A DNA stretch of 64,000 bases from Planctomycetales bacterium. Lineage in GTDB: Bacteria > Omnitrophota > Gorgyraeia > Zapsychrales > Zapsychraceae. The position numbers were made by a program, and so were the translations under genes. The stretch spans positions 13,627-77,626 of the forward strand of contig SBBO01000020.1 in assembly GCA_005239675.1 (NCBI GenBank), read 5' to 3'. The notes under the pieces are model-generated. The model made no database searches and had not been told where the DNA came from. It saw only the letters and a program-made list of their open reading frames with translations. Below are positions 1 through 64,000 of the stretch, in pieces. The first letter of the stretch is position 1; each line of letters opens with the position of its first letter.

Positions 1-647
1 ATATTAAGACAGCCGTAGGCACTAGCCATTTTACCGTATGCGTGCCAACGGGTCAGGCGGTTATTGAAACAGCCCTGTGTGGACTTCACAATGTGTACAA
101 TATCCTGGCCGCTATTGGTGTTTGTTACAATGAAGGCATTACGCTTCCCGAGATCGTACGGGGAATTGCGCGTCTTAAGTATGTGCCAGGGCGGCTGGAG
201 CGCCTCGAGAGCCCTAAGGGGTTTTCAGTTTTTATCGATTACGCGCATACCGAGGATGCGTTAAAAAACGTCCTTGAGGCGCTGCGTCACCTTAAGCCTC
301 GCAGGATCATTACGGTCTTTGGATGTGGTGGAGACAGGGATAAGACAAAACGTCCGAAGATGGGGGCAGTGGCAAGCGAACTCTCCGATATTGTCATTGT
401 GACCAATGATAACCCGCGCAGCGAAGACCCAGCGTCGATTGTCGCGCAAATCATTGCTGGTTTTTCCCGGGAGGATTATCAGGTCGTGATGGATAGGGAA
501 GAGGCTATTAAAACCGCGATCACCATTGCCACCCACGGCGATATTGTCCTTATCGCAGGCAAGGGGCATGAGGATTACCAGATTTTTAAAGATAAAACCG
601 TTTCGTTTAATGAACACGCTATTGTGCGCAAGTATTTAACATGCTGA
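1..647 (+). CDS. murE: UDP-N-acetylmuramoyl-tripeptide synthetase MurE, C-terminal part. The 5' end lies outside the window; the reading frame is open from position 3.
   Basis: The frame is open from the window edge. The translation ...NVYNILAAIGV...LKYVPGRLERL...VFIDYAHTEDAL...FGCGGDRDKTKRP...DNPRSEDP is a Mur-ligase C-terminal domain. The stop overlaps the murF start (ATGCTGA). Confidence 0.85.
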   Translation, partial: IKTAVGTSHFTVCVPTGQAVIETALCGLHNVYNILAAIGVCYNEGITLPEIVRGIARLKYVPGRLERLESPKGFSVFIDYAHTEDALKNVLEALRHLKPRRIITVFGCGGDRDKTKRPKMGAVASELSDIVIVTNDNPRSEDPASIVAQIIAGFSREDYQVVMDREEAIKTAITIATHGDIVLIAGKGHEDYQIFKDKTVSFNEHAIVRKYLTC

Positions 648-2014
648 CCTTAGAGCAGGTTTTGGCGGCGACCGGTGGCACATTGCTTTGTGGTGGTACC
701 AGACGATATCTGCGTGGGGTCTCCATTGATTCGCGCACCATTCGCCGCGGCGATATTTTTATTGCTATCCGCGGCAAACGCCTCGACGGCCACCAATTTC
801 TTCGCCAGGCTGTCAAGGGGGGTGCTGGCCTAGTGATCATTTCTCGTAAGATTCCTTTTCCTAAGGATATGGCGGTTATTCATGTTAAAGATACGACCAT
901 GGCCTTGGGGCAGATTGCCGCCAGCTACCGCGAGCGCTTTGACATTCCTGTTGTCGCTATCACCGGCAGCGCCGGTAAGACAACGACTAAAGACATGATT
1001 GCCGCGGCCTTGGCCACCAAGTTTAAGGTGTTGAAAAATGCCCAGACCTTGAACAACCAATACGGCGTTGCCTTGACCGTGCTCGGATTAAGACCATCCC
1101 ATGAGGCATTGGTCATTGAACTGGGGACCAGCCATCCCGGAGAGATACAATGGCTCACGCGCATCGTCCAGCCAACCGTAGCCGTTTTAACTAACATCGG
1201 TGAATCCCACCTCGCCGGCCTTAGGAGTCCTCAGGGCGTCTATCAGGAGAAATCTGCTATTTTCCGCAAAATGGATCCACAAGGGCATGTGATCTTTAAT
1301 AGCGATGATTCATGGCTAATGAAGATCCCTACAGAGAAAAGACACCCTACCATCATTACCTATGGCATCCAGCATCCAGCAGATTTTCGGGCCCAGGATA
1401 TCACCATTCAAAATAATAGAAAAATGTGTTTTCACGTCCAACGACATAGATTTATATTAGATACACCGGCAGGACACGGCGCATACAACGCGTTGGCGGC
1501 GATTGCCTGTGCACGATTATTGCGAATCAGTTATCCAGATATCCAAAACGCTTTAGGAGCGGTCAGATTTAAGAACCGCCGTCAACATATTCTTCGTAGC
1601 GGGGCTGTTACCATCATCGATGACACGTATAATTCTAACCCCGTGTCATTGTGTAGCGCCCTGAGGACCATCGATAGCCTGCAGACAAGCGGCCGAAAGA
1701 TCTTGGTGACGGCAGACATGTTGGAATTGGGTGTTCAAAGTCGGCGACTGCACGAACAAGAGGGTAGGATGATTGCCCGCTCCAGCGTTACTGTGGCGAT
1801 CACGATGGGAAAATTGTCCAGGTATGCCGCGCAGGCCCTTCGGCAGGCGAATCCGCATAAGGAGGTGTTTCATTGTCGCTCCATTCACGGAATTTACGGC
1901 CGCTTAAGGCATTGGTGTCGGCCTGGCGATATTGTCCTGGTCAAGGGATCGCGGGCGATGCGGATGGAACGGGTTGTCGAATTTCTTCAACGTTATTTTT
2001 CTAAAAGACGCTGA
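641..2014 (+). CDS. murF: UDP-MurNAc-pentapeptide synthetase MurF
   Basis: 457 aa. The P-loop GSAGKTTTK and the Mur-ligase middle and C-terminal domains are present. The start overlaps the murE stop. Confidence 0.88.
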   Translation: MLTLEQVLAATGGTLLCGGTRRYLRGVSIDSRTIRRGDIFIAIRGKRLDGHQFLRQAVKGGAGLVIISRKIPFPKDMAVIHVKDTTMALGQIAASYRERFDIPVVAITGSAGKTTTKDMIAAALATKFKVLKNAQTLNNQYGVALTVLGLRPSHEALVIELGTSHPGEIQWLTRIVQPTVAVLTNIGESHLAGLRSPQGVYQEKSAIFRKMDPQGHVIFNSDDSWLMKIPTEKRHPTIITYGIQHPADFRAQDITIQNNRKMCFHVQRHRFILDTPAGHGAYNALAAIACARLLRISYPDIQNALGAVRFKNRRQHILRSGAVTIIDDTYNSNPVSLCSALRTIDSLQTSGRKILVTADMLELGVQSRRLHEQEGRMIARSSVTVAITMGKLSRYAAQALRQANPHKEVFHCRSIHGIYGRLRHWCRPGDIVLVKGSRAMRMERVVEFLQRYFSKRR

Positions 2015-2026
2015 GAGGACGAACGG

Positions 2027-3115
2027 ATGTTTTATTATTTGTCACAATTGCGCGATGTATTTTTTGGATTCAATATTTTTCGTTATATTACCTTCCGAGC
2101 GGCCATGGCAGGGTTGACAACGTTTATCCTATGCCTTGTCCTGGCCCCGTGGTTTATCCGTAAACTTAAGAAATTTAAAATTCGCGAGATCACCAAACGC
2201 GAGGATTGCCCCGACCTCGATCAATTTCAGCATTCCAAGCAAGGAACGCCTACCATGGGTGGAATCTTTATTATTGGGACCATCCTTGTCGCGACTCTCC
2301 TTTGGGCCAATCTCAGCAATCCGTACGTCCTTCTTACCATGTTCACCTGTGTTTATCTGGCGGTCCTGGGTGGTATTGACGATTATGTCAAACTGACACA
2401 TCAGGGCTCCCGGCGCGGTCTATCTAAACGCACAAAATTGTTATGGGAAATCCTCCTGGGATGTTTCATCGGTTCTTACGTGTATTTTAATCCGGCGACC
2501 TTAACGACGCTGGACGTGCCGTTCTTCAAGGAGTTCGCGATGGACTTGGGTATTTTGTATATCCCCTTTGCGGCGCTGATCGTCGTGGGCACCTCCAATG
2601 CCGTCAACTTGACGGACGGGCTTGATGGATTAGCCATCGGATCTGTCCTAATGGTGAGTTTAACTTTGGCGATCCTAAGCTATCTTACAGGACATGCGCA
2701 GTTTAGCGGGTACTTGTTTATTCCCTTTATCCCTGGGGCAGGGGAATTAAGCGTTGTATGCGCCGCGATTCTAGGGGCGAGCCTAGGGTTTCTTTGGTTC
2801 AATTGTCCGCCGGCCTGTGTTTTTATGGGAGATACGGGATCATTGTCCTTAGGCGGGACCCTAGGGATTATCGCGGTCCTCATTAAAAAGGAATTGCTCC
2901 TGGTTATTATGGGCGGCGTATTTGTTGCTGAGGCCTTGTCCGTCATTATCCAAGTTATTTCGTTTCGAGTATTTCATAAAAGAGTTTTTAAGATGTCTCC
3001 TTTGCATCATCATTTACAATTGTCAGGATGGCATGAGTCGCAGATTATCATTCGTTTTTGGATTATTGCCATTGTCTTGGCCATCGTCACTTTGATGACA
3101 TTAAAGATTCGTTGA
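2027..3115 (+). CDS. mraY: phospho-N-acetylmuramoyl-pentapeptide transferase MraY
   Basis: 362 aa polytopic membrane protein. It carries the NLTDGLDGLA and MGDTGSL MraY motifs. GAGGA lies upstream of the ATG. Confidence 0.9.
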   Translation: MFYYLSQLRDVFFGFNIFRYITFRAAMAGLTTFILCLVLAPWFIRKLKKFKIREITKREDCPDLDQFQHSKQGTPTMGGIFIIGTILVATLLWANLSNPYVLLTMFTCVYLAVLGGIDDYVKLTHQGSRRGLSKRTKLLWEILLGCFIGSYVYFNPATLTTLDVPFFKEFAMDLGILYIPFAALIVVGTSNAVNLTDGLDGLAIGSVLMVSLTLAILSYLTGHAQFSGYLFIPFIPGAGELSVVCAAILGASLGFLWFNCPPACVFMGDTGSLSLGGTLGIIAVLIKKELLLVIMGGVFVAEALSVIIQVISFRVFHKRVFKMSPLHHHLQLSGWHESQIIIRFWIIAIVLAIVTLMTLKIR

Positions 3116-4428
3116 TGGACTTGCAGAATCAGCGTGTAACGATTTTAGGGGCTAAACTGAGCGGCATGGCGATGGCACGCCTGGTGACTCGTCGGGGCGG
3201 TCAAGCAAAGATTTCCGAGAGGATGACTGAGGATTCTGTACCGGCAGATTTCCGGCAATGGGCCCAACAGCAGCGGGTGGCGTGCCAGTTCCAAGGACAC
3301 ACACGCCCTTTTATTGAAGCCAGCGACTGGCTTGTGCTTAGCCCTGGTGTCCCTAAAGACATCCCGGCCGTTCATTGGGCCCAGGCGGATAATATTCCTG
3401 TCTTGGGCGAGATTGAATTTGCATTTCAATGGTGTGATAAACCCGTTATTGCGGTCACCGGCAGTAACGGCAAGACGACGGTGGCGACGCTCATTCATCA
3501 GGTCCTGGAGGCTGCCGGATATCGTTCGTGCTTATGCGGGAATATCGGCACACCCTTTTCCGATTATGTCTTGGATTTGTTTGATAAAGATTTCGTCGTC
3601 CTGGAAGTCAGTTCATTTCAATTAGAAACTATCCTTAGCCAGACCATGCTGCTAGGGAAGGGTGCTGGCATCAAGGGATTTAAACCTTACATCGCCGTCA
3701 TCCTTAACGTTAGCCAAAATCATCTGGACCGTCACAAAGATTTTCAGGAATATCTTGATGCCAAGAAAATGATTTTTATTAACCAAAAGGAGGGTGATTA
3801 CGCAGTTTTAAACGCCAAAGATGATCATTTGAAGCGGTTGGCCCAGGGGGTAAAATCCCAGGTGCGATATTTTGATCCCTCTTTGATGCCTCTAAAGGGC
3901 ATAGAGAGTAATCCTAACTTTGCGGCTGTTTGGGAGATTGCAAAAATCATCGGCATCAAAGAAGCAACCGTAAGTCAGGTGTTGCGGGATTTTAAAGGAG
4001 TTGAACATCGCCTAGAATGGGTGCGTCAAATCAATGGTGTTCATTTTATCAATGACTCGAAGGCAACGACCGCCCAGGCCGCTATCTGGGCGCTCGAACG
4101 GCTAAATGCCCCCGTTATCATGATCTGCGGGGGTCGTGATAAAAATATCGATTTCTCTGCCGCAGCGTCTCTTGTTCGTCAGAAAGTGAAGCGCATGCTT
4201 CTCATTGGCGAGGCCAGAAAGAAGCTCAGAGAGGTATTCAATGGACTGGTAACCATGGAAGAATGCGCCAGCCTTCCTGAGGCGGTCGCGCGGGCCAACG
4301 AGATCGCCCAAGCAGGGGATAGCGTTTTGTTGAGCCCCATGTGCGCCAGTTTCGACATGTTTGCCAATTACCAAGAGAGGGGACGTTGCTTTAAGGAGGC
4401 CGTCCATCATTTGTCCGACTATGCGTGA
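3115..4428 (+). CDS. murD: UDP-MurNAc-L-Ala--D-Glu ligase MurD
   Basis: The start ATG overlaps the mraY stop (TGATG). The motif GSNGKTT and the Mur-ligase C-terminal domain are present. The ORF track started the call at an upstream in-frame codon (3058). Confidence 0.85.
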   Translation: MDLQNQRVTILGAKLSGMAMARLVTRRGGQAKISERMTEDSVPADFRQWAQQQRVACQFQGHTRPFIEASDWLVLSPGVPKDIPAVHWAQADNIPVLGEIEFAFQWCDKPVIAVTGSNGKTTVATLIHQVLEAAGYRSCLCGNIGTPFSDYVLDLFDKDFVVLEVSSFQLETILSQTMLLGKGAGIKGFKPYIAVILNVSQNHLDRHKDFQEYLDAKKMIFINQKEGDYAVLNAKDDHLKRLAQGVKSQVRYFDPSLMPLKGIESNPNFAAVWEIAKIIGIKEATVSQVLRDFKGVEHRLEWVRQINGVHFINDSKATTAQAAIWALERLNAPVIMICGGRDKNIDFSAAASLVRQKVKRMLLIGEARKKLREVFNGLVTMEECASLPEAVARANEIAQAGDSVLLSPMCASFDMFANYQERGRCFKEAVHHLSDYA

Positions 4429-5509
4429 TATTCGTATATCCTTGGCTGCCCTGACGATCGTGTTCCTTTGTTTAGGGGCAGTGATGATTTACAGTGCCAG
4501 CGGGGTCTACGCCCTACGGGAATGGGGAGATAAGACCTATTTTCTCAATAGACACTTGGTGTTTTTGTTGATAGGACTTATAGTGACTATCGCGGTCATG
4601 GCTGTCGATTATCGGAACCTGCGGCCGTGGGCCAAGCCTTTGATTGTTGGTGTCCTGATTTTGCTGGTATTGGTCTTAATCCCCCACATTGGTAAGGCTA
4701 GTTACGGGGCCCGCCGTTGGTTTAAAATCGGCATGTTGAGTTTTCAGCCATCGGAGCTTGCCAAGTTGGTCTTGATAATTTATCTGGCAGATTTTCTGGC
4801 ACGAAAACCACATCGGGCAAGTCATTTTTGGGATGGATTCTTACCGCCGATCTTAATCTTGGGGGCCATGTGCTTGTTGATCGTTAAACAGCCAGATTTG
4901 GGCAGCAGTGTGCTTTTGGCAAGCATTACTATTCTTATGTTGTTTGTCGCTGGGGCAAGGCCTGCCCATATCATGGCCCTGGGGGCGTTGGCGCTGCCTT
5001 TAGTTTATTTTTTGATTGTCCGCGTGCCGTACCGTTTAGCGCGTATCCTTGCCTTTCTCGATCCGTGGCAAGACAGTCAGGGCATCGGATTTCAATTGAC
5101 GCAATCGCAGATCGCCCTGGGTTCAGGAGGTCTTTTTGGAGTAGGGTTAGGTCAGAGCGTCCAGAAACTTTTTTATCTACCGGCAGCTCACACGGATTTT
5201 ATTTTTTCCATTATCGGCGAAGAATTGGGGTTGGCAGGGACGCTGGGGTTTATTATTTTATATATCATTTTTATCTGGCAGGGGGCGCGGTTGGCCTCAC
5301 GCGTGACAGATCCCTTTGGTCATTATCTTGCGATAGGGATCGTAGCCATGCTCGGGTTGCAGACCGTGGTTAATATCGGGGTAAGCATTGGGGCAATACC
5401 TACCAAAGGACTGCCGCTTCCTTTTGTAAGCTATGGTGGATCAGCATTAGTTTTTAACATGATGGCCGTAGGGTTCTTATTGAATATTTCACGCGTGCAC
5501 GATCGATGA
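4421..5509 (+). CDS. ftsW: SEDS-family peptidoglycan glycosyltransferase FtsW
   Basis: About 10 TM helices with the FtsW/RodA signature near the C-terminus (PLPFVSYGGSA). Its position between murD and murG is canonical for FtsW. ATGCGTGA overlaps the murD stop. Confidence 0.85.
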   Translation: MRDIRISLAALTIVFLCLGAVMIYSASGVYALREWGDKTYFLNRHLVFLLIGLIVTIAVMAVDYRNLRPWAKPLIVGVLILLVLVLIPHIGKASYGARRWFKIGMLSFQPSELAKLVLIIYLADFLARKPHRASHFWDGFLPPILILGAMCLLIVKQPDLGSSVLLASITILMLFVAGARPAHIMALGALALPLVYFLIVRVPYRLARILAFLDPWQDSQGIGFQLTQSQIALGSGGLFGVGLGQSVQKLFYLPAAHTDFIFSIIGEELGLAGTLGFIILYIIFIWQGARLASRVTDPFGHYLAIGIVAMLGLQTVVNIGVSIGAIPTKGLPLPFVSYGGSALVFNMMAVGFLLNISRVHDR

Positions 5510-6591
5510 ATATTGTCATCGCCACAGGCGGTTCAGGAGGACACATCATCCCGGCGCTGCGGGTGGCCGATGAGTTGCGCCGGCATCAATGCAGCATTCG
5601 ATTTTTGGGGGCCTTTAATTTATGGAAGAAATCTATTGAGGACGCTGGGTTTTTGTACGATGAGCTAAGGGTGCGCGGTTTGGAGCTGTACCGGCCGCAT
5701 CGGCTGGCGCATGCACTATTTTTATTGATGAGGGCGACGTGGGTATCCTTGGGATTATTGAAGAAATATAATGTTGATGCCGTGGCGGGCTTTGGTGGCT
5801 ACGGCGCTTTTCCGGTTGTCCTTGCGGGGATTTGTTCTGGCCGACCCACGCTTATTCACGAGCAGAATGTCATACCTGGCCGGGCAAATAGCATTTTGTC
5901 CAGGTGGGTGGAGCGCATCACCATCAGTTTTCCCCAAAGTAGGAAGTTTTTTAATAATCAGCGTAAGATTATTTTTACGGGATGTCCTTCGCATGTCCCA
6001 TCGGTCGCGGTTGACCATAGCGCCCTATTGCAGAAATTTCATTTGGAAAAAGAGAAGAAAACGATTGTCGTTCTAGGGGGTAGTCAAGGTAGTCACCGGA
6101 TCAACGAAGTCTTTGTTCAGACAGTAAGAGAATTAAAAAAGAAAGTGGACATCCAGGTCATTCATCTGTGCGGAAAATCCGATTATGGGACATTAAAAAA
6201 TCAGTACGCGACATTGGCCATACCATTTGCCTTATTTGATTTTTTTGATAAGATGGAACACATTTACCCTTTAGCGGATATCGTGATTGGGCGTGCCGGT
6301 GCCGTTAGCGTAACGGAGTTGATTCATTTTCGCAGACCCTCGATTCTAATTCCGTATCCATACGCGTTTGGTCATCAGCGGTATAATGCGCAGGTGCTTA
6401 CACAAGCAGGAGTGGGACGTTTTATCGAGGAAAGAAATTTCTGCCATGAATGGCTTTTGGATGCAATTAAGGAAATGCTGGCCAAGCCCCCAGGGCTGGA
6501 GCAATGGGACCAACATTTTAACGAGATCCTGGGCCATGATGCGTCCTCTCAGCTGGCACAGGCAATTATGGGATTGAAACGATGTATTTAA
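5506..6591 (+). CDS. murG: UDP-GlcNAc:lipid I GlcNAc transferase MurG
   Basis: N-terminal GGSGGHIIPAL and the C-terminal GT-B fold. ATGA overlaps the ftsW stop. Confidence 0.88.
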   Translation: MNIVIATGGSGGHIIPALRVADELRRHQCSIRFLGAFNLWKKSIEDAGFLYDELRVRGLELYRPHRLAHALFLLMRATWVSLGLLKKYNVDAVAGFGGYGAFPVVLAGICSGRPTLIHEQNVIPGRANSILSRWVERITISFPQSRKFFNNQRKIIFTGCPSHVPSVAVDHSALLQKFHLEKEKKTIVVLGGSQGSHRINEVFVQTVRELKKKVDIQVIHLCGKSDYGTLKNQYATLAIPFALFDFFDKMEHIYPLADIVIGRAGAVSVTELIHFRRPSILIPYPYAFGHQRYNAQVLTQAGVGRFIEERNFCHEWLLDAIKEMLAKPPGLEQWDQHFNEILGHDASSQLAQAIMGLKRCI

Positions 6592-7358
6592 GAATTTTTG
6601 TATTGATGGCATGCCTGTCGTTGGCGTTAAATGGCGAGACTTGGGCCACCGAGAATTGGAAGGAGCGTAAGTCTACGCATTTTATCATTTATTACAATCA
6701 GGCACCAGCGGCTTTTATTGATAATGTTGAGGAAATGGCTGAATATTACTACAGCAAAATCGCTAGTGATATGGGGTTTACCCGTTATAAAAGTTGGAGC
6801 TGGGACAAACGGGCCAAGATTTATATTTTTGATAATGCTGAAGATTTTCAGAAATCCGGTGAGCTCCATTGGGCCGATGGGGTTACTTACAGTAGCGCCA
6901 AGATTATTCGCAGCTTCCCTGCCGCCCATGGATTCTTCGACTCAACCTTACCGCACGAATTAGCTCATATTATCTTCCGGGAATTTGTAGGGCTCAAGGC
7001 TAAGGTGCCGGTCTGGTTTGAGGAGGGCATCGCGATGTACCAGGAGAAGGCGAGACGCTGGGGCGCAGATGACATCGTGCGTCAGGCATTAAAAGATGGG
7101 ACATTCCTGTCGCTAGAAGAAATGGCCCAGATCCAGCTATCTGATAAAATGGATCTCAAGGTTATCAAGCTTATCTATGCCGAATCAGCGAGCGTCATCA
7201 ATTATTTGATCAACACATGGGGAAGGCAGCGTTTCGTCATGCTGTGTCGCAAATTACAAAATAACACTCAGTTCGAATGGGCGGTTCATTCTGTTTACAT
7301 TAATTTCAAGGATATTCAACAGTTGAATAAGGCGTGGGTCGCTTATCTCGGGCGATGA
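6582..7358 (+). CDS. secreted peptidase-MA-like (HExxH ... EG) putative zinc metallopeptidase embedded in the dcw cluster
   Basis: N-terminal signal peptide (MYLRIFVLMACLSLALNG). HELAH is an HExxH motif, followed about 25 aa later by WFEEGIAMY (a gluzincin third-ligand Glu). The gene overlaps the murG stop by 10 nt and the murC start by 4 nt. Confidence 0.6.
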   Translation: MYLRIFVLMACLSLALNGETWATENWKERKSTHFIIYYNQAPAAFIDNVEEMAEYYYSKIASDMGFTRYKSWSWDKRAKIYIFDNAEDFQKSGELHWADGVTYSSAKIIRSFPAAHGFFDSTLPHELAHIIFREFVGLKAKVPVWFEEGIAMYQEKARRWGADDIVRQALKDGTFLSLEEMAQIQLSDKMDLKVIKLIYAESASVINYLINTWGRQRFVMLCRKLQNNTQFEWAVHSVYINFKDIQQLNKAWVAYLGR

Positions 7359-8758
7359 ATAAACATTATCATTTGATTGGTATCGGCGGCATTGGCATGG
7401 GGACACTCGCTACCCTTCTTTTGAAGAAAGGGTATCAGGTCTCGGGATCCGACCTCTATGATAACCAGATGGTTGCAGAGCTTAAATGGCGGGGAGCACA
7501 TATCGCGATTGGTCATTGTGCCGCGAACATTACTGGAGCAGATTACGTCGTTTTTTCTTCGGCCATTGGCCCTGATAATGTTGAATTGCGCTCAGCCCGG
7601 CAGCAAGGCATTCCTGCCCTGCAGCGAGCGGAGCTATTGGCGGGACTGATGGAAGGGCATATCGGGATTACGGTCGCCGGGGCCCACGGCAAGACGACAA
7701 CGACCTCCATGATTTCTAATATGCTGATCCAAGCGGGTCTGCAGCCAACAACGGCTATTGGCGGGATTGTCCAGCGCGATGTGTTGGACGCCTTAGGCTA
7801 CCAGGCCAGTCTGGGGCAGGGCACTTATTTTGTCGCTGAGGTCGATGAAAGCGACGGATCGTTTCTGAGGTTTTCACCACAATATTCGGTTATTACCAAT
7901 ATTGATTTTGAACATGTGGATTATTTTCATAACTGGGACAATATCTTAGCTAGTTACCGCGATTTTATCCGTCGCACTAAAGCCAATGGTTTGTTGATTG
8001 CTTGCGGGGACGATAGTCGTTTGTCTGATCTTTTGTGTGAGAGCCCTTGTCCGGTCCATACTTATGGATTCGGATTAAAAAATGATACTGTGGCCAAAGA
8101 CATCCGGTTCAATCATTGTTGTGTCGATTTTGATTGCTGGATCGAAGGCCAGCCTTGGGGGAAAGTTCATTTACGTATTCCTGGGACGCACAATATCGCC
8201 AACGCTATGGCCTCTATTGCGCTGGGCACACACCTAGGCATTGCGCCGGAGGTAATTCGCCGGAGTTTAGCCAATTATGCGGGGGCAAAGCGACGTTTTC
8301 AGATTAAAAGTACCGCCGTTGACATTTGGATTGTGGATGATTACGCCCATCACCCAACCGAGATACGCTCGACATTGACGGCCGCCAGGCACATCGGTCG
8401 TAAGCGTCTGGTCACGGTCTTCCAGCCGCATCGATACACGCGCGTGAAATATCTTTGGGAGGAGATGGCAGCAAGTTTTAGGGATAGCGATTATATAATC
8501 CTCACGGATATTTACGCGGCCAGCGAATTGCCTATCGCAGGAATTACATCCGAACGATTAAAAGAAGACATCGCCTCGCAGGTATCGGCCCCTGTCGTTT
8601 ATCTAAAAAAAGAAATGGTTGTCCGTCATGTCTTAGACATGGCCAGGCCGGGGGATTTAATCATGATGATGGGCGCCGGCGATATTACTTATTTGGCCGA
8701 TGAAATGGCGCGGTCGTTGACGACACGAGAGATAGGGAGCGGGGCCATTAAGCAATGA
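7355..8758 (+). CDS. murC: UDP-N-acetylmuramate--L-alanine ligase MurC
   Basis: HLIGIGGIGM...GSD N-terminus, GAHGKTTTTSM P-loop, and the Mur-ligase C-terminal domain. The ATG at 7355 overlaps the upstream stop (ATGA). The ORF track used a GTG at 7334. Confidence 0.87.
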   Translation: MNKHYHLIGIGGIGMGTLATLLLKKGYQVSGSDLYDNQMVAELKWRGAHIAIGHCAANITGADYVVFSSAIGPDNVELRSARQQGIPALQRAELLAGLMEGHIGITVAGAHGKTTTTSMISNMLIQAGLQPTTAIGGIVQRDVLDALGYQASLGQGTYFVAEVDESDGSFLRFSPQYSVITNIDFEHVDYFHNWDNILASYRDFIRRTKANGLLIACGDDSRLSDLLCESPCPVHTYGFGLKNDTVAKDIRFNHCCVDFDCWIEGQPWGKVHLRIPGTHNIANAMASIALGTHLGIAPEVIRRSLANYAGAKRRFQIKSTAVDIWIVDDYAHHPTEIRSTLTAARHIGRKRLVTVFQPHRYTRVKYLWEEMAASFRDSDYIILTDIYAASELPIAGITSERLKEDIASQVSAPVVYLKKEMVVRHVLDMARPGDLIMMMGAGDITYLADEMARSLTTREIGSGAIKQ

Positions 8759-9723
8759 ACAATGAAGTCAAACAATTCGGTCGTATCGGTGTCCTGATGG
8801 GGGGATATTCTTCCGAACGGGAAATCTCTCTAAAATCAGGCCATGCGATCACTGAAGCCCTGCGTAGGCAAGGCTGCGATGTGATTGCGCTCGATATCGT
8901 TGAACAAGATCGAGAAAATATATTATCCTATATTCGGCAGCGGTCATTGGATCTGGCGTTTATTGCGCTACACGGGCGCCTGGGCGAAGATGGCACCATT
9001 CAGTCCGTCCTCGAGGAGCTTAACGTGGTGTACACGGGTTCCGGTGTTGTGTCCAGTCGAATCGCTATCGACAAGGTATTAACTCAGGACTTATTCCAGA
9101 AAAGTGGGATCATGGTTCCCGACCATATCAGCCTGTCTATGAAGGATACAGCGCGTCATGCCCGCGTTATCCGAGAAATAGATTTTTTTCCAGTTGTCGT
9201 CAAGCCTGCCAGGCAGGGTTCCAGCATTGGTATCAGTCTGGTGCGCGCGCCAGAAGGCCTCGCGGGGGCCGTGCGCGAGGCAGGGGAATACGACGACAAG
9301 ATCTTGGTCGAGCAATATATCCAGGGCAAAGAACTGACCGTTGGTGTCTTAGATAGAGAGGCGCTTCCCGTTATTGAAATCCGTCCCCAGGGGGAATTCT
9401 TCGATTTCACGTCGAAATATAGCTTAGGCAGAAGCGATTACATCATCCCGGCACCGTTATTGCCGGCGATTGCGGCCATGGTTAGTCAGATGGCGCTACG
9501 GGCGCACCAGGTCCTGGGATGTATGGATTTTTCGCGAGTGGATTTTATCCTAGCGGATGATGGTGTTCCCTATGTCTTGGAAGTCAATACGATTCCCGGA
9601 TTTACATCCACCAGCTTATTGCCGAAAGCAGCCCAGGCCATTGGCATTGATTTTGACCATCTATGCCTGCGGCTGGCAGGATTGGCGTATGATAAAAAAA
9701 AGAAGATCAAATACGTTTTCTAA
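8755..9723 (+). CDS. ddl: D-alanine--D-alanine ligase
   Basis: 322 aa with an ATP-grasp fold (GRIGVLMGGYSSEREISLKSG ... EVNTIPG). ATGA overlaps the murC stop. Confidence 0.88.
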   Translation: MNNEVKQFGRIGVLMGGYSSEREISLKSGHAITEALRRQGCDVIALDIVEQDRENILSYIRQRSLDLAFIALHGRLGEDGTIQSVLEELNVVYTGSGVVSSRIAIDKVLTQDLFQKSGIMVPDHISLSMKDTARHARVIREIDFFPVVVKPARQGSSIGISLVRAPEGLAGAVREAGEYDDKILVEQYIQGKELTVGVLDREALPVIEIRPQGEFFDFTSKYSLGRSDYIIPAPLLPAIAAMVSQMALRAHQVLGCMDFSRVDFILADDGVPYVLEVNTIPGFTSTSLLPKAAQAIGIDFDHLCLRLAGLAYDKKKKIKYVF

Positions 9724-10480
9724 TGCCCGTGGTTCTTTCTGGGCGCTATGGAAGAAGCGGGGATTTCAGCATATCATCATCGTTATTTTGGTCATCAGCG
9801 CATTGGTCTTTACCGCCCAAAAGGCAGTGGAGGTCTTGTTTGAGTCGCCTTATTTCAGAATTAAAACGATTGAAATCGATCGGGCGCTATCTTTTATCGA
9901 TAAGCGCCATTTGAACGTTTTAAAGGGTAAGAGTGTTTTTACTGTTGACCTTAAACGGCTAGAGCAAGATCTGCGGACCCAATATCCTCAGATCTCCCAG
10001 ATCAAGATCATCAAGAAATTTCCCAGCAGGATTTTAATTGTGGCAAAAAAGCGTCTCGCCTTCGCGCAGGCCTCCATCCAAGCCGGGACCGTCCTTATCG
10101 ATGACCAGGGGGTCATCCTCTCGGTTGGGTCGCCTGTGGACAAGCAGTTGCCCTTAATCCTAGGTGTCACGCATCATAAGAGAATTACCCCTGGGGTATC
10201 TTTGGGGGGCGAAGACACCCTTGCCGCCTTGAACATTATCAAAGAATTTGAAGACAATAATACCCACCACCTTCCGTATCATTTGACTAAAGTAGATGTG
10301 GCCAATCGGTGGGACATTGTCTTTTATCTCTCCAATAATCTGAAGATCATTGTTGATAAAAATGATATTGGTCGGAAAATGGACCTATTGGCGTTGGTTT
10401 TATCCGAAAATCAGCTTACCAGAGAGAATGTAAAATATATAGATCTTAGATTCAAGGAGCCTATCCTGGGCACAAAATAG
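9689..10480 (+). CDS. ftsQ: cell division protein FtsQ/DivIB (POTRA domain)
   Basis: Basic N-terminus, one TM helix, then a POTRA-like region (FRIKTIEIDRA...). The ATG at 9689 overlaps the ddl 3' end. An upstream in-frame extension to 9557 would run through ddl. Confidence 0.7.
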   Translation: MIKKRRSNTFSNARGSFWALWKKRGFQHIIIVILVISALVFTAQKAVEVLFESPYFRIKTIEIDRALSFIDKRHLNVLKGKSVFTVDLKRLEQDLRTQYPQISQIKIIKKFPSRILIVAKKRLAFAQASIQAGTVLIDDQGVILSVGSPVDKQLPLILGVTHHKRITPGVSLGGEDTLAALNIIKEFEDNNTHHLPYHLTKVDVANRWDIVFYLSNNLKIIVDKNDIGRKMDLLALVLSENQLTRENVKYIDLRFKEPILGTK

Positions 10481-10495
10481 CTTAACAGAGATATC

Positions 10496-11788
10496 ATGGC
10501 CATTGTAAGAGAAAAATATTATTGCGGATTGGATGTGGGGAATAAGGAAATCAAGGTGGGAATCGTCAAGGTTAAGGATTCCTCTTGGTGGCCTAAGGCT
10601 CGCTTGTCTCAGGCGGTCCTTGGTCTAGGAGAGAGCGTCTTAGATCGAGAGATCGAGTTGTTAGGCAGTGACGGACATAAGACATTGGGTTTTTCCAATG
10701 GCGCCGTGAGCGATTTGGGTGAACTTGCTGATGGCATTCATGCCAGCGTTCAGACATTGTTGCGTAAGGTAAAGGTCAAACTTAAAGAAGTCTATCTAGG
10801 AGTCGGCTGTGATTTAGTTGAGGTGCGGGAGGCTGATGCCGTTATTCCGTTGGTAGATCGTTCTGCTAATAAGATCATTACGCATCGAGACATGAAGAAG
10901 GTGGTCGATCAAGCACGCGCCCTGAACATTCAGATAGATGAGGAAGTCCTTCATGATCTGCCGCAATATTACACTATCGATGGCGCTAATCGGGCCATGG
11001 ACCCCAGCGGTCTTTATGGTCGCAAACTTGGTGTGCATTCCTTGATCATACTTGCTAATGCCAATCGTGTGCGCAATATTGTCCGGGCGGTCCATCAGGC
11101 AGGCTATGATGTCCCTCATGTCTTTTTTAATAGCTATGCGGCCGGTGAGATCGCCCTTAACGCCAGTGAACGTGCCCAGGGGCGGATTATGATGGATATT
11201 GGGTCTCAGGTGACGGATCTTCTTATTTTTAAAGACGATACACTCAAAGGTTTTAAGAAGATTCCCATGGGTGGTGATCATTTTACGCAGAGTATTGCCC
11301 AGCAGTTAAATCTATCATTTGATCTCGCTGAAGAAATCAAGAAGTCGCATGCCTCGACCTTATCGACCGACAGGACCCACGATGAAGAGATTCTTGTTAA
11401 AAAAGAGAGCGCTTATAGGCCCGTCAGACACAAAGATATTTGTAGTTCTATGGAGCCACAGGTCCAGCGTTTTTTGGAGTATGTTCGAGAGGCCTTGGCT
11501 GGCATGGAGACACTGGATTGCCCAGACATCATCATGATTGGCGGGGGGGCATTATTGACTGGCCTCATTGAGCGCATTGGTCAGGCCGTGAACCGACCTG
11601 CGCGACTTGCTTCGATGAATATTCACTGCGCCACCGGTGCAATGAATACGGCTGTCTTTTCCGCCGTTGTTGGATTGGCCAAAAAGGGGTTTAAGCAGGG
11701 CGTGCGGTATGCCATAAGATCATCCAGCGACAACTGGACTAAGAACATCAGCAACCGACTGCAGGAGCTGTACTACGAATATTTCTAA
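10496..11788 (+). CDS. ftsA: cell division protein FtsA (actin-like ATPase)
   Basis: 430 aa with an actin/HSP70-like fold (GLDVGNKEIKVGIV ... IIMIGGGALLTGL). Its position after ftsQ supports the call. Confidence 0.8.
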   Translation: MAIVREKYYCGLDVGNKEIKVGIVKVKDSSWWPKARLSQAVLGLGESVLDREIELLGSDGHKTLGFSNGAVSDLGELADGIHASVQTLLRKVKVKLKEVYLGVGCDLVEVREADAVIPLVDRSANKIITHRDMKKVVDQARALNIQIDEEVLHDLPQYYTIDGANRAMDPSGLYGRKLGVHSLIILANANRVRNIVRAVHQAGYDVPHVFFNSYAAGEIALNASERAQGRIMMDIGSQVTDLLIFKDDTLKGFKKIPMGGDHFTQSIAQQLNLSFDLAEEIKKSHASTLSTDRTHDEEILVKKESAYRPVRHKDICSSMEPQVQRFLEYVREALAGMETLDCPDIIMIGGGALLTGLIERIGQAVNRPARLASMNIHCATGAMNTAVFSAVVGLAKKGFKQGVRYAIRSSSDNWTKNISNRLQELYYEYF

Positions 11789-11830
11789 GCGAGCAGTATA
11801 AAAGACCAAGTAATTGCGAAAAGGGGGAGT

Positions 11831-12181
11831 TTATTTATTTTTGTGAGACAGGCGGTTTAAGTGGTAGCTGATATCCTTGAGCAGGCTGTTGATGCGCTGG
11901 GTGGTGCTAAGAACAAACAGTATCCAAAAACAATTTAAAATGGCAAGGAAGGCCAGGATCATGATGTTGAGCGACTGCGCGGTCATAATCCGCTCCAGGA
12001 TGGGTGAATCGTTGGAGACCTGGTAGTTCACATCGACCACCTTAAACATATTCACGAACCAAACGAGGAAAATCACGACCAGGACAATTTGGAAGAACGT
12101 GAAGTAGAAATGGCGCATGAGCCATTTGGCCGTGATGTTGTCCCAATAGCGAATTTTGGAAATAAAATTTTGGTAGAACAT
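11831..12181 (-). CDS. hypothetical small membrane protein (2-3 TM helices)
   Basis: 116-aa ORF convergent on ftsA. It has hydrophobic helices (FYFTFFQIVLVVIFLVWFV, LNIMILAFLAILNCFWILFVL). I recognise no family. Confidence 0.4.
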   Translation of the reverse strand: MFYQNFISKIRYWDNITAKWLMRHFYFTFFQIVLVVIFLVWFVNMFKVVDVNYQVSNDSPILERIMTAQSLNIMILAFLAILNCFWILFVLSTTQRINSLLKDISYHLNRLSHKNK

Positions 12182-12257
12182 ATACCCTCCATTCTCATTG
12201 TAATGGGAGCCCAGTTAAAAGCAATAGCAATTATGTGTTTTTAGGACAATAATACTA

Positions 12258-13115
12258 TTGATCCGGTGGCGATGCAAAAGTAGGTTAGGGTGTTGTTTAT
12301 TCATCGGCTGGATGATCGCTACTCATCTCCTCTTGGCTTATGCTGCTCCCCATAAGACAAGGCCTTGGCGGATTTATTTCGTAGACGTGCGATATGGCGA
12401 TGCGATCTTTATGGAACTTCCCTTTCTGGCAGGGGGTCTATTGCTTGACGCCGGCAGCGCCAAACATGCCTCTCGTTTGATCGCCTTTCTGAAGGCAAAA
12501 GACATCCATAACATCCATACGGCTATCATCACCCATCCTCATGAAAATCATTTTGGAGGACTTCGAGAAGTCGCCCTCCAGATGCCGATCGGTCGTCTAT
12601 TGCATAATGGCGACTCCAATGCTCAGGAAGGATACGCCTCGCTTTTGAACGATCTCCAGCATAAGAAAATTCCTACCGCTATTTTAAGACGCACACAAAG
12701 CATCAAAGACCTTAGCATTGTTACACTAGACGTTTTAAATCCGCCCGATCTATCTGGAAGTCCAAATGATGACGCGATCGTGTTGTGGATAAAGTATGGG
12801 AAGACATCTGTCCTTTTTTTGTCCGATGTCGGGATGCAGCGGCAAAAGGAGTTGTTAAGGCTATTTCCAGAAATCCGGCAGGCGGACTGCGTTCAGATTC
12901 CTCACCATGGTGGGCCCTTAAGCGATGAGTTCATCGAGGCCTTTCAAGGGAAAATATTTATTGTATCCACCGGCCCCAACCCTTGGGGAACCCCGCATGA
13001 AGAGAGATTGGAGCAGTTGGGTGGTACCATTTATCGTACCGATCGTGATGGGACCGTTATGATAGAAAGTAATGGTCATAGCCTGAAAGTCTCACCATGG
13101 ACCGCCAACAATTGA
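12258..13115 (+). CDS. secreted MBL-fold metallo-hydrolase (ComEC C-terminal lactamase-B-like domain)
   Basis: ITHPHENHFGG matches the HxHxDH-type metal-binding motif, and the overall layout is ComEC/Rec2 MBL-domain-like. Signal-peptide-like N-terminus. Start unresolved between TTG 12258 and in-frame ATG 12312. Confidence 0.65.
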   Translation: MIRWRCKSRLGCCLFIGWMIATHLLLAYAAPHKTRPWRIYFVDVRYGDAIFMELPFLAGGLLLDAGSAKHASRLIAFLKAKDIHNIHTAIITHPHENHFGGLREVALQMPIGRLLHNGDSNAQEGYASLLNDLQHKKIPTAILRRTQSIKDLSIVTLDVLNPPDLSGSPNDDAIVLWIKYGKTSVLFLSDVGMQRQKELLRLFPEIRQADCVQIPHHGGPLSDEFIEAFQGKIFIVSTGPNPWGTPHEERLEQLGGTIYRTDRDGTVMIESNGHSLKVSPWTANN

Positions 13116-13753
13116 GAGTACGATACTGGGCACAGGCAATCGGGTGGGTCGCCCTCATTTATTCCACCCTGTATAGTGTGCGGCCCCTATGTGAGTTTTT
13201 GAAGAAGACAACACCGTTTGTGCAGGTGGTAAATGTCGGGCTCATTGTTCTTCTGGCGGGTATCTTGACGGTTCTCTGGCGCCGGCGCCAGAGAATTTTA
13301 CAAATTCACCACTATGTTTTATTGATTCTTGTGATATCCTGTTATGCGTATGGGCTGGGGAGCCTCACCGTACCTGAGGAAAAAATTCATTTTGTCGAAT
13401 ATGGATTTTTGGCCTATTTAATCTTTCGGGCCCTGCGCGTGGATTTCCCCGCTGGCAGGATAACTTCATCTTTAAATGATGGATCTCCATCTCAAGACGA
13501 GGGCCTCCGGTCGGGATTGCGTCCCGCGGGCTTGCGGTCTTGGACCCTTCGGAGGACACCACACGTTTATGTTACTGCCTTTTTGCTGACAATATTTTTT
13601 GGTTGGATAGACGAATGCATTCAAGCCATTGTGCCAAACCGTTATTATCAGACCTGCGATGTCCTGTTGAATGCCGTAAGCGGCCTCTTGGGACTAGCAT
13701 TGGTTTATATTTTTGAATTGACGCAAATAAATCAGGACAAGATGTATGTTTAA
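13097..13753 (+). CDS. VanZ-like family membrane protein
   Basis: Four TM segments with the conserved EEKIHFVEYGFLAYL and DE.IQ..VPNR..D..D...N motifs typical of VanZ. It overlaps the upstream gene by 19 nt. It carries a low-complexity S/G/R/P-rich insert (SSLNDGSPSQDEGLRSGLRPAGLRS). Confidence 0.65.
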   Translation: MDRQQLRVRYWAQAIGWVALIYSTLYSVRPLCEFLKKTTPFVQVVNVGLIVLLAGILTVLWRRRQRILQIHHYVLLILVISCYAYGLGSLTVPEEKIHFVEYGFLAYLIFRALRVDFPAGRITSSLNDGSPSQDEGLRSGLRPAGLRSWTLRRTPHVYVTAFLLTIFFGWIDECIQAIVPNRYYQTCDVLLNAVSGLLGLALVYIFELTQINQDKMYV

Positions 13754-14906
13754 AACGGATTACCGCAAGGACTTTGCGTCGTTTGAAGGAAGGATATGGC
13801 TCAATGCTGCGAGCGAAGGCCCGCTGCCGCTCGTTGCTGGCAAGGCCCTGGCTAAGGCAGTCGAATGGAAACAGAAACCCTACCTTCTGGATGCTGCAAA
13901 ATTTGTTATGGCATCAAGCGGTCTCAAGGGCAGTATCGGCCGGTTGATGGCAACCAATGAGGGCGACGTGATCCTAGGCAACAGCGCCAGTTACGGACTA
14001 CATATCTTGGCTAACGGCATTTTATGGAGAGAGGGTGATGAAATACTTCTGATGGAAAATGATTTCCCCACCAATATCCTGCCCTGGCTTGCCCTGGAGA
14101 AAAAAGGAGTGGTCGTGCGTCAGATCAAGCCCAAAGGCAAGGTACTCGAGCCTGAGGAAGTCTTGACGCACCTTAGCCCCAAGACAAGGTTGTTGTGCTT
14201 GTCTCACGTGCATACCTTTACCGGTATCATGCTCGATGTGCAGGAATTTGGCCGCATCTGCCGTAAGAACAATATTATCTTTGTCCTGAACCTTTCCCAA
14301 TCACTAGGGACAATGCCTTGTGATATTGCACGCTACAATACCGATGCCGTTGTGTGTGCTGGTTACAAATGGCTTTGTGGACCCTACGGCACGGGATTTT
14401 GTTGGATCAAGCCGTCGCTACGTGATCAGCTTGAATTAAACCAGGCTTATTGGGTTTCTATGCTCTCCCGCAAGGAGCTTCAAGAACAGGGTCCCTTAAG
14501 ACTCAAGGAGACTAAAGACGCTCGCCGATTTGATGTCTTTGGTACAGCGGATTTTTTTGACCATATACCGCTGGGGGCAGCCATTGACTACTGGTTGGAT
14601 GCTGGTCTGGAAGATGTGCGCGCCTACCACGACCAGCTGATTGACCATCTGATTGCAGGGTTAAAGGGTTTGGGTTATATCCTGATTAGTCCTGAGAAAG
14701 GCAATAGGCGTTCGAGTCTGGTTGTCTTCTCGCACATTGACCGTAACAAAAATACGCAGATCTATGAGGGAATTTTATCGCGGGGTATCTATCCCGCTTT
14801 ATGGAAAGGTAATATCCGCATCTCCCCACACGTTTATAATACCAAAGATGAGATCGACCAGGTCATCAAGGTGCTCAAGGAGATATCCTCCTCTCTGGGT
14901 AATTGA
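13746..14906 (+). CDS. class-V aminotransferase-fold PLP-dependent enzyme (cysteine-desulfurase / IPN-epimerase-like)
   Basis: 386 aa. AGYKWLCGPYGTGF carries the PLP lysine. The start overlaps the VanZ stop (ATGTATGTTTAA). Confidence 0.7.
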   Translation: MFKTDYRKDFASFEGRIWLNAASEGPLPLVAGKALAKAVEWKQKPYLLDAAKFVMASSGLKGSIGRLMATNEGDVILGNSASYGLHILANGILWREGDEILLMENDFPTNILPWLALEKKGVVVRQIKPKGKVLEPEEVLTHLSPKTRLLCLSHVHTFTGIMLDVQEFGRICRKNNIIFVLNLSQSLGTMPCDIARYNTDAVVCAGYKWLCGPYGTGFCWIKPSLRDQLELNQAYWVSMLSRKELQEQGPLRLKETKDARRFDVFGTADFFDHIPLGAAIDYWLDAGLEDVRAYHDQLIDHLIAGLKGLGYILISPEKGNRRSSLVVFSHIDRNKNTQIYEGILSRGIYPALWKGNIRISPHVYNTKDEIDQVIKVLKEISSSLGN

Positions 14907-14941
14907 CAACCTATTTCGATTAAGTTAGAATCAAATATACG

Positions 14942-16348
14942 ATGTCCAAGACAATGTACGAAAAAATTTGGGAGGCCCACGAGGTGCGAGCGTCGCATGG
15001 GGACACGGCCATCATGTATGTGGACCGTCATCTCATCCACGAGGTAACGAGTCCGCAGGCCTTTGAAGCCCTCAGGACAACCGCAAGGGGTGTGGCTCAC
15101 CCGGAAAAGACATTTGCCACGGTAGATCATAATGTCTCGACACGTACCAAGGACTGGTCGCTGGTAGAGAAGACATCCCGTATCCAGATGGAAACCCTAG
15201 AAAAGAATTGTCGGCAGTTTGGTGTCAGGTTGTATAATTTTTCTGATGAGAAACAGGGTATTGTCCACGCCATTGGCCCGGAATTAGGGATCACTCAGCC
15301 GGGCATGACCATCGTTTGCGGTGATTCCCATACCTCAACTCATGGGGCCTTTGGGGCCTTGGCCTTTGGCATTGGCACATCCGAGGTTGAACATGTCCTG
15401 GCAACTCAGACGTTGCAGCAAAATAAGGCCAAGACCATGCTCATTGAAATCGACGGGACGTTGCAGCCAGGGGTCACCTCCAAAGATATTATCCTTGCGA
15501 TTATTGGAAAGATTGGTACCAGCGGCGCGACGGGTTATGTGGTGGAATATGCAGGAAGCGCGATCCGCGATCTTTCTCTGGAAGGCCGTATGACCATCTG
15601 CAACATGAGTATCGAGGCAGGGGCCCGCGCGGGGATGATTGCCCCTGATGAAAAGACCTTTGCCTATCTGAAAGGCCGCGAATATGCCCCGAAAGGTGCG
15701 TTGTGGGAACGGGCGCTCTCTTACTGGAAGAGCCTGCCTAGTGACGCAGGGGTCAAGTTTGACGCGGTCGTTTCGCTTGACGCCAATACCTTGAAGCCCC
15801 AAGTTACCTGGGGCACGAGTCCCGGACAAGTGGCGTCTATTGAAGACACAGTTCCTGACCCAGATAGTTTTAGCGATCCCGTGGCGCGTGCGGCCGCCCG
15901 GCATGCCCTGCACTACATGGATTTAGAACCCGGGACGTTGATGACAGCTATCAAAATTGACAAAGTCTTCTTGGGCTCTTGTACCAATGGTCGTATCGAG
16001 GATCTGCGCGATGCGGCGCGGGTGGTCAAGGGAAGAAAGGTCCATAAAGGTATTCAGGTCATTGTTGTCCCTGCCTCGGAGAGAATCCGCCGCCAGGCTG
16101 AACAGGAAGGGCTGGACAAGATTTTTAAAGATGCCGGATTCGAGTGGCGCTATGCGGGTTGCTCAATGTGTTTGGGGATGAATGACGATCAGCTTAAATC
16201 TGGCGAGCGCTGCGCCTCTTCCAGTAACCGCAACTTCGAAGGCCGCCAGGGCCCGGGCGGTCGCACACACCTAATGAGTCCCATCATGGCCGCCGCCGCC
16301 GCAATTGAAGGGAAATTGACGGACGTTAGGAAATATTATCCACTATAG
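14942..16348 (+). CDS. leuC: 3-isopropylmalate dehydratase large subunit
   Basis: 468 aa of the aconitase family ([11 protein letters not shown]...[14 protein letters not shown]...[11 protein letters not shown]...CSMCLGMN...[12 protein letters not shown]). Confidence 0.88.
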
Positions 16349-16423
16349 TTACGGCGGATCTACGGCAGAATCTACAAGATTTTAGATTGAATTTTTATTG
16401 AAAGTGGGTACAATGAGAACGCT

Positions 16424-19400
16424 ATGAAGCTCGAGCAACGTGAACCATTTATGTCTAAAAAAGGATTATACGACCCGCGCTTTGAGCATGATGCCTGTGG
16501 GGTGGGGTTTGTGGCTCATCTGAAGGGACAAAAATCCCACGCCATCATCCGCAACGGAATTCAGGTCCTGGAGAATCTGACCCACCGCGGGGCCTGTGGT
16601 TGCGACCCGGAAACAGGCGATGGTGCTGGGATCACCATCCAGATGCCAGATGCGTTTTTGCGTAAAAAGTGCAAGGAACTGCATATTGACTTACCACCAG
16701 CAGGTGATTATGGTGCTGGAATGGTGTTTTTGCCGACCAGCCTCCAAGATTGTAATACCATCGAGGAATGGACCGAACACATCATCCATGAGGAGGGCCA
16801 GAAATTTTTAGGATGGCGCGCCGTGCCTCATGATCCAACTAAGATAGGTAAGATCGCCCGGTCGGTCATGCCTAGTTTTAAACAGCTATTCATCGGGCGC
16901 GGGAAACATATACCATCCGGTGACGCCTTTGAGCGCAAGCTTTACGTGATCCGCCAGCGCCTCTACAATACCGTCCAGGCCTCTGTCCTTAATCAACGGA
17001 GTTTTTATTATTTTTGCAGCCTTTCTAGCAAGACGCTTGTGTACAAAGGTCAATTGATGGCCGAACAGCTGGATCGTTTTTATTCAGATTTAGGTGATGT
17101 CGATATGACGTCGGCCTTGGCCATGGTGCATTCGCGGTACAGCACCAACACATTCCCGACATGGGCACTCGCCCATCCATACCGCATGCTTGCGCATAAT
17201 GGCGAGATCAACACGCTGCGCGGCAACATCAATTGGATGCATGCGCGAGAAAGGCAGTTCGCCAGCGAGGCCTTTGGCTGCGACCTTAAAAAGATTTTGC
17301 CCATCGTTATCCCGCATGGCAGCGATTCGGCAACCTTTGACAATGTCTTTGAGATGCTCGTCCTTGCGGGTCGGTCGCCGGCGCATACCATTATGATGAT
17401 GATCCCCGAGGCCTGGAACGGCCACGAAAGCATGTCCCAGGAGAAAAAGGATTTTTATAAATATCATTCCTGCCTGATGGAGCCCTGGGACGGCCCGGCC
17501 TCGATGACATTTACCGATGGGCGTTATATCGGCGCGGTCCTGGATCGCAATGGCCTGCGGCCCTCGCGCTATTGGTTGACCAAGGATGATTTGGTGATTA
17601 TGGCCTCTGAGACAGGGGTGCTTCCTGTGGCAGCAGACAAGATCCTGAAAAAATGGCGCCTGCAGCCGGGCAAGATATTTTTGATTGATACCCACGATGG
17701 TCGGATTATCGATGATGAAGAAATTAAGCATGACTACGCCACCCGTCAGCCTTACGGCCGGTGGCTTAAAGAAAATCTTGTCTTGCTTGAGGATCTGCCA
17801 GAACCCAAGAAAGTGCATGGATTGAATGTAAAGACCTTGCTCGAGCGTCAGAAGGTTTTCGGATACACCTTGGAAGATTTAAAGATTATCTTACAGCCGA
17901 TGGCAGTGACAGGGCTGGAGGCAACCGGCTCGATGGGGACGGACACGCCGCTGGCCGTCCTTTCAGCGCGGCCGCAGTCCTTGTTTAATTATTTTAAGCA
18001 ACTCTTTGCCCAGGTCACTAATCCACCGATCGATTCTATTCGCGAAGAGGTAATCATGGATGAGTCTGTAATACTGGGCAGCGAAGCAAATCTCTTGGAC
18101 GAAACACCAGCGCATTGCCATCGCCTGTACCTTGACCGGCCTATTTTAACCAATAAAGAGCTGGAGAAAATCCGTCACGTGAATATCGGCAGTCTTAAGG
18201 CCGCGACATTGTCGATTGTCTTTGATGCAGCCCTTGGACCTCAAGGCCTGGAGCCAGCCATGGAGGCATTGTTTCATCAAGCCGATGAGGCGATCGCCAA
18301 AGGGTATACAATCTTGATTTTATCTGACCGCGATGTGGATCAAGAGAACGTCCCTATCCCATCTCTTTTGGCCTGTTCGGGGCTACACCATCATTTGATC
18401 CGGCGCGGTACCCGCACGAAGGTAGGCCTTGTCTTGGAGACGGGGGAGGCCCGCGAGATGCATCATTTTGCTGTGCTTATCGGCTATGGGGCCAATGCCA
18501 TCAATCCCTATCTCGCCTTTGAGACCATTGAATATGAAATCCGCGATAGGGTTTACCCGGAAGACCTCGACAGCGAACATGCGCATAAGAATTTCATGAA
18601 GGCGACCCGCAAAGGGCTTTTTAAGATTATCTCCAAGATGGGGATTTCCACTATCCAATCGTATTGCGGGGCACAGATCTTTGAGGCCGTGGGGCTTGGC
18701 GAAGAATTAGTTGAAAAGTATTTTACGGCAACCCCATCGCGCATCGGCGGTATCGCCATCGAGACCATAGCTAAGGAGGCGATCCATCGACATAATACCG
18801 CGTATCCAGAGGGAGGCATCTATAGCCCCATGCTTGAAGAGGGCGGTGATTACTATTGGCGTAAAGATGGCGAGCACCATCAGCTTAACCCTGAGACGAT
18901 TGCCATGCTCCAACATGCGGTGCGTAGCAATAAATACGATCTCTATCAACGGTTTGCCAAACTGATCAACAACCACGAAACGAATCTGGCCACGATCCGT
19001 GGACTTTTGGCCTTTAAGAAAGGAGATCCGATTCCCTTAGACCAGGTGGAACCGGCCTCCATGATTGTCAAACGTTTTGCGACCGGTGCCATGAGTTATG
19101 GCTCGATCTCTAAAGAGGCGCATGAGACACTAGCTATTGCCATGAATCGCATGGGGGGATTTTCCAATACGGGCGAAGGAGGAGAGGATGCAGAACGGTA
19201 TCAAAAGGATCCCAACGGCGACTGGCGACGCAGCCGTATCAAGCAGGTCGCGCAGGGCCGTTTTGGGGTGACGATTGAATATCTGGTTAATTCTGACCAG
19301 ATGCAGATCAAGATGGCGCAAGGGGCCAAGCCCGGCGAAGGGGGACAGCTCCCTGGACACAAGGTCAGCCGAGAAATTGCCACCACCCGCCATACGACCC

Positions 19401-21004
19401 CAGGCGTGGGGCTGATCTCACCACCACCACACCACGACATTTATTCCATTGAGGATCTGGCGCAGCTTATCCATGACCTGAAGAACGCCAACCCACAGGG
19501 AGATGTTAGCGTGAAACTTGTTTCTGAGATCGGTGTGGGGACGATTGCCGCTGGCGTGTCCAAGGGAAAGTCCGACCATGTCTTAATTAGCGGCTTCGAA
19601 GGCGGGACCGGCGCCTCTCCCCAGACATCTATTAAACACGCTGGGCTTCCTATGGAGCTGGGTATTGCCGAGACCCAGCAGGTCTTGGTCATGAATGATC
19701 TGCGTGGGCGTATCCGCGTGCAGACCGATGGACAGCTTAAGACCGGCCGGGATGTGGTCATTGCTGCGATGCTCGGTGCCGATGAATTTGGGTTCTCGAC
19801 GATTGCGTTAATTTCCGTGGGATGCATCTTGCTGCGCAAATGCCATTTAAACACCTGTTCGGTCGGGATAGCGACTCAGGACAAGGAACTGCGCAAACAA
19901 TTTACTGGTACGCCTGAACATGTAGTTAATTTCTTTGCTTTTGTTGCCCAAGAGATACGAGAGATCATGGCTGAATTGGGATTCCGTAAGTTTGAAGACA
20001 TGATCGGCCGTGTCGATATGTTGGAAACCAAAGAACTGATCGACCGTTGGAAAGTCCAGGGGATTGATCTCACCAATATCTTGCATAAGCCGGATGTGCC
20101 CGCCCACATTGCGATCCGTCACGTTGATCGCCAGGACCATGGTCTAGAGAGGGCCTTGGATAATCGTCTTATTGCTGACTGCCGTACGGCCATTGACCAC
20201 AAAACTCCCCTTCGGTTAAGTTATTCGATTCAAAATACTAACCGTACCGTGGGAACAATGTTGAGCTCTACGATCGCCCGTAAATATGGTCTGACTGGAC
20301 TACCAGAGGACACGATTCAGATTCAATTTGCGGGTTCTGCAGGGCAGAGTTTTGCTGCATTTTTGGCTCGTGGGATTACTTTTAGGTTGGAAGGCGACAC
20401 CAACGACTACGCCGGCAAGGGTCTCTCTGGCGGTAAGCTGATAGTGTATCCTCCTTTGAAATCGGTCTTTGTCCCTGAAGAAAATATCTTGATCGGGAAT
20501 GTTGTTCTATATGGCGCCGTGTGCGGTCAGGCGTATTTTCGCGGCATTGCCGGGGAACGCTTCTGTGTGCGTAATAGCGGCGCCCATGCGGTCGTCGAGG
20601 GTGTGGGGGATCATGGTTGTGAGTACATGACTGGTGGCCGCGCCGTTATCCTGGGGCGCACGGGCCGCAATTTCGCCGCTGGGATGAGTGGGGGGATCGC
20701 TTATGTGTGGGACGCGGATGGTCAGTTCGCAAAGCGCTGTAACACGGGGATGGTGGAGCTCTTCTGTGTCGAGCGCACGGAAGATATTGCGGAGCTCAAG
20801 ACACTCATCACGCATCATGCCCAATACACGGACAGTTCCGTTGCCAGACACATCCTGGACAATTGGGCGAAGGCCGTGCCGCAGTTCGTCAAGGTCTATC
20901 CGATCGATTATCGGCGCGTCATTGAGCAGGCCGCCGAGGCTGCTGCCCTCCCTAACGAGACAGAGTTAGTTTCCAGCACAGTTGCTTCCAAGGATGGAAA
21001 TTGA
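16424..21004 (+). CDS. gltB: glutamate synthase large subunit
   Basis: 1526 aa: an N-terminal class-II amidotransferase domain (CGVGFVAH), a central domain, an FMN/Fe-S domain, and a C-terminal GXGXG domain. The true start may be the ATG at 16451. Confidence 0.92.
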   Translation: MKLEQREPFMSKKGLYDPRFEHDACGVGFVAHLKGQKSHAIIRNGIQVLENLTHRGACGCDPETGDGAGITIQMPDAFLRKKCKELHIDLPPAGDYGAGMVFLPTSLQDCNTIEEWTEHIIHEEGQKFLGWRAVPHDPTKIGKIARSVMPSFKQLFIGRGKHIPSGDAFERKLYVIRQRLYNTVQASVLNQRSFYYFCSLSSKTLVYKGQLMAEQLDRFYSDLGDVDMTSALAMVHSRYSTNTFPTWALAHPYRMLAHNGEINTLRGNINWMHARERQFASEAFGCDLKKILPIVIPHGSDSATFDNVFEMLVLAGRSPAHTIMMMIPEAWNGHESMSQEKKDFYKYHSCLMEPWDGPASMTFTDGRYIGAVLDRNGLRPSRYWLTKDDLVIMASETGVLPVAADKILKKWRLQPGKIFLIDTHDGRIIDDEEIKHDYATRQPYGRWLKENLVLLEDLPEPKKVHGLNVKTLLERQKVFGYTLEDLKIILQPMAVTGLEATGSMGTDTPLAVLSARPQSLFNYFKQLFAQVTNPPIDSIREEVIMDESVILGSEANLLDETPAHCHRLYLDRPILTNKELEKIRHVNIGSLKAATLSIVFDAALGPQGLEPAMEALFHQADEAIAKGYTILILSDRDVDQENVPIPSLLACSGLHHHLIRRGTRTKVGLVLETGEAREMHHFAVLIGYGANAINPYLAFETIEYEIRDRVYPEDLDSEHAHKNFMKATRKGLFKIISKMGISTIQSYCGAQIFEAVGLGEELVEKYFTATPSRIGGIAIETIAKEAIHRHNTAYPEGGIYSPMLEEGGDYYWRKDGEHHQLNPETIAMLQHAVRSNKYDLYQRFAKLINNHETNLATIRGLLAFKKGDPIPLDQVEPASMIVKRFATGAMSYGSISKEAHETLAIAMNRMGGFSNTGEGGEDAERYQKDPNGDWRRSRIKQVAQGRFGVTIEYLVNSDQMQIKMAQGAKPGEGGQLPGHKVSREIATTRHTTPGVGLISPPPHHDIYSIEDLAQLIHDLKNANPQGDVSVKLVSEIGVGTIAAGVSKGKSDHVLISGFEGGTGASPQTSIKHAGLPMELGIAETQQVLVMNDLRGRIRVQTDGQLKTGRDVVIAAMLGADEFGFSTIALISVGCILLRKCHLNTCSVGIATQDKELRKQFTGTPEHVVNFFAFVAQEIREIMAELGFRKFEDMIGRVDMLETKELIDRWKVQGIDLTNILHKPDVPAHIAIRHVDRQDHGLERALDNRLIADCRTAIDHKTPLRLSYSIQNTNRTVGTMLSSTIARKYGLTGLPEDTIQIQFAGSAGQSFAAFLARGITFRLEGDTNDYAGKGLSGGKLIVYPPLKSVFVPEENILIGNVVLYGAVCGQAYFRGIAGERFCVRNSGAHAVVEGVGDHGCEYMTGGRAVILGRTGRNFAAGMSGGIAYVWDADGQFAKRCNTGMVELFCVERTEDIAELKTLITHHAQYTDSSVARHILDNWAKAVPQFVKVYPIDYRRVIEQAAEAAALPNETELVSSTVASKDGN

Positions 21005-21052
21005 GTTCCAGTGATCAGTGGAGGCAATATGTTGTGCCCATCGTGACTAACG

Positions 21053-22516
21053 ATGGACGAGGAAAAGTTAATGGGTGACGTTACTGGTTTTATCAAATAC
21101 AGCAGAGAAGATCTTCACAAACAGTCCATTGTAGAGCGTCTCAAACATTGGAAGGAATTTTATGAGCCAATGCCCGAGGAGAATTTAAGAAATCAGGGCG
21201 CTCGATGCATGGATTGCGGCGTCCCCTTTTGCCAGGAAGGCTGTCCCATCGGCAATATTATCCCCGATTGGAACGATCTAGTCTTTCGTGATCGCTGGCG
21301 GGAGGCGATTGACCGTCTGCACAAGACCAACAATTTTCCTGAGTTTACCGGCCGTATTTGTCCGGCGCCCTGTGAGAATTCCTGCGTCTTGGGGATTAAC
21401 GCCCCGCCGGTTACGATAAAAAATATTGAAGTCTCCATTATTGAGAAGGCCTATCAAGAAGGGTGGGTTGAGCCTCAGCCACCCAAACAGAGGACGAGAA
21501 AGACTGTTGCCGTTATAGGCTCTGGCCCAGCAGGACTGGCCTGCGCTGATCAGTTGAATAAATTGGGTCACCGCGTGACTGTTTACGAAAAAAACGAGGT
21601 TTGTGGTGGATTACTCGTCTTAGGGATTCCGGATTTTAAATTAGAGAAGTGGGTTGTCGAGCGGCGCCTGAAGCGCATGGAGGCTGAAGGTGTTGTCTTC
21701 AAGACCAAGGTCCATGTTGGCGTGGATATTTCCGCCAAAGAGTTGCGCGCAAAATTTGATTCCATTGTCCTGTGCGGCGGGGCTGAAAGCCCCAGAGACT
21801 TGCCTGTTGAAGGAAGAGATCTTCAAGGGGTTTATTTTGCCATGGATTATTTGACTCAGCAAAATCGGATTAATAATGGCCACAAGGTTTCTCCTGGGGC
21901 TTGGGTGACAGCTAAAGGCAAAAAAGTCATTGTCCTGGGAGGCGGTGATACGGGCTCAGATTGCATCGGCACGGCTAATCGGCAGGGGGCCTTCTCGGTG
22001 GTGAATTTCGAGTTGTTGCCACGCCCACCCAAGGAACGTAGCCAAGATAACCCGTGGCCGAACTGGGCCTTGATCGAGAGGACCTCCACCTCCCATGAGG
22101 AGGGTGTCCAGCGTGATTACGCGATCATGACCAAGAAATTGACTGGAGAAAATGGCCAATTAAAGAAACTACATGCGGTGCGCTTGGCCTTTGGTCCCAA
22201 GGATCCTGTGACGGGACGTAGTCCCATGCAAGAAATCGCTGGTTCACAATTTGAACTAGAGGTCGATTTATTGCTTCTGGCCTTGGGCTTTCTGGGACCG
22301 GTTAAGAATGGAATGATTGAAGAACTGGGTGTGGAATTGGATCACCGCGGGAATGTGAAGGCAGATAAGAATAAGATGACAAGTATCCCGGGAATTTTTA
22401 CCGCGGGCGACATGACCCGTGGGCAATCGCTTGTCGTTTGGGCTATCCACGAGGGCCGCGCCGCTGCGCAAGGCACGCATAACTATTTGATGAAATCTGT
22501 TGTAAGTTGTTCCTAG
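21053..22516 (+). CDS. gltD: glutamate synthase small subunit (NADPH-dependent, FAD/Fe-S)
   Basis: Cys cluster CPIGNIIPDWN...CPAPCENSC, a Rossmann motif VAVIGSGPAGLA, and a second one VIVLGGGDTGSDC. The ATG at 21071 has a better RBS (GAGGAAAAG). Confidence 0.9.
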   Translation: MDEEKLMGDVTGFIKYSREDLHKQSIVERLKHWKEFYEPMPEENLRNQGARCMDCGVPFCQEGCPIGNIIPDWNDLVFRDRWREAIDRLHKTNNFPEFTGRICPAPCENSCVLGINAPPVTIKNIEVSIIEKAYQEGWVEPQPPKQRTRKTVAVIGSGPAGLACADQLNKLGHRVTVYEKNEVCGGLLVLGIPDFKLEKWVVERRLKRMEAEGVVFKTKVHVGVDISAKELRAKFDSIVLCGGAESPRDLPVEGRDLQGVYFAMDYLTQQNRINNGHKVSPGAWVTAKGKKVIVLGGGDTGSDCIGTANRQGAFSVVNFELLPRPPKERSQDNPWPNWALIERTSTSHEEGVQRDYAIMTKKLTGENGQLKKLHAVRLAFGPKDPVTGRSPMQEIAGSQFELEVDLLLLALGFLGPVKNGMIEELGVELDHRGNVKADKNKMTSIPGIFTAGDMTRGQSLVVWAIHEGRAAAQGTHNYLMKSVVSCS

Positions 22517-22781
22517 CTCTTCGTTTTATCATGCTAAGAAAGATGGAATTTGTAGAAAAAGTTGGTGAAGGGTCTTTTTATAATACGGTCGACGATGCCT
22601 TGGAATTTGCACGCAAATTTGTTTCATAATATCATTTATCAGTGCCTTAACTGGCCCCCAAAATTTTGGGAGAATCCTGCTTGCCTTGACTCTTTTCACT
22701 GGAATTTACGTCTTGTAACAAAGTCTTAAAAAACGTCAAAACCGACTTCCCGCCATTCTTTTTTTATTTCTTTTTCCGGTA

Positions 22782-23456
22782 GTGCTCTTTCAAGGATGTT
22801 CGTTTTTATATATTGGACGGGTTCCTTACGATCAAAAATCTTTTGAGCAGATCCGGCCTCAGGCCCGATTCAGAATTCTATTTTTGGGAGATAGCACGGC
22901 GGTCGGGACCGGATCAGGGGATGGCCGCACTTCGGTTGCAGGATGGTTTGCGCAAGACTTTCCTGCGGCCCACATTATCAACCGTGCGCAGAATGGTTAT
23001 CGTTTGAAGGATATCTTGAAACAACTCGAGAAGGAGCAGTTTGACCACTATAATCTCGTTGTGATTCAAGCCGGAGCTAATGACATATTGCGCTTTACCT
23101 CTTTAAGATCAATTCAATGTAGCTTGGAAGAAATTATTAAGAGAGCAGAGAAAATTGGTGATGATGTGGTTGTGTTGCATTCCGGGGATATAGGAACAGC
23201 GCCAATATTCTGGTGGCCTCTCAAATGGTTTTATTCTTTGAAGACAAAAGCGGTCAGAAAAATTTATCTCGAGGCGGAAAAAAATACGGAAATCCACTAT
23301 GTTGATCTTTATGGCACAAAAGTGGATGAAATTTTTTTAGATAATAAGAAAAAATATTATTCCGATGATTATCTTCATCTAACTGGAGAAGGCTACCGGG
23401 CTTGGTATCAAGCGATTCGTGATGAGTTAAAAGAGGCAGGGGCGCTGGAGAATTAG
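22782..23456 (+). CDS. SGNH/GDSL-family hydrolase
   Basis: Block I ILFLGDSTAVG, a GAND block (IQAGANDI), and a C-terminal DDYLHLT (Asp/His of the triad). Confidence 0.7.
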   Translation: MLFQGCSFLYIGRVPYDQKSFEQIRPQARFRILFLGDSTAVGTGSGDGRTSVAGWFAQDFPAAHIINRAQNGYRLKDILKQLEKEQFDHYNLVVIQAGANDILRFTSLRSIQCSLEEIIKRAEKIGDDVVVLHSGDIGTAPIFWWPLKWFYSLKTKAVRKIYLEAEKNTEIHYVDLYGTKVDEIFLDNKKKYYSDDYLHLTGEGYRAWYQAIRDELKEAGALEN

Positions 23457-23535
23457 TAAAAAAGGTTCCCATGCCAAGTGTCATTGTTCCAATTTATAAT
23501 AAATAAATTATTCCTTCAAAGAACAAGTAGAAAAC

Positions 23536-23721
23536 ATGGAAATAAGATCCATTATCCGATGTCCTCACTGTGGTTTTGAAAAAGAAGAAGCCATGCCCAT
23601 GGCTTCCTGCCAATTTTTCTATCAATGCACTCAATGTGGAGAAAGGTTGAGACCGAAAGAAGGGGATTGTTGTGTGTTTTGTTCTTACGGCACAGTCAAA
23701 TGTCCTTCAAAACAGCATTGA
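23536..23721 (+). CDS. small Cys-rich zinc-ribbon protein with a GDCCVxC motif (GDCCVxC-domain (seleno)protein-like; all-Cys form)
   Basis: 61 aa: CPHCG...CQFFYQCTQCG...GDCCVFCSYGTVKC, eleven Cys in all. There is no in-frame TGA. Confidence 0.55.
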   Translation: MEIRSIIRCPHCGFEKEEAMPMASCQFFYQCTQCGERLRPKEGDCCVFCSYGTVKCPSKQH

Positions 23722-23828
23722 ATATAGATGTATAGGCAAAATGAGTGGTTGCTAATAAACAGGAGCCAATGTATTCTTTAGTTGAAATTTGACAGGGTTC
23801 ATAAAGATTTGACCTCTGGTTGCTTCGA

Positions 23829-23875
23829 TATCCAACGATCTCCAACAAGAACAGGCTGTGAGACGTTGGATTTTT
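23829..23875 (+). terminator. terminator-like hairpin
   Basis: ATCCAACG...CGTTGGAT is a perfect 8-bp stem with a long loop, followed by TTTTTT. It sits about 110 nt downstream of the small Cys-rich ORF. Confidence 0.45.
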
Positions 23876-23986
23876 TGACGCTTGATGACTTATTGTAACT
23901 CTCGAGAATTTTGCTCATAACCGCCTGACGTCTTTTGCTAACTTTTATCTTGGCTTTTCCTCGGTTCTTTGTTAATCTGTGTACTG

Positions 23987-24056
23987 CAGGCAGATGGTTC
24001 CTCCTTTGTTTTAGGGTTTGGTCACCTTTATTTTAGGAGAACCCTGCCTGTTTTTT
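23987..24056 (+). terminator. intrinsic-terminator-like long imperfect hairpin followed by T6
   Basis: CAGGCAG at 23987-23993 pairs with CTGCCTG at 24044-24050. The inner pairing GGTTCcTCC / GGAGAACC extends the stem, and TTTTTT follows directly. Confidence 0.5.
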
Positions 24057-24120
24057 ATCTAATTTCAACTAAAATTAGCATTCAATCGGCAAGAGCAAAT
24101 AAAAGACGTTAAAATTAAAA

Positions 24121-24300
24121 ATTGGGAGTCGGCAGCGCGATGAAATGGCATCGGCTATTTTATCTGGCGAATAGCCCTCCCTCGTTGGCGACCACAGGGT
24201 TCAACTCCCCACCGTTCTGTCTTAAGGAAACTGCTTTTCAGGAAAGCAGTCTTGCAGGTGAAAAACCTCCGCTGCGATTCTGAGGTTTCCTTAAGACAGG
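24121..24300 (+). promoter_or_regulatory. highly structured element directly upstream of the SPFH gene, with nested inverted repeats and alternative pairings
   Basis: A 15-bp inverted repeat CTGTCTTAAGGAAAC (24217-24231) / GTTTCCTTAAGACAG (24285-24299) encloses two hairpins (CTGCTTT-ucagg-AAAGCAG and AAACCTC-12nt-GAGGTTT). Upstream, GGGAGT (24124-24129) can pair either with CTCCC (24176-24180) or with ACTCCC (24203-24208). The block ends 22 nt before the SPFH start codon. Confidence 0.4.
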
Positions 24301-24321
24301 ACATATTTTAAGTAGGACACA

Positions 24322-25047
24322 ATGTCAATATTTATCATTATTATCGGTATTATCGTCGGCTGGATTGGAATACTTTATTTGATTTCCAAGTATTTCACAA
24401 CAATTTTCGAATTTGAAAGGGGCCTAAAGTATCGTAAGGGCAAATTTGTTGAGATTTTGGGGCCAGGCCGTTATTGGATATTCTCGCGAAGTACAACGAT
24501 AAGTAAAATTGATGTCCGGCCGAAAGTCATTTCTGTTCCCGGCCAAGAGGTTTTAAGCGCTGATAGCGTGACTCTAAAGGTCAGTGTTACGGCAAAATAT
24601 GAAATTATTGATCCGAATTTGGCTGTTAACAAGATCGAGAATTATATAGAGGCGTTCTACGCGACTGTTCAACTGGCACTTCGTGATATTATCGGATCGT
24701 TAAAAATTGATGAAATTTTAGAACAGCGACCCACTTTGAATCAAAAACTCATGGAGATAACATCAAAGAGTGTCGGGGAATTAGGAATAAAAATTCACTT
24801 GATCGGGGTTAAGGACATCATGTTTCCTGGAGAATTGAAGAAAATATTTGCGAAAGTTGTGGAAGCACAAAAAGAAGGACTGGCCGCATTAGAGCGAGCT
24901 CGGGGTGAAACTGCATCACTAAGAAGCTTAGCCAATGTCGCTAAAATGCTGGATGACAATCCCGCCTTAATGCAATTAAGGGCATTACAGTCTCCAGGGA
25001 ATACTGTCGTTCTTGGGGTTCCCGGCTCTGTTAAGAAGGAAGATTAA
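24322..25047 (+). CDS. SPFH/band-7 (stomatin/prohibitin-like) membrane protein
   Basis: An N-terminal TM helix followed by an SPFH domain. AGGA RBS. No NfeD partner is adjacent. Confidence 0.75.
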   Translation: MSIFIIIIGIIVGWIGILYLISKYFTTIFEFERGLKYRKGKFVEILGPGRYWIFSRSTTISKIDVRPKVISVPGQEVLSADSVTLKVSVTAKYEIIDPNLAVNKIENYIEAFYATVQLALRDIIGSLKIDEILEQRPTLNQKLMEITSKSVGELGIKIHLIGVKDIMFPGELKKIFAKVVEAQKEGLAALERARGETASLRSLANVAKMLDDNPALMQLRALQSPGNTVVLGVPGSVKKED

Positions 25048-25121
25048 TGGAACAAGATAAGAAAAAAGTCTACCTCCAGACCTGGCAAGACCACACAATT
25101 CTCAAAGGACGCAAATCATAA

Positions 25122-26474
25122 ATGATTGATATCCAATACGATAAAAAGAGGGTGTTTGTTGAGACCTACGGCTGTCAAATGAATGTCTACGATACCGAAT
25201 TGGTACGTTCCATTCTGCTAAAGGCAGGCTATAGCTTTGTTGCCAAGGAACAGGAAGCGGATATTGCGCTTTTGAACACCTGTGCTATCCGAGAGCATGC
25301 GCATCAGAAAGTCTACAACCGCATCCATGAGATCAGGCGTTGTCATCAGGGCAAGTCGGTTGTGATCGGGGTCTTGGGTTGTATGGCGACCAATTTACGC
25401 ACCGACCTCTTGGAGAACCGTAGGCTCAACATTGATTTTATTGCTGGACCAGATTCGTATAAGAGGCTCCCTGAGTTGATTGCTCAATGCGTAAACGACG
25501 AGAAACAATGGACAGGAGATAAGCGGCGTAAGGCCTACGATGTGAGGCTTTCAGAATTTGAGACGTACGCGGACGTTTATCCTGAGCGTCCTGGGGGTGT
25601 CAACGCATGGTTAGCCGTCATGCGTGGGTGCAACAATTTTTGTACGTTTTGCGTGGTGCCCTACACGCGCGGCCGTGAGCGCAGCCGTGCACCGGAGAAT
25701 GTGGTTGCCGAGGTCAGGCGCCTGGGTCAAGAAGGATTTAAGCAGGTAACCCTTTTAGGCCAGAACGTCAATAGTTACTATTATCAAGGGCATGATTTCG
25801 CTGATCTGATCGAGGAGGTGAGCAGGGTAGAGACAATCGAACGCATCCGGTTTACATCCCCGCACCCCAAGGATTTCCCGGAAAAACTCTTGAATGTCAT
25901 TGCTCGTCATCCGAAGATCTGCAAGCACATCCATCTACCTGTGCAATCCGGCAGCAATCGCATCCTTGAACGAATGGGGCGCACCTACACGCGCGAGGAT
26001 TTTCTGGAGCTGGTTGCTAAAATCCAGCGTATCATCCCGGGTGTTGCGCTCTCAACAGATGTCATTGTCGGCTTCTGCGCAGAAACCGACGCAGACTTTG
26101 AGGACACATTGAGTCTGATGCGGGAGGTAGAATTCGATTCCGCATTTACCTTTAAATATTCCCAGCGTAAAGGCACGATAGCCTCCCGTCAATACAAAGA
26201 CGACGTGTTCGAGGCCATTAAGACCGAACGTATCGTCTCTTTAAACGCACTGCAGAAAGAGATTTCCTTAAAGAAAAACCGTGCGTATATTAGCCATTGT
26301 CACGAAATTCTCATTGAAAACAAAGGCAACAAGCATTCGCCGGATATCCTTTATGGCCGTACCGATGACAACAAGCTGGTGACGTTGGCTAGTGGTAATC
26401 ATGGTCTGGGCGAATTCGTGAAGGTACGTATAGTGGATGTCTCAGCTAACGTCTTGAAAGGGGTTGCAATTTAG
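25122..26474 (+). CDS. miaB: tRNA-2-methylthio-N6-dimethylallyladenosine synthase MiaB (radical SAM methylthiotransferase)
   Basis: An MTTase N-terminal Cys triad (YGCQMN...NTCAIRE...GCMA), a radical-SAM CNNFCTFC motif, and a TRAM C-terminus. Confidence 0.9.
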   Translation: MIDIQYDKKRVFVETYGCQMNVYDTELVRSILLKAGYSFVAKEQEADIALLNTCAIREHAHQKVYNRIHEIRRCHQGKSVVIGVLGCMATNLRTDLLENRRLNIDFIAGPDSYKRLPELIAQCVNDEKQWTGDKRRKAYDVRLSEFETYADVYPERPGGVNAWLAVMRGCNNFCTFCVVPYTRGRERSRAPENVVAEVRRLGQEGFKQVTLLGQNVNSYYYQGHDFADLIEEVSRVETIERIRFTSPHPKDFPEKLLNVIARHPKICKHIHLPVQSGSNRILERMGRTYTREDFLELVAKIQRIIPGVALSTDVIVGFCAETDADFEDTLSLMREVEFDSAFTFKYSQRKGTIASRQYKDDVFEAIKTERIVSLNALQKEISLKKNRAYISHCHEILIENKGNKHSPDILYGRTDDNKLVTLASGNHGLGEFVKVRIVDVSANVLKGVAI

Positions 26475-26568
26475 TATAAAATAATGTATATATTTGATCT
26501 AAACTCGCAATTCGAAAGGATCTCTCTGGGTGCCACGCTAAGACAAGGGAGAGGTCATACCAATACTG

Positions 26569-27600
26569 ATGATTACTACCCATCATATAACTCCCGAGGA
26601 ACTTTACGAGTCCTTAAAGACTATTAAGGTCGGGGGTACGGCCTGCCATTATTCTCTCAAGAAATGTGCGGAGCTTGTTCCTACGATCAACGCCATCAAT
26701 GAATTGAAAGAAGAAAAGAATGCCGTCATCCTTGTTCATTCCTACGTCAGTCCTGAGATTGTCTATGGTGTCGCAGATTATGTGGGCGATTCCTACGCCT
26801 TAAGTAAGAACGCGATGGAGACTGATGCCGATGTGATCGTCTTTGCCGCAGTGCGTTTTATGGGTGAGACAGCGAAAGTCATGAACCCACACAAAGAGGT
26901 CCTAATCCCGACCGCATTGGATGGTTGTACCTTGGCTGATTCGATCGATGCCGCCACCGTGCGCCGCTTGCGCCAGCAATTCCCGGATTATACTTTTGTT
27001 TGTTACATCAACACGACCGCTGAGGTCAAATCCGAGTGCGATGTGTGCGTTACATCGGCCAATGTGTACAACGTGGTCGAACGCATCCCTAATGATAAGA
27101 TTTATTTTTTGCCCGATAAATTAATGGGACAGAATCTCGTCAACGCCATGTATGCCCTCGGCGTGCATAAGACAATCAGTTATTATACCGGCACCTGCTA
27201 TGTCCATGAGGAATATAACACAGAGCAGATCTTCCGTATACGCACTGAATACCCCAACGTCAAGGTCGTCAGCCATCCGGAATGTAACCCAGCCGTCGTT
27301 GCCCACTCGGATTTTGTTGGTTCAACCGCCCAGATGCTCGCTTATATGCGGGAAACGGAATCTAGGGAATTCTTGATGCTGACCGAGTGCGGACTTTCTT
27401 CACGGTTGCAAAAAGAATTCCCTAACAAAAAGCTCGTTGGCACCTGCACGCTCTGTCGCTACATGAAGTCTAATACTCTCGATGATATCCTCCGTGTCCT
27501 TAAAGATCCCGCGCCTGCCGACCGCGTTGTCATTGCACCAGATATATGCCAACGCGCCGCCCGCTCTATCGAGGCGATGTTCCAATACAGCCGCTCGTAG
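26569..27600 (+). CDS. nadA: quinolinate synthase NadA
   Basis: 343 aa with the three-fold repeat architecture and the conserved Cys ligands typical of NadA. Confidence 0.85.
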   Translation: MITTHHITPEELYESLKTIKVGGTACHYSLKKCAELVPTINAINELKEEKNAVILVHSYVSPEIVYGVADYVGDSYALSKNAMETDADVIVFAAVRFMGETAKVMNPHKEVLIPTALDGCTLADSIDAATVRRLRQQFPDYTFVCYINTTAEVKSECDVCVTSANVYNVVERIPNDKIYFLPDKLMGQNLVNAMYALGVHKTISYYTGTCYVHEEYNTEQIFRIRTEYPNVKVVSHPECNPAVVAHSDFVGSTAQMLAYMRETESREFLMLTECGLSSRLQKEFPNKKLVGTCTLCRYMKSNTLDDILRVLKDPAPADRVVIAPDICQRAARSIEAMFQYSRS

Positions 27601-27608
27601 TCCCTATC

Positions 27609-29147
27609 TCATCTACACCAATTTTGCCTGTCTAGACTTCGGTATTGGATTGCCTCTGCAAGATGGTTGGTTTGGATTTTTGGCGATTTAGCCAAGTCGG
27701 CAATTGTTCGCGCGACTTTCAATATTTTATCGTAGGCGCGGGCAGAGAGACTGAGCTCATCAATGGCCATCCGAATCAGTTTTTTGCCTTCCCCATCGAG
27801 GGAACAATAATATTTGATCTGGCGATGGTTCATGTAGGCGTTGGCGCAAATGCCAGTATCTCTGAACCGTTCCTGTTGGATTTCTCTGGCCTGCACCGTT
27901 CGTTTTTTGATACAAGGGGATGACTCGGCCTGTGGATTACCTATCATTATCTCGGTTGAGGAAAGGGCTGGGACTTCCAGATGAAGGTCAATGCGGTCTA
28001 AGAGTGGTCCGGAGATTTTGGACAGGTATTTTCTAATCTGGTGTGTAGAGCATGTACAACGGTGCTGCGGGTCCGATAGAAAGCCGCAGCAGCATGGGTT
28101 CATAGAACAGGCCAGCAGGAACCGTGACGGAAACTGCAACGTTTTGTTAGCACGCGAGATAAGGACATGATGGTCTTCCAGTGGTTGGCGCATGGCCTCT
28201 AAGACCTCCCGGTTGAATTCGGGCAGTTCATCTAGGAAGAGGACACCATTGTGCGCCAAGGTGACCTCTCCTGGCTTGGGATATGTCCCACCACCAACGA
28301 TGGCTGGGGCAGAGGTTGTATGGTGTGGCGCGCGAAATGGCCGGGTTGCCATAAGACCGTTATTGGTCTTGAGGATACCAGCAATGGAATGGATCTTGGT
28401 TGCTTCTAATGCCTCTTGCTGTGTCATATCCGGTAATATCGCGGGGAGTCGCTTGGCCAGCATGCTTTTTCCGCTTCCTGGAGGCCCAATAAGAAGGACG
28501 TTATGACTTCCTGCGGCAGCAACCTCGAGCCCGCGCTTGACAAATACTTGCCCTTTGACATCGCTAAAATCAGCATCATAACAAGGCGGACTAGAAGATA
28601 GGGTGGTTTTATCTGCGATGATGGCAGGCAGTGCAGCGGGGTTGTTCAAGAAATAAACGACCTGGCAGAGGTTTTGGACAGGATAAACGGGGATGTGTCC
28701 CGTAATCGCAGCCTCTTTTGCGTTATTTTGGGGAACAATTAGCCCTGCATACTGGTCCGGCGGGATCGACAAGGCTATGGCCAAGACCCCCTTGATGGGC
28801 TTAATATCACCGTTAAGGGACAATTCCCCTAAAATTACGTATTGACTGAATCTATTCATGGGGATCTGTTCACTTGCCGCCAAGATGCCCAGGGCAATGG
28901 GGAGATCAAAAGACGGACCTTCTTTCTTGGTATCGGCAGGAGAGAGATTGATCGTGAGCCGTTTGGGACCGAATTTATAGCCGCTATTCTTGATGGCGGC
29001 ACGGACACGTTCCCGGCTTTCCCGGATGGCATTATCCGGAAGACCAACGATAATAGTGGCAGGAAGGCCCTGGGCCGCGTCAGCTTCGATCGTGACGGGA
29101 TATGCCTCTAGCCCGTTAATTCCCCAGCTGTGAACTTTGGCTAAGAT
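27609..29147 (-). CDS. comM: YifB/ComM-family Mg-chelatase-like AAA+ ATPase; apparent non-AUG (ATC) start
   Basis: Walker A GPPGSGKSM, an AAA+ core, and a C-terminal ChlI-like region. The conserved N-terminal Lon-like domain (ILAKVHSWGINGLEAYPVTIEADAAQGLPATIIVGLPDNAIRESRERVRAAIKNSGYKFGPKRLTINLSPADTKKEGPSFDLPIALGIL) is encoded in-frame upstream of the ORF-track start (a TTG at 28883). That frame runs back to an in-frame stop (rc of 29160-29162) with no ATG/GTG/TTG. It does hold an ATC (29145-29147) preceded by GAGGT at 6-nt spacing. Confidence 0.8.
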   Translation of the reverse strand: MLAKVHSWGINGLEAYPVTIEADAAQGLPATIIVGLPDNAIRESRERVRAAIKNSGYKFGPKRLTINLSPADTKKEGPSFDLPIALGILAASEQIPMNRFSQYVILGELSLNGDIKPIKGVLAIALSIPPDQYAGLIVPQNNAKEAAITGHIPVYPVQNLCQVVYFLNNPAALPAIIADKTTLSSSPPCYDADFSDVKGQVFVKRGLEVAAAGSHNVLLIGPPGSGKSMLAKRLPAILPDMTQQEALEATKIHSIAGILKTNNGLMATRPFRAPHHTTSAPAIVGGGTYPKPGEVTLAHNGVLFLDELPEFNREVLEAMRQPLEDHHVLISRANKTLQFPSRFLLACSMNPCCCGFLSDPQHRCTCSTHQIRKYLSKISGPLLDRIDLHLEVPALSSTEIMIGNPQAESSPCIKKRTVQAREIQQERFRDTGICANAYMNHRQIKYYCSLDGEGKKLIRMAIDELSLSARAYDKILKVARTIADLAKSPKIQTNHLAEAIQYRSLDRQNWCR

Positions 29148-29325
29148 ATTCGTACCTCGTTATATCTCGATACGATCTACGTGATATGTTATGTGTTAGG
29201 GTAAGGTGGTTGCAGGGAGGGGGAAAGACCTTGCTTTTTTGACCTTCACGATTATAATGTACCTTATCACAAAACCTTTGAAGCGTCAATGTCTTTATTT
29301 CTTAGGATTTATTTCTAAGGGAAAT

Positions 29326-29769
29326 ATGAATTCTGTCTTCCAAAACAAGGTATTATTCATTACTCTCTTGGTTTGGGCCTTAACGCAGGGCGTCAAGGTG
29401 GCCTTGGGGGTCATCCGGGAGAAGAGGTTTAATTTTAAGTGGTTTATTGGGACTGGTGGAATGCCCTCTAGCCATGCGGCTGGCGCAACCGCTTTAGCCA
29501 CAACGACCGGTCTGCACACTGGTTTTGATTCGATCTTCTTTGCCCTGGCGGTCATCTTTGCCTTGGTGACGATGTTTGATGCCCAGGGTGTGCGCCGTTC
29601 AGCCGGGCAACAGGCCGTCATCCTCAATCAAATGATGGATGAGATGTACTGGAAAAGGAAGTTCGAGACGGAACGCCTGATAGAGCTGATAGGGCATACC
29701 CCTTTACAGGTTATTGTGGGCGCTATTTTCGGTCTTGTCTTATCGTGTCTTCTGTATGAAAGCTTATAA
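29326..29769 (+). CDS. divergent PAP2 family membrane protein (DUF212 / YuiD-like)
   Basis: GTGGMPSSHAAGATALATT matches the divergent-PAP2 signature (GGMPSSHSA). The ATG at 29326 is preferred over the upstream ORF-track start. Confidence 0.6.
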   Translation: MNSVFQNKVLFITLLVWALTQGVKVALGVIREKRFNFKWFIGTGGMPSSHAAGATALATTTGLHTGFDSIFFALAVIFALVTMFDAQGVRRSAGQQAVILNQMMDEMYWKRKFETERLIELIGHTPLQVIVGAIFGLVLSCLLYESL

Positions 29770-29806
29770 TCATGTAGTTTAATCAACGCCAAGGAGATAG
29801 ATTTTT

Positions 29807-30661
29807 ATGAATAGGAATGCGGTGATCATGAATGTGGGTGTTGCCTTTTTAGTCGTTTTTTTACTGTGGTTGGTTTGGCCTAAGACCTCTCGTCTTTCTT
29901 CGGTATCCTCATTACAGCAGCAAGCTGTTGCATCCTCATTGCCGGAGCAAGCTGGTACTGGTTCGGTCCAGGCGCTTTATGAGGAGGCCAGCCTTGCTTT
30001 TAAAAACGGAGATATGGTGAAGGCCAGGGAGGACTACCGGAAGATCACCACTCAATACGCTAGTTTCAGCAAGATTGAGGAGGTCGAAAGTCAGCTCGCG
30101 GATGTCAACATGAGGATTGTCTTTTCCGCCACACCGGTCGCTGAATCGACCATGCACGAAGTCCAGTCTGGCGACACCTTGGGGAAGCTGGCCACTCAAT
30201 ACGGTACGACTGTTGACCTCATCAAGATCAGCAATAATCTTAAGAGTGATGTTATCCGTGTGGGGCAGAAACTACGTATCTGGAATGGAAAATTTAGTGT
30301 CTTTGTGGACAAGTCACAAAACATCCTTTTTCTTAAAAACGGCGATGAGATTTTAAAGGTTTATAAAGTCTCTACCGGAGAACATAACAGCACACCCACC
30401 GGGAAGTTCAAGATTGTTTCGAAATTAACTGATCCTGTGTGGTTCAATCGCGGGGTTGTTGTCCCACCGGAGAGTCCGCAGAATGTTTTAGGAACCCGTT
30501 GGATGGGATTTGATCTGCCCGGTTATGGCATCCATGGGACAATCGAGCCAATGACGATCGGTCAGCAGGTGACGGCGGGGTGTGTACGCATGCTTAACCA
30601 AGATGTGGAGGAGATCTATAGCCTGCTTCCCATGGGGACGGAAGTCGTTATTGTCGATTAG
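29807..30661 (+). CDS. LysM-domain L,D-transpeptidase (YkuD fold), membrane-anchored
   Basis: An N-terminal TM helix, a LysM domain (HEVQSGDTLGKLATQYGTTVDLIKISNNL...VGQKLRIW), and a YkuD catalytic motif (GIHGT...TAGCVRM). Confidence 0.8.
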   Translation: MNRNAVIMNVGVAFLVVFLLWLVWPKTSRLSSVSSLQQQAVASSLPEQAGTGSVQALYEEASLAFKNGDMVKAREDYRKITTQYASFSKIEEVESQLADVNMRIVFSATPVAESTMHEVQSGDTLGKLATQYGTTVDLIKISNNLKSDVIRVGQKLRIWNGKFSVFVDKSQNILFLKNGDEILKVYKVSTGEHNSTPTGKFKIVSKLTDPVWFNRGVVVPPESPQNVLGTRWMGFDLPGYGIHGTIEPMTIGQQVTAGCVRMLNQDVEEIYSLLPMGTEVVIVD

Positions 30662-30810
30662 GTGAGGGATTTTATAAGCAAAAAATAAGAGGCAAGAAGC
30701 AAAGAAAAGATTAAGAAGATTATTCAACGGTGTTTGTATAAATAATTTTTCTTCTTGTCTTTGTTTCTTGTCTTTTTATCTTTATTCGCCATAAACAGAG
30801 ACAGGATTAT

Positions 30811-31764
30811 ATGCTCGAATTCGAAAAACCTATTTTTGAGCTAGGATTGAAGATCAAAGAGCTCGGGGTCTTTAGTGCCAGTAAAAAGATCGCTCTCGAG
30901 CCAGAACTCAAGAAATTGGCCGCTAAACTCGAGCAAATGAAGATCGAGATTTATAGTAATTTGACGCCCTGGCAGCGGATTCAGGTTGCCCGTCATCCCC
31001 AACGGCCTTTTACCATGGACTATGTGCGCATGATGACTAGTGATTTTATTGAATTGCATGGAGACCGGCAGTTCGCTGATGATCTGGCCATGGTCGCTGG
31101 TTTTGCGCAAATCGACGCAATGAAGGTCATGCTGATCGGGCACCAAAAAGGCCGCGATACCAAAGAAAATGTCCTGCGTAATTTTGGTTGTGCCCATCCA
31201 GAAGGGTATCGCAAGGCCATGCGCCTTATGAAGACCGCTGAGAAATTTGGCTTACCCATCGTTACCTTTATTGATACACCTGGCGCCTATCCTGGGATTG
31301 GTGCTGAGGAAAGGGGTCAGGCCCAGGCGATCGCGGAGAACCTACGAGACATGATTCATCTGAAAACGCCTATCATTGCGGCCATCATTGGTGAGGGTGG
31401 AAGCGGAGGGGCCCTGGGGATAGGGATCGCTGACAGGGTGTGTATTTTGCAGCATGCTTATTATTCTGTCATCTCACCTGAGGGATGCGCCTCGATTCTC
31501 TGGCGTAACGCGATCAAGGCCCCCCTAGCGGCTGAGGCGCTTAAGATTACGGCGGAAGACCTGCATAAAATCGGCGTTGTTGATAAAGTTATCGCTGAGC
31601 CCATGGGTGGTGCCCACCATGATCCCATTAAGACAGCATCTGATCTTAAAGAAATACTTCTCAAATATATCCAAGAATTGACCAGACTCTCCACTGAAGA
31701 CCTTCTAGAGCAGCGCTACGGCAAGTTTCGCAAGATGGGCATATTTCTCGAGACTCCAACCTAA
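30811..31764 (+). CDS. accA: acetyl-CoA carboxylase carboxyltransferase alpha subunit
   Basis: 317 aa (FIDTPGAYPG...IIGEGGSGGALG). Confidence 0.9.
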   Translation: MLEFEKPIFELGLKIKELGVFSASKKIALEPELKKLAAKLEQMKIEIYSNLTPWQRIQVARHPQRPFTMDYVRMMTSDFIELHGDRQFADDLAMVAGFAQIDAMKVMLIGHQKGRDTKENVLRNFGCAHPEGYRKAMRLMKTAEKFGLPIVTFIDTPGAYPGIGAEERGQAQAIAENLRDMIHLKTPIIAAIIGEGGSGGALGIGIADRVCILQHAYYSVISPEGCASILWRNAIKAPLAAEALKITAEDLHKIGVVDKVIAEPMGGAHHDPIKTASDLKEILLKYIQELTRLSTEDLLEQRYGKFRKMGIFLETPT

Positions 31765-31769
31765 GCCCC

Positions 31770-32825
31770 TTGACCGGACTAATCGTGACTACCAAATTCG
31801 ATATCCGCAACCTGTCGTTTGATGAGTTGAGAAATTATTGCACTTCCATTAAAGAGAAGCCTTTTCGAGCCAAGCAGATTTTTGAGTGGATTTATCAAGA
31901 GGGTGCCTGGTCGTTTGACGAAATGACGAATCTCTCTCAAGAATTGCGGGATAAACTCAAGGAGAATTTTAACCTTTCACGGCTACCGATCGTACAAAAA
32001 CAGGTTTCCCAAGACGGAACGACAAAGTTTTTGTTTGATTTAGAAGACCACGAGAAGATCGAAACGGTATTAATCCCAACAGCGACAAGGACGACTGTCT
32101 GTGTCTCCAGTCAGGCAGGATGTAAATTTGGATGCCGTTTTTGTGCCAGTGGAATTGGCGGATGGAAACGAAATTTAACGGTCGCGGAAATTTTGACTGA
32201 AATTCTTCATGTAAAAGAAGAAGCCAAACAGCATCCGAATGCATTGTCACACATAGTTTTTATGGGCACTGGAGAAAATCTTGATTCCTATGAAAACGTA
32301 ATGAAAGCGATTCGAATTATCAATTCGAAAGAAGGTTTAAATATTGGCGCTCGGCGGATAACAATTTCGACCGTTGGCATTGTTCCTAAAATCAAACAGC
32401 TCGCGACAGAAAAAATCCAGTTTGAACTTGCCATTTCGCTTCATGGTTATGATAACGAATCAAGGAATGCCTTGATGCCCGTCAATAAGAAGTATCCTTT
32501 TGACGAACTCATGCAAGCCTGCCGGGAATACATAAAAGAAACAAAACGGCAGATCACATTTGAATATATTTTAATCAAAGATGTTACTTGTTCGGATAAG
32601 GCCGCTAAATCTTTAAGAAAAGCTTTTAAAGGTATGATTTGCAAGATGAATCTTATTCCATACAATCCTGTGTCGGAATTTGAGCACAAAACTCCATCGA
32701 GAGAGGAGATGTTTGCTTTTAGAGATCGTTTAGAAGAGTTTGGTATTCATGCTACGATTCGCACGCCTCGCGGACGAGATGTCGGCGCGGCTTGTGGACA
32801 GTTGCGACATGCGCATAAAAATTGA
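31770..32825 (+). CDS. rlmN: 23S rRNA/tRNA adenine C2-methyltransferase RlmN (radical SAM)
   Basis: CKFGCRFCASG radical-SAM motif, and the RlmN C-terminal Cys. The start is uncertain (TTG 31770 or GTG 31785). Confidence 0.85.
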   Translation: MTGLIVTTKFDIRNLSFDELRNYCTSIKEKPFRAKQIFEWIYQEGAWSFDEMTNLSQELRDKLKENFNLSRLPIVQKQVSQDGTTKFLFDLEDHEKIETVLIPTATRTTVCVSSQAGCKFGCRFCASGIGGWKRNLTVAEILTEILHVKEEAKQHPNALSHIVFMGTGENLDSYENVMKAIRIINSKEGLNIGARRITISTVGIVPKIKQLATEKIQFELAISLHGYDNESRNALMPVNKKYPFDELMQACREYIKETKRQITFEYILIKDVTCSDKAAKSLRKAFKGMICKMNLIPYNPVSEFEHKTPSREEMFAFRDRLEEFGIHATIRTPRGRDVGAACGQLRHAHKN

Positions 32826-32998
32826 TCATGGGGGCAGTAAAAAATGTTTCAATGTATAACTCGTTGAGCACTGATTGTTGCGGCTAAAAAACCTTTTATG
32901 GAAGAGTAAAATTCATCCAGGATCGTTTGATTGAGCCTCTCGGTGTAAAGACAATTTTTCAAAATATAGGAATAAAAATATTTTTTAACAAAGTACAG

Positions 32999-33511
32999 TT
33001 AGTTGCCTGTGTCAGGTAATTTTCGACTGATTTTTTCTACTAGAGATCGGAGCTTAGAATTCTGCAGAATTGATTGGGTCTTTTTGTCTTGCTGGATTTT
33101 ATTGGGATCATAACTCATGATCGTACTCATGAATTCGGGGTCGGAGAGGGCGGCACGGATTTCTGGGTCGTCCATGAGGGCCTCTATCTCCATCATGACC
33201 TGTGGGTCAGACATGAGAGTACCTTGAAGCGCCTGGACCTGATCTTTAATAGATCCTGCGCCTGATGTCTCTTGCGGTGTTGCTGCTGATTGCGTTCCCA
33301 CCCCAATACCTAGAACCTCAGATTCAGCAACATCAATCTTCCCTAGATTGTCTGTTGTTATCGTATAAATACCGTCTCTTAGCTGCGTAACCTTGCCTTT
33401 AATGACCGATCCGTCCCTGAGGGTGATTGTCTTGACCGATTGGGCCCAGGAGAGACACGGCACGCCTAAGACCAGGATTGCTAGGATTATTTTTAAGTAG
33501 TTTCTGTTCAT
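32999..33511 (-). CDS. secreted hypothetical protein with a C-terminal STI1/DP-repeat-like region
   Basis: Signal peptide MNRNYLKIILAILVLGVPCLSWA. The C-terminus has repeated DPxx(M/I) motifs (DPQVMMEIEALMDDPEIRAALSDPEFMSTIMSYDPNKI) like STI1/Hop DP domains. Confidence 0.5.
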   Translation of the reverse strand: MNRNYLKIILAILVLGVPCLSWAQSVKTITLRDGSVIKGKVTQLRDGIYTITTDNLGKIDVAESEVLGIGVGTQSAATPQETSGAGSIKDQVQALQGTLMSDPQVMMEIEALMDDPEIRAALSDPEFMSTIMSYDPNKIQQDKKTQSILQNSKLRSLVEKISRKLPDTGN

Positions 33512-33678
33512 GATATCTCCTTTGCGCCTCGCGTGATCGCTTAGAACTGTCTTCGTTAAAGCCCGTTTTGTCTTATCTTAGCGCCCTTCATGTATCCTGC
33601 CAAGACTTTTTCTAATTTGTCATTTATCAATTAAAAGTGAACCGTCTTTGCAGGCTTATCTTCTAAGAATCGAAATTA

Positions 33679-33761
33679 TGCCGAAGGTGGGAGTTGAACC
33701 CACACCGGGTTGCCCCGACTGGTTTTTGAGACCAGCGCGTATGCCATTTCGCCACTTCGGC
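33679..33761 (-). tRNA. tRNA-Leu (anticodon CAA), type II with a long variable arm; no genome-encoded CCA
   Basis: The rc reads GCCGAAGTGGCGAAATGGCATACGCGCTGGTCTCAAAAACCAGTCGGGGCAACCCGGTGTGGGTTCAACTCCCACCTTCGGCA. The 7-bp acceptor GCCGAAG/CTTCGGC, the anticodon loop CUCAAAA, and the T-arm GTGGG-TTCAACT-CCCAC are all present. Discriminator A, then TAA rather than CCA. Confidence 0.85.
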
Positions 33762-33775
33762 GTTTGCGTATCCTA

Positions 33776-34162
33776 CTACTGATATTTTTCTTTGATATCA
33801 TGTTTATTAAAATACGCGATAACCAGACCATGATAAATGACGGACAAGATATTTTTTGTTGGCCCCGGGATCACGGTCTCCAAGGCGCCATTTAAATGGA
33901 TAACGTCCATAAAGATCAGAAGCTTGCTTAAGATGATGACCGAGGAAAAATACATCAAAAGCTGGTATGCTAGTTTTTTGAAGTTCAGGATACCGATACC
34001 GATCAATATCGATACGATCCCGGCAACGATGACAAAGGTGAACACCTTGGGGGATTTGTCGTTGATGGCCAACATCTTGGCAGCCAGGTTCGATGTGACT
34101 GTTATTCCCCCAATTATGATCTCCATGATGCCGATGACAAGGACTGTTGGAGGATATTTCAT
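33776..34162 (-). CDS. hypothetical small integral membrane protein (3-4 TM) between two tRNA genes
   Basis: 128 aa with clear TM helices (VLVIGIMEIIIGGITV; FTFVIVAGIVSILIGIGILNF; VIILSKLLIFMDVI). It sits on the same strand as both flanking tRNAs. The overlapping + strand ORF is less protein-like. Confidence 0.45.
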   Translation of the reverse strand: MKYPPTVLVIGIMEIIIGGITVTSNLAAKMLAINDKSPKVFTFVIVAGIVSILIGIGILNFKKLAYQLLMYFSSVIILSKLLIFMDVIHLNGALETVIPGPTKNILSVIYHGLVIAYFNKHDIKEKYQ

Positions 34163-34220
34163 GGTGCGTTGGGTAAGGATAGATTCGATTCAGTGCCGCT
34201 GTTAGACAGCTAATCGTTTT

Positions 34221-34296
<76 letters not shown>

Positions 34297-34412
34297 ATCA
34301 TGCCTTTAAATTGTCCTTCAATATAGCATTCGTCTTTCGTATTGTCAATCCACGCGACCTACGCGACTTACGGCCATGATGGTGGGTTCCATTACTTTAG
34401 GCCTTGATACAC

Positions 34413-34465
34413 TGTAAACTATTATTCTAATACAAGTTGACAATTAAATCTCAGCACGATAAAAT
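34413..34465 (+). promoter_or_regulatory. sigma70-like promoter (TTGACA-17-TAAAAT) overlapped by an imperfect BirA-box-like inverted repeat
   Basis: The -35 TTGACA is at 34437-34442 and the -10 TAAAAT at 34460-34465, leaving 7 nt before the ATG at 34473. Half-sites TGTAAAC (34413-34419) and GTTGACA (34436-34442) are separated by 16 nt, resembling the TGTAAAC bio operator half-site. Confidence 0.4.
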
Positions 34466-34472
34466 TCGCATA

Positions 34473-35612
34473 ATGGATAAAATTTATTTTGATTATGCAT
34501 CGACGACGCCCGCGGACCCTTGTGTGGTGGCGGCTATGGGGCCGTATTTGGATGGCCAGTTCGGCAATCCAGCGAGCCCCCATGCCTTTGGTAGGGAGGC
34601 CCTCAAGGCGATCGAAGACGCGCGTGAAACGGTGGCGCGCTCCATCGGCGCCCACCCGGAGGAGATTATTTTTAATTCCGGAGCGACTGAAGGCAATAAT
34701 CACGCGCTGTTAGGCGCTGTCCGTAGCCTGCGAGACAAGGGCCGGCATATCATCATCTCAGCGGTCGAGCACCCCTCCATCGAACGGCCGGCTGCTTATT
34801 TGGAGAGCGAAGGGTGCCCAGTTACGTATCTTGCAGTCAATCGAGAAGGGTTGGTTGACCCGCAACAGATCAAGGAGGCCCTGACCGATGAGACCATTCT
34901 GGTTGCTGTCATGCACGCTAATAATGAGATTGGCACGATCGAGCCAGTTGAGGAGATCGGTAAGATTATGCGCGCCCGAGGGATTTTATTTTTGGTCGAT
35001 GCCGTTCAAACTGCGGGGCATGTCCCGGTTGATGTCGAGCGCTTGGGTGCGGACTTTCTGACTATGTCGGCGCATAAATTTTACGGCCCTAAAGGGGTTG
35101 GGGCCTTGTATGTTCGCCGCAAGACAAAGATCAGTCCATTTTTGATGGGCGGCGATCAGGAAAGGGGCCGACGCGCCTCTACGCAAAACCCGGCCGGGAT
35201 CGTTGGTCTGGCCAAGGCCCTCACGGTGTGCCTGGAAAACATGCCGCAGGAGATGGCAACTCAGATAAGATTGCGAGACCAATTGTTGACCGAAATCCCG
35301 CGGCGTATTCAAGATGTCGTTGTCAATGGCCATAGCACGGCGCGTCTGCCGAACAACAGTCATTTTTCATTTGAGGGCCTTTCCGGAGAGTCTCTTCTGA
35401 TGAGTTTAGATATGGCTGGTATCTGTGCCTCCATGGGTTCGGCCTGCAAGGCCGGGTCGATGGTGCCATCGAGAATTTTATCGGCCATTGGTTTATCTGA
35501 TGAATTGGCGCACGGGGCATTGCGTCTTACGATCGGCCGTTGGACAACGCAGGCCCATATCGATTATCTTTTAGAACAACTACCGGTTGCTGTCAGGAAT
35601 CTTAGGGTATGA
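34473..35612 (+). CDS. cysteine desulfurase (NifS/IscS-like class-V PLP enzyme)
   Basis: MDKIYFDYASTTP...SAHKFYGPKGVGALYV (PLP Lys)...GSACKAG. The start at 34473 fits the NifS N-terminus. The ORF-track TTG at 34437 would sit inside the -35 element. Confidence 0.8.
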   Translation: MDKIYFDYASTTPADPCVVAAMGPYLDGQFGNPASPHAFGREALKAIEDARETVARSIGAHPEEIIFNSGATEGNNHALLGAVRSLRDKGRHIIISAVEHPSIERPAAYLESEGCPVTYLAVNREGLVDPQQIKEALTDETILVAVMHANNEIGTIEPVEEIGKIMRARGILFLVDAVQTAGHVPVDVERLGADFLTMSAHKFYGPKGVGALYVRRKTKISPFLMGGDQERGRRASTQNPAGIVGLAKALTVCLENMPQEMATQIRLRDQLLTEIPRRIQDVVVNGHSTARLPNNSHFSFEGLSGESLLMSLDMAGICASMGSACKAGSMVPSRILSAIGLSDELAHGALRLTIGRWTTQAHIDYLLEQLPVAVRNLRV

Positions 35613-36565
35613 AGGAAAAGATTATTTATTTTTTGAAAGAGGCCAGGGAAGGCTATGTCTCTGGCGAAGAAATCAGTCGCCGCTACGCCGTAAGCCGGGC
35701 TGCCATTTGGAAATACATTCAGGAGTTGCGCGGGGATGGATTTGATATTATAGCTGTACCGCACCTAGGGTATAAACTGGTCGCCTCACCGGACAAATTG
35801 CTTCCAACGGAGATTCAATACGGCCTTAAGACACAATATCTGGGTAAAAAGATTATTTACGAAAATATGGTCAACTCAACGATGGATGTCGCTTTTCGTC
35901 TGGGGATGGAGGGGGCGGTGCAAGGTACGCTCGTCTGTGCTGAAGGGCAGACCAATGGCAAGGGGCGCCTGGGTCGTACTTGGAGTTCTCCTAAATGGAA
36001 AGGCGTTTATATGTCGATAGTGCTTAGGCCCTCGCTCGCGCTAACCCAGGTAACGCAATTGACTTTACTGGCGGCCGTTGCTGTGTGCGAGGCCATCCAG
36101 CGGGTGTCGGGCGTTGCGGCGCGTATCAAATGGCCTAATGATATTCTTGTTATGAACCGCAAGTTGGCCGGGATATTGACTGAATTGAGCGCTGAGACTG
36201 ACCAGGTGCGTTTTGTTGTCATCGGTATCGGTATCAATGTCAATACGCCGTTACGCCTTTTGCCGCTGACCGCGACTTCGCTCAAAGAAGAGACCCAGCG
36301 AAAGATATCCCGGGTGGAATTAGTTCAGGAAATCCTGTGCCTTTTGGAGCAATGGTACGAGCGTCTCCAAAAAGAGGGTTTTGATGGTGTGGTCCAGCGC
36401 TGGAAAGAACTCTCTTCAACGCTGGGTCGGCGCATTCGGGTGGTGGATCCCAGCGGTGATGTGGAAGGGGAGGCCATTGATTTGGACGGGATGGGTGGTC
36501 TTTTGATCCGTAACGACACAGGGCTCGTTATTAGTAAAACTGCCGGAGATGTTATTGATGAATAA
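35609..36565 (+). CDS. birA: bifunctional biotin-protein ligase / biotin operon repressor BirA (N-terminal HTH)
   Basis: An N-terminal winged HTH (VSGEEISRRYAVSRAAIWKYIQELR), a BPL catalytic domain (GRLGRTW...KWPNDIL), and a C-terminal SH3-like domain. Confidence 0.85.
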   Translation: MKEKIIYFLKEAREGYVSGEEISRRYAVSRAAIWKYIQELRGDGFDIIAVPHLGYKLVASPDKLLPTEIQYGLKTQYLGKKIIYENMVNSTMDVAFRLGMEGAVQGTLVCAEGQTNGKGRLGRTWSSPKWKGVYMSIVLRPSLALTQVTQLTLLAAVAVCEAIQRVSGVAARIKWPNDILVMNRKLAGILTELSAETDQVRFVVIGIGINVNTPLRLLPLTATSLKEETQRKISRVELVQEILCLLEQWYERLQKEGFDGVVQRWKELSSTLGRRIRVVDPSGDVEGEAIDLDGMGGLLIRNDTGLVISKTAGDVIDE

Positions 36566-37739
36566 AAGAGTATCTCCCCCCTGGGAAGAAGAGATCCTGG
36601 ACCTCGAGCGCTCGGGATTAAAGCGACGCCTGCGGGATCTGAGTGGTGCGCAGGGTCGCATGATCACTCTCGATGGAAAAGAAGTTCTTAATTTCTGTTC
36701 GAATAATTATTTGGGATTGGCCGATGACCCGCGCCTGCGTCGGGCTGCGGTAGAGGTGATTGAAAAGGAAGGAGTGGGTTCCGGTGCCTCGCGGCTTATC
36801 AGCGGCAATATGGCGGCCCATCGTGCGCTTGAAGAGACGATCGCCCATTTTAAGGGGACGCAGGGCGCCTTAGTCTTTAGTGCTGGGTATATGGCTAACG
36901 TAGGAATTATATCGAGTGTTTTCGGTCGCGACGATATTATTTTCGGCGACCGGCTGAATCATGCCTCGATTATCGATGGGATTGTTTTAAGCCAGGCCAA
37001 ATTTAGGCGCTATCCTCATTGCGATATGGAAACACTCGAGGAGATGTTGCGGTCAGCGACAGGTTTTCGTTGGCGTGGCATCATTACCGACAGTGTTTTT
37101 AGCATGGATGGCGATATCGCGCCTTTGGATAAAATTGTTGCCCTGGCAGAACGATATGATTGTTTGGTCATGATTGATGAGGCGCACGCCTTGGGTGTCA
37201 TCGGCAAACACGGCAAAGGGCTGGCAGAATATTTTGGTGTGGAAGACAAGATTGCTATCCAGATGGGAACACTCTCTAAGGCTGCCGGTTGTTTCGGTGC
37301 CTACTGCAGCGGGTCCAAGGCGCTGATTGATTTTTTGATCAACAAGGCGCGTAGTTTTATGTATACAACCGCGATACCACCGGCGGTAGCAGCATCGGCG
37401 CAAAAGGCCATACAGATTATCCGTGATGATACCATGCTGCGCCAACTATTATGGGAGAATACGCATTATTTTAAGAAGGCGCTGGATCAGATAGGATTTG
37501 ATACACTCGGCTCGCAGACACCCATTATCCCGATCATTGTAGGAGAATCGCGTTTGACAGTTGAATTCTCAAGGCGTTTATGGGATGAAGGCATCTTTGT
37601 TAGCGCGATTCGTCCGCCAACGGTGCCGGTCCATACGGGGCGCTTACGCTTGACGGTCATGGCCACCCATACGCGCGAAGACCTCGATTATGCCTTGGAA
37701 AAATTAAAGATGATTGGCAGAGGATTGAACTTGGTTTAA
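36549..37739 (+). CDS. bioF: 8-amino-7-oxononanoate synthase
   Basis: 396 aa AOS-family PLP enzyme (NNYLGL...SGASRLISG...TLSKAAG). Confidence 0.8.
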   Translation: MLLMNKRVSPPWEEEILDLERSGLKRRLRDLSGAQGRMITLDGKEVLNFCSNNYLGLADDPRLRRAAVEVIEKEGVGSGASRLISGNMAAHRALEETIAHFKGTQGALVFSAGYMANVGIISSVFGRDDIIFGDRLNHASIIDGIVLSQAKFRRYPHCDMETLEEMLRSATGFRWRGIITDSVFSMDGDIAPLDKIVALAERYDCLVMIDEAHALGVIGKHGKGLAEYFGVEDKIAIQMGTLSKAAGCFGAYCSGSKALIDFLINKARSFMYTTAIPPAVAASAQKAIQIIRDDTMLRQLLWENTHYFKKALDQIGFDTLGSQTPIIPIIVGESRLTVEFSRRLWDEGIFVSAIRPPTVPVHTGRLRLTVMATHTREDLDYALEKLKMIGRGLNLV

Positions 37740-37745
37740 ACCATT

Positions 37746-38555
37746 ATGCCTTATATCACGACCCACAGCGGGATTGACTGGCATTACGACATCGAAGGTA
37801 CCGGTGAGCACCTGTTGTTCCTACATGGCTGGGGTGTAGACAAGCGCATCTGGCGTCAGCAATCGAAATTCTTTTCTCAATATTATCGTGCGATGACCAT
37901 TGATCTGCCTGGCCATGGTAAAAGCGGATGGAAAGAGATGACCCTGGAGACGATGGTCAAAGACCTTAAAACGATCCTGCAGGTATTGCAGTTAACCGAG
38001 GTTACTATCATCGGCAGTTCCTTGGGGGGACTGATGGCCTTGAAATTATACGCCATCCATTCGACAGGGATCAAACGGTTGGCCTTGGTCGGTGCCATGC
38101 CGAAATTTGCTAAGTCCGCTGATTATCCGTATGGCCTGGATATAAGTCGGATGCGTAAATTAAAGGGCCAGCTGGACAGTGATTATCCATCGATTGTTGA
38201 TATTTTTTTTCGTTCGCTATTTACTCGGGAAGAACGGCAAGGCCGGCGGTTCAAGTGGTTGCAAAAGTTTCGGCGATTCGATGGGGTGCCGATGCAGCAG
38301 GCGTTGGCTGGATATTTGGACATCTTGGAGCAAGAAGACCTGCGCGAGGTCCTTAAAGAAGTACGCGTCCCCATCCAATTCATCAACGGTCAGGATGATG
38401 AAATCTGCAATAAGGAAATAGTGGCCTTTCTCAAAAAGGTACGCCCCGAGTCACAGTTTTATTTCTTTGAGCAATGTGGCCATTTTCCGTTTTTAAGCAA
38501 GCCCCATGAATTCAACCAGGTCCTCGGGGCCTTTCTCAAGAGATCAACATTGTAA
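37746..38555 (+). CDS. bioH: pimeloyl-[ACP] methyl ester esterase BioH (alpha/beta hydrolase)
   Basis: HGWG oxyanion motif, the nucleophile elbow GSSLGG, and a C-terminal His. It is annotated BioH because it sits between bioF and bioC. Confidence 0.7.
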   Translation: MPYITTHSGIDWHYDIEGTGEHLLFLHGWGVDKRIWRQQSKFFSQYYRAMTIDLPGHGKSGWKEMTLETMVKDLKTILQVLQLTEVTIIGSSLGGLMALKLYAIHSTGIKRLALVGAMPKFAKSADYPYGLDISRMRKLKGQLDSDYPSIVDIFFRSLFTREERQGRRFKWLQKFRRFDGVPMQQALAGYLDILEQEDLREVLKEVRVPIQFINGQDDEICNKEIVAFLKKVRPESQFYFFEQCGHFPFLSKPHEFNQVLGAFLKRSTL

Positions 38556-38561
38556 ATCACG

Positions 38562-39374
38562 ATGATTTTAAAATTGATTGATGATAAAATTCGCCGCGCT
38601 TTCTCAGATGCTGCTGTACGCTATGACGTCTTGACTGGTTTGCACAAGGAAATCGGCCGCGAACTGCTTAAGAAAATAACAGGATCCATGGAGGGTGTGA
38701 GTGGGGGCGTGGTTGCTGAACCGACCTCCATACTAGATGTGGGCTCAGGAACCGGCTGGTCCACGGTCAGAATAAAGACATGCTTCCCTGAGGCCCGTGT
38801 AGTGGGGATAGATGCTGCCGAAGGGATGGTCGAGGCGGCAAGACGCCGCGAGGAGGGTTTACAGATTGTCCAGGCTGATGCAGCACGGTTGCCATTCAAA
38901 AAAGAAACCTTTGATCTTATTTTCTCCAACTTAGCGTACCAGTGGGTTAGCAATCCGGCGGTGGCCTTTACAGAATGTTATCGGGTTTTACGTAGTAATG
39001 GGAAGCTCTATGCAACGATATTCGGATATCATACGTTTCAGGAATTATTCGATGCCTTAATGAAAACCCGTGAGGTCAGCAAAAAAGATATTTGTTGCGC
39101 GCGGCTTGCAAGCAAAGAAGAGATGTCTGTTGCGTTCCATAAGGCGGGATTCCCAGCGGTTCGTCTTGAAGGGGAAACGATCCGCGTGCACTTTCCCGAC
39201 ATGATGGCCATTGTTCAATGGGTCAAGGACATCGGCGCCAACACATTGATGCATCCTATGTCCGTCGGTCGGGACTGGCTGAACAGGGCCAATGATTATT
39301 ATCTTAACACCTTTCACGATCGTTGGGGTGTTTATGCGACCTTTGAAGTGATTTGGGTGGAAGTTGGGAAATAA
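38562..39374 (+). CDS. bioC: malonyl-[ACP] O-methyltransferase BioC (SAM-dependent MTase)
   Basis: The SAM-binding motif ILDVGSGTGW and its biotin-cluster context. Confidence 0.7.
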   Translation: MILKLIDDKIRRAFSDAAVRYDVLTGLHKEIGRELLKKITGSMEGVSGGVVAEPTSILDVGSGTGWSTVRIKTCFPEARVVGIDAAEGMVEAARRREEGLQIVQADAARLPFKKETFDLIFSNLAYQWVSNPAVAFTECYRVLRSNGKLYATIFGYHTFQELFDALMKTREVSKKDICCARLASKEEMSVAFHKAGFPAVRLEGETIRVHFPDMMAIVQWVKDIGANTLMHPMSVGRDWLNRANDYYLNTFHDRWGVYATFEVIWVEVGK

Positions 39375-39416
39375 GAAGACTAATTTTGTCAAAGTCGAGA
39401 GGACTAACATTTAGCC

Positions 39417-41483
39417 ATGACGCGCAATACTGCAAGGGGAATATTTATCACGGGTACTGACACGGGCGTGGGTAAGACCGTCGCGATGCTGGTTCTTGGC
39501 ATCCACCTGCAAAAAGCAGGGTTTAATGTCGGGATCATGAAGCCAGTTCAGTGTGCCGGAAAAGACGCGTCTTTTTTGAAGAAGTCTTTGCATCTCGCTT
39601 GCGACTTGACCCACATCAATCCTTATCTTGCCCCTGAACCATTATCCCCCCACCTTGCCTTTAGTCGCATTAAGAACGAAATCAATGCCTCGAAGATCAT
39701 AACGGCCTATCAGCATTTACAACAACATCATGACATTATTTTAGTCGAGGGCGCCGGTGGTTTGCTGGTGCCTTTACGTAAAGATTATTTGGTTGCGGAT
39801 TTAGTGAGAGACATGGATCTAGATCTGATAATTGTCGCACGTCTAGGATTGGGGACGATCAATCATTCGTTGTTGACAATCCAAGCTGCCCGCGCCCACG
39901 GATTGCATGTGCGTGGCATTATCTTTAATGCAACACGGCCCATCATGCCGGGAATCTCTCAGGCAACCCCTTTGGGGTTGCCTGAGAGAACCAATCCCAT
40001 TATTATCCGTCAATTGGGCCATGTCGCAATCTTAGGGACTATTCCTTATTTGAAGAATTTTCGTCGGCAGGAGATCCTAACCCAATGTCACCTCAATCTA
40101 CGGCTAATTATTGATCGCGTCCCTGACGCATCCGCATCTCAGGTCCCGCGGCAGCTGGCAGCTTGGGATAAAAAATACCTTTGGCACCCCTTTACTCAGA
40201 TGAAGGACTGGTTGGCGGATGAACCACTCGTCATTAGCCGTGCCCGCGGGAGTTATTTAATCGACACTCAGGGTCGTCGTTATCTCGATGGCGTGTCCAG
40301 TCTTTGGGTGAATGTTCATGGCCATGGGCACCAAACGGTCAATCGCTTCATCGGCGAACAACTCAATCAACTAGAGCACTCAACGCTATTGGGACTGTCC
40401 AATACCCCGGCCATCCAATTGGCGCGTAAGTTAGTGACCATCGCACCCATTGGCCTGAACAAGGTTTTTTATTCGGATAATGGCTCCACCGCCGTTGAGG
40501 CAGCGATCAAGATCGCTTATCAGTATTGGCAAAATACCGGATGTTCCAATAAACGGCTCATCGCACATCTAGCCAATTCTTATCACGGCGACACGCTGGG
40601 AAGCGTGAGCGTGGGCGGTATCGATTTATTTCACCAGGTTTATCGAGATCTCGTCTTTCCCACCATGGCCGTTGATTTTCCAGACTGTTACCGTGCGCCT
40701 AGAGGCAAGAAATATCCGGACTATGCCTTTGAATGCTTGGAGCGGTTTGCAACGACCTTGAAGAAAAGACATAACCGCATCGCCGCTTTTGTTGTTGAGC
40801 CCATTGTCCAGGGGGCCGCAGGTATGTTGATGTGGCCGAAGGGTATTTTAAAAAGAATGCGCGAGCTCTGCCATCGGTATAAGATTATTTTTATCGCTGA
40901 TGAGGTAGCGACCGGTTTTGGGCGTACCGGCAAGATGTTTGCCTGTGAACACGAAGGCGTCTCACCGGATATCTTGTGCCTAGCCAAAGGACTCACCGCT
41001 GGGTATCTGCCGCTCGCTGCGACACTGACCACCCAAGAGATTTTCAATGGTTTTGTGTTCGATTATAAAGATCAGAAGACGTTTTTCCATGGTCACACCT
41101 ATACCGGTAATCCGTTAGCGTGTGCGGCAGCGTTGGCGAATCTGGAGGTCTTTGAGCGGGAGAAGACACTGCGCACGCTTGTCCCCAAAATAAAATTCTT
41201 GAGGGAGCGGCTTAATTTGTTTTATAATCTTCCTCATGTGGGCGACGTCCGTCAGTGTGGATTTATGGTTGGGATTGAACTGGTGCGCGATCGTCAGACC
41301 AAAGAGCCGTATGCGTGGCAAGAGCGCGTGGGCACACGCGTCTGCCAAGAGATACGAAAACACGGTGTCATCTTGCGGCCGTTAGGCAATGTGATTGTCC
41401 TTATGCCGCCATTGTCCATTGCCATGGATGAATTGACACATCTCTTGGATGCCACGTACCGAGCCATAGAAAAGAAGACATGA
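39417..41483 (+). CDS. bioDA: fused dethiobiotin synthetase (BioD) - adenosylmethionine-8-amino-7-oxononanoate aminotransferase (BioA)
   Basis: A single 688-aa ORF. The N-terminal ~230 aa is BioD (GIFITGTDTGVGKTV...EGAGG) and the C-terminal ~450 aa is a class-III aminotransferase (YLWHPFTQM...ADEVATGFGRTGKMFA). Confidence 0.82.
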   Translation: MTRNTARGIFITGTDTGVGKTVAMLVLGIHLQKAGFNVGIMKPVQCAGKDASFLKKSLHLACDLTHINPYLAPEPLSPHLAFSRIKNEINASKIITAYQHLQQHHDIILVEGAGGLLVPLRKDYLVADLVRDMDLDLIIVARLGLGTINHSLLTIQAARAHGLHVRGIIFNATRPIMPGISQATPLGLPERTNPIIIRQLGHVAILGTIPYLKNFRRQEILTQCHLNLRLIIDRVPDASASQVPRQLAAWDKKYLWHPFTQMKDWLADEPLVISRARGSYLIDTQGRRYLDGVSSLWVNVHGHGHQTVNRFIGEQLNQLEHSTLLGLSNTPAIQLARKLVTIAPIGLNKVFYSDNGSTAVEAAIKIAYQYWQNTGCSNKRLIAHLANSYHGDTLGSVSVGGIDLFHQVYRDLVFPTMAVDFPDCYRAPRGKKYPDYAFECLERFATTLKKRHNRIAAFVVEPIVQGAAGMLMWPKGILKRMRELCHRYKIIFIADEVATGFGRTGKMFACEHEGVSPDILCLAKGLTAGYLPLAATLTTQEIFNGFVFDYKDQKTFFHGHTYTGNPLACAAALANLEVFEREKTLRTLVPKIKFLRERLNLFYNLPHVGDVRQCGFMVGIELVRDRQTKEPYAWQERVGTRVCQEIRKHGVILRPLGNVIVLMPPLSIAMDELTHLLDATYRAIEKKT

Positions 41484-41746
41484 CCATTAAGCGTATTGTC
41501 ATTTCAAGTTCAAGAATTAGGGCAGATCGAATTTTTAAAGGAATGGCGCAAAGAGATTATCCAAGAACTAAAATCATAATCACTAACTTCCGGCCGCAAT
41601 TGGCCGGAGTTTGATTGCGGCTTAATAGGGAATTCAAGAATTTCGTGTGAGAACGCACGAATCGAATTCTTCCCCGTAAAATCCTTTATGGTTTTTACGA
41701 GACGCGTTTTCCGAAAATACATTTTATGTTGGTACAGAATAAAACA

Positions 41747-42829
41747 ATGAGAAAGAAGATTTTCGTCGCCATGTCCGGCGGGGTGGATTCATCTGTCGCG
41801 GCTGGGATGATGAAAGAGGCCGGGCATGAGGTGGTTGGGGTCACGATGTGCTTTAGCATCAATCACCCAGATAGTAAAAAACCATCGTGCTGTGGGGTGG
41901 CAGGTATTCAGGATGCCCAACGCGCGGCGCAGATTCTTAATATCCCGCATTACGTGCTCGACTTTGCTAAAGATATCGACCAACACATCATCGAGGATTT
42001 TACTAACGAATATCTGAGCGGCCGCACGCCCAATCCGTGTGTGCGTTGCAATCAGCATCTTAAGTTTGGGACTCTCTATGCCAAGGTCAAAGGCCTAGGC
42101 GCAGATTACTTAGCCACGGGTCATTACGGGCGTATCGATTTTAACGCAACAACCGGCCGCCATGAACTGAAGAAGGCCAAAGACCCCAAGAAAGACCAAT
42201 CCTATTTTCTCTGCAGCATGCGCAAGGAAACCCTGCCATCAGTTTTATTTCCATTAGGGGATATGACCAAAGACCAGGCGCGCTCGCTCGCCCGCAAGTA
42301 CAAATTAAATACCGCTGAGAAACCAGAAAGTCAGGATATCTGTTTTGTCCCTGACGCCGGATACAAAAAATTTTTGCAGGACAGGGTAGGCAGCCGGCTT
42401 TTTCAGCCAGGGCCTTTTATAGACGAAGATGGCAAGGTCGTGGGTTGGCACAAAGGCATTGCCCATTACACGATTGGTCAGCGCGATAAACTAGGCATTG
42501 CGCTGGGGCATCCTGTTTATGTGTGCAAGATAGACCAAGAGACCAACACTGTCCACGTCGGACCAGAGTCTTCGCTGTACGCGACGGGGTTTTACGCACG
42601 CCAATTTAATCCAGTTAGCATGGAGATTCCTACAGAAGTAATGGAGGTCCAAGTGCGCATCCGTTATAATGCTCCCGAGACTAAGGCGTGGCTGACGGTC
42701 CTGGGGCCGGACCGGGTCCGGGTCGAATTCGCTACCCCGCAAAAGTCGGTTACGCCAGGGCAATCCGCGGTCTTTTATAGAGACGATGTGGTCTTGGCCG
42801 GGGCAATCATTGATTGGTCCATTAAGTAA
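41747..42829 (+). CDS. mnmA: tRNA-specific 2-thiouridylase MnmA
   Basis: PP-loop SGGVDSS and the conserved Cys pair. The ATG at 41747 fits the MnmA N-terminus. An in-frame ATG lies upstream at 41726. Confidence 0.88.
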   Translation: MRKKIFVAMSGGVDSSVAAGMMKEAGHEVVGVTMCFSINHPDSKKPSCCGVAGIQDAQRAAQILNIPHYVLDFAKDIDQHIIEDFTNEYLSGRTPNPCVRCNQHLKFGTLYAKVKGLGADYLATGHYGRIDFNATTGRHELKKAKDPKKDQSYFLCSMRKETLPSVLFPLGDMTKDQARSLARKYKLNTAEKPESQDICFVPDAGYKKFLQDRVGSRLFQPGPFIDEDGKVVGWHKGIAHYTIGQRDKLGIALGHPVYVCKIDQETNTVHVGPESSLYATGFYARQFNPVSMEIPTEVMEVQVRIRYNAPETKAWLTVLGPDRVRVEFATPQKSVTPGQSAVFYRDDVVLAGAIIDWSIK

Positions 42830-42858
42830 TGTTTCGGTGATTAAAATGGTGGAGGCTT

Positions 42859-44133
42859 ATGGATATCAAACTCGACTACAGTAATCTTAAGGGTTTTGTC
42901 AGCACCAAGGATATAGAAGGCCTCTTGCCCGCTATCCAGAAGGCCCACAATGACCTGGAAAATAAAGCCGGTAAGGGTAGCGCCTTTACTGGCTGGCTGG
43001 ATTTGCCTGCGCGTCTGCAGGACAGTTTTCTAGATGAGATAGTTGAATTCGGTAAAGCGATCCGTCAGGATTCGGACTGTTTATTAAGCATTGGCATCGG
43101 TGGTTCATACCTGGGGATTCACGCGACATTAGAATTTTTAATCGCAGATCAAAAATTGCCGGTCTATTTCGCTGGCCAAGATCTAAGCACCAATTATCTT
43201 TACTACCTACTTCAAGGCCTTAAAGATAAGAGAATTACGGTGGTTGTCATCTCAAAATCTGGCACCACCACCGAACCCGCCCTGGCGTTTCGTATCATTA
43301 AAAAATTCATGGAGGAGCAGTACTCTGCTATGGAGCTTAAGAAGCGGATTATTTGTATCACCGACCCTTGCGATGGCGCCTTACGGGCCATCGCAAGCAA
43401 GGCTGGATACCGCGTATTTCCTATTGACCGGGATATTGGCGGCCGCTTTTCTGTCTTGACGACGGCTGGACTGGTGCCGCTTTCCATCGCCGGCATTGAT
43501 ATCAAAGGCTTGATTCAAGGGGCGCGCAGTGCACAGCGGTCTTGCTCGCGGATGGATTTAGAAGCCAATATCGCCTATCAATACGCCGCCGCCCGGTTTC
43601 TTTTGTATCAACAGGGAAAGACGATAGAGGTATTGTCCACGTTTTATCGACGCCTGGCGTTGGTGGAAGAATGGTGGAAACAGCTTTTTGGAGAGAGCGA
43701 GGGTAAAGACGGCAAAGGACTTTTTCCTACGTCTTTAAGTTTCACGACGGATCTGCATTCCATGGGGCAGTTGGTCCAGGAAGGACCGCGCAACATGTTT
43801 GAGACCTTCTTGCTGGTGGACAAGCCCGGGTGTGGCATGACGATCCCCGAGGATCCGGATAATCTGGATAATTTCAATTGTGTCGCTGGGAAAGACCTCG
43901 ATTATGTCAACAAGCAGGCATGGGTGGCAACGGCAACCGCCCATTATGAAGGCGGCGTGCCTAATATGACGATTATGGTCCCTCGCTTCGACTCTTATTC
44001 TCTGGGGCAATTATTTTATTTCTTTGAGAAGACGGTGGCTATCAAAGGTTATCTTCTAGGGGTGAATCCCTTTGATCAGCCGGGTGTCGAGGCCTATAAG
44101 AAGAAGCTGTTTGAATTGTTGGGTAGAAAATGA
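42859..44133 (+). CDS. pgi: glucose-6-phosphate isomerase
   Basis: 424 aa with the two SIS domains of the short bacterial/archaeal PGI form (VVISKSGTTTEP...GGRFS...GESEGKDG). Confidence 0.85.
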   Translation: MDIKLDYSNLKGFVSTKDIEGLLPAIQKAHNDLENKAGKGSAFTGWLDLPARLQDSFLDEIVEFGKAIRQDSDCLLSIGIGGSYLGIHATLEFLIADQKLPVYFAGQDLSTNYLYYLLQGLKDKRITVVVISKSGTTTEPALAFRIIKKFMEEQYSAMELKKRIICITDPCDGALRAIASKAGYRVFPIDRDIGGRFSVLTTAGLVPLSIAGIDIKGLIQGARSAQRSCSRMDLEANIAYQYAAARFLLYQQGKTIEVLSTFYRRLALVEEWWKQLFGESEGKDGKGLFPTSLSFTTDLHSMGQLVQEGPRNMFETFLLVDKPGCGMTIPEDPDNLDNFNCVAGKDLDYVNKQAWVATATAHYEGGVPNMTIMVPRFDSYSLGQLFYFFEKTVAIKGYLLGVNPFDQPGVEAYKKKLFELLGRK

Positions 44134-44166
44134 AGAGGCAAGAATTAATTAAAAGGAGATAGAGCG

Positions 44167-44358
44167 ATGGGACAGATTGGCATGTCGGAGATTATTTTTG
44201 TTGTCTTGGTCATCCTGGTCCTGTTCGGCGCCAAAAGGTTGCCGGAGATAGGCAGCGCCTTAGGAAAGGCCATCCAGGAATTCAGGAAGGCGAGTAAAGA
44301 AGTCCGGGACGACGTCAAGGACGCCATCGAAGACCGTAACGATGACCATAAGTCCTAA
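44167..44358 (+). CDS. tatA: twin-arginine translocase TatA/E
   Basis: 63 aa: an N-terminal TM helix, then the hinge and amphipathic helix FGAKRLPEIGSALGKA. Confidence 0.85.
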   Translation: MGQIGMSEIIFVVLVILVLFGAKRLPEIGSALGKAIQEFRKASKEVRDDVKDAIEDRNDDHKS

Positions 44359-45085
44359 TGAGTTTTCTTTTTTGGAACACCTCGAGGAGCTGCGTTCTCG
44401 GTTAATCAAAGCTGTGGTGGCCATTATTCTGACCGCATGTTTTTTTTATCCTGCCGTTGATCAGGTTCTTACCTTTTTGATTCATCCTGTTGAGAAAGTC
44501 GTATTCACTTCGCCTGCTGATGCCTTGGCGGTGCGTTTGACGCTCACCTTCTGGGGTGGGGTCGTTCTATCCCTGCCGGTTATCGTTTATCAGTTTTGGA
44601 GATTCATTGCCGCCGGTCTTAAAGGGCACGAGAAACAACATATTCGTTTCTTTGCTCCATTTTCGTTGGTCCTGTTTGTCGCGGGTGGTGTGTTTGGGTA
44701 TACGGTCATGATCCCGATCGGGATGAAGTTTTTGTTAAGTTTTGCAACGGATTCTATTGTCCCCATGATCACGATTAAAAATTATATTTCTTTTGTGACG
44801 ACGTTCATTTTGGCCTTTGGCGTGGCCTTTGAGCTCCCCATCATCTTGATATTTTTGGCGAGACTCGGGATCGTGACGCCGGCATTTCTCGCGCAGAAAC
44901 GAAGACACGCGATAGTCATTATTCTAATCGTGAGCGCTGTGATCACCCCTCCCGATCTTGTTATGCAGATGGTCGTGACGCTCCCTTTGGTTATTTTATA
45001 TGAGTTGGGAACACTCGTTGCCCGTATCGCTCTTCCTGCCCCCCAGATTGCCTCGGGGACCAGAGAATCTGGACAACAGGCTTGA
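44342..45085 (+). CDS. tatC: twin-arginine translocase TatC
   Basis: Six TM helices and the N-terminal LEHLEELRSRL motif. It overlaps tatA by 17 nt. Confidence 0.88.
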   Translation: MTISPNEFSFLEHLEELRSRLIKAVVAIILTACFFYPAVDQVLTFLIHPVEKVVFTSPADALAVRLTLTFWGGVVLSLPVIVYQFWRFIAAGLKGHEKQHIRFFAPFSLVLFVAGGVFGYTVMIPIGMKFLLSFATDSIVPMITIKNYISFVTTFILAFGVAFELPIILIFLARLGIVTPAFLAQKRRHAIVIILIVSAVITPPDLVMQMVVTLPLVILYELGTLVARIALPAPQIASGTRESGQQA

Positions 45086-45152
45086 GGGATGGCCAATTTG
45101 CGGTTATACTTAAACTGGTAGTGGACGCCCTTGGTCAAGAGAGGAGATATGT

Positions 45153-45362
45153 ATGAACATTCTAGAGTTAAGAGAGCTGTTAAAGGATAAGAGGGTTATC
45201 GAGGAGATCAATAAACATTTGTGGATTGAAAGCCAAAAGGTAGGATATTCTATCGGCTTTGACCGGGCAACAGAAGAATGGTTGCGGCTTTACTCGGCAG
45301 GGTGGTTGAAATATCATGAGCCGGAAAAATACCAAAAATTAAAAATGAAGAACAATCGCTAA
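45153..45362 (+). CDS. hypothetical small soluble protein
   Basis: 69-aa ORF with a strong RBS (GAGAGGAGA). I recognise no family. Confidence 0.35.
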   Translation: MNILELRELLKDKRVIEEINKHLWIESQKVGYSIGFDRATEEWLRLYSAGWLKYHEPEKYQKLKMKNNR

Positions 45363-45388
45363 GCCACGTTTTTCTTCAGCAAGAGTTT

Positions 45389-46492
45389 ATGCCGTCTTTA
45401 TACGTCCATATTCCATTTTGCGAAAAGAAATGTTTTTATTGTTCGTTTGTGGTTGCCGTAGGGCAATCAGAGCGTAGCGATGCTTATCTGCAGGCAATGG
45501 CACGGGAGTCCCAGCAATACCGTCATTTAAGGTTTAGCAGTATTTATATAGGCGGCGGGACGCCGAGTTATTTAACGGACGATCAGTTGCAACGATTATT
45601 GGGGCTAGTACGAGAGAATTGCACGGTTACTGTTGGTGGTGAATATACGCTCGAGATGAATCCTGAGAGTGTCCAGGAGACCAAGTTGCGTCTGATGCGC
45701 AAAATGGGGGTCAATCGCATTAGCCTGGGCGTGCAGTCGCTCAATGACCGTTATCTCCGATATCTAGGCAGAAATCACAATCGTCTCAAGGCATATTCAG
45801 CGTATCAGATGATCCGTGATGCGGGGTTCACCAATGTCAATTGCGATTTGATGTTTGGATTTCCGCAGCAGACACTAGGAGAGATCGAGGAAGAGGTTGG
45901 ACAGCTAACAGCGTTCTCCAGCGAACATATCTCCCTTTATATGCTGACTTTGGAGGAGCACAGCCGTTTTTACGCGCAGAAAATTCAACTTCCCGATAGT
46001 GATGAGCAGGTGCACCAATATGAACGGGTGGTGCGACAACTTGAAAGGGCAAGGTGTTATCAATATGAAATCAGCAATTTCGCCAAACCCGGCAAGGAAT
46101 CCCAGCATAATCTTAATTATTGGCGGGGTGGAGAATATATTGGCCTCGGGGTGGGTGCGCATTCGTATTGGCAGGGAAGATTATTTTACAACGTCTCCCG
46201 TTTGAATACATACATGGCGCGGGTCTCCCGCGATGGTTCTGCCGTGGAAGCCGGACAGTCCTTGGACGCCCATGAACGCCTTAAGCAGGCGTTTTTAATC
46301 GGATTACGGATGAATCAAGGCGTTGCCCTCGAGGCGCTAGAGAAGGCCTGGGATTGTTCTTTAGCGTCTGATGAACAAAAGAAAATTACCTATTTTATTC
46401 AACACGATTTTTTGATGAGAGACGACGGTTATTTAAAGACAACGCCGAAGGGAAGGTTAGTATTAGATGAGTTGTGTGCGCAGTTGAGTTAG
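45389..46492 (+). CDS. hemW: radical SAM heme chaperone HemW (oxygen-independent coproporphyrinogen-III oxidase-like)
   Basis: CEKKCFYCSF radical-SAM motif and a HemN C-terminal domain. About 367 aa, the shorter HemW type. Confidence 0.8.
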   Translation: MPSLYVHIPFCEKKCFYCSFVVAVGQSERSDAYLQAMARESQQYRHLRFSSIYIGGGTPSYLTDDQLQRLLGLVRENCTVTVGGEYTLEMNPESVQETKLRLMRKMGVNRISLGVQSLNDRYLRYLGRNHNRLKAYSAYQMIRDAGFTNVNCDLMFGFPQQTLGEIEEEVGQLTAFSSEHISLYMLTLEEHSRFYAQKIQLPDSDEQVHQYERVVRQLERARCYQYEISNFAKPGKESQHNLNYWRGGEYIGLGVGAHSYWQGRLFYNVSRLNTYMARVSRDGSAVEAGQSLDAHERLKQAFLIGLRMNQGVALEALEKAWDCSLASDEQKKITYFIQHDFLMRDDGYLKTTPKGRLVLDELCAQLS

Positions 46493-47583
46493 TTATCCGC
46501 CGCAGCATAGGTAGCGTAGTGTTGGGCGATTATCTTGCTATGTTCGAAGAGTTTTACGATTGTATTCTCAATGGTGCCTTTGTACGGCTGGCGCATCCTG
46601 AGGTCCTTTAAGATTTCCATTGCTTTGTTCACTCGTTTTTCGATTTCCCCCAGACTATATCGCAGACTACCGGTATCTAGGAAAACTTTACGGATGACAA
46701 TGAGATCCTGATAGGTCTTGAGGGATTTATTGAAACGTGCCAGGAACTTTTTCCTGGACTGGCCTTTGAGCGTTTGATAGGCATGACAGACCATGAGTGT
46801 TTTCTTAGATTCGGCAAGATCGCTTAAGATGGATTTGCCAATATTTTTTTGTGAATCAAAGATGCCGATGATGTCATCCTGGATCTGGAATGCCTGCCCT
46901 ACGAGGACCCCCAATTGACATAATTTGGGGATATCGCTGGGTACGGCGCCAGCAAGGATTGCCCCAACGACCAAAGGACAATCGAAGGTGTAGCGGGCGG
47001 TCTTGAGTGTGTAATTGAGGAAGACATCGTTCTCCTTAATGCGGTTGACGTGTTGGGCGCTATGCAGCGTATCGATGAATTCCCCCATGGCCGTGAAGGC
47101 CGCTGTTTGAATAAAATATTTTAAAGCCTTTTCTTTACGCTCTGGGGCCGCTTTAATCGATAGAAAAGCGTCAATAGCGAGGGCATAGACAATATCGCCC
47201 GCGATGATCCCCAGGTCATAACCCAATTCTTTTTGTTCTTGTGTCCGGATGATTCTTCCTAATAGTTTATGCAATGTTGGTTTACCACGCCTTAGATGAG
47301 AACGGTCGATAATATCATCATGGATCAACATAAAATTATGTAATAATTCAATACAGGTAGAGGCCTGGTACAAGCTAGGGGAGATCTTTTGGTGAGGGGG
47401 GCAGTATCCTTTGTAGCTTAAGATGAGTAATAGTGGGCGAATCCGTTTGCCCTTGCGCAGTGCAAATTCACGGATACTTTCATAGAGGATCGGATTGACA
47501 AGGTGTAGTTTATACTCTCCCTTGATCTTGTCCATGAATTGCGCGAGGCTTTTATCGATTTTTTTCTTTACATTCTCGATCAT
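46489..47583 (-). CDS. polyprenyl diphosphate synthase (trans-isoprenyl diphosphate synthase family)
   Basis: First DDxxD LIHDDIID and second FQIQDDIIG. An N-terminal extension of about 60 aa precedes the synthase core. It is convergent with hemW, overlapping it by 4 nt. Confidence 0.8.
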   Translation of the reverse strand: MIENVKKKIDKSLAQFMDKIKGEYKLHLVNPILYESIREFALRKGKRIRPLLLILSYKGYCPPHQKISPSLYQASTCIELLHNFMLIHDDIIDRSHLRRGKPTLHKLLGRIIRTQEQKELGYDLGIIAGDIVYALAIDAFLSIKAAPERKEKALKYFIQTAAFTAMGEFIDTLHSAQHVNRIKENDVFLNYTLKTARYTFDCPLVVGAILAGAVPSDIPKLCQLGVLVGQAFQIQDDIIGIFDSQKNIGKSILSDLAESKKTLMVCHAYQTLKGQSRKKFLARFNKSLKTYQDLIVIRKVFLDTGSLRYSLGEIEKRVNKAMEILKDLRMRQPYKGTIENTIVKLFEHSKIIAQHYATYAAADN

Positions 47584-48095
47584 GAGGCATCATGGTAACA
47601 TACAAATATAAGCGGTTCAACAGAATTTACACTAAGACAATAGACCTCGCTGAATCCCTTGATCCAGCATTCTCAACATGACACCCAAGCCATGGTCGGG
47701 GCCTTCCGGGTTTGTCCTTAGTATTTTTAGTGGCAGATCGGTTATTAAATTATTATATATCAATAGGTTAAGCTATTTAAGCTGTTATCCAGTTTTTCTC
47801 CCTCCATTATTAATATATGATATAACCCAATATATATTAATAAGTTATGTTAATTATGGATTATTTCATAAGCTGCCGACAATATAATTTTGTTTGATTT
47901 TAGGAATAATCTTTGCTATAGTTAATAATTCTAACCTATATTTTATAAAGCCCCTTGGGGACGACATTGTGACAAGATAAGCACGGCATTGGTGCAAGTT
48001 ATGAAAAAGGCCGCCCATCTTAATGGTGATATGGGTGAGCCGCGTCATCTGGCATACAGTGTAGCGGATGATGGAAAATGATGGGGGTTGACGGT

Positions 48096-49406
48096 ATGAT
48101 TGATCGTTACACGTTATCTAAGATGGGGAATATTTGGTCAGAGAAGCATAAGATGGAGATTATGCTCAAAATCGAAGTCCTTGCCTGCGAGGCCATGGCC
48201 CAACTGGGGATGATCCCTAAGAAATCCCTTGAGAAAATCAAGAAGAGCGCCCAATTCGATATCGAAGAGGTCAAAAAGCTGGAAGAAAAGACCAAGCATG
48301 ACATCGTTGCCTTTATCAATAACGTGGGAAAGTTCTTAGGGCCAGAGGCGCGCTATCTACATATGGGGTTGACCTCATCGGATATTTTGGATACCTCCCT
48401 TTCGGTACAGTGCGTTGAGGCAAGCGATATCCTGTTGGCCGACATCCAGAAATTTCTGGCCGTGCTCAAGGAAAAGGCAAAGAGATACAAGGATACTCCC
48501 TGCATTGCCCGTACCCACGGGGTCCATGCCGAGCCAACGACCTTTGGTCTCAAGATCGCTGTCTGGTTTGACGAGATGAAGCGTAACTGCGAGCGCATGG
48601 AACAGGCCCGCGAGATGATCCGCTATGGAAAATTGTCTGGGGCAGTGGGAACCTACGCTAATATTGATCCATCCGTTGAGAAATATGTTTGTGAAAAGCT
48701 GGGATTAAAACCAGTCAATATCGCAACCCAGATTATTCAGCGGGACCATCATTGCCAGTTTGTCACAACGATTGCCCTCATCGGCTCAACCCTTGATAAG
48801 ATCGCAACCGAGATCCGTTTACTGCAGAAGACAGAAGTTCTCGAAGTGGAAGAGCCATTTTTTAAGGGCCAGATCGGTTCCTCGGCCATGCCTCACAAGC
48901 GTAATCCTGTCACCTGCGAGAGGATTTCTGGATTATCGCGCCTGCTACGGGCCAATGCCCAGGTGGCCTTTGAGAATATCGCCCTCTGGCACGAGCGCGA
49001 CATTAGTCATTCTTCGGTGGAGCGCATTATCCTGCCCGATTGCACCATTACCCTTGATTATATGTTCAACAAGATGATTCCTTTGCTGGACGGACTCTTG
49101 GTTTATCCCAAAAACATGATTGCCAGTTTGAGTAAGACCAAAGGGCTTATTTATTCGCAGCGCGTCCTTTTAGAATTAATGAAAAAGGGACTGACCCGTG
49201 AGGCGGCTTATGACATCATTCAGCACTGCGCTATGCAGGTCTGGCAGGAGACATCAGATTTCAAGGACATCCTTTACCGGGACCGAAAGGTGCGCAAATA
49301 TTTAAGGCCCAATGAAATTGACGCCTGCTTTGATATCAGATATTACACGCGGTATACTGACCAGATTTATAAAAAGATGGGCCTATTGACTTCAACCTCC
49401 GCTTAA
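48096..49406 (+). CDS. purB: adenylosuccinate lyase
   Basis: Fumarate-lyase family with the SSAMPHKRNP signature. The ATG at 48096 matches the PurB N-terminus. Two in-frame ATGs lie upstream at 48078 and 48081. Confidence 0.88.
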   Translation: MIDRYTLSKMGNIWSEKHKMEIMLKIEVLACEAMAQLGMIPKKSLEKIKKSAQFDIEEVKKLEEKTKHDIVAFINNVGKFLGPEARYLHMGLTSSDILDTSLSVQCVEASDILLADIQKFLAVLKEKAKRYKDTPCIARTHGVHAEPTTFGLKIAVWFDEMKRNCERMEQAREMIRYGKLSGAVGTYANIDPSVEKYVCEKLGLKPVNIATQIIQRDHHCQFVTTIALIGSTLDKIATEIRLLQKTEVLEVEEPFFKGQIGSSAMPHKRNPVTCERISGLSRLLRANAQVAFENIALWHERDISHSSVERIILPDCTITLDYMFNKMIPLLDGLLVYPKNMIASLSKTKGLIYSQRVLLELMKKGLTREAAYDIIQHCAMQVWQETSDFKDILYRDRKVRKYLRPNEIDACFDIRYYTRYTDQIYKKMGLLTSTSA

Positions 49407-49446
49407 CGGGGCTCAAGACAACAAGGACCAGACAAGGAGGAAGGGC

Positions 49447-50151
49447 ATGGACAAAGGAACCAAGATTTACGAAGGCAAGGCGAAGATTATGTATGCAACC
49501 GATCAGGCGGACTTGGTTATCCAGTATTTTAAGGACGATGCGACCGCCTTTAATGCAGCCAAGAAGGGAACCATTACACGTAAAGGTGTGATGAACAATA
49601 AGATTTCCAGCAAAATCTTCGAGTTCCTAGCCTTCCATGGCATTCCTACCCATTTTGAAAAGTATTTAAGTGAGCGCGAGATGCTCGTCAAGAAAGTCGC
49701 GATCGTTCCAGTGGAGGTGGTGGTGCGTAACCGTGCGGCAGGGTCGCTCTGCCGACTGATGGGGGTTAAAGAGGGCACAACCTTTGCTTCGCCGATCTTA
49801 GAATTTTGCTATAAGCGCGACGACCTGGGAGACCCTTTAATTAACGAATCTCACATCTTGGCCTTTCAGTTGGCAACTGCTGCAGAAATTGCCACTATCA
49901 AAGAATATACGCTCAAGATTAATGATCTTTTAAGTAAATTTTTCAAGAATCTGGCGCTTGAATTGATTGATTTTAAGTTGGAGTTTGGAAGGTATAAGGG
50001 TGCGATTATCCTGGCTGATGAAATCTCACCGGACACCTGCCGGCTCTGGGAGATAGGAACCGGCAAGAAGCTTGATAAGGATCGCTTCCGGCACAATCTA
50101 GGGGATATTGAAGAAGCTTACCAGGAAGTCTTGAACAGAGTTAGTAAGTAA
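49447..50151 (+). CDS. purC: phosphoribosylaminoimidazole-succinocarboxamide synthase
   Basis: 234 aa SAICAR synthetase (YEGKAKIMYAT...). Confidence 0.88.
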   Translation: MDKGTKIYEGKAKIMYATDQADLVIQYFKDDATAFNAAKKGTITRKGVMNNKISSKIFEFLAFHGIPTHFEKYLSEREMLVKKVAIVPVEVVVRNRAAGSLCRLMGVKEGTTFASPILEFCYKRDDLGDPLINESHILAFQLATAAEIATIKEYTLKINDLLSKFFKNLALELIDFKLEFGRYKGAIILADEISPDTCRLWEIGTGKKLDKDRFRHNLGDIEEAYQEVLNRVSK

Positions 50152-50157
50152 GCGACG

Positions 50158-53124
50158 ATGATTTGGCGCGTTGAGATAAGAAATAAGGCCGGTATTTTTG
50201 ATGCTCAGGGTCACGGTATCCAGAAAGACACTGTCGATCTAGGAATTCAATCGGTCCATCAGGTCGATGTCGTTGAGATCTACAATCTTGAAGGTGATCG
50301 TTTTTTCTCTGAGGAAGACCTCGTGAGGATTTGTCGTGAATTGTTCGTGGATAGTATTGCTCAAGATTATGCCTATTTCAAGCTTGACGGTCTATCGCGT
50401 AGCGACAATCCCGTTTGTCATCCAATCGAAATTGCCTACAATGCCGGCGTGATGGATCCGGCAGAAGAATCCATCCTCAAGGGGATTCGCGATTTAGGGA
50501 TTCAGAGTGTCCAGGCAGTTCGCCGCGCCCGCCTTTATCTTTTTTATGGCCCCATCCTCCCCAAAGACTTGGATATCATTACCAATAAGATTCTCTCCAA
50601 TAAGCTGATTCAGCATGTGGTTCCTGATCCTTGGAGATATAAGACGCTTGTGGGGACACCTGATACGCAAATTCAGCAAACATTTAAGGCGCTGGACATT
50701 GACTTGGCGCATGCCAGCGACCAGCAGCTCAAGGCGATCAGCCGCCATGGGCAACTATTTTTGAATCTAAATGAGATGAAGGCCATTCAAAAATATTTTT
50801 GTAGGCTCGGGCGCAATCCGACCGACTGTGAGCTGGAGACAATTGCCCAGACATGGAGTGAGCATTGTTATCATAAAACTTTTCGCGGCGACATCCGTTA
50901 TCGCTATCAAGAAAACGGCAAGACAAAGACGAAACGCATACAGAATCTCCTTAAGTCCACGATCATGAAGGCCACACACGAAGTGAACAAACCCTGGTGC
51001 GTCTCAGTCTTTCATGATAATGCCGGTGTCATTCGTTTTTCGAAAAATATGCATGTGTGTTTCAAGGTGGAGACCCATAACCACCCCTCGGCCCTGGAGC
51101 CATTTGGTGGCGCCAACACGGGAGTAGGCGGTGTGATTCGCGACATCTTGGGCACCGGATTAGGTGCCAAACCGATTTGCAACACGGATATCTTTTGTTT
51201 TGCGCCACACCCCATGTCTTCGGCGAGTCTGCCGCCTGGTACGTTGCATCCCCAGCGCATTATGAAAGGGGTTGTGAGCGGGGTGCGTGATTATGGTAAC
51301 AAGATGGGCATCCCAACGGTCAATGGGGCGATTGTGTTTGATGAGCGGTTCGTGGGCAATCCTTTAGTTTTTTGTGGCAGCGTGGGACTTCTTCCAAAGG
51401 ATAAAGTCAGGAAAAAGGTACGCAAAGGTGATTGGATTGTGCTGGTGGGCGGCAGGACAGGTCGCGACGGCATTCATGGGGCGACTTTTTCTTCGGGGGA
51501 GTTGACGCAGGAATCCGAGATCGTGTCCTGTGGCGCGGTCCAGATTGGTGATCCTATTCAGGAAAAGAAAATGCTTGATTGTCTGATTGCGGCGCGGGAC
51601 AAAAATTTGTATACGGCCATCACCGATTGCGGGGCTGGCGGGCTTTCCAGCGCCGTAGGAGAGATGGCCGCTAGAACTTCTCCAGAAGGCAAGGACTTGG
51701 GGGTTCATGTTGATTTAGACAATGTGCCGCTCAAGTACCAGGGGTTGAGGTACGATGAGATCTGGATCTCAGAATCGCAGGAGCGGATGGTCTTGGCAGC
51801 GCCGCCGAACAAGATTAAGGCGCTGTTGGAAATTTTTACCGGGGAGAACGTCGAAGCGACCGCGATTGGTACATTTACCGCGAGCGGACGTTTGGAATTA
51901 TTTTTCCAAGGGCATCAGGTTTGCAATCTGGATATGGGCTTTCTTCATCGCGGTATTCCCAGGATTACTAAAGAGGCATTCTGGCAGCCGCCGAAAACAA
52001 CAACACCGTCATTATTCTCTAAGACAACGGATCTTAATGCCAAACTTAAAGAGATCTTGGGCCATTACAACGTTTGTTCTAAGGAACGGGTCATCCGCCA
52101 ATACGATCACGAGGTCCAGGGGGCGAGCGTGATTAAACCCTTGGTCGGGATGCATGCAGACGGGCCATCGGATGCCAGTGTCCTGGCACCCGAGTTAGGC
52201 TCGGTCAAGGGCATGGCGATCGCCAACGGCATCAATGTCCGTTACGGCATGATCGATCCTTTCTGGATGGCGGCGTCTTGTATTGATGAAGCGATCCGCC
52301 AGATTATTGCCGTGGGGGGTGATCGGCGTTTTATTGCCCTTTTGGATAATTTTTGCTGGGGCAATCCCGACAAGCCAGATCGACTGGGGAGTCTTGTGCG
52401 TGCGGCCCAGGGTTGTTATAAGACGGCCGTTGGCTACGGAGTTCCATTTATTTCCGGCAAGGACAGTTTGTACAACGAATATACCCATGACGGTGAGTCC
52501 ATTGCCATCCCGGGGACATTGCTTATCTCAGCTATTGGTATTATAGCGGATGTGACCAAGGCGGTTACTATGGATTTAAAAGAGCCAGGCAATTTGATTT
52601 ATATGATTGGTAATACATATAATGAACTTGGTGGGTCCATTTATTTGGATACTTATGGCACGCTGGGTCACCATGTCCCTCATGTTGATGTGCGTCAGGG
52701 CAGTCAGATTTTTGATGCCGTTACTAAGGCTGTTCAAAAGGGGCTAGTGCGCTCTTTGCATGACTGTTCAGAAGGAGGTCTCGGCGTTGCCATAGCCGAG
52801 ATGGCGTTTAGCGGGGGTTGGGGGGTGACCCTACGGTTGGATCAAGTTCCCTACAAGGGTAAAGACAGGTGTAATGATATTATATTTTTCGCGGAATCAA
52901 ATTCACGTTTTTTAGTAGAGGTTGAGCCAAGAAATCAAAAGAGATTTGAACGGGTCCTGTGCGCCAGCCACGCCATTGGCAGGGCCGGCGCAGTGCCGTA
53001 CGCAGTTATTGGAACAGTCGAGCAGCAGCCGTCTTTGGTTGTGTATGGTGACCGGGGTGAGCGCTGTGGGGATTCACCTATCGAAGATTTGAAACAGGCC
53101 TGGCAGCGGCCGCTTGCGTGGTAA
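50158..53124 (+). CDS. purL: fused PurS-PurL phosphoribosylformylglycinamidine synthase (no glutaminase domain)
   Basis: 988 aa. The N-terminal ~85 aa are PurS-like, followed by small-PurL AIR-synthase-related domains (HNHPSALEPFGGANTGVGGVIRD ...). There is no GATase domain; purQ is a separate gene. Confidence 0.82.
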   Translation: MIWRVEIRNKAGIFDAQGHGIQKDTVDLGIQSVHQVDVVEIYNLEGDRFFSEEDLVRICRELFVDSIAQDYAYFKLDGLSRSDNPVCHPIEIAYNAGVMDPAEESILKGIRDLGIQSVQAVRRARLYLFYGPILPKDLDIITNKILSNKLIQHVVPDPWRYKTLVGTPDTQIQQTFKALDIDLAHASDQQLKAISRHGQLFLNLNEMKAIQKYFCRLGRNPTDCELETIAQTWSEHCYHKTFRGDIRYRYQENGKTKTKRIQNLLKSTIMKATHEVNKPWCVSVFHDNAGVIRFSKNMHVCFKVETHNHPSALEPFGGANTGVGGVIRDILGTGLGAKPICNTDIFCFAPHPMSSASLPPGTLHPQRIMKGVVSGVRDYGNKMGIPTVNGAIVFDERFVGNPLVFCGSVGLLPKDKVRKKVRKGDWIVLVGGRTGRDGIHGATFSSGELTQESEIVSCGAVQIGDPIQEKKMLDCLIAARDKNLYTAITDCGAGGLSSAVGEMAARTSPEGKDLGVHVDLDNVPLKYQGLRYDEIWISESQERMVLAAPPNKIKALLEIFTGENVEATAIGTFTASGRLELFFQGHQVCNLDMGFLHRGIPRITKEAFWQPPKTTTPSLFSKTTDLNAKLKEILGHYNVCSKERVIRQYDHEVQGASVIKPLVGMHADGPSDASVLAPELGSVKGMAIANGINVRYGMIDPFWMAASCIDEAIRQIIAVGGDRRFIALLDNFCWGNPDKPDRLGSLVRAAQGCYKTAVGYGVPFISGKDSLYNEYTHDGESIAIPGTLLISAIGIIADVTKAVTMDLKEPGNLIYMIGNTYNELGGSIYLDTYGTLGHHVPHVDVRQGSQIFDAVTKAVQKGLVRSLHDCSEGGLGVAIAEMAFSGGWGVTLRLDQVPYKGKDRCNDIIFFAESNSRFLVEVEPRNQKRFERVLCASHAIGRAGAVPYAVIGTVEQQPSLVVYGDRGERCGDSPIEDLKQAWQRPLAW

Positions 53125-53205
53125 TTATTTGGCTGTGTCATGCCTTAACGGCCTCTCACAGCGCTCGAGGAGAAAACAATGATCTCCACCGTGACTAGTA
53201 CCGCT

Positions 53206-53235
53206 GCAACTAACTTTTAGCGAGCAGTTAGTTGC
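53206..53235 (+). promoter_or_regulatory. perfect 10-bp inverted repeat (GCAACTAACT-10nt-AGTTAGTTGC) between purSL and the LOG gene
   Basis: Read directly from the sequence. No T-tract follows. The 5' arm covers the last codons and stop of a 13-codon ORF (53179..53220, MISTVTSTAATNF) that has a GAGGAG RBS. Confidence 0.4.
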
Positions 53236-53312
53236 AAACAGGGCCATAAGCGCTCCCTTATTCCAGCAAACATAATATAGTTGTAGGGGCATAGCAGTGA
53301 AAAGGGGTATCT

Positions 53313-53978
53313 ATGATTAAAAAAAACGTGGAAGTCGCGGAAGATTTTAAATTGGAAGACCCCTGGCGGGTCTTTCGGATTATGTCGGAATTCGTCGATG
53401 GATTTCATGAGCTCGCTGACATTGGCCCGGCGGTCAGTATCTTTGGGTCGTCACGCACCAAACGCACTAAGCGATGGTATAAACTCGCTGAACGCACCGC
53501 TGAGCTTTTGGTCAAGGAAGGCTACGCGGTTATTACCGGCGCCGGCCCCGGGATCATGGAGGCAAGCAACAAAGGGGCAATCAAGGCCAAGGGCAAGTCC
53601 ATTGGGCTCAATATTGATTTGCCTTTCGAGCAAAAACCTAACCGGTATATCAATCATCTCATTAAGTTTCATTACTTTTTTGCCAGGAAAGTGATGTTTG
53701 TCAAATACGCCAAGGCCTTTGTCATTTTTCCGGGTGGATATGGGACGCTAGATGAATTTACCGAGAGCATTACGCTAATCCAGACGCGGCGGATGGAACG
53801 ATTTCCTGTTATCCTTTTTGATAGTCACCATTGGAAAGGACTTATCCAATGGTTTAAAGATTCAGTCCTGAAGGCCGATAATATCGACCCCGAAGATTTG
53901 GAAATTTTTCAAATGGTGGACACCCCTCAAGAGGTCATCAAGGCCATCCGGGAGTTCTACAGTAATAGACGTCGGTAA
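53313..53978 (+). CDS. LOG-family protein (TIGR00730; cytokinin-riboside-5'-monophosphate phosphoribohydrolase-like)
   Basis: PGGYGTLDE motif, GAGPGIMEA, and a Rossmann-like fold. Size and motifs match the LOG family. Confidence 0.75.
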   Translation: MIKKNVEVAEDFKLEDPWRVFRIMSEFVDGFHELADIGPAVSIFGSSRTKRTKRWYKLAERTAELLVKEGYAVITGAGPGIMEASNKGAIKAKGKSIGLNIDLPFEQKPNRYINHLIKFHYFFARKVMFVKYAKAFVIFPGGYGTLDEFTESITLIQTRRMERFPVILFDSHHWKGLIQWFKDSVLKADNIDPEDLEIFQMVDTPQEVIKAIREFYSNRRR

Positions 53979-54005
53979 GGTTGTCTCATACGGCAAGGGA
54001 GGAAT

Positions 54006-54818
54006 ATGTCGGTTCAAAAGGTCGCGGTTATCGTCTTAAGGACGGCAGGTACCAATTGCGATGGGGAGACTGCGTTTGCCTTTGAACGTTGCGGTGCCCG
54101 CGTGCGCCTGGCCCACATCCATCAGTTGTTTCTAGGGAAGGTGTGTTTGGATGATTTTCATATCTTGGTTATCCCTGGCGGTTTTACCTATGGGGACGAC
54201 ATCGCATCAGGCAAGATCCTTGCCAATGAATTGCGCCTGCGGCTGGGGAGTGACCTGCGCCAGTTTCTTGGTGGCGGCAAACTGATGATCGGCATATGCA
54301 ATGGTTTTCAGGTCTTCGTCAAGGCGGGGATTTTACCAGGACCGTTGGATGAAGGAGAACAAAAAAAACGCACGACTGGTCAACAGGCAACACTCACTAA
54401 CAATGATTCTGGAAAGTTTGAAGACCGCTGGTGTTATCTGAAATCCGAGGGCAATAGCATTTGGACCCAAGGCCTTGAACCCATCGTCTATCTTCCCGTT
54501 GCCCATGGGGAAGGGAAATTTGTGCCGCGTGATGACCATGTCTTGAATCAGTTAAGGCGCAATGGCCAGATTGCGCTGCGATATTGCACCAAAGAGGGCG
54601 GGAAACCTGCTTATCCACAGAACCCCAATGGTTCGGTTGATGACATCGCTGGTATAACTGATCAGACCGGTCGTATCTTTGGGTTAATGCCGCATCCGGA
54701 ACGCCATTTTCTTTTTATCCAGCATCCATTCTGGACACGGCTTAAAGCTAAGGGCCATTACGGCCAAGGGGCAAGAATTTTTCAGAATGGCGTTGATTAC
54801 GTCAGAAAGAATTTATGA
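54006..54818 (+). CDS. purQ: phosphoribosylformylglycinamidine synthase glutaminase subunit PurQ
   Basis: Class-I GATase with ICNGFQ (catalytic Cys) and a C-terminal H/E. Confidence 0.85.
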   Translation: MSVQKVAVIVLRTAGTNCDGETAFAFERCGARVRLAHIHQLFLGKVCLDDFHILVIPGGFTYGDDIASGKILANELRLRLGSDLRQFLGGGKLMIGICNGFQVFVKAGILPGPLDEGEQKKRTTGQQATLTNNDSGKFEDRWCYLKSEGNSIWTQGLEPIVYLPVAHGEGKFVPRDDHVLNQLRRNGQIALRYCTKEGGKPAYPQNPNGSVDDIAGITDQTGRIFGLMPHPERHFLFIQHPFWTRLKAKGHYGQGARIFQNGVDYVRKNL

Positions 54819-55828
54819 TGAGTGGTTTAACGTACAAAATGAGTGGCGTCAATATTAGCCAGGCCAATTGGTTTGTCCGTTCGATTCAGAAAGATATTGC
54901 CGGGACATTGAGCTCATCCGTCATTCGCTATCCAGGCGCCTTTGGTTCGTTATTCGCTTTTGACCGTAAGAAATACAAAAATCCCGTTTTGGTTTCTTCA
55001 ACCGATGGGGTGGGGACAAAATTGTTGGTGGCAAAAACGATGGGGTGTCATGACACGCTCGGGGTTGATTTGGTCGCCATGAATGTCAATGATATACTTT
55101 GTGTAGGGGCAAGGCCATTATTTTTTCTGGATTACATTGCTTGTGGCCGGTTGAACACCAAGGTATTGCAGGCCCTGGTGCGCGGGATGGCGCGCGGCTG
55201 CCGGCTGGCCGGATGTGCCTTGGTCGGCGGGGAGACCGCTGAGATGCCCGGGGTGTATGGCCCACAGGATTATGATCTGGCTGGGTTTGCCGTAGGCGTA
55301 GTTGACAAAGACCGAATTATCAATGGCAGCCGTATTCAGGCAGGCGACCAGGTCATTGGCTTACCGTCGAATGGCTTGCATGCCAACGGATTTTCCTTGG
55401 TGCGTAAAGCCTTGTCGTTACGCGAACAGAAGGGCCTGGCGCAAGAATTGTTAAAACCCACACGAATTTATGTCCGCGAGGTCTTGGCGATGATCGAGCG
55501 TTTTCCGATTAAAGGCATTGCCCATTTGACCGGCGGGGCATTCTACGAAAAGTTAACCAAGATTCTTCCTGTCGGAAAATGTTTTGTTATCGATCAAGGA
55601 TGGCCAGTACCAAAAATATTTCACATTATCCAAAAAAAAGGTAAAATAAAAAATTCGGAGATGTTCCGTACCTTTAATATGGGGATAGGGTTGGCGCTAG
55701 TCGTTGGGGTCAAAGAGACCCCCGCCCTGCGGTCATTTTTGGAGCGCCGCTCGATTGCCCATCATATAATCGGGAACGTAATGAACGATTCAAGACACCG
55801 TATTATATTCAACCATTTTTCTCTATGA
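54815..55828 (+). CDS. purM: phosphoribosylformylglycinamidine cyclo-ligase (AIR synthetase)
   Basis: 337 aa PurM fold. ATGATG overlaps the purQ stop. Confidence 0.85.
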   Translation: MMSGLTYKMSGVNISQANWFVRSIQKDIAGTLSSSVIRYPGAFGSLFAFDRKKYKNPVLVSSTDGVGTKLLVAKTMGCHDTLGVDLVAMNVNDILCVGARPLFFLDYIACGRLNTKVLQALVRGMARGCRLAGCALVGGETAEMPGVYGPQDYDLAGFAVGVVDKDRIINGSRIQAGDQVIGLPSNGLHANGFSLVRKALSLREQKGLAQELLKPTRIYVREVLAMIERFPIKGIAHLTGGAFYEKLTKILPVGKCFVIDQGWPVPKIFHIIQKKGKIKNSEMFRTFNMGIGLALVVGVKETPALRSFLERRSIAHHIIGNVMNDSRHRIIFNHFSL

Positions 55829-57126
55829 AGATTCTCATTATCGGTTCTGGTGGTCGGGAACATGCCCTGGCCTGGAAGATTAAAAAGAGTCCAGCTGTCA
55901 AGGAGCTTTATTGTGCCCCTGGCAACGGCGGGATCGCCTCGATCGCGCATTGTGTCGCTATTGACCCCAATGACATCGAAGGGCTTGCCGCCTTTGCTCA
56001 GGAAGAAAAGATCGGCCTTACAGTCGTTGGGCCCGAGGTACCTCTCGTTGCCGGTATCGTGGATGCTTTCGAAGAGAAAGGCCTTACGATATTCGGCCCG
56101 AATCGAAACGCCGCGCGTCTCGAGGGTAGCAAGGTCTTCGCCAAGGAGTTTATGCAGAAGTTCGGTATCCCAACAGCGCCTTTTAAAGTTTTTGAGGATA
56201 TCAATGAGGCGATGGAGTTTCTTGCGGTGGCGCCCGTGCCTTTGGTTATCAAGGCCGATGGCCTCGCCTCCGGCAAAGGGGTGATCGTCTGCGAAAAGAT
56301 CCAGGAGGCCCGCGATGCGGTCCAACAAATCATGGGCCAGAAGATATTCAAGGAGGCTGGTTCCCGGATAGTCATTGAGGAATACCTCTTTGGGGAAGAG
56401 GCTTCAATCCTGGCTATCAGTGACGGTAGAAATTACATGATTCTCGATTCCTCCCAGGACCATAAACGCATCTTCGATGATGACCTCGGACCCAATACAG
56501 GGGGCATGGGTGCGTATTCGCCAGCGCCGGTCATTACTGAAGAGATGTTAAGGAAGATAGGCATGCAGATCATGGAACCCACGATCCGCGGGATGCATAA
56601 ACAAGGCGCACCGTTTAAGGGGGTTTTATATGCGGGGCTGATGATAACCGATGACGGCCCCATGGTTTTGGAGTTCAATGTGCGTTTCGGGGACCCTGAG
56701 GCGCAGGCGGTCCTGCCGCGCATGAAAAATGATTTGGTGGATGTCTTGCAGGCCAGCTGCAGCGGCCGTTTAGATAAGATCAAGATGGAATGGGACAAAC
56801 GTAGCTGTGTATGTGTCGTGATGAGCTCCGGTGGATACCCCGGGGATTACACCATTGGAAAAGAGATCAAAGGGCTTGATACCGTTAAAGAGAGCCAGAT
56901 CATCGTTTTTCACGCCGGCACCAAAAAGGAAGGTAGTACGATAGTAACAGCAGGCGGGCGCGTCTTGGGCGTGACCAGTTTAGGCAATGACATCGAGCAG
57001 GCGATTGCCCGCGTTTACAAAGCGGTTGAGAAAATTAAGTTTGATCGGTGCTTTTTCCGACGGGACATTGGTGCAAAGGCCTTGAAGCATCTCCATCCAT
57101 CGCCGCAGACGACGATGCGAAGATAA
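55825..57126 (+). CDS. purD: phosphoribosylamine--glycine ligase
   Basis: MKILIIGSGGREHALAWK N-terminus and an ATP-grasp fold. It overlaps the purM stop. Confidence 0.88.
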   Translation: MKILIIGSGGREHALAWKIKKSPAVKELYCAPGNGGIASIAHCVAIDPNDIEGLAAFAQEEKIGLTVVGPEVPLVAGIVDAFEEKGLTIFGPNRNAARLEGSKVFAKEFMQKFGIPTAPFKVFEDINEAMEFLAVAPVPLVIKADGLASGKGVIVCEKIQEARDAVQQIMGQKIFKEAGSRIVIEEYLFGEEASILAISDGRNYMILDSSQDHKRIFDDDLGPNTGGMGAYSPAPVITEEMLRKIGMQIMEPTIRGMHKQGAPFKGVLYAGLMITDDGPMVLEFNVRFGDPEAQAVLPRMKNDLVDVLQASCSGRLDKIKMEWDKRSCVCVVMSSGGYPGDYTIGKEIKGLDTVKESQIIVFHAGTKKEGSTIVTAGGRVLGVTSLGNDIEQAIARVYKAVEKIKFDRCFFRRDIGAKALKHLHPSPQTTMRR

Positions 57127-57144
57127 AAGAAAGGTCAAGATACG

Positions 57145-57678
57145 ATGAAAAGAATTCAAGTTGCGATCATGATGGGAAGTCAGTCCGATTTTCTCGTAAT
57201 GGAAGAAGCGGGCTGTATTTTAGAAGAATTTAAGGTGGATTATGAGATGAGGGTCCTTTCTGCCCATCGCACCCCTAAAGAAACCGCCGCGTACGCTGAA
57301 GGCTTGAAGGCGCGGGGCGTTCAGGCGGTCATCTGTGGGGCTGGTGCCTCCGCAGCGCTGGCTGGATTTGTGGCTGCCCATATTGATATCCCTGTTATCG
57401 GCGTGCCTATTGACTCTACACCGCTTAACGGCATAGACGCGCTTCTTTCCACCGTACAGATGCCACCAGGGGTTCCCGTCGCTGCTATGGCGGTGGGAAA
57501 ATTCGGCGCTAAGAATGCCGCGCTCTTTGCCTTGCGCATCATAGCCCTGACCGATGACAAGATTGCGGGAAAGCTAACTCACATGAAGGAGGAGCAAAGG
57601 CAGAAAATCCTAGATATCACGTTGCCTAGAAGCAAGAAGATTCCCTTAAAAGTCCAATCAGCGAACGCGAAGAAATAA
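57145..57678 (+). CDS. purE: 5-(carboxyamino)imidazole ribonucleotide mutase PurE
   Basis: 177 aa PurE fold (IMMGSQSD...VIGVP). No purK is in the window. Confidence 0.85.
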   Translation: MKRIQVAIMMGSQSDFLVMEEAGCILEEFKVDYEMRVLSAHRTPKETAAYAEGLKARGVQAVICGAGASAALAGFVAAHIDIPVIGVPIDSTPLNGIDALLSTVQMPPGVPVAAMAVGKFGAKNAALFALRIIALTDDKIAGKLTHMKEEQRQKILDITLPRSKKIPLKVQSANAKK

Positions 57679-57682
57679 CGCA

Positions 57683-58744
57683 TTGAAGACACAGATATTA
57701 GAAGCCCATCCCCAGTTTCCTGAAGCCAAAACGATAGCGTATTGCGCGCAGATCATTCGTAGGGGAGGGCTCGTTGTTTTTCCTACGGAGACGGTTTATG
57801 GTCTGGGGGCGAATCTCGCCAATGAGACGGCGATGCAGCGTCTGCGGGAGGTCAAAAGGCGTGATCCTGGCAAACCATTTTCTATCCTTATCGCGCAGAT
57901 CGGGCTTATCTCTAATTACACATCTACCATGGATACGAATTTGTACAAGGTAATTGATGCGTATTGGCCGGGACCTTTGACAGTGGTGGTACCGGCCAAG
58001 GAGCCAGGACAGACGATCGGTGTACGCATGCCGGATCATCCGATTGCGTTACGGCTGGTGCAAGAGTCTCAGTGCACCATTGCCGCACCATCGGCAAATT
58101 TCGAAGGGAATCCCGCGCCAACGACGTGTCAGGAGGCATTGCAGGATTTAAATGGCCTGGTTGATGTGGCCATTGACGGCGGGCCAGCTAAGATCGGCAT
58201 CGGATCTTCCGTCGTTGACATGGCGCATGGCATCCCCAAGGTTTTGCGCCAGGGTGTCATCACCCAAGAGGACCTCGACCGCGTTGTCCAGAAAAAGACC
58301 ATCCTTTTTGTGTGCACGGGTAATAGCTGCCGGTCGGTCATGGCGCAATACCTTTTGCGCAGCATGCTTGCCGGAAGAAAGGACGTAGAGGTGCTTTCCG
58401 CGGGGACTGGGGTGTTTTTTCAGACAACGGCCAGTGCAGAGACCATTGCCGTGCTCAAGGAAGATGGGATCGATGCCTCTCAACATATATCCACGGCCAT
58501 TAATTCGATTCTTTTGAAAAAATCAGATTTGATTTTCGTGATGACGCGTAATCACCATCAGCAAGTCCTGGACCGCGTGCCGCAGGTCGAACAAAAGGTA
58601 TACCTTTTAAGGGAATTTATTGATACGCCCGCGGGCCTTGTGGATAGCGATGTGCCAGATCCCATTGGCCAGCCGCACTACGCGTATAAGGAGTGCCTGG
58701 CGATCATCAAAGAGGCCATACACAAGATTGTTGGGTTGATTTAA
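57683..58744 (+). CDS. tsaC: fused L-threonylcarbamoyladenylate synthase (TsaC/YrdC domain) - low-molecular-weight protein phosphatase (LMW-PTP/YwlE-like)
   Basis: The N-terminal ~190 aa is a YrdC fold (GGLVVFPTETVYGLGA...). The C-terminal ~150 aa has the LMW-PTP P-loop VCTGNSCRS (CX5R) and a DP motif. Confidence 0.8.
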   Translation: MKTQILEAHPQFPEAKTIAYCAQIIRRGGLVVFPTETVYGLGANLANETAMQRLREVKRRDPGKPFSILIAQIGLISNYTSTMDTNLYKVIDAYWPGPLTVVVPAKEPGQTIGVRMPDHPIALRLVQESQCTIAAPSANFEGNPAPTTCQEALQDLNGLVDVAIDGGPAKIGIGSSVVDMAHGIPKVLRQGVITQEDLDRVVQKKTILFVCTGNSCRSVMAQYLLRSMLAGRKDVEVLSAGTGVFFQTTASAETIAVLKEDGIDASQHISTAINSILLKKSDLIFVMTRNHHQQVLDRVPQVEQKVYLLREFIDTPAGLVDSDVPDPIGQPHYAYKECLAIIKEAIHKIVGLI

Positions 58745-58745
58745 G

Positions 58746-59207
58746 ATGACATCGAAAGTTTTTATCGGCGCGGACCATCGGGGATTTTCGCTTAAAAGCA
58801 AAATCATTGAGCTGTTGGGCCGTTGGGGGCATTGTGTTGAAGATATGGGCACCTTTGATGAGGACCAGCCTTGCGATTATCCACAAGTGGCGCACAAGGT
58901 TGCCCGGGCAGTCGCAAAGACCAAAGGCAGTCGTGGGATTCTGATGTGTATGTCTGGCATCGGCCAGACGATTGCGGCTAACAAGGTCCCTGGGGCGTAT
59001 GCCGCTCTTTGTTATAATGCTACGGCTGCCGCCCTATCCCGTCAGCATAATAATGCAAATATTTTGGTGCTTGGCGCGAAATTTGTTAAGTCGAAGGAAA
59101 TCCCTAAGATTTTAAATGCTTGGTTTGCTAGCGATTTTGAGGGCGGCCGCCACCAGCGGCGGTTTGAACAAATCAAGAAAATAGAAAAAGGACAGTTAAG
59201 CAATTGA
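58746..59207 (+). CDS. rpiB: ribose-5-phosphate isomerase B (RpiB/LacAB family)
   Basis: 153 aa ([10 protein letters not shown]...[16 protein letters not shown]). Confidence 0.85.
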
Positions 59208-59245
59208 ATAGAGGGACAATGAATCCAACCGTAGAAAGAAGGAAA

Positions 59246-60499
59246 ATGATGCAACATCTCAAAGAAACCGATCCAGCTATTTATAAAGCGATCCAGGATG
59301 AGCTCGAGCGTGAGCAGAATAATCTCGAACTAATCGCCTCAGAGAACATCGTTTCAGAGGCGGTCTTGGAGGCGCAAGGATGTTTAATGACCAATAAATA
59401 TGCCGAAGGGTACCCGGCTGCGCGTTGGTATGGTGGATGTGAACATGTTGATGCGGTTGAACAATTAGCTATTGACCGTGCCAAGCAGCTTTTCGGTGCA
59501 GAGTATGTCAACGTCCAGCCGCATTCGGGTTCCCAGGCCAACATGGCCGTGTATCTGGCTGCCCTAGAATATGGGGATACCGTGTTGGCCATGGATTTGG
59601 CCTGTGGTGGGCATCTGACGCATGGTCTTAAGATCAATTTTTCTGGCCGGTCGTACAATTTTGTCACGTATAAAGTTAATCGCCAAACGGAGATGTTGGA
59701 TTACGGTGAGATCCAGGCCCTCGCTAAAGAACATAAACCAAAACTAATTGTCTGCGGCGCCTCTGCCTATTCGCGGATAATTGATTTCAAGAAGTTTAGA
59801 GAAATCTGTGATACCGTGGGGGCGCTTCTTTTCGTTGACATGGCGCATATTGCGGGATTGGTCGCGGCGGGAATGCATCCGAATCCGGTGCTTTATGCGG
59901 AATTTGTGACAACAACGACCCACAAGACTCTGCGGGGTCCCCGTGGGGGGATGATTCTTTGCCGTCAGGAGTTTGCCAAGAAAATCAATTCGGTTGTTTT
60001 CCCTGGTATCCAAGGAGGGCCCTTGATGCACGTGATCGCGGCCAAGGCCGTGTCGTTCAGGGAGGCCTTGACGAAAGAATTCCAAGAGTATCAACAGCAG
60101 ATTGTCAAGAATGCTCAGGCCTTTGCCAAAGAAATGGCCCGGCTTGGCTATCGTATTGTCACTGGAGGCACAGATAATCATTTGTTTATGGTGGATCTGC
60201 GTTCCAAGAACACAACCGGCAAGGAGACCGCGGCGGTCTTGGATAGGGTGGGCATTACGGTTAATAAAAATTTAATTCCCTTCGACCCGCAGCCGCCTGT
60301 CGTTACCAGCGGCATCCGGATAGGTACCCCGGCAGTCACGACCCGCGGGATGAAGGAAAGACAAATGCAGGAAATTGCTGGTCTCATCGACCAGACCATT
60401 CTGGGCAAAGACAATGAGGGCAAATTGGCGAAGATCAAGACCTGCGTGCATGAATTGACCGAGCAGTTTCCGATCTATAGAGATTTATTTTTAAGATGA
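59246..60499 (+). CDS. glyA: serine hydroxymethyltransferase
   Basis: SHMT fold with the PLP-Lys motif [13 protein letters not shown]. The ATG at 59246 has a GAAGGAAA RBS and fits the GlyA N-terminus. The ORF-track start was an upstream in-frame codon at 59204. Confidence 0.9.
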
Positions 60500-61008
60500 A
60501 ATGCCCGTCCTGCGGATATTCAGAGACAAAGGTCATTGATTCACGGCTCAATAGTGACGGGACCTCGATTCGCCGCCGGCGGGAATGCCTGAAATGTGAA
60601 AAGCGTTTTACCACATACGAATACATTGAAACGGTGCCGTTCTTGGTTGTCAAGCGTGATGGTCGTCGTCAGTATTTTGACCGCAAGAAGATCATTGCAG
60701 GGCTGATAAAGGCCTGCGAAAAACGGCCTGTCAGTCTTGATCGAATAGAGGAGATCACTAGCGATATTGAGCGGGTTATTCAACGTCAATACGACCGTGA
60801 GGTTAATTCCAAAGAAATTGGGGAATTGATTATGGGGAAGCTGGTGGATTTAGATGAGGTTGCCTATGTTCGGTTTGCCTCTGTGTACCGACAGTTTCGT
60901 GACGTAAACCAGTTTATGAACGAGCTTCAGGGTATGCTTAAGAAGGAGCCTCCTTACCAGCAGATGGTTTATCCCAGAAGGCGAACCAAGAAAGGTGGCG
61001 ATGGATGA
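60496..61008 (+). CDS. nrdR: transcriptional repressor NrdR
   Basis: N-terminal zinc ribbon CPSCG...CLKCEKRF and an ATP-cone domain. ATGA overlaps the glyA stop. Confidence 0.9.
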
Positions 61009-61412
61009 TTCAAGTAGAATTAAGTAAGATTATTATCGATGAAAAAAGACAGGACCAGGTCATTGTCTTGAAAGAGAAACACGGCGAACGCCAGCTGCCG
61101 ATCGTAATCGGCTTTCTAGAGGCCTCCAGCATCAAGATGAAGCTCTCCGGTATTGAGCCGCCCCGGCCGATGACGCACGATCTCATCGTTGCAATCTTCC
61201 AAGGACTCGAGGCCAAACTTTCAAGATTAATCATCGACAAGATGATCGCCAACACCTTCCACGCTAAGTTGGAGTTCAGGATTAAAAATGGGGAAATCAG
61301 GTTTATCGATGCGCGTCCTTCCGATGGAGTTGCCCTTGCGGTACGCACTGGTGCACCGATCTTTATTGAGGAAGATGTCCTTAAGAAAGCGGCCATCATC
61401 AAAATAGAGTAA
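61005..61412 (+). CDS. bifunctional-nuclease-family protein (DUF151/BFN domain)
   Basis: 135 aa. The motifs (LPIVIGFLEA...RPMTHDL...IDARPSDGVALAVR) match the BFN domain. It overlaps the nrdR stop. Confidence 0.65.
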   Translation: MIQVELSKIIIDEKRQDQVIVLKEKHGERQLPIVIGFLEASSIKMKLSGIEPPRPMTHDLIVAIFQGLEAKLSRLIIDKMIANTFHAKLEFRIKNGEIRFIDARPSDGVALAVRTGAPIFIEEDVLKKAAIIKIE

Positions 61413-61413
61413 T

Positions 61414-62886
61414 ATGTCTCTCTTGAAAGACTACCCTTTCATACAAGTTATTCAGGACATTGCCAGACACCGCAAGGTGGCCGTGTATCTGGTGGGTGGA
61501 TTTCTACGTGATTATCTGCTCGGCGCAGATCACGCCGGATCCGGGTCCTTAAACCCTATGTGTTTTAAGGATTTTGATTTTGCTGTTGAAAAAGAGGCCC
61601 TCAGCTTCGCTCGTCTTTTTGCCCGGAAGATCCGTGGGGCTTATGTCCTTTTAGACAAGGAGCGTGGCTGTGCGCGCGTCGTGCACCAGTGCCTTGGCCA
61701 AACTAGTATCTGCGATTTTGCCGATTTCAGGGCACACCCTTTCGCCAAGGACTTGGCACACCGTGATTTTACAATTAATACTTTGTCTATTGATGTGCAT
61801 AAGCTTGAGCGTTCCACCGCTATCACCGATGCCTTGGCCGATTATAAAGATGGGATCAAGGACCTGCGAGCCAAGCGCATCCGCCGGGTCTCAGTTAAGG
61901 CATTCCGGGAGGATCCACTACGCCTATTACGGGCCTTTGGCCTTTGCGCAGTATTGGGTTTCAAGGTTGAACGTGTCACCTTGACCCAGATCCATCGGGA
62001 AAAGGATTTATTGCGTGATGCCTCCTATGAACGCATTCGTGATGAACTGTTTAAGATTCTCACAACCAATCGAGCAGCTGCAACCCTTAAGGCCATGGAC
62101 AAGGTTGGATTATTGGAAAAGATCATCCCGCAGGTGAAGGTAATGTACGCCTGCGCCCAGGGACCATATCACCATCTGAACGTCTGGCGCCATACCTTGG
62201 AGGCGGTTGTCCAGTTTGAAGATGTTATCACCCAGACTAACGGCCAGGCCCAAGTTGTTGATTATCTTAATGAATCCTTGGGAGGCAATCGTCCGCGTCG
62301 GGCGCTTTTAAAATTGGCGTTACTGTTGCATGATATCGGCAAGCCCCAGACGCGCCGTCAAGAAAAGGGGCGCATGACGTTTTACGGACACGAACGCGTC
62401 GGCAAGAATATCACCACCCACATCGCCCGCATGCTGAAACTCTCGGTGCGCGAGCGCCACGCCCTCGAGGACATGGTCCTCTGGCATCTGCGTCCTGGCT
62501 ATTTGTCTAATTTCCGCAAGCCAAGCGAGAAGGCCATCTACCGATATTTTCGTGACACTAAACAGGAAGCTGTAGGAATTTCATTACTGTCGCTCGCCGA
62601 TCAACGGGCAACACGGGGACCCTTGACAACAGCGCACGATCAAAGGCATCATGAACGGATCTGTCTTAATTTGGTGCAGCGGTATTTTGACAAGAAAAAG
62701 GAAAGACCATTCGTACGTCTTATTAACGGCCATGAGGTGATGCGACGTTGGCGCTTGTCGCCATCGCCTTTAATCGGCAAGATTCTTCGGGAAGTGGCGG
62801 AAGGGCAGGCATTGGGCAAGATCCACACCAAAGAAGAGGCGCTCGTCTTAGCGGGCAGGATAGTGCACAAAGGCAAGTTGCCATGA
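61414..62886 (+). CDS. cca: CCA-adding tRNA nucleotidyltransferase / poly(A) polymerase family enzyme with a C-terminal HD domain
   Basis: Class-II NTase head (VGGFLRDYLLG...DFD...RDFTINT) followed by an HD domain (LLLHDIGKP). The start is 2 nt after the BFN stop. Confidence 0.8.
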   Translation: MSLLKDYPFIQVIQDIARHRKVAVYLVGGFLRDYLLGADHAGSGSLNPMCFKDFDFAVEKEALSFARLFARKIRGAYVLLDKERGCARVVHQCLGQTSICDFADFRAHPFAKDLAHRDFTINTLSIDVHKLERSTAITDALADYKDGIKDLRAKRIRRVSVKAFREDPLRLLRAFGLCAVLGFKVERVTLTQIHREKDLLRDASYERIRDELFKILTTNRAAATLKAMDKVGLLEKIIPQVKVMYACAQGPYHHLNVWRHTLEAVVQFEDVITQTNGQAQVVDYLNESLGGNRPRRALLKLALLLHDIGKPQTRRQEKGRMTFYGHERVGKNITTHIARMLKLSVRERHALEDMVLWHLRPGYLSNFRKPSEKAIYRYFRDTKQEAVGISLLSLADQRATRGPLTTAHDQRHHERICLNLVQRYFDKKKERPFVRLINGHEVMRRWRLSPSPLIGKILREVAEGQALGKIHTKEEALVLAGRIVHKGKLP

Positions 62887-63821
62887 GGATCAAAGATATC
62901 GAGGTCAAGATACTACGCAATGATATCACACAGTTGGACGTGGATGCCATTGTTGTAGCAGCCAACAGTCGCTTGACCATGGAAGGAGGGTTAGCGGCAT
63001 TCATTAAGAAGGAAGGCGGTCCGGCCATTGAAGAGGAGGCTATGTCCAAAGGGCCTGTCGCGCAAGGAACCGTGGTGAAGACCAAGGCCGGGGGATTGAA
63101 GACCAAATACATTCTACATGCCGTTATCCAAGAAGGGGATGAACCGGCACAAGAGGAGGTCCTGCGTAAGGCGGTTGCCTGTGCCCTTAGGTGCGCTAAA
63201 GAGCATCACATGCGGTCGCTTATGTTTCCAGCTCTAAACTGCGACAACGGTGAGTTTTCGCCAATCGGTGCGGCCAAGATCATGGTCCAGGAAGTGATGA
63301 AATGTGCCCGAGATCCCCAGATGACAGTGCGCGAGGTCGTCTTTTGCTTGTATGACGAAGAAACTTTCCGTACGTTTGATCGTACCATTCGTGGCTATAT
63401 TAGCCATATGATCAATGATTTAGGTTTTGGCCCTTATGCGACGGTTGATATTATCATTGAATATGAAGGGGGCGTCATTCTTGTTGAGCGTTCAAACCCT
63501 CCGTACGGTTGGGCCCTACCAGGTGGATTTGTTGAATATGGAGAAAGCCTGGAGCAAGCCGCGGTGCGCGGGGTCAAGGAGGAGACGAATTTGGATCTGG
63601 CGGATTTGCGGCAGTTCCACACCTATTCGGCACCAGGCCGCGATCCGCGTTTTCATACGATTTCAACGATCTTCATCGCCGATGGTATCGGCAAGCCAAT
63701 CCCTGGCGACGATGCGGCCAACGTGAAGATCGTGCGATACGAAGACCTCCTGCAAGGCAATTACGCCTTTGACCACAAAGAGATCCTTGAGGAGTATCTG
63801 GTGGAAAAGGATTTAGATTAA
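62883..63821 (+). CDS. fused Macro domain (ADP-ribose binding / processing) - Nudix hydrolase
   Basis: The ATG at 62883 overlaps the cca stop (ATGA). The N-terminal ~180 aa is a macro domain (DVDAIVVAANSRL...GGLAA...YILHAV). The C-terminal ~130 aa has the Nudix box GGFVEYGESLEQAAVRGVKEETNL. The ORF-track upstream extension (62748) has a low-complexity N-terminus inside cca. Confidence 0.78.
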   Translation: MRIKDIEVKILRNDITQLDVDAIVVAANSRLTMEGGLAAFIKKEGGPAIEEEAMSKGPVAQGTVVKTKAGGLKTKYILHAVIQEGDEPAQEEVLRKAVACALRCAKEHHMRSLMFPALNCDNGEFSPIGAAKIMVQEVMKCARDPQMTVREVVFCLYDEETFRTFDRTIRGYISHMINDLGFGPYATVDIIIEYEGGVILVERSNPPYGWALPGGFVEYGESLEQAAVRGVKEETNLDLADLRQFHTYSAPGRDPRFHTISTIFIADGIGKPIPGDDAANVKIVRYEDLLQGNYAFDHKEILEEYLVEKDLD

Positions 63822-63829
63822 GAGGGCCA

Positions 63830-64000
63830 TGTGCAATTGTACAAACTCTCCAAAGTCGTCTTGCGCGTTCGAAATAATCCTGCCTCATTTTTAAATGGCC
63901 TCACGACCAACACTTTAGAGCAGTCCCGCAACGCCTTTGTTAATGTCCACGGCCGCATCGTCGCCACTTTTGACCAAGTCAAGATCAGCGAAGATGAATG
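63830..64000 (+). CDS. 5' part of a downstream ORF truncated at the window edge (possibly a YgfZ/GcvT-like folate-binding protein)
   Basis: The frame is open from GTG 63830 to the window end (VQLYKLSKVVLRVRNNPASFLNGLTTNTLEQ...). Resemblance to the N-termini of YgfZ/aminomethyltransferase-like proteins is weak. Confidence 0.3.

Follow-up and report, generated by a model that had tools for sequence, protein, structure and literature searches.

The four genes nrdR, BFN, cca and macro/nudix, which lie close to the end of the 64,000-nucleotide stretch of DNA analysed here (the window), form the tail of an extended run of housekeeping genes that is conserved within the Omnitrophota, an ordinary arrangement and not a new pathway. 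The explanation we favour, with a probability of about 0.65, is an inherited housekeeping string that carries a self-contained ADP-ribose clean-up fusion, with no dedicated pathway joining this fusion to the CCA/HD enzyme or to the BFN protein.

The gene string and its spacing

At least 12 consecutive genes run in one direction, in the order purQ-purM-purD-purE-tsaC/PTP-rpiB-glyA-nrdR-BFN-cca-macro/nudix-ygfZ-like:

54006..54818, + strand: purQ-type glutamine amidotransferase (Pfam GATase_5, E 3.3e-79), first gene of the uninterrupted tight run
54815..55828, + strand: purM, AIR synthase (Pfam AIRS and AIRS_C), 4-nt overlap with purD
55825..57126, + strand: purD, GAR synthetase (Pfam GARS_N, GARS_A, GARS_C)
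57145..57678, + strand: purE, AIR carboxylase (Pfam AIRC, E 2.3e-56)
57683..58744, + strand: TsaC/Sua5 (threonylcarbamoyl-AMP synthase) fused to a low-molecular-weight phosphatase
58746..59207, + strand: rpiB, ribose-5-phosphate isomerase B (NCBIfam NF004051, 173.9 bits, cut-off 135)
59204..60499, + strand: glyA, serine hydroxymethyltransferase (NCBIfam NF000586, 643.6 bits, cut-off 335)
60496..61008, + strand: nrdR, Zn-ribbon and ATP-cone repressor (TIGR00244, 206 bits, cut-off 124.65)
61005..61412, + strand: BFN/DUF151-domain protein, TM0160 homologue (Pfam BFN_dom, 126.8 bits)
61414..62886, + strand: class II tRNA nucleotidyltransferase ("cca") with C-terminal HD domain, CC-adding-like
62883..63821, + strand: Macro-Nudix fusion protein, 312 aa (Pfam Macro, residues 24-134; NUDIX, residues 187-304)
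63837..64000, + strand: ORF of 225 aa 3' of Macro-Nudix, running off the window, by appearance a short YgfZ/GcvT-like protein

All four tail ORFs are present on the + strand where the earlier note had placed them, and its domain calls (nrdR, BFN, nucleotidyltransferase/HD, Macro and Nudix) hold, as all of them pass the Pfam gathering cut-offs: 78 bits for Zn_ribbon_NrdR and 89.6 bits for the ATP-cone in nrdR, the BFN_dom score listed above, 54.7, 55.9 and 36.6 bits for PolyA_pol, PolyA_pol_RNAbd and HD in the nucleotidyltransferase, and 78.3 and 77 bits for Macro and NUDIX in one polypeptide. The BFN protein matches TM0160 (PDB 1vjl/1sj5) with E 4e-21 and is 73-93% identical among the best 120 homologue clusters. 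Defence-system models gave nothing on the four proteins beyond weak generic HD and Nudix-domain matches. Further upstream, the TsaC/Sua5 part of the tsaC/PTP gene spans residues 9-201 (NCBIfam TIGR00057, 185 bits, cut-off 123) and residues 203-345 match LMW-PTP/ArsC-like models; this fusion gene is syntenic in 26 related loci. The YgfZ/GcvT-like ORF begins 15 nt past Macro-Nudix and continues the string; it has a KGCFLGQEP motif and weak PDB matches to 3ttg and CAF17, a Pfam search of it returned no match, and it is complete in Logan contig L001 (3399-4076).

The start and stop codons of the four genes had been described as overlapping or spaced by 2 nt. The overlaps are real: as read from the sequence, the glyA TGA (60497-60499) overlaps the nrdR ATG at 60496 and the nrdR TGA (61006-61008) overlaps the BFN ATG at 61005, each as ATGA, and the same 4-nt overlap recurs where cca ends (TGA 62884-62886) and Macro-Nudix begins (ATG at 62883). 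The 2-nt spacing is not: between the BFN stop codon (TAA, last base 61412) and the ATG of cca at 61414 the spacer is 1 nt. The Macro-Nudix start used here is the ATG at 62883 (MRIKD..), set by homologue alignment, whereas the program-made ORF list has a TTG at 62748.

Is such coupling a mark of a four-gene module, as the earlier note took it to be? Across the 12-gene run, from purQ (54006), whose 3' end overlaps the purM start (54815) by 4 nt, to the ORF at 63837, the spacers range from -4 to +18 nt. In the whole window the median spacing of same-strand neighbours is 6 nt (n=45 pairs), with gaps of 20 nt or less in 27 of the 45 pairs and an overlap of exactly 4 nt in nine. Because the same spacing is the window-wide default, that of the four genes is uninformative on function; it says only that the genome is compact and the genes probably co-transcribed, and nothing specific to the tail. 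No regulatory elements were identified, the counts from promoter and terminator scans being near those of shuffled sequence (21 promoter-like sites observed against 12.8 ± 4.1 expected, 11 terminator-like sites against 12.9 ± 3.9).

Synteny across Omnitrophota and beyond

Among 69 informative species loci, Macro-Nudix lies immediately 3' of cca in 24, lies 0.4-7.4 kb downstream on the same strand with unrelated genes between in 34, and has no cca upstream in 11. The inserted genes include AsmA, UPF0047, nth, trpB-like, trpD, dcd and an aspartyl protease. The neighbourhood proposed earlier thus recurs loosely, with both genes in one orientation and no more than 8 kb apart in 58/69 species at a protein identity of only 45-55%, and as direct adjacency in the 24. 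Such persistence exceeds usual neutral drift, so co-expression may be selected. Along the array, adjacency at successive junctions is 96%, 100%, 34%, 100%, 79% and 41%; nrdR is followed directly by BFN in 43/43 loci and rpiB by glyA in 27/27, and cca by Macro-Nudix in 24/58, which places this junction among the less conserved ones, only glyA to nrdR (12/35) being lower. A distant contig of 3.3 Mb has the same nine-gene stretch from purD through cca to a fusion in which the macro half is undetectable. As the cca adjacency persists with a degenerate or undetectable macro domain, it is independent of macro catalysis. Two distant fusions stand beside aroA or rpmB, without cca. Stand-alone homologues of either half are unlinked elsewhere, an arrangement that the earlier note had itself counted against a functional link.

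The Macro-Nudix fusion and its family

That macro and Nudix domains are joined in a single polypeptide is borne out, as both lie within the 312 residues and more than 120 protein clusters contain the fusion, each of them with the two domains. Of the best 80 matches to genomes at species level, almost all carry the label Omnitrophota. Mean pairwise identity across the family is 74% for the Nudix half and 55% for the macro half; in more distant fusions the macro halves fall below Pfam detection. An AlphaFold2 model, confident at pLDDT 94.1 and pTM 0.90, gives the two domains a fixed relative position. The window also holds other same-pathway fusions, PurS-PurL and BioD-BioA, which lend support to a Rosetta-stone interpretation of the Macro-Nudix fusion. 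Within the fusion gene the following features were located:

62883..63356, + strand: macro domain, residues 1-158, Foldseek top match TTHA0132 (2dx6)
63237..63257, + strand: macro loop 2, the diphosphate-binding glycine loop, residues 119-125 (codons read), NCDNGEF against family consensus GCGVGGF
63432..63803, + strand: Nudix domain of NadM/NrtR-like type, residues 184-307, PDB matches 2yyh, 3i9x, 2fml, 2qjo
63570..63572, + strand: Gly230 codon GGG at the Nudix-box 'RE' glutamate, RGVKEET against REAKEET (E230G)

The macro domain matches TTHA0132 with a TM-score of 0.92 normalised to the target and 36% identity. Most macro domains of the family are viral-Mac1/TTHA0132-like, with NAAN..GGGVAG and GCGVGGF, and about 62 of 79 species have canonical macro loops. 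The Nudix half matches 2yyh (E 4.5e-29), the NrtR-like 3i9x and 2fml, and the NadM-Nudix protein 2qjo (E 1.4e-8), and shares with these the motifs ALPGGF, GRDPR and AFDH. It groups with NadM-Nudix and NrtR, the 'ADP-ribose (2)' clade (PMC5389931). ADP-ribose is therefore a plausible substrate, given this remote homology (E ~1e-8 to NadM-Nudix) and the fused macro partner, and the earlier idea that a macro step precedes a Nudix step is reasonable at the level of the family. It should be noted that the closest solved structures, 2yyh for the Nudix half and 2dx6 for the macro half, are proteins without assigned function. The same Nudix clade is elsewhere fused to NadC, and also to ROK kinases, a hexapeptide transferase and a histidine kinase; the latter fusions suggest that its specificity may be broader.

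By its motifs, the window's copy is the least canonical of those examined. A loss of catalytic residues from the macro domain, which the earlier note had counted against its own reading, applies in part: D14, N28 and G36 (also G35) are retained, but the MacroD Asp is absent and loop 2 is disrupted. The Nudix 'RE' glutamate is also replaced. In a Nudix box that is otherwise invariant across about 130 members of the family, E230G occurs in this copy alone and a single further member has RQ; the base is identical in Logan contig L001, albeit two agreeing assemblies may share the same reads. With an acidic, non-glycine diphosphate loop and a Nudix box without its key glutamate, the window copy has, judged from motif positions, probably been attenuated or taken on a role in binding or regulation.

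Interpretation and alternatives

On the favoured reading, the Omnitrophota would have inherited a probably co-transcribed block of purine synthesis genes, tsaC/PTP, rpiB, glyA, nrdR, BFN, the nucleotidyltransferase and Macro-Nudix, the last being a self-contained enzyme, typical of the phylum, for the clean-up or salvage of ADP-ribose. The macro domain of most members would bind an ester or conjugate of ADP-ribose and set ADP-ribose free, and the NadM-type Nudix domain, which is strongly conserved, would cleave the freed ADP-ribose into AMP and ribose-5-phosphate. The place of the fusion after the nucleotidyltransferase would reflect inherited gene order in a compact genome.

The window's sub-clade may depart from this scheme. 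It is possible, and we hold this tentatively, that its macro domain no longer hydrolyses ADP-ribose conjugates and instead has a structural, dimerisation, regulatory or other-ligand role, the copy here being perhaps a low-activity pseudo-enzyme or sensor. The altered loop 2 is itself conserved: the closest relative has GCDDGEF, and about 19 related clusters share GCAEEGFP, with D, G or I in place of the catalytic Asn; the Pfam-undetectable macro halves of distant fusions, the better conserved Nudix half and the E230G change confined to the window copy point the same way. Furthermore, alphaviruses with macro domain changes G32E and G112E are non-viable (PMC8780475), and in our own alignment these positions correspond to G36 and G121 of the fusion family. 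However, D14, N28 and G35-G36 persist, the fold prediction has high confidence, the gene is unbroken and of full length, and macro loops contact phosphate through backbone amides, so that side-chain changes are not necessarily fatal. Unlikely, in our judgement, is a nucleotide economy in which the fusion, expressed in common with the string, recycles ADP-ribose to AMP and ribose-5-phosphate, both of which would enter the purine/PRPP pool that purQ/M/D/E, rpiB, glyA and the ygfZ-like gene serve. The string does consist mainly of genes for purine, one-carbon and ribose-phosphate metabolism, nrdR is a nucleotide-pool regulator, the Nudix products would by established ADPRase chemistry be substrates for rpiB-linked metabolism, and the purD-to-fusion block is kept on the distant contig. 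Yet the string also carries tsaC, a phosphatase, BFN and a tRNA enzyme, the theme loosens in other species where AsmA, nth, trp genes or a protease are inserted, the out-group neighbours aroA and rpmB are unrelated to purine metabolism, and the scans gave no regulatory element.

Very improbable is the channelled module of the earlier note, in which nrdR, BFN, CCA/HD and Macro-Nudix would serve RNA-end or ADP-ribose-phosphate processing: tRNA ends or ADP-ribose cyclic phosphate would be acted on by HD, BFN or both, and the ADP-ribose by-product would lose its phosphate or ester group through the macro domain and then be destroyed by the Nudix domain. Consistent with it are the 58 loci with both genes, the 4-nt overlap of cca and Macro-Nudix, and the cca-adjacent state being scattered over several clades, which suggests that it is probably ancestral. 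In addition, the nucleotidyltransferase has an intact HD motif (residue 306; the others are GGFLRD at 28, DFD at 53, HRDFTIN at 116 and EDPLR at 166), and not every tRNA gene of the window encodes its CCA, indicating that 3'-end synthesis is active in this organism. Against it stand the generic spacing, a cca to Macro-Nudix junction that is poorly kept and broken by unrelated genes, its retention where the macro domain is degenerate, out-groups in which the fusion is unlinked to cca, and the altered loop 2 and Nudix box of the window copy. A scan of the 33-64 kb part of the window turned up no KptA/Tpt1, ADP-ribosyltransferase or sirtuin domain. For bacterial DUF151-only proteins nuclease activity is not established, the retrieved literature being on plant BBD nucleases and M. 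tuberculosis Cor. The HD-phosphodiesterase argument was taken from E. coli Cca, and the equivalog model of that enzyme scores 71.5 bits here, far below its cut-off of 451. The best PDB match of the nucleotidyltransferase is instead the Aquifex CC-adding enzyme 3WFO (E 2e-43, residues 19-481), which it most resembles, and its product may be CC or full CCA.

Organization and spacing of the gene string

The four open reading frames from nrdR to the Macro-Nudix gene, which the earlier note had combined into a channelled module for the processing of RNA ends and ADP-ribose-phosphate, are all present in the sequence where they had been placed, and the macro as well as the Nudix domain pass their Pfam gathering scores. 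They belong to a longer string that reads purQ-purM-purD-purE-TsaC/Sua5-phosphatase-rpiB-glyA-nrdR-BFN-cca-Macro-Nudix and continues into a further open reading frame at the window end.

Genes at the 3' end of the string (window coordinates, strand, product, score against cut-off)
60496-61008, + strand, nrdR; TIGR00244, 206.2 bits against 124.65
61005-61412, + strand, BFN/DUF151 gene; Pfam PF02577, 126.8 bits against 27
61414-62886, + strand, class II nucleotidyltransferase with HD domain (cca); PolyA_pol, PolyA_pol_RNAbd and HD, each at least at its gathering score
62883-63821, + strand, Macro-Nudix fusion, 312 aa; Macro, residues 24-134, 78.3 bits against 22; NUDIX, residues 187-304, 77 bits against 21.1
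63837-64000, running off the window end (3399-4076 in L001, the Logan contig that covers the same locus), + strand, 225-aa open reading frame starting 15 nt after Macro-Nudix

How closely are these genes coupled? The start of the Macro-Nudix gene was set to the ATG at 62883 by alignment with homologues, which all begin M-[KRN]-I-K/G; the mechanically called open reading frame starts with a TTG at 62748. The ATGA overlaps at 61005 and 62883 are as described before, while the spacer between BFN and cca is 1 nt (61413) and not 2 nt. The glyA/nrdR junction is likewise an ATGA overlap, at 60496, and proceeding upstream from glyA the spacers are -4 (rpiB), +1 (TsaC/Sua5-phosphatase), +4 (purE), +18 (purD), -4 (purM) and -4 nt (purQ). 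Tight coupling is thus a property of the whole string without any specificity to its last four genes. The window holds 45 pairs of neighbours on the same strand; 27 of them are separated by at most 20 nt, nine share an overlap of precisely 4 nt, and the spacers have a median of 6 nt, so that tight spacing is the default of a compact genome. In such genomes it is a poor ground for inferring a functional module, and for this string it tells nothing beyond probable co-transcription. Promoter-like sites (21 versus 12.8 ± 4.1 in shuffled sequence) and terminator-like sites (11 versus 12.9 ± 3.9) are both near expectation, and operon boundaries cannot be set from these scans.

The upstream genes repeat a known order. 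In Bacillus subtilis, sua5 (ywlC), the gene of a low-molecular-weight phosphatase (ywlE), rpiB (ywlF) and glyA form a conserved housekeeping cluster, and the region upstream of nrdR has the same gene set in unchanged order, which marks the string as ancient housekeeping synteny. It differs from the B. subtilis cluster in that sua5 and the phosphatase are fused in Omnitrophota and in that the string runs on into nrdR-BFN-cca-Macro-Nudix. The fused protein in the window, TsaC/Sua5 joined to the low-molecular-weight phosphatase, has 353 aa (57683-58744), and its phosphatase part corresponds to the gene that neighbours sua5 in B. subtilis.

Conservation of the neighbourhood in Omnitrophota

Seven proteins of the window were placed by tblastn in 80 species loci, of which 69 have informative upstream sequence. 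In 24 of these 69 loci Macro-Nudix directly follows the nucleotidyltransferase, in 34 it stands 0.4-7.4 kb farther downstream without a change of strand, and in 11 the nucleotidyltransferase is absent upstream of it.

Adjacency at the junctions of the string (loci with both genes visible)
sua5 to rpiB: 25 of 26
rpiB to glyA: 27 of 27
glyA to nrdR: 12 of 35; the usual insert is a dCMP-deaminase-like gene, identified by eye
nrdR to BFN: 43 of 43
BFN to cca: 38 of 48
cca to Macro-Nudix: 24 of 58

The adjacency of cca and Macro-Nudix, on which the proposed module had been built, is therefore among the weaker junctions of the array, and only glyA to nrdR is lower. The invariant junctions are nrdR to BFN and rpiB to glyA, and no others. 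The genes inserted between cca and Macro-Nudix are all co-directional and of unrelated functions; by Pfam they include an AsmA-family protein, UPF0047/YjbQ, a membrane protein, endonuclease III, a TrpB-like enzyme, TrpD, a dCTP-deaminase-like protein and an aspartyl protease, and by eye a YfcE-type phosphoesterase. Immediately upstream of Macro-Nudix the nucleotidyltransferase is the most frequent neighbour (23 loci), with UPF0047 a close second (22 loci), and downstream of it the gene met most often is a convergent one, by eye a Ski2-like helicase. The neighbour-joining tree built from the fusion protein shows the adjacent state dispersed over several clades, with one large clade taken up by the inserted state, and from this scatter the adjacency is probably ancestral. 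In one large Omnitrophota clade (loci L014-L067) a UPF0047/YjbQ-like gene of 138 aa stands directly upstream of Macro-Nudix in 22 loci (for example at 5373-5789 of locus L044). In 21 loci a gene of the AsmA family, about 811 aa long, is found some genes upstream of Macro-Nudix (2927-5362 of L044), starting in the listed loci immediately after the nucleotidyltransferase.

Two more distant fusions and single halves were found in other surroundings. One fusion, 35% identical and canonical in its macro loops, lies downstream of dnaE, flanked by aroA and a GH94 gene and without a nucleotidyltransferase, and a 42%-identical one follows rpmB. In a third case, 40% identical and located on a 3.3-Mb contig, the fusion stands in the exact array purD-purE-sua5/phosphatase-rpiB-glyA-nrdR-BFN-cca-fusion, and its N-terminal half is no longer identifiable as a macro domain. 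Unfused homologues, of the Nudix half (57-60% identical) and in one case of the macro half, occur in unrelated contexts, each without the other half and without cca. The adjacency to cca hence outlives the loss of the macro motifs and is missing where the fusion sits in other backgrounds. Together with the synteny, these contexts make the adjacency a gene order passed down within a single phylum.

The Macro-Nudix family

Identical copies of the window protein are found in one NCBI MAG and one Logan contig. Its homologues, at 52-75% identity, fall into more than 120 clusters, each of which has the two domains, and the named ones belong to Candidatus Omnitrophica/Omnitrophota. The closest relative for which DNA sequence was available is only 66% identical, and at such a distance synonymous sites would be saturated. 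A scan with one genome per species gave 587 confirmed matches, and nearly all of the best 80 of them are labelled Omnitrophota or 'uncultured Planctomycetes' TPA MAGs; Macro-Nudix is a near-universal housekeeping protein of Omnitrophota. A confident AlphaFold2 model built from 106 homologues (pLDDT 94.1, pTM 0.90) has a long helix, residues 159-180, that bridges the two domains. Across the family the mean identity is 74% in the Nudix half and 55% in the macro half.

Such proteins are annotated in databases as deacetylase/ADP-ribose pyrophosphatase fusions, and a full-text literature search, including PMC9503650, found no characterised Macro-Nudix fusion and no link of one to cca. The component domains, and the rationale for joining them, are all known already, and it appears that no member has been characterised. 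The fusion is a clean candidate for a single-polypeptide enzyme that releases and destroys ADP-ribose.

The macro half

The closest fold to the macro half is TTHA0132 (2DX6; Foldseek TM-score 0.92 normalised to the target, 36% identity), a protein that is uncharacterised and, unlike the window protein, not fused to a Nudix domain. The family consensus reads NAANN-L-MGGGVAG and GCGVGGF and has Ala at the position of the catalytic Asp of MacroD. Coronavirus Mac1 has Ala at this position as well, and the consensus resembles the style of viral Mac1 and PARP14 macro 1. With the deacetylases and ADP-ribose-1''-phosphatases of the MacroD/YmdB/Poa1p type the half shares the macro fold and the overall ligand class, and PDB matches to YmdB and MacroD1/2 have E values of about 1e-13 to 1e-14, but the NCBIfam equivalogs for deacetylases and ADP-ribose-binding proteins all score far under their cut-offs (for example 88.5 versus 200 bits).

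The window copy departs further, and its macro half has in part lost the catalytic residues. D14, N28, G35 and G36 are kept, whereas the MacroD motif Nx6GG[VLI]D with its G[VIA][YF]G loop is replaced by N28-x6-GGLA, with Ala38 for the Asp, and by a second loop reading NCDNGEF. Compared to the consensus, loop 1 (MEGGLA) carries G34E and loop 2 carries G119N, G121D, V122N and G124E, so that the copy differs from the TTHA0132/Mac1 style by E34, N119, D121, N122 and E124 in its two glycine loops; its closest relative has GCDDGEF. In our own alignment G121 corresponds to G112 and G36 to G32 of the alphavirus nsP3 macro domain, and viruses with G32E or G112E in nsP3 are non-viable (PMC8780475). Canonical loops are found in about 62 of 79 species orthologues, and altered ones are seen in a clade that includes the window. 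In a sub-clade of the family a different, acidic second loop, GCAEEGFP, is conserved in about 19 related clusters (among the relatives P0003-P0024), in which the catalytic Asn is lost to D or G. Since this altered motif is itself conserved, it suggests a new state with a changed function rather than random decay. The repeated loss of the canonical ADP-ribose loops from the macro half, next to a Nudix half that stays fixed, offers a small natural experiment on macro domains turning non-catalytic.

The Nudix half

The closest solved relative of the Nudix half is Aquifex 2YYH (E 4.5e-29), followed by NrtR-like proteins and NadM-Nudix 2QJO (E 1.4e-8), all of which share the motifs ALPGGF, GRDPR and (A)FDH with it. 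The NCBIfam models for NadM-Nudix and NtrR match with E values of 1e-8 to 5e-10, all far under cut-off. The function of 2YYH is given as undetermined (PMC5389931). The second of the two main ADP-ribose pyrophosphatase clades in the Nudix clan is 'ADP-ribose (2)' (PMC5389931), and proteins of this NadM-Nudix/NrtR clade bind or cleave ADP-ribose (PMC5389931; PMC9503650). The window protein is of the same Nudix sub-type as NadM-Nudix (Synechocystis slr0787, 2QJO) and NrtR (3GZ5/3GZ8), but the similarity is remote (E 1e-8), the partner is a macro domain instead of an NMN adenylyltransferase or a winged helix, and the window copy has Gly for the glutamate of the 'RE' in the Nudix box. In other fusions, relatives of this Nudix domain are joined to the NAD-linked NadC, but also to ROK kinases, to a hexapeptide transferase and to a histidine kinase. 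ADP-ribose is therefore the best guess at the substrate. Prolines are found at both +14 and +18 after the Nudix box, so that the rule for ADPRases (about 15) is ambiguous and was left unused.

Against the consensus GX5EX7REUXEEXGU the window reads G215-x5-E221-x7-R229-G230-V-K-E233-E234-T-N-L, in which the terminal G is replaced by N as throughout the family. The window has RGVKEET, in contrast to RE[AVMIT]KEET in every other member examined (about 130 relatives, with one RQ). The glutamate of 'RE' is a metal ligand or critical catalytic residue in MutT (E53) and NUDT5 (E112). E230G removes, in this lineage specifically, a glutamate that is normally essential, and the gene is otherwise intact. 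The GGG codon of Gly230 (63570-63572) is identical in the Logan contig, although the two assemblies may go back to one set of reads. The Nudix half of the window copy is therefore also suspect as far as its residues tell.

The nucleotidyltransferase and the BFN protein

The class II head motifs of the nucleotidyltransferase are present (GGFLRD at 28, DFD at 53, HRDFTIN at 116, EDPLR at 166), with an R to H exchange at the first position of motif B (HRD for RRD), and PolyA_pol and PolyA_pol_RNAbd score 54.7 and 55.9 bits. The HD motif is found as HH 253-254 and H306-D307 (LLLHDIGKP) with later H and D residues (Pfam HD 36.6 versus 22 bits; TIGR00277 HDIG 33.5 versus 27.6 bits). Full CCA addition would call for an equivalog score above cut-off and, ahead of motif B, for the long flexible loop that the addition of A76 needs. 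All CCA equivalogs fall far under their cut-offs, the best being TIGR02692 (128.6 versus 438.8 bits), and the model of E. coli Cca, NF008137, scores 71.5 versus 451 bits. The multifunctional E. coli enzyme, which has a class II head and an HD domain in one protein as here, had been the source of the phosphodiesterase argument for the module, and at this distance its HD activities are not simply transferable to the window enzyme.

The best solved relative is the CC-adding enzyme of Aquifex aeolicus (3WFO, E 2e-43, residues 19-481), the A-adding enzyme 1VFG/4WBY reaching E 2e-13. The alignment with the CC-adding enzyme extends over head, neck, body and the HD-containing region, and both have a short loop before motif B, the loop from the DFADFR segment to motif B being 4 residues shorter still in the window protein; the sequences are distantly related, and the activity, shown for the Aquifex enzyme, is predicted here. 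A short loop before motif B is a proposed hallmark of CC-adding enzymes, yet an insufficient determinant (PMC3925840). Closeness to 3WFO and the very short loop indicate that the enzyme may add CC only, and Omnitrophota may split the synthesis of CCA between two enzymes. A second match in locus L063, considered as an A-adding partner, turned out to be this HD-containing enzyme's own orthologue in another position, and not a paralogue. Homologues of the nucleotidyltransferase, where named, are all from Omnitrophota. The window has two tRNA genes in this context:

33679-33761, - strand, tRNA-Leu(caa), 3' CCA not encoded
34221-34296, - strand, tRNA-Ala(ggc), CCA encoded

The tRNA-Leu gene implies that CCA synthesis is needed for some tRNAs at least.

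NrdR has its zinc ribbon (Zn_ribbon_NrdR) at residues 1-42 and the ATP-cone at 51-136. The BFN protein is a homologue of TM0160 (E 4e-21) and keeps 73-93% identity in the best 120 clusters of its homologues, exceeding the conservation of the nucleotidyltransferase and of Macro-Nudix; its matches, where named, are again all Omnitrophota. Like TM0160 of Thermotoga and Cor (Rv1829) of M. tuberculosis it is a single-domain BFN/DUF151 protein. Nuclease reports on BFN-type proteins concern only the plant BBD proteins, which unlike the protein here carry extra domains, and for mycobacterial Cor the evidence is a CO-resistance phenotype alone; the role of a nuclease in an RNA pathway that the BFN protein had been assigned is unsupported. 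The nrdR-BFN pair may be functionally more meaningful than cca with Macro-Nudix.

Function of the Macro-Nudix protein and its place in the string

We favour the reading that the four genes are the tail of a housekeeping string, that Macro-Nudix serves, at the level of the family, a self-contained clean-up or salvage of ADP-ribose, and that its place after cca is inherited gene order (probability about 0.65). The macro and Nudix halves would carry out successive steps of this clean-up or salvage. Other fusions within one pathway exist in the window, PurS-PurL (988 aa, 50158-53124) and BioD-BioA (688 aa, 39417-41483), and with the Sua5-phosphatase fusion they support Macro and Nudix as consecutive steps. 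Compatible with this reading is a nucleotide economy in which AMP and ribose-5-phosphate would be returned to the purine/rpiB/glyA operon, though we consider it rather unlikely. Overlapping with the favoured reading is the more tentative view, possible rather than probable, that the window copy combines a degenerate or re-purposed macro domain with an attenuated Nudix domain, for which loop 2 (NCDNGEF) and E230G speak.

Some room for the channelled RNA-end/ADP-ribose-phosphate module is left by cca and Macro-Nudix lying on one strand within 8 kb in 84% of loci; as direct neighbours, however, they occur in only 24 of 58, in an order inherited within one phylum, and this adjacency survives the loss of the macro motifs and is missing beside the fusions near aroA and rpmB. 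We hold the module to be very improbable. If it were true, there would be a dedicated bacterial disposal of ADP-ribose-phosphate tied to tRNA end repair, and DUF151 would gain a role. In a related and highly improbable version, the CC(A)-adding/HD enzyme and Macro-Nudix would be co-expressed in one route of RNA 3'-end/2'-phosphate repair, the macro half dephosphorylating and the Nudix half destroying ADP-ribose-phosphate by-products, and the acidic loops (GCAEEGF, NCDNGEF) would reflect a switch to another ligand. Among the genes between 33 and 64 kb of the window, a Pfam scan picked up functions in biotin and purine synthesis, tRNA modification and central metabolism as well as a LOG/SLOG protein, and no KptA/Tpt1, ADP-ribosyltransferase or sirtuin. 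A reading as defence system was rejected: PADLOC returned only weak generic Cas3-HD matches (E ~2e-4) and one generic Nudix match, PDC-S07 (E 7e-8), in a housekeeping context. Three leads stand out as the most useful: the nrdR-DUF151 pair with its invariant adjacency, the possible split of CC and A addition in Omnitrophota, and the repeated decay or re-tooling of the macro domain beside a fixed Nudix domain.

Further genes of the window

The 225-aa open reading frame after Macro-Nudix has no Pfam match but contains KGCFLGQEP, a motif typical of YgfZ/GcvT folate-binding proteins; its PDB matches, to aminomethyltransferase and CAF17, are weak (E 0.06-0.2), and it is kept only in the close relatives L003, L011 and L017. 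The LOG/SLOG-family protein (PF03641, PF18306) is encoded at 53313-53978, inserted between purSL and purQ. Another long tight run on the + strand, at 1-9723, looks like a mur/fts cluster for cell wall and division, as judged from the sizes of its open reading frames and their N-terminal sequences.
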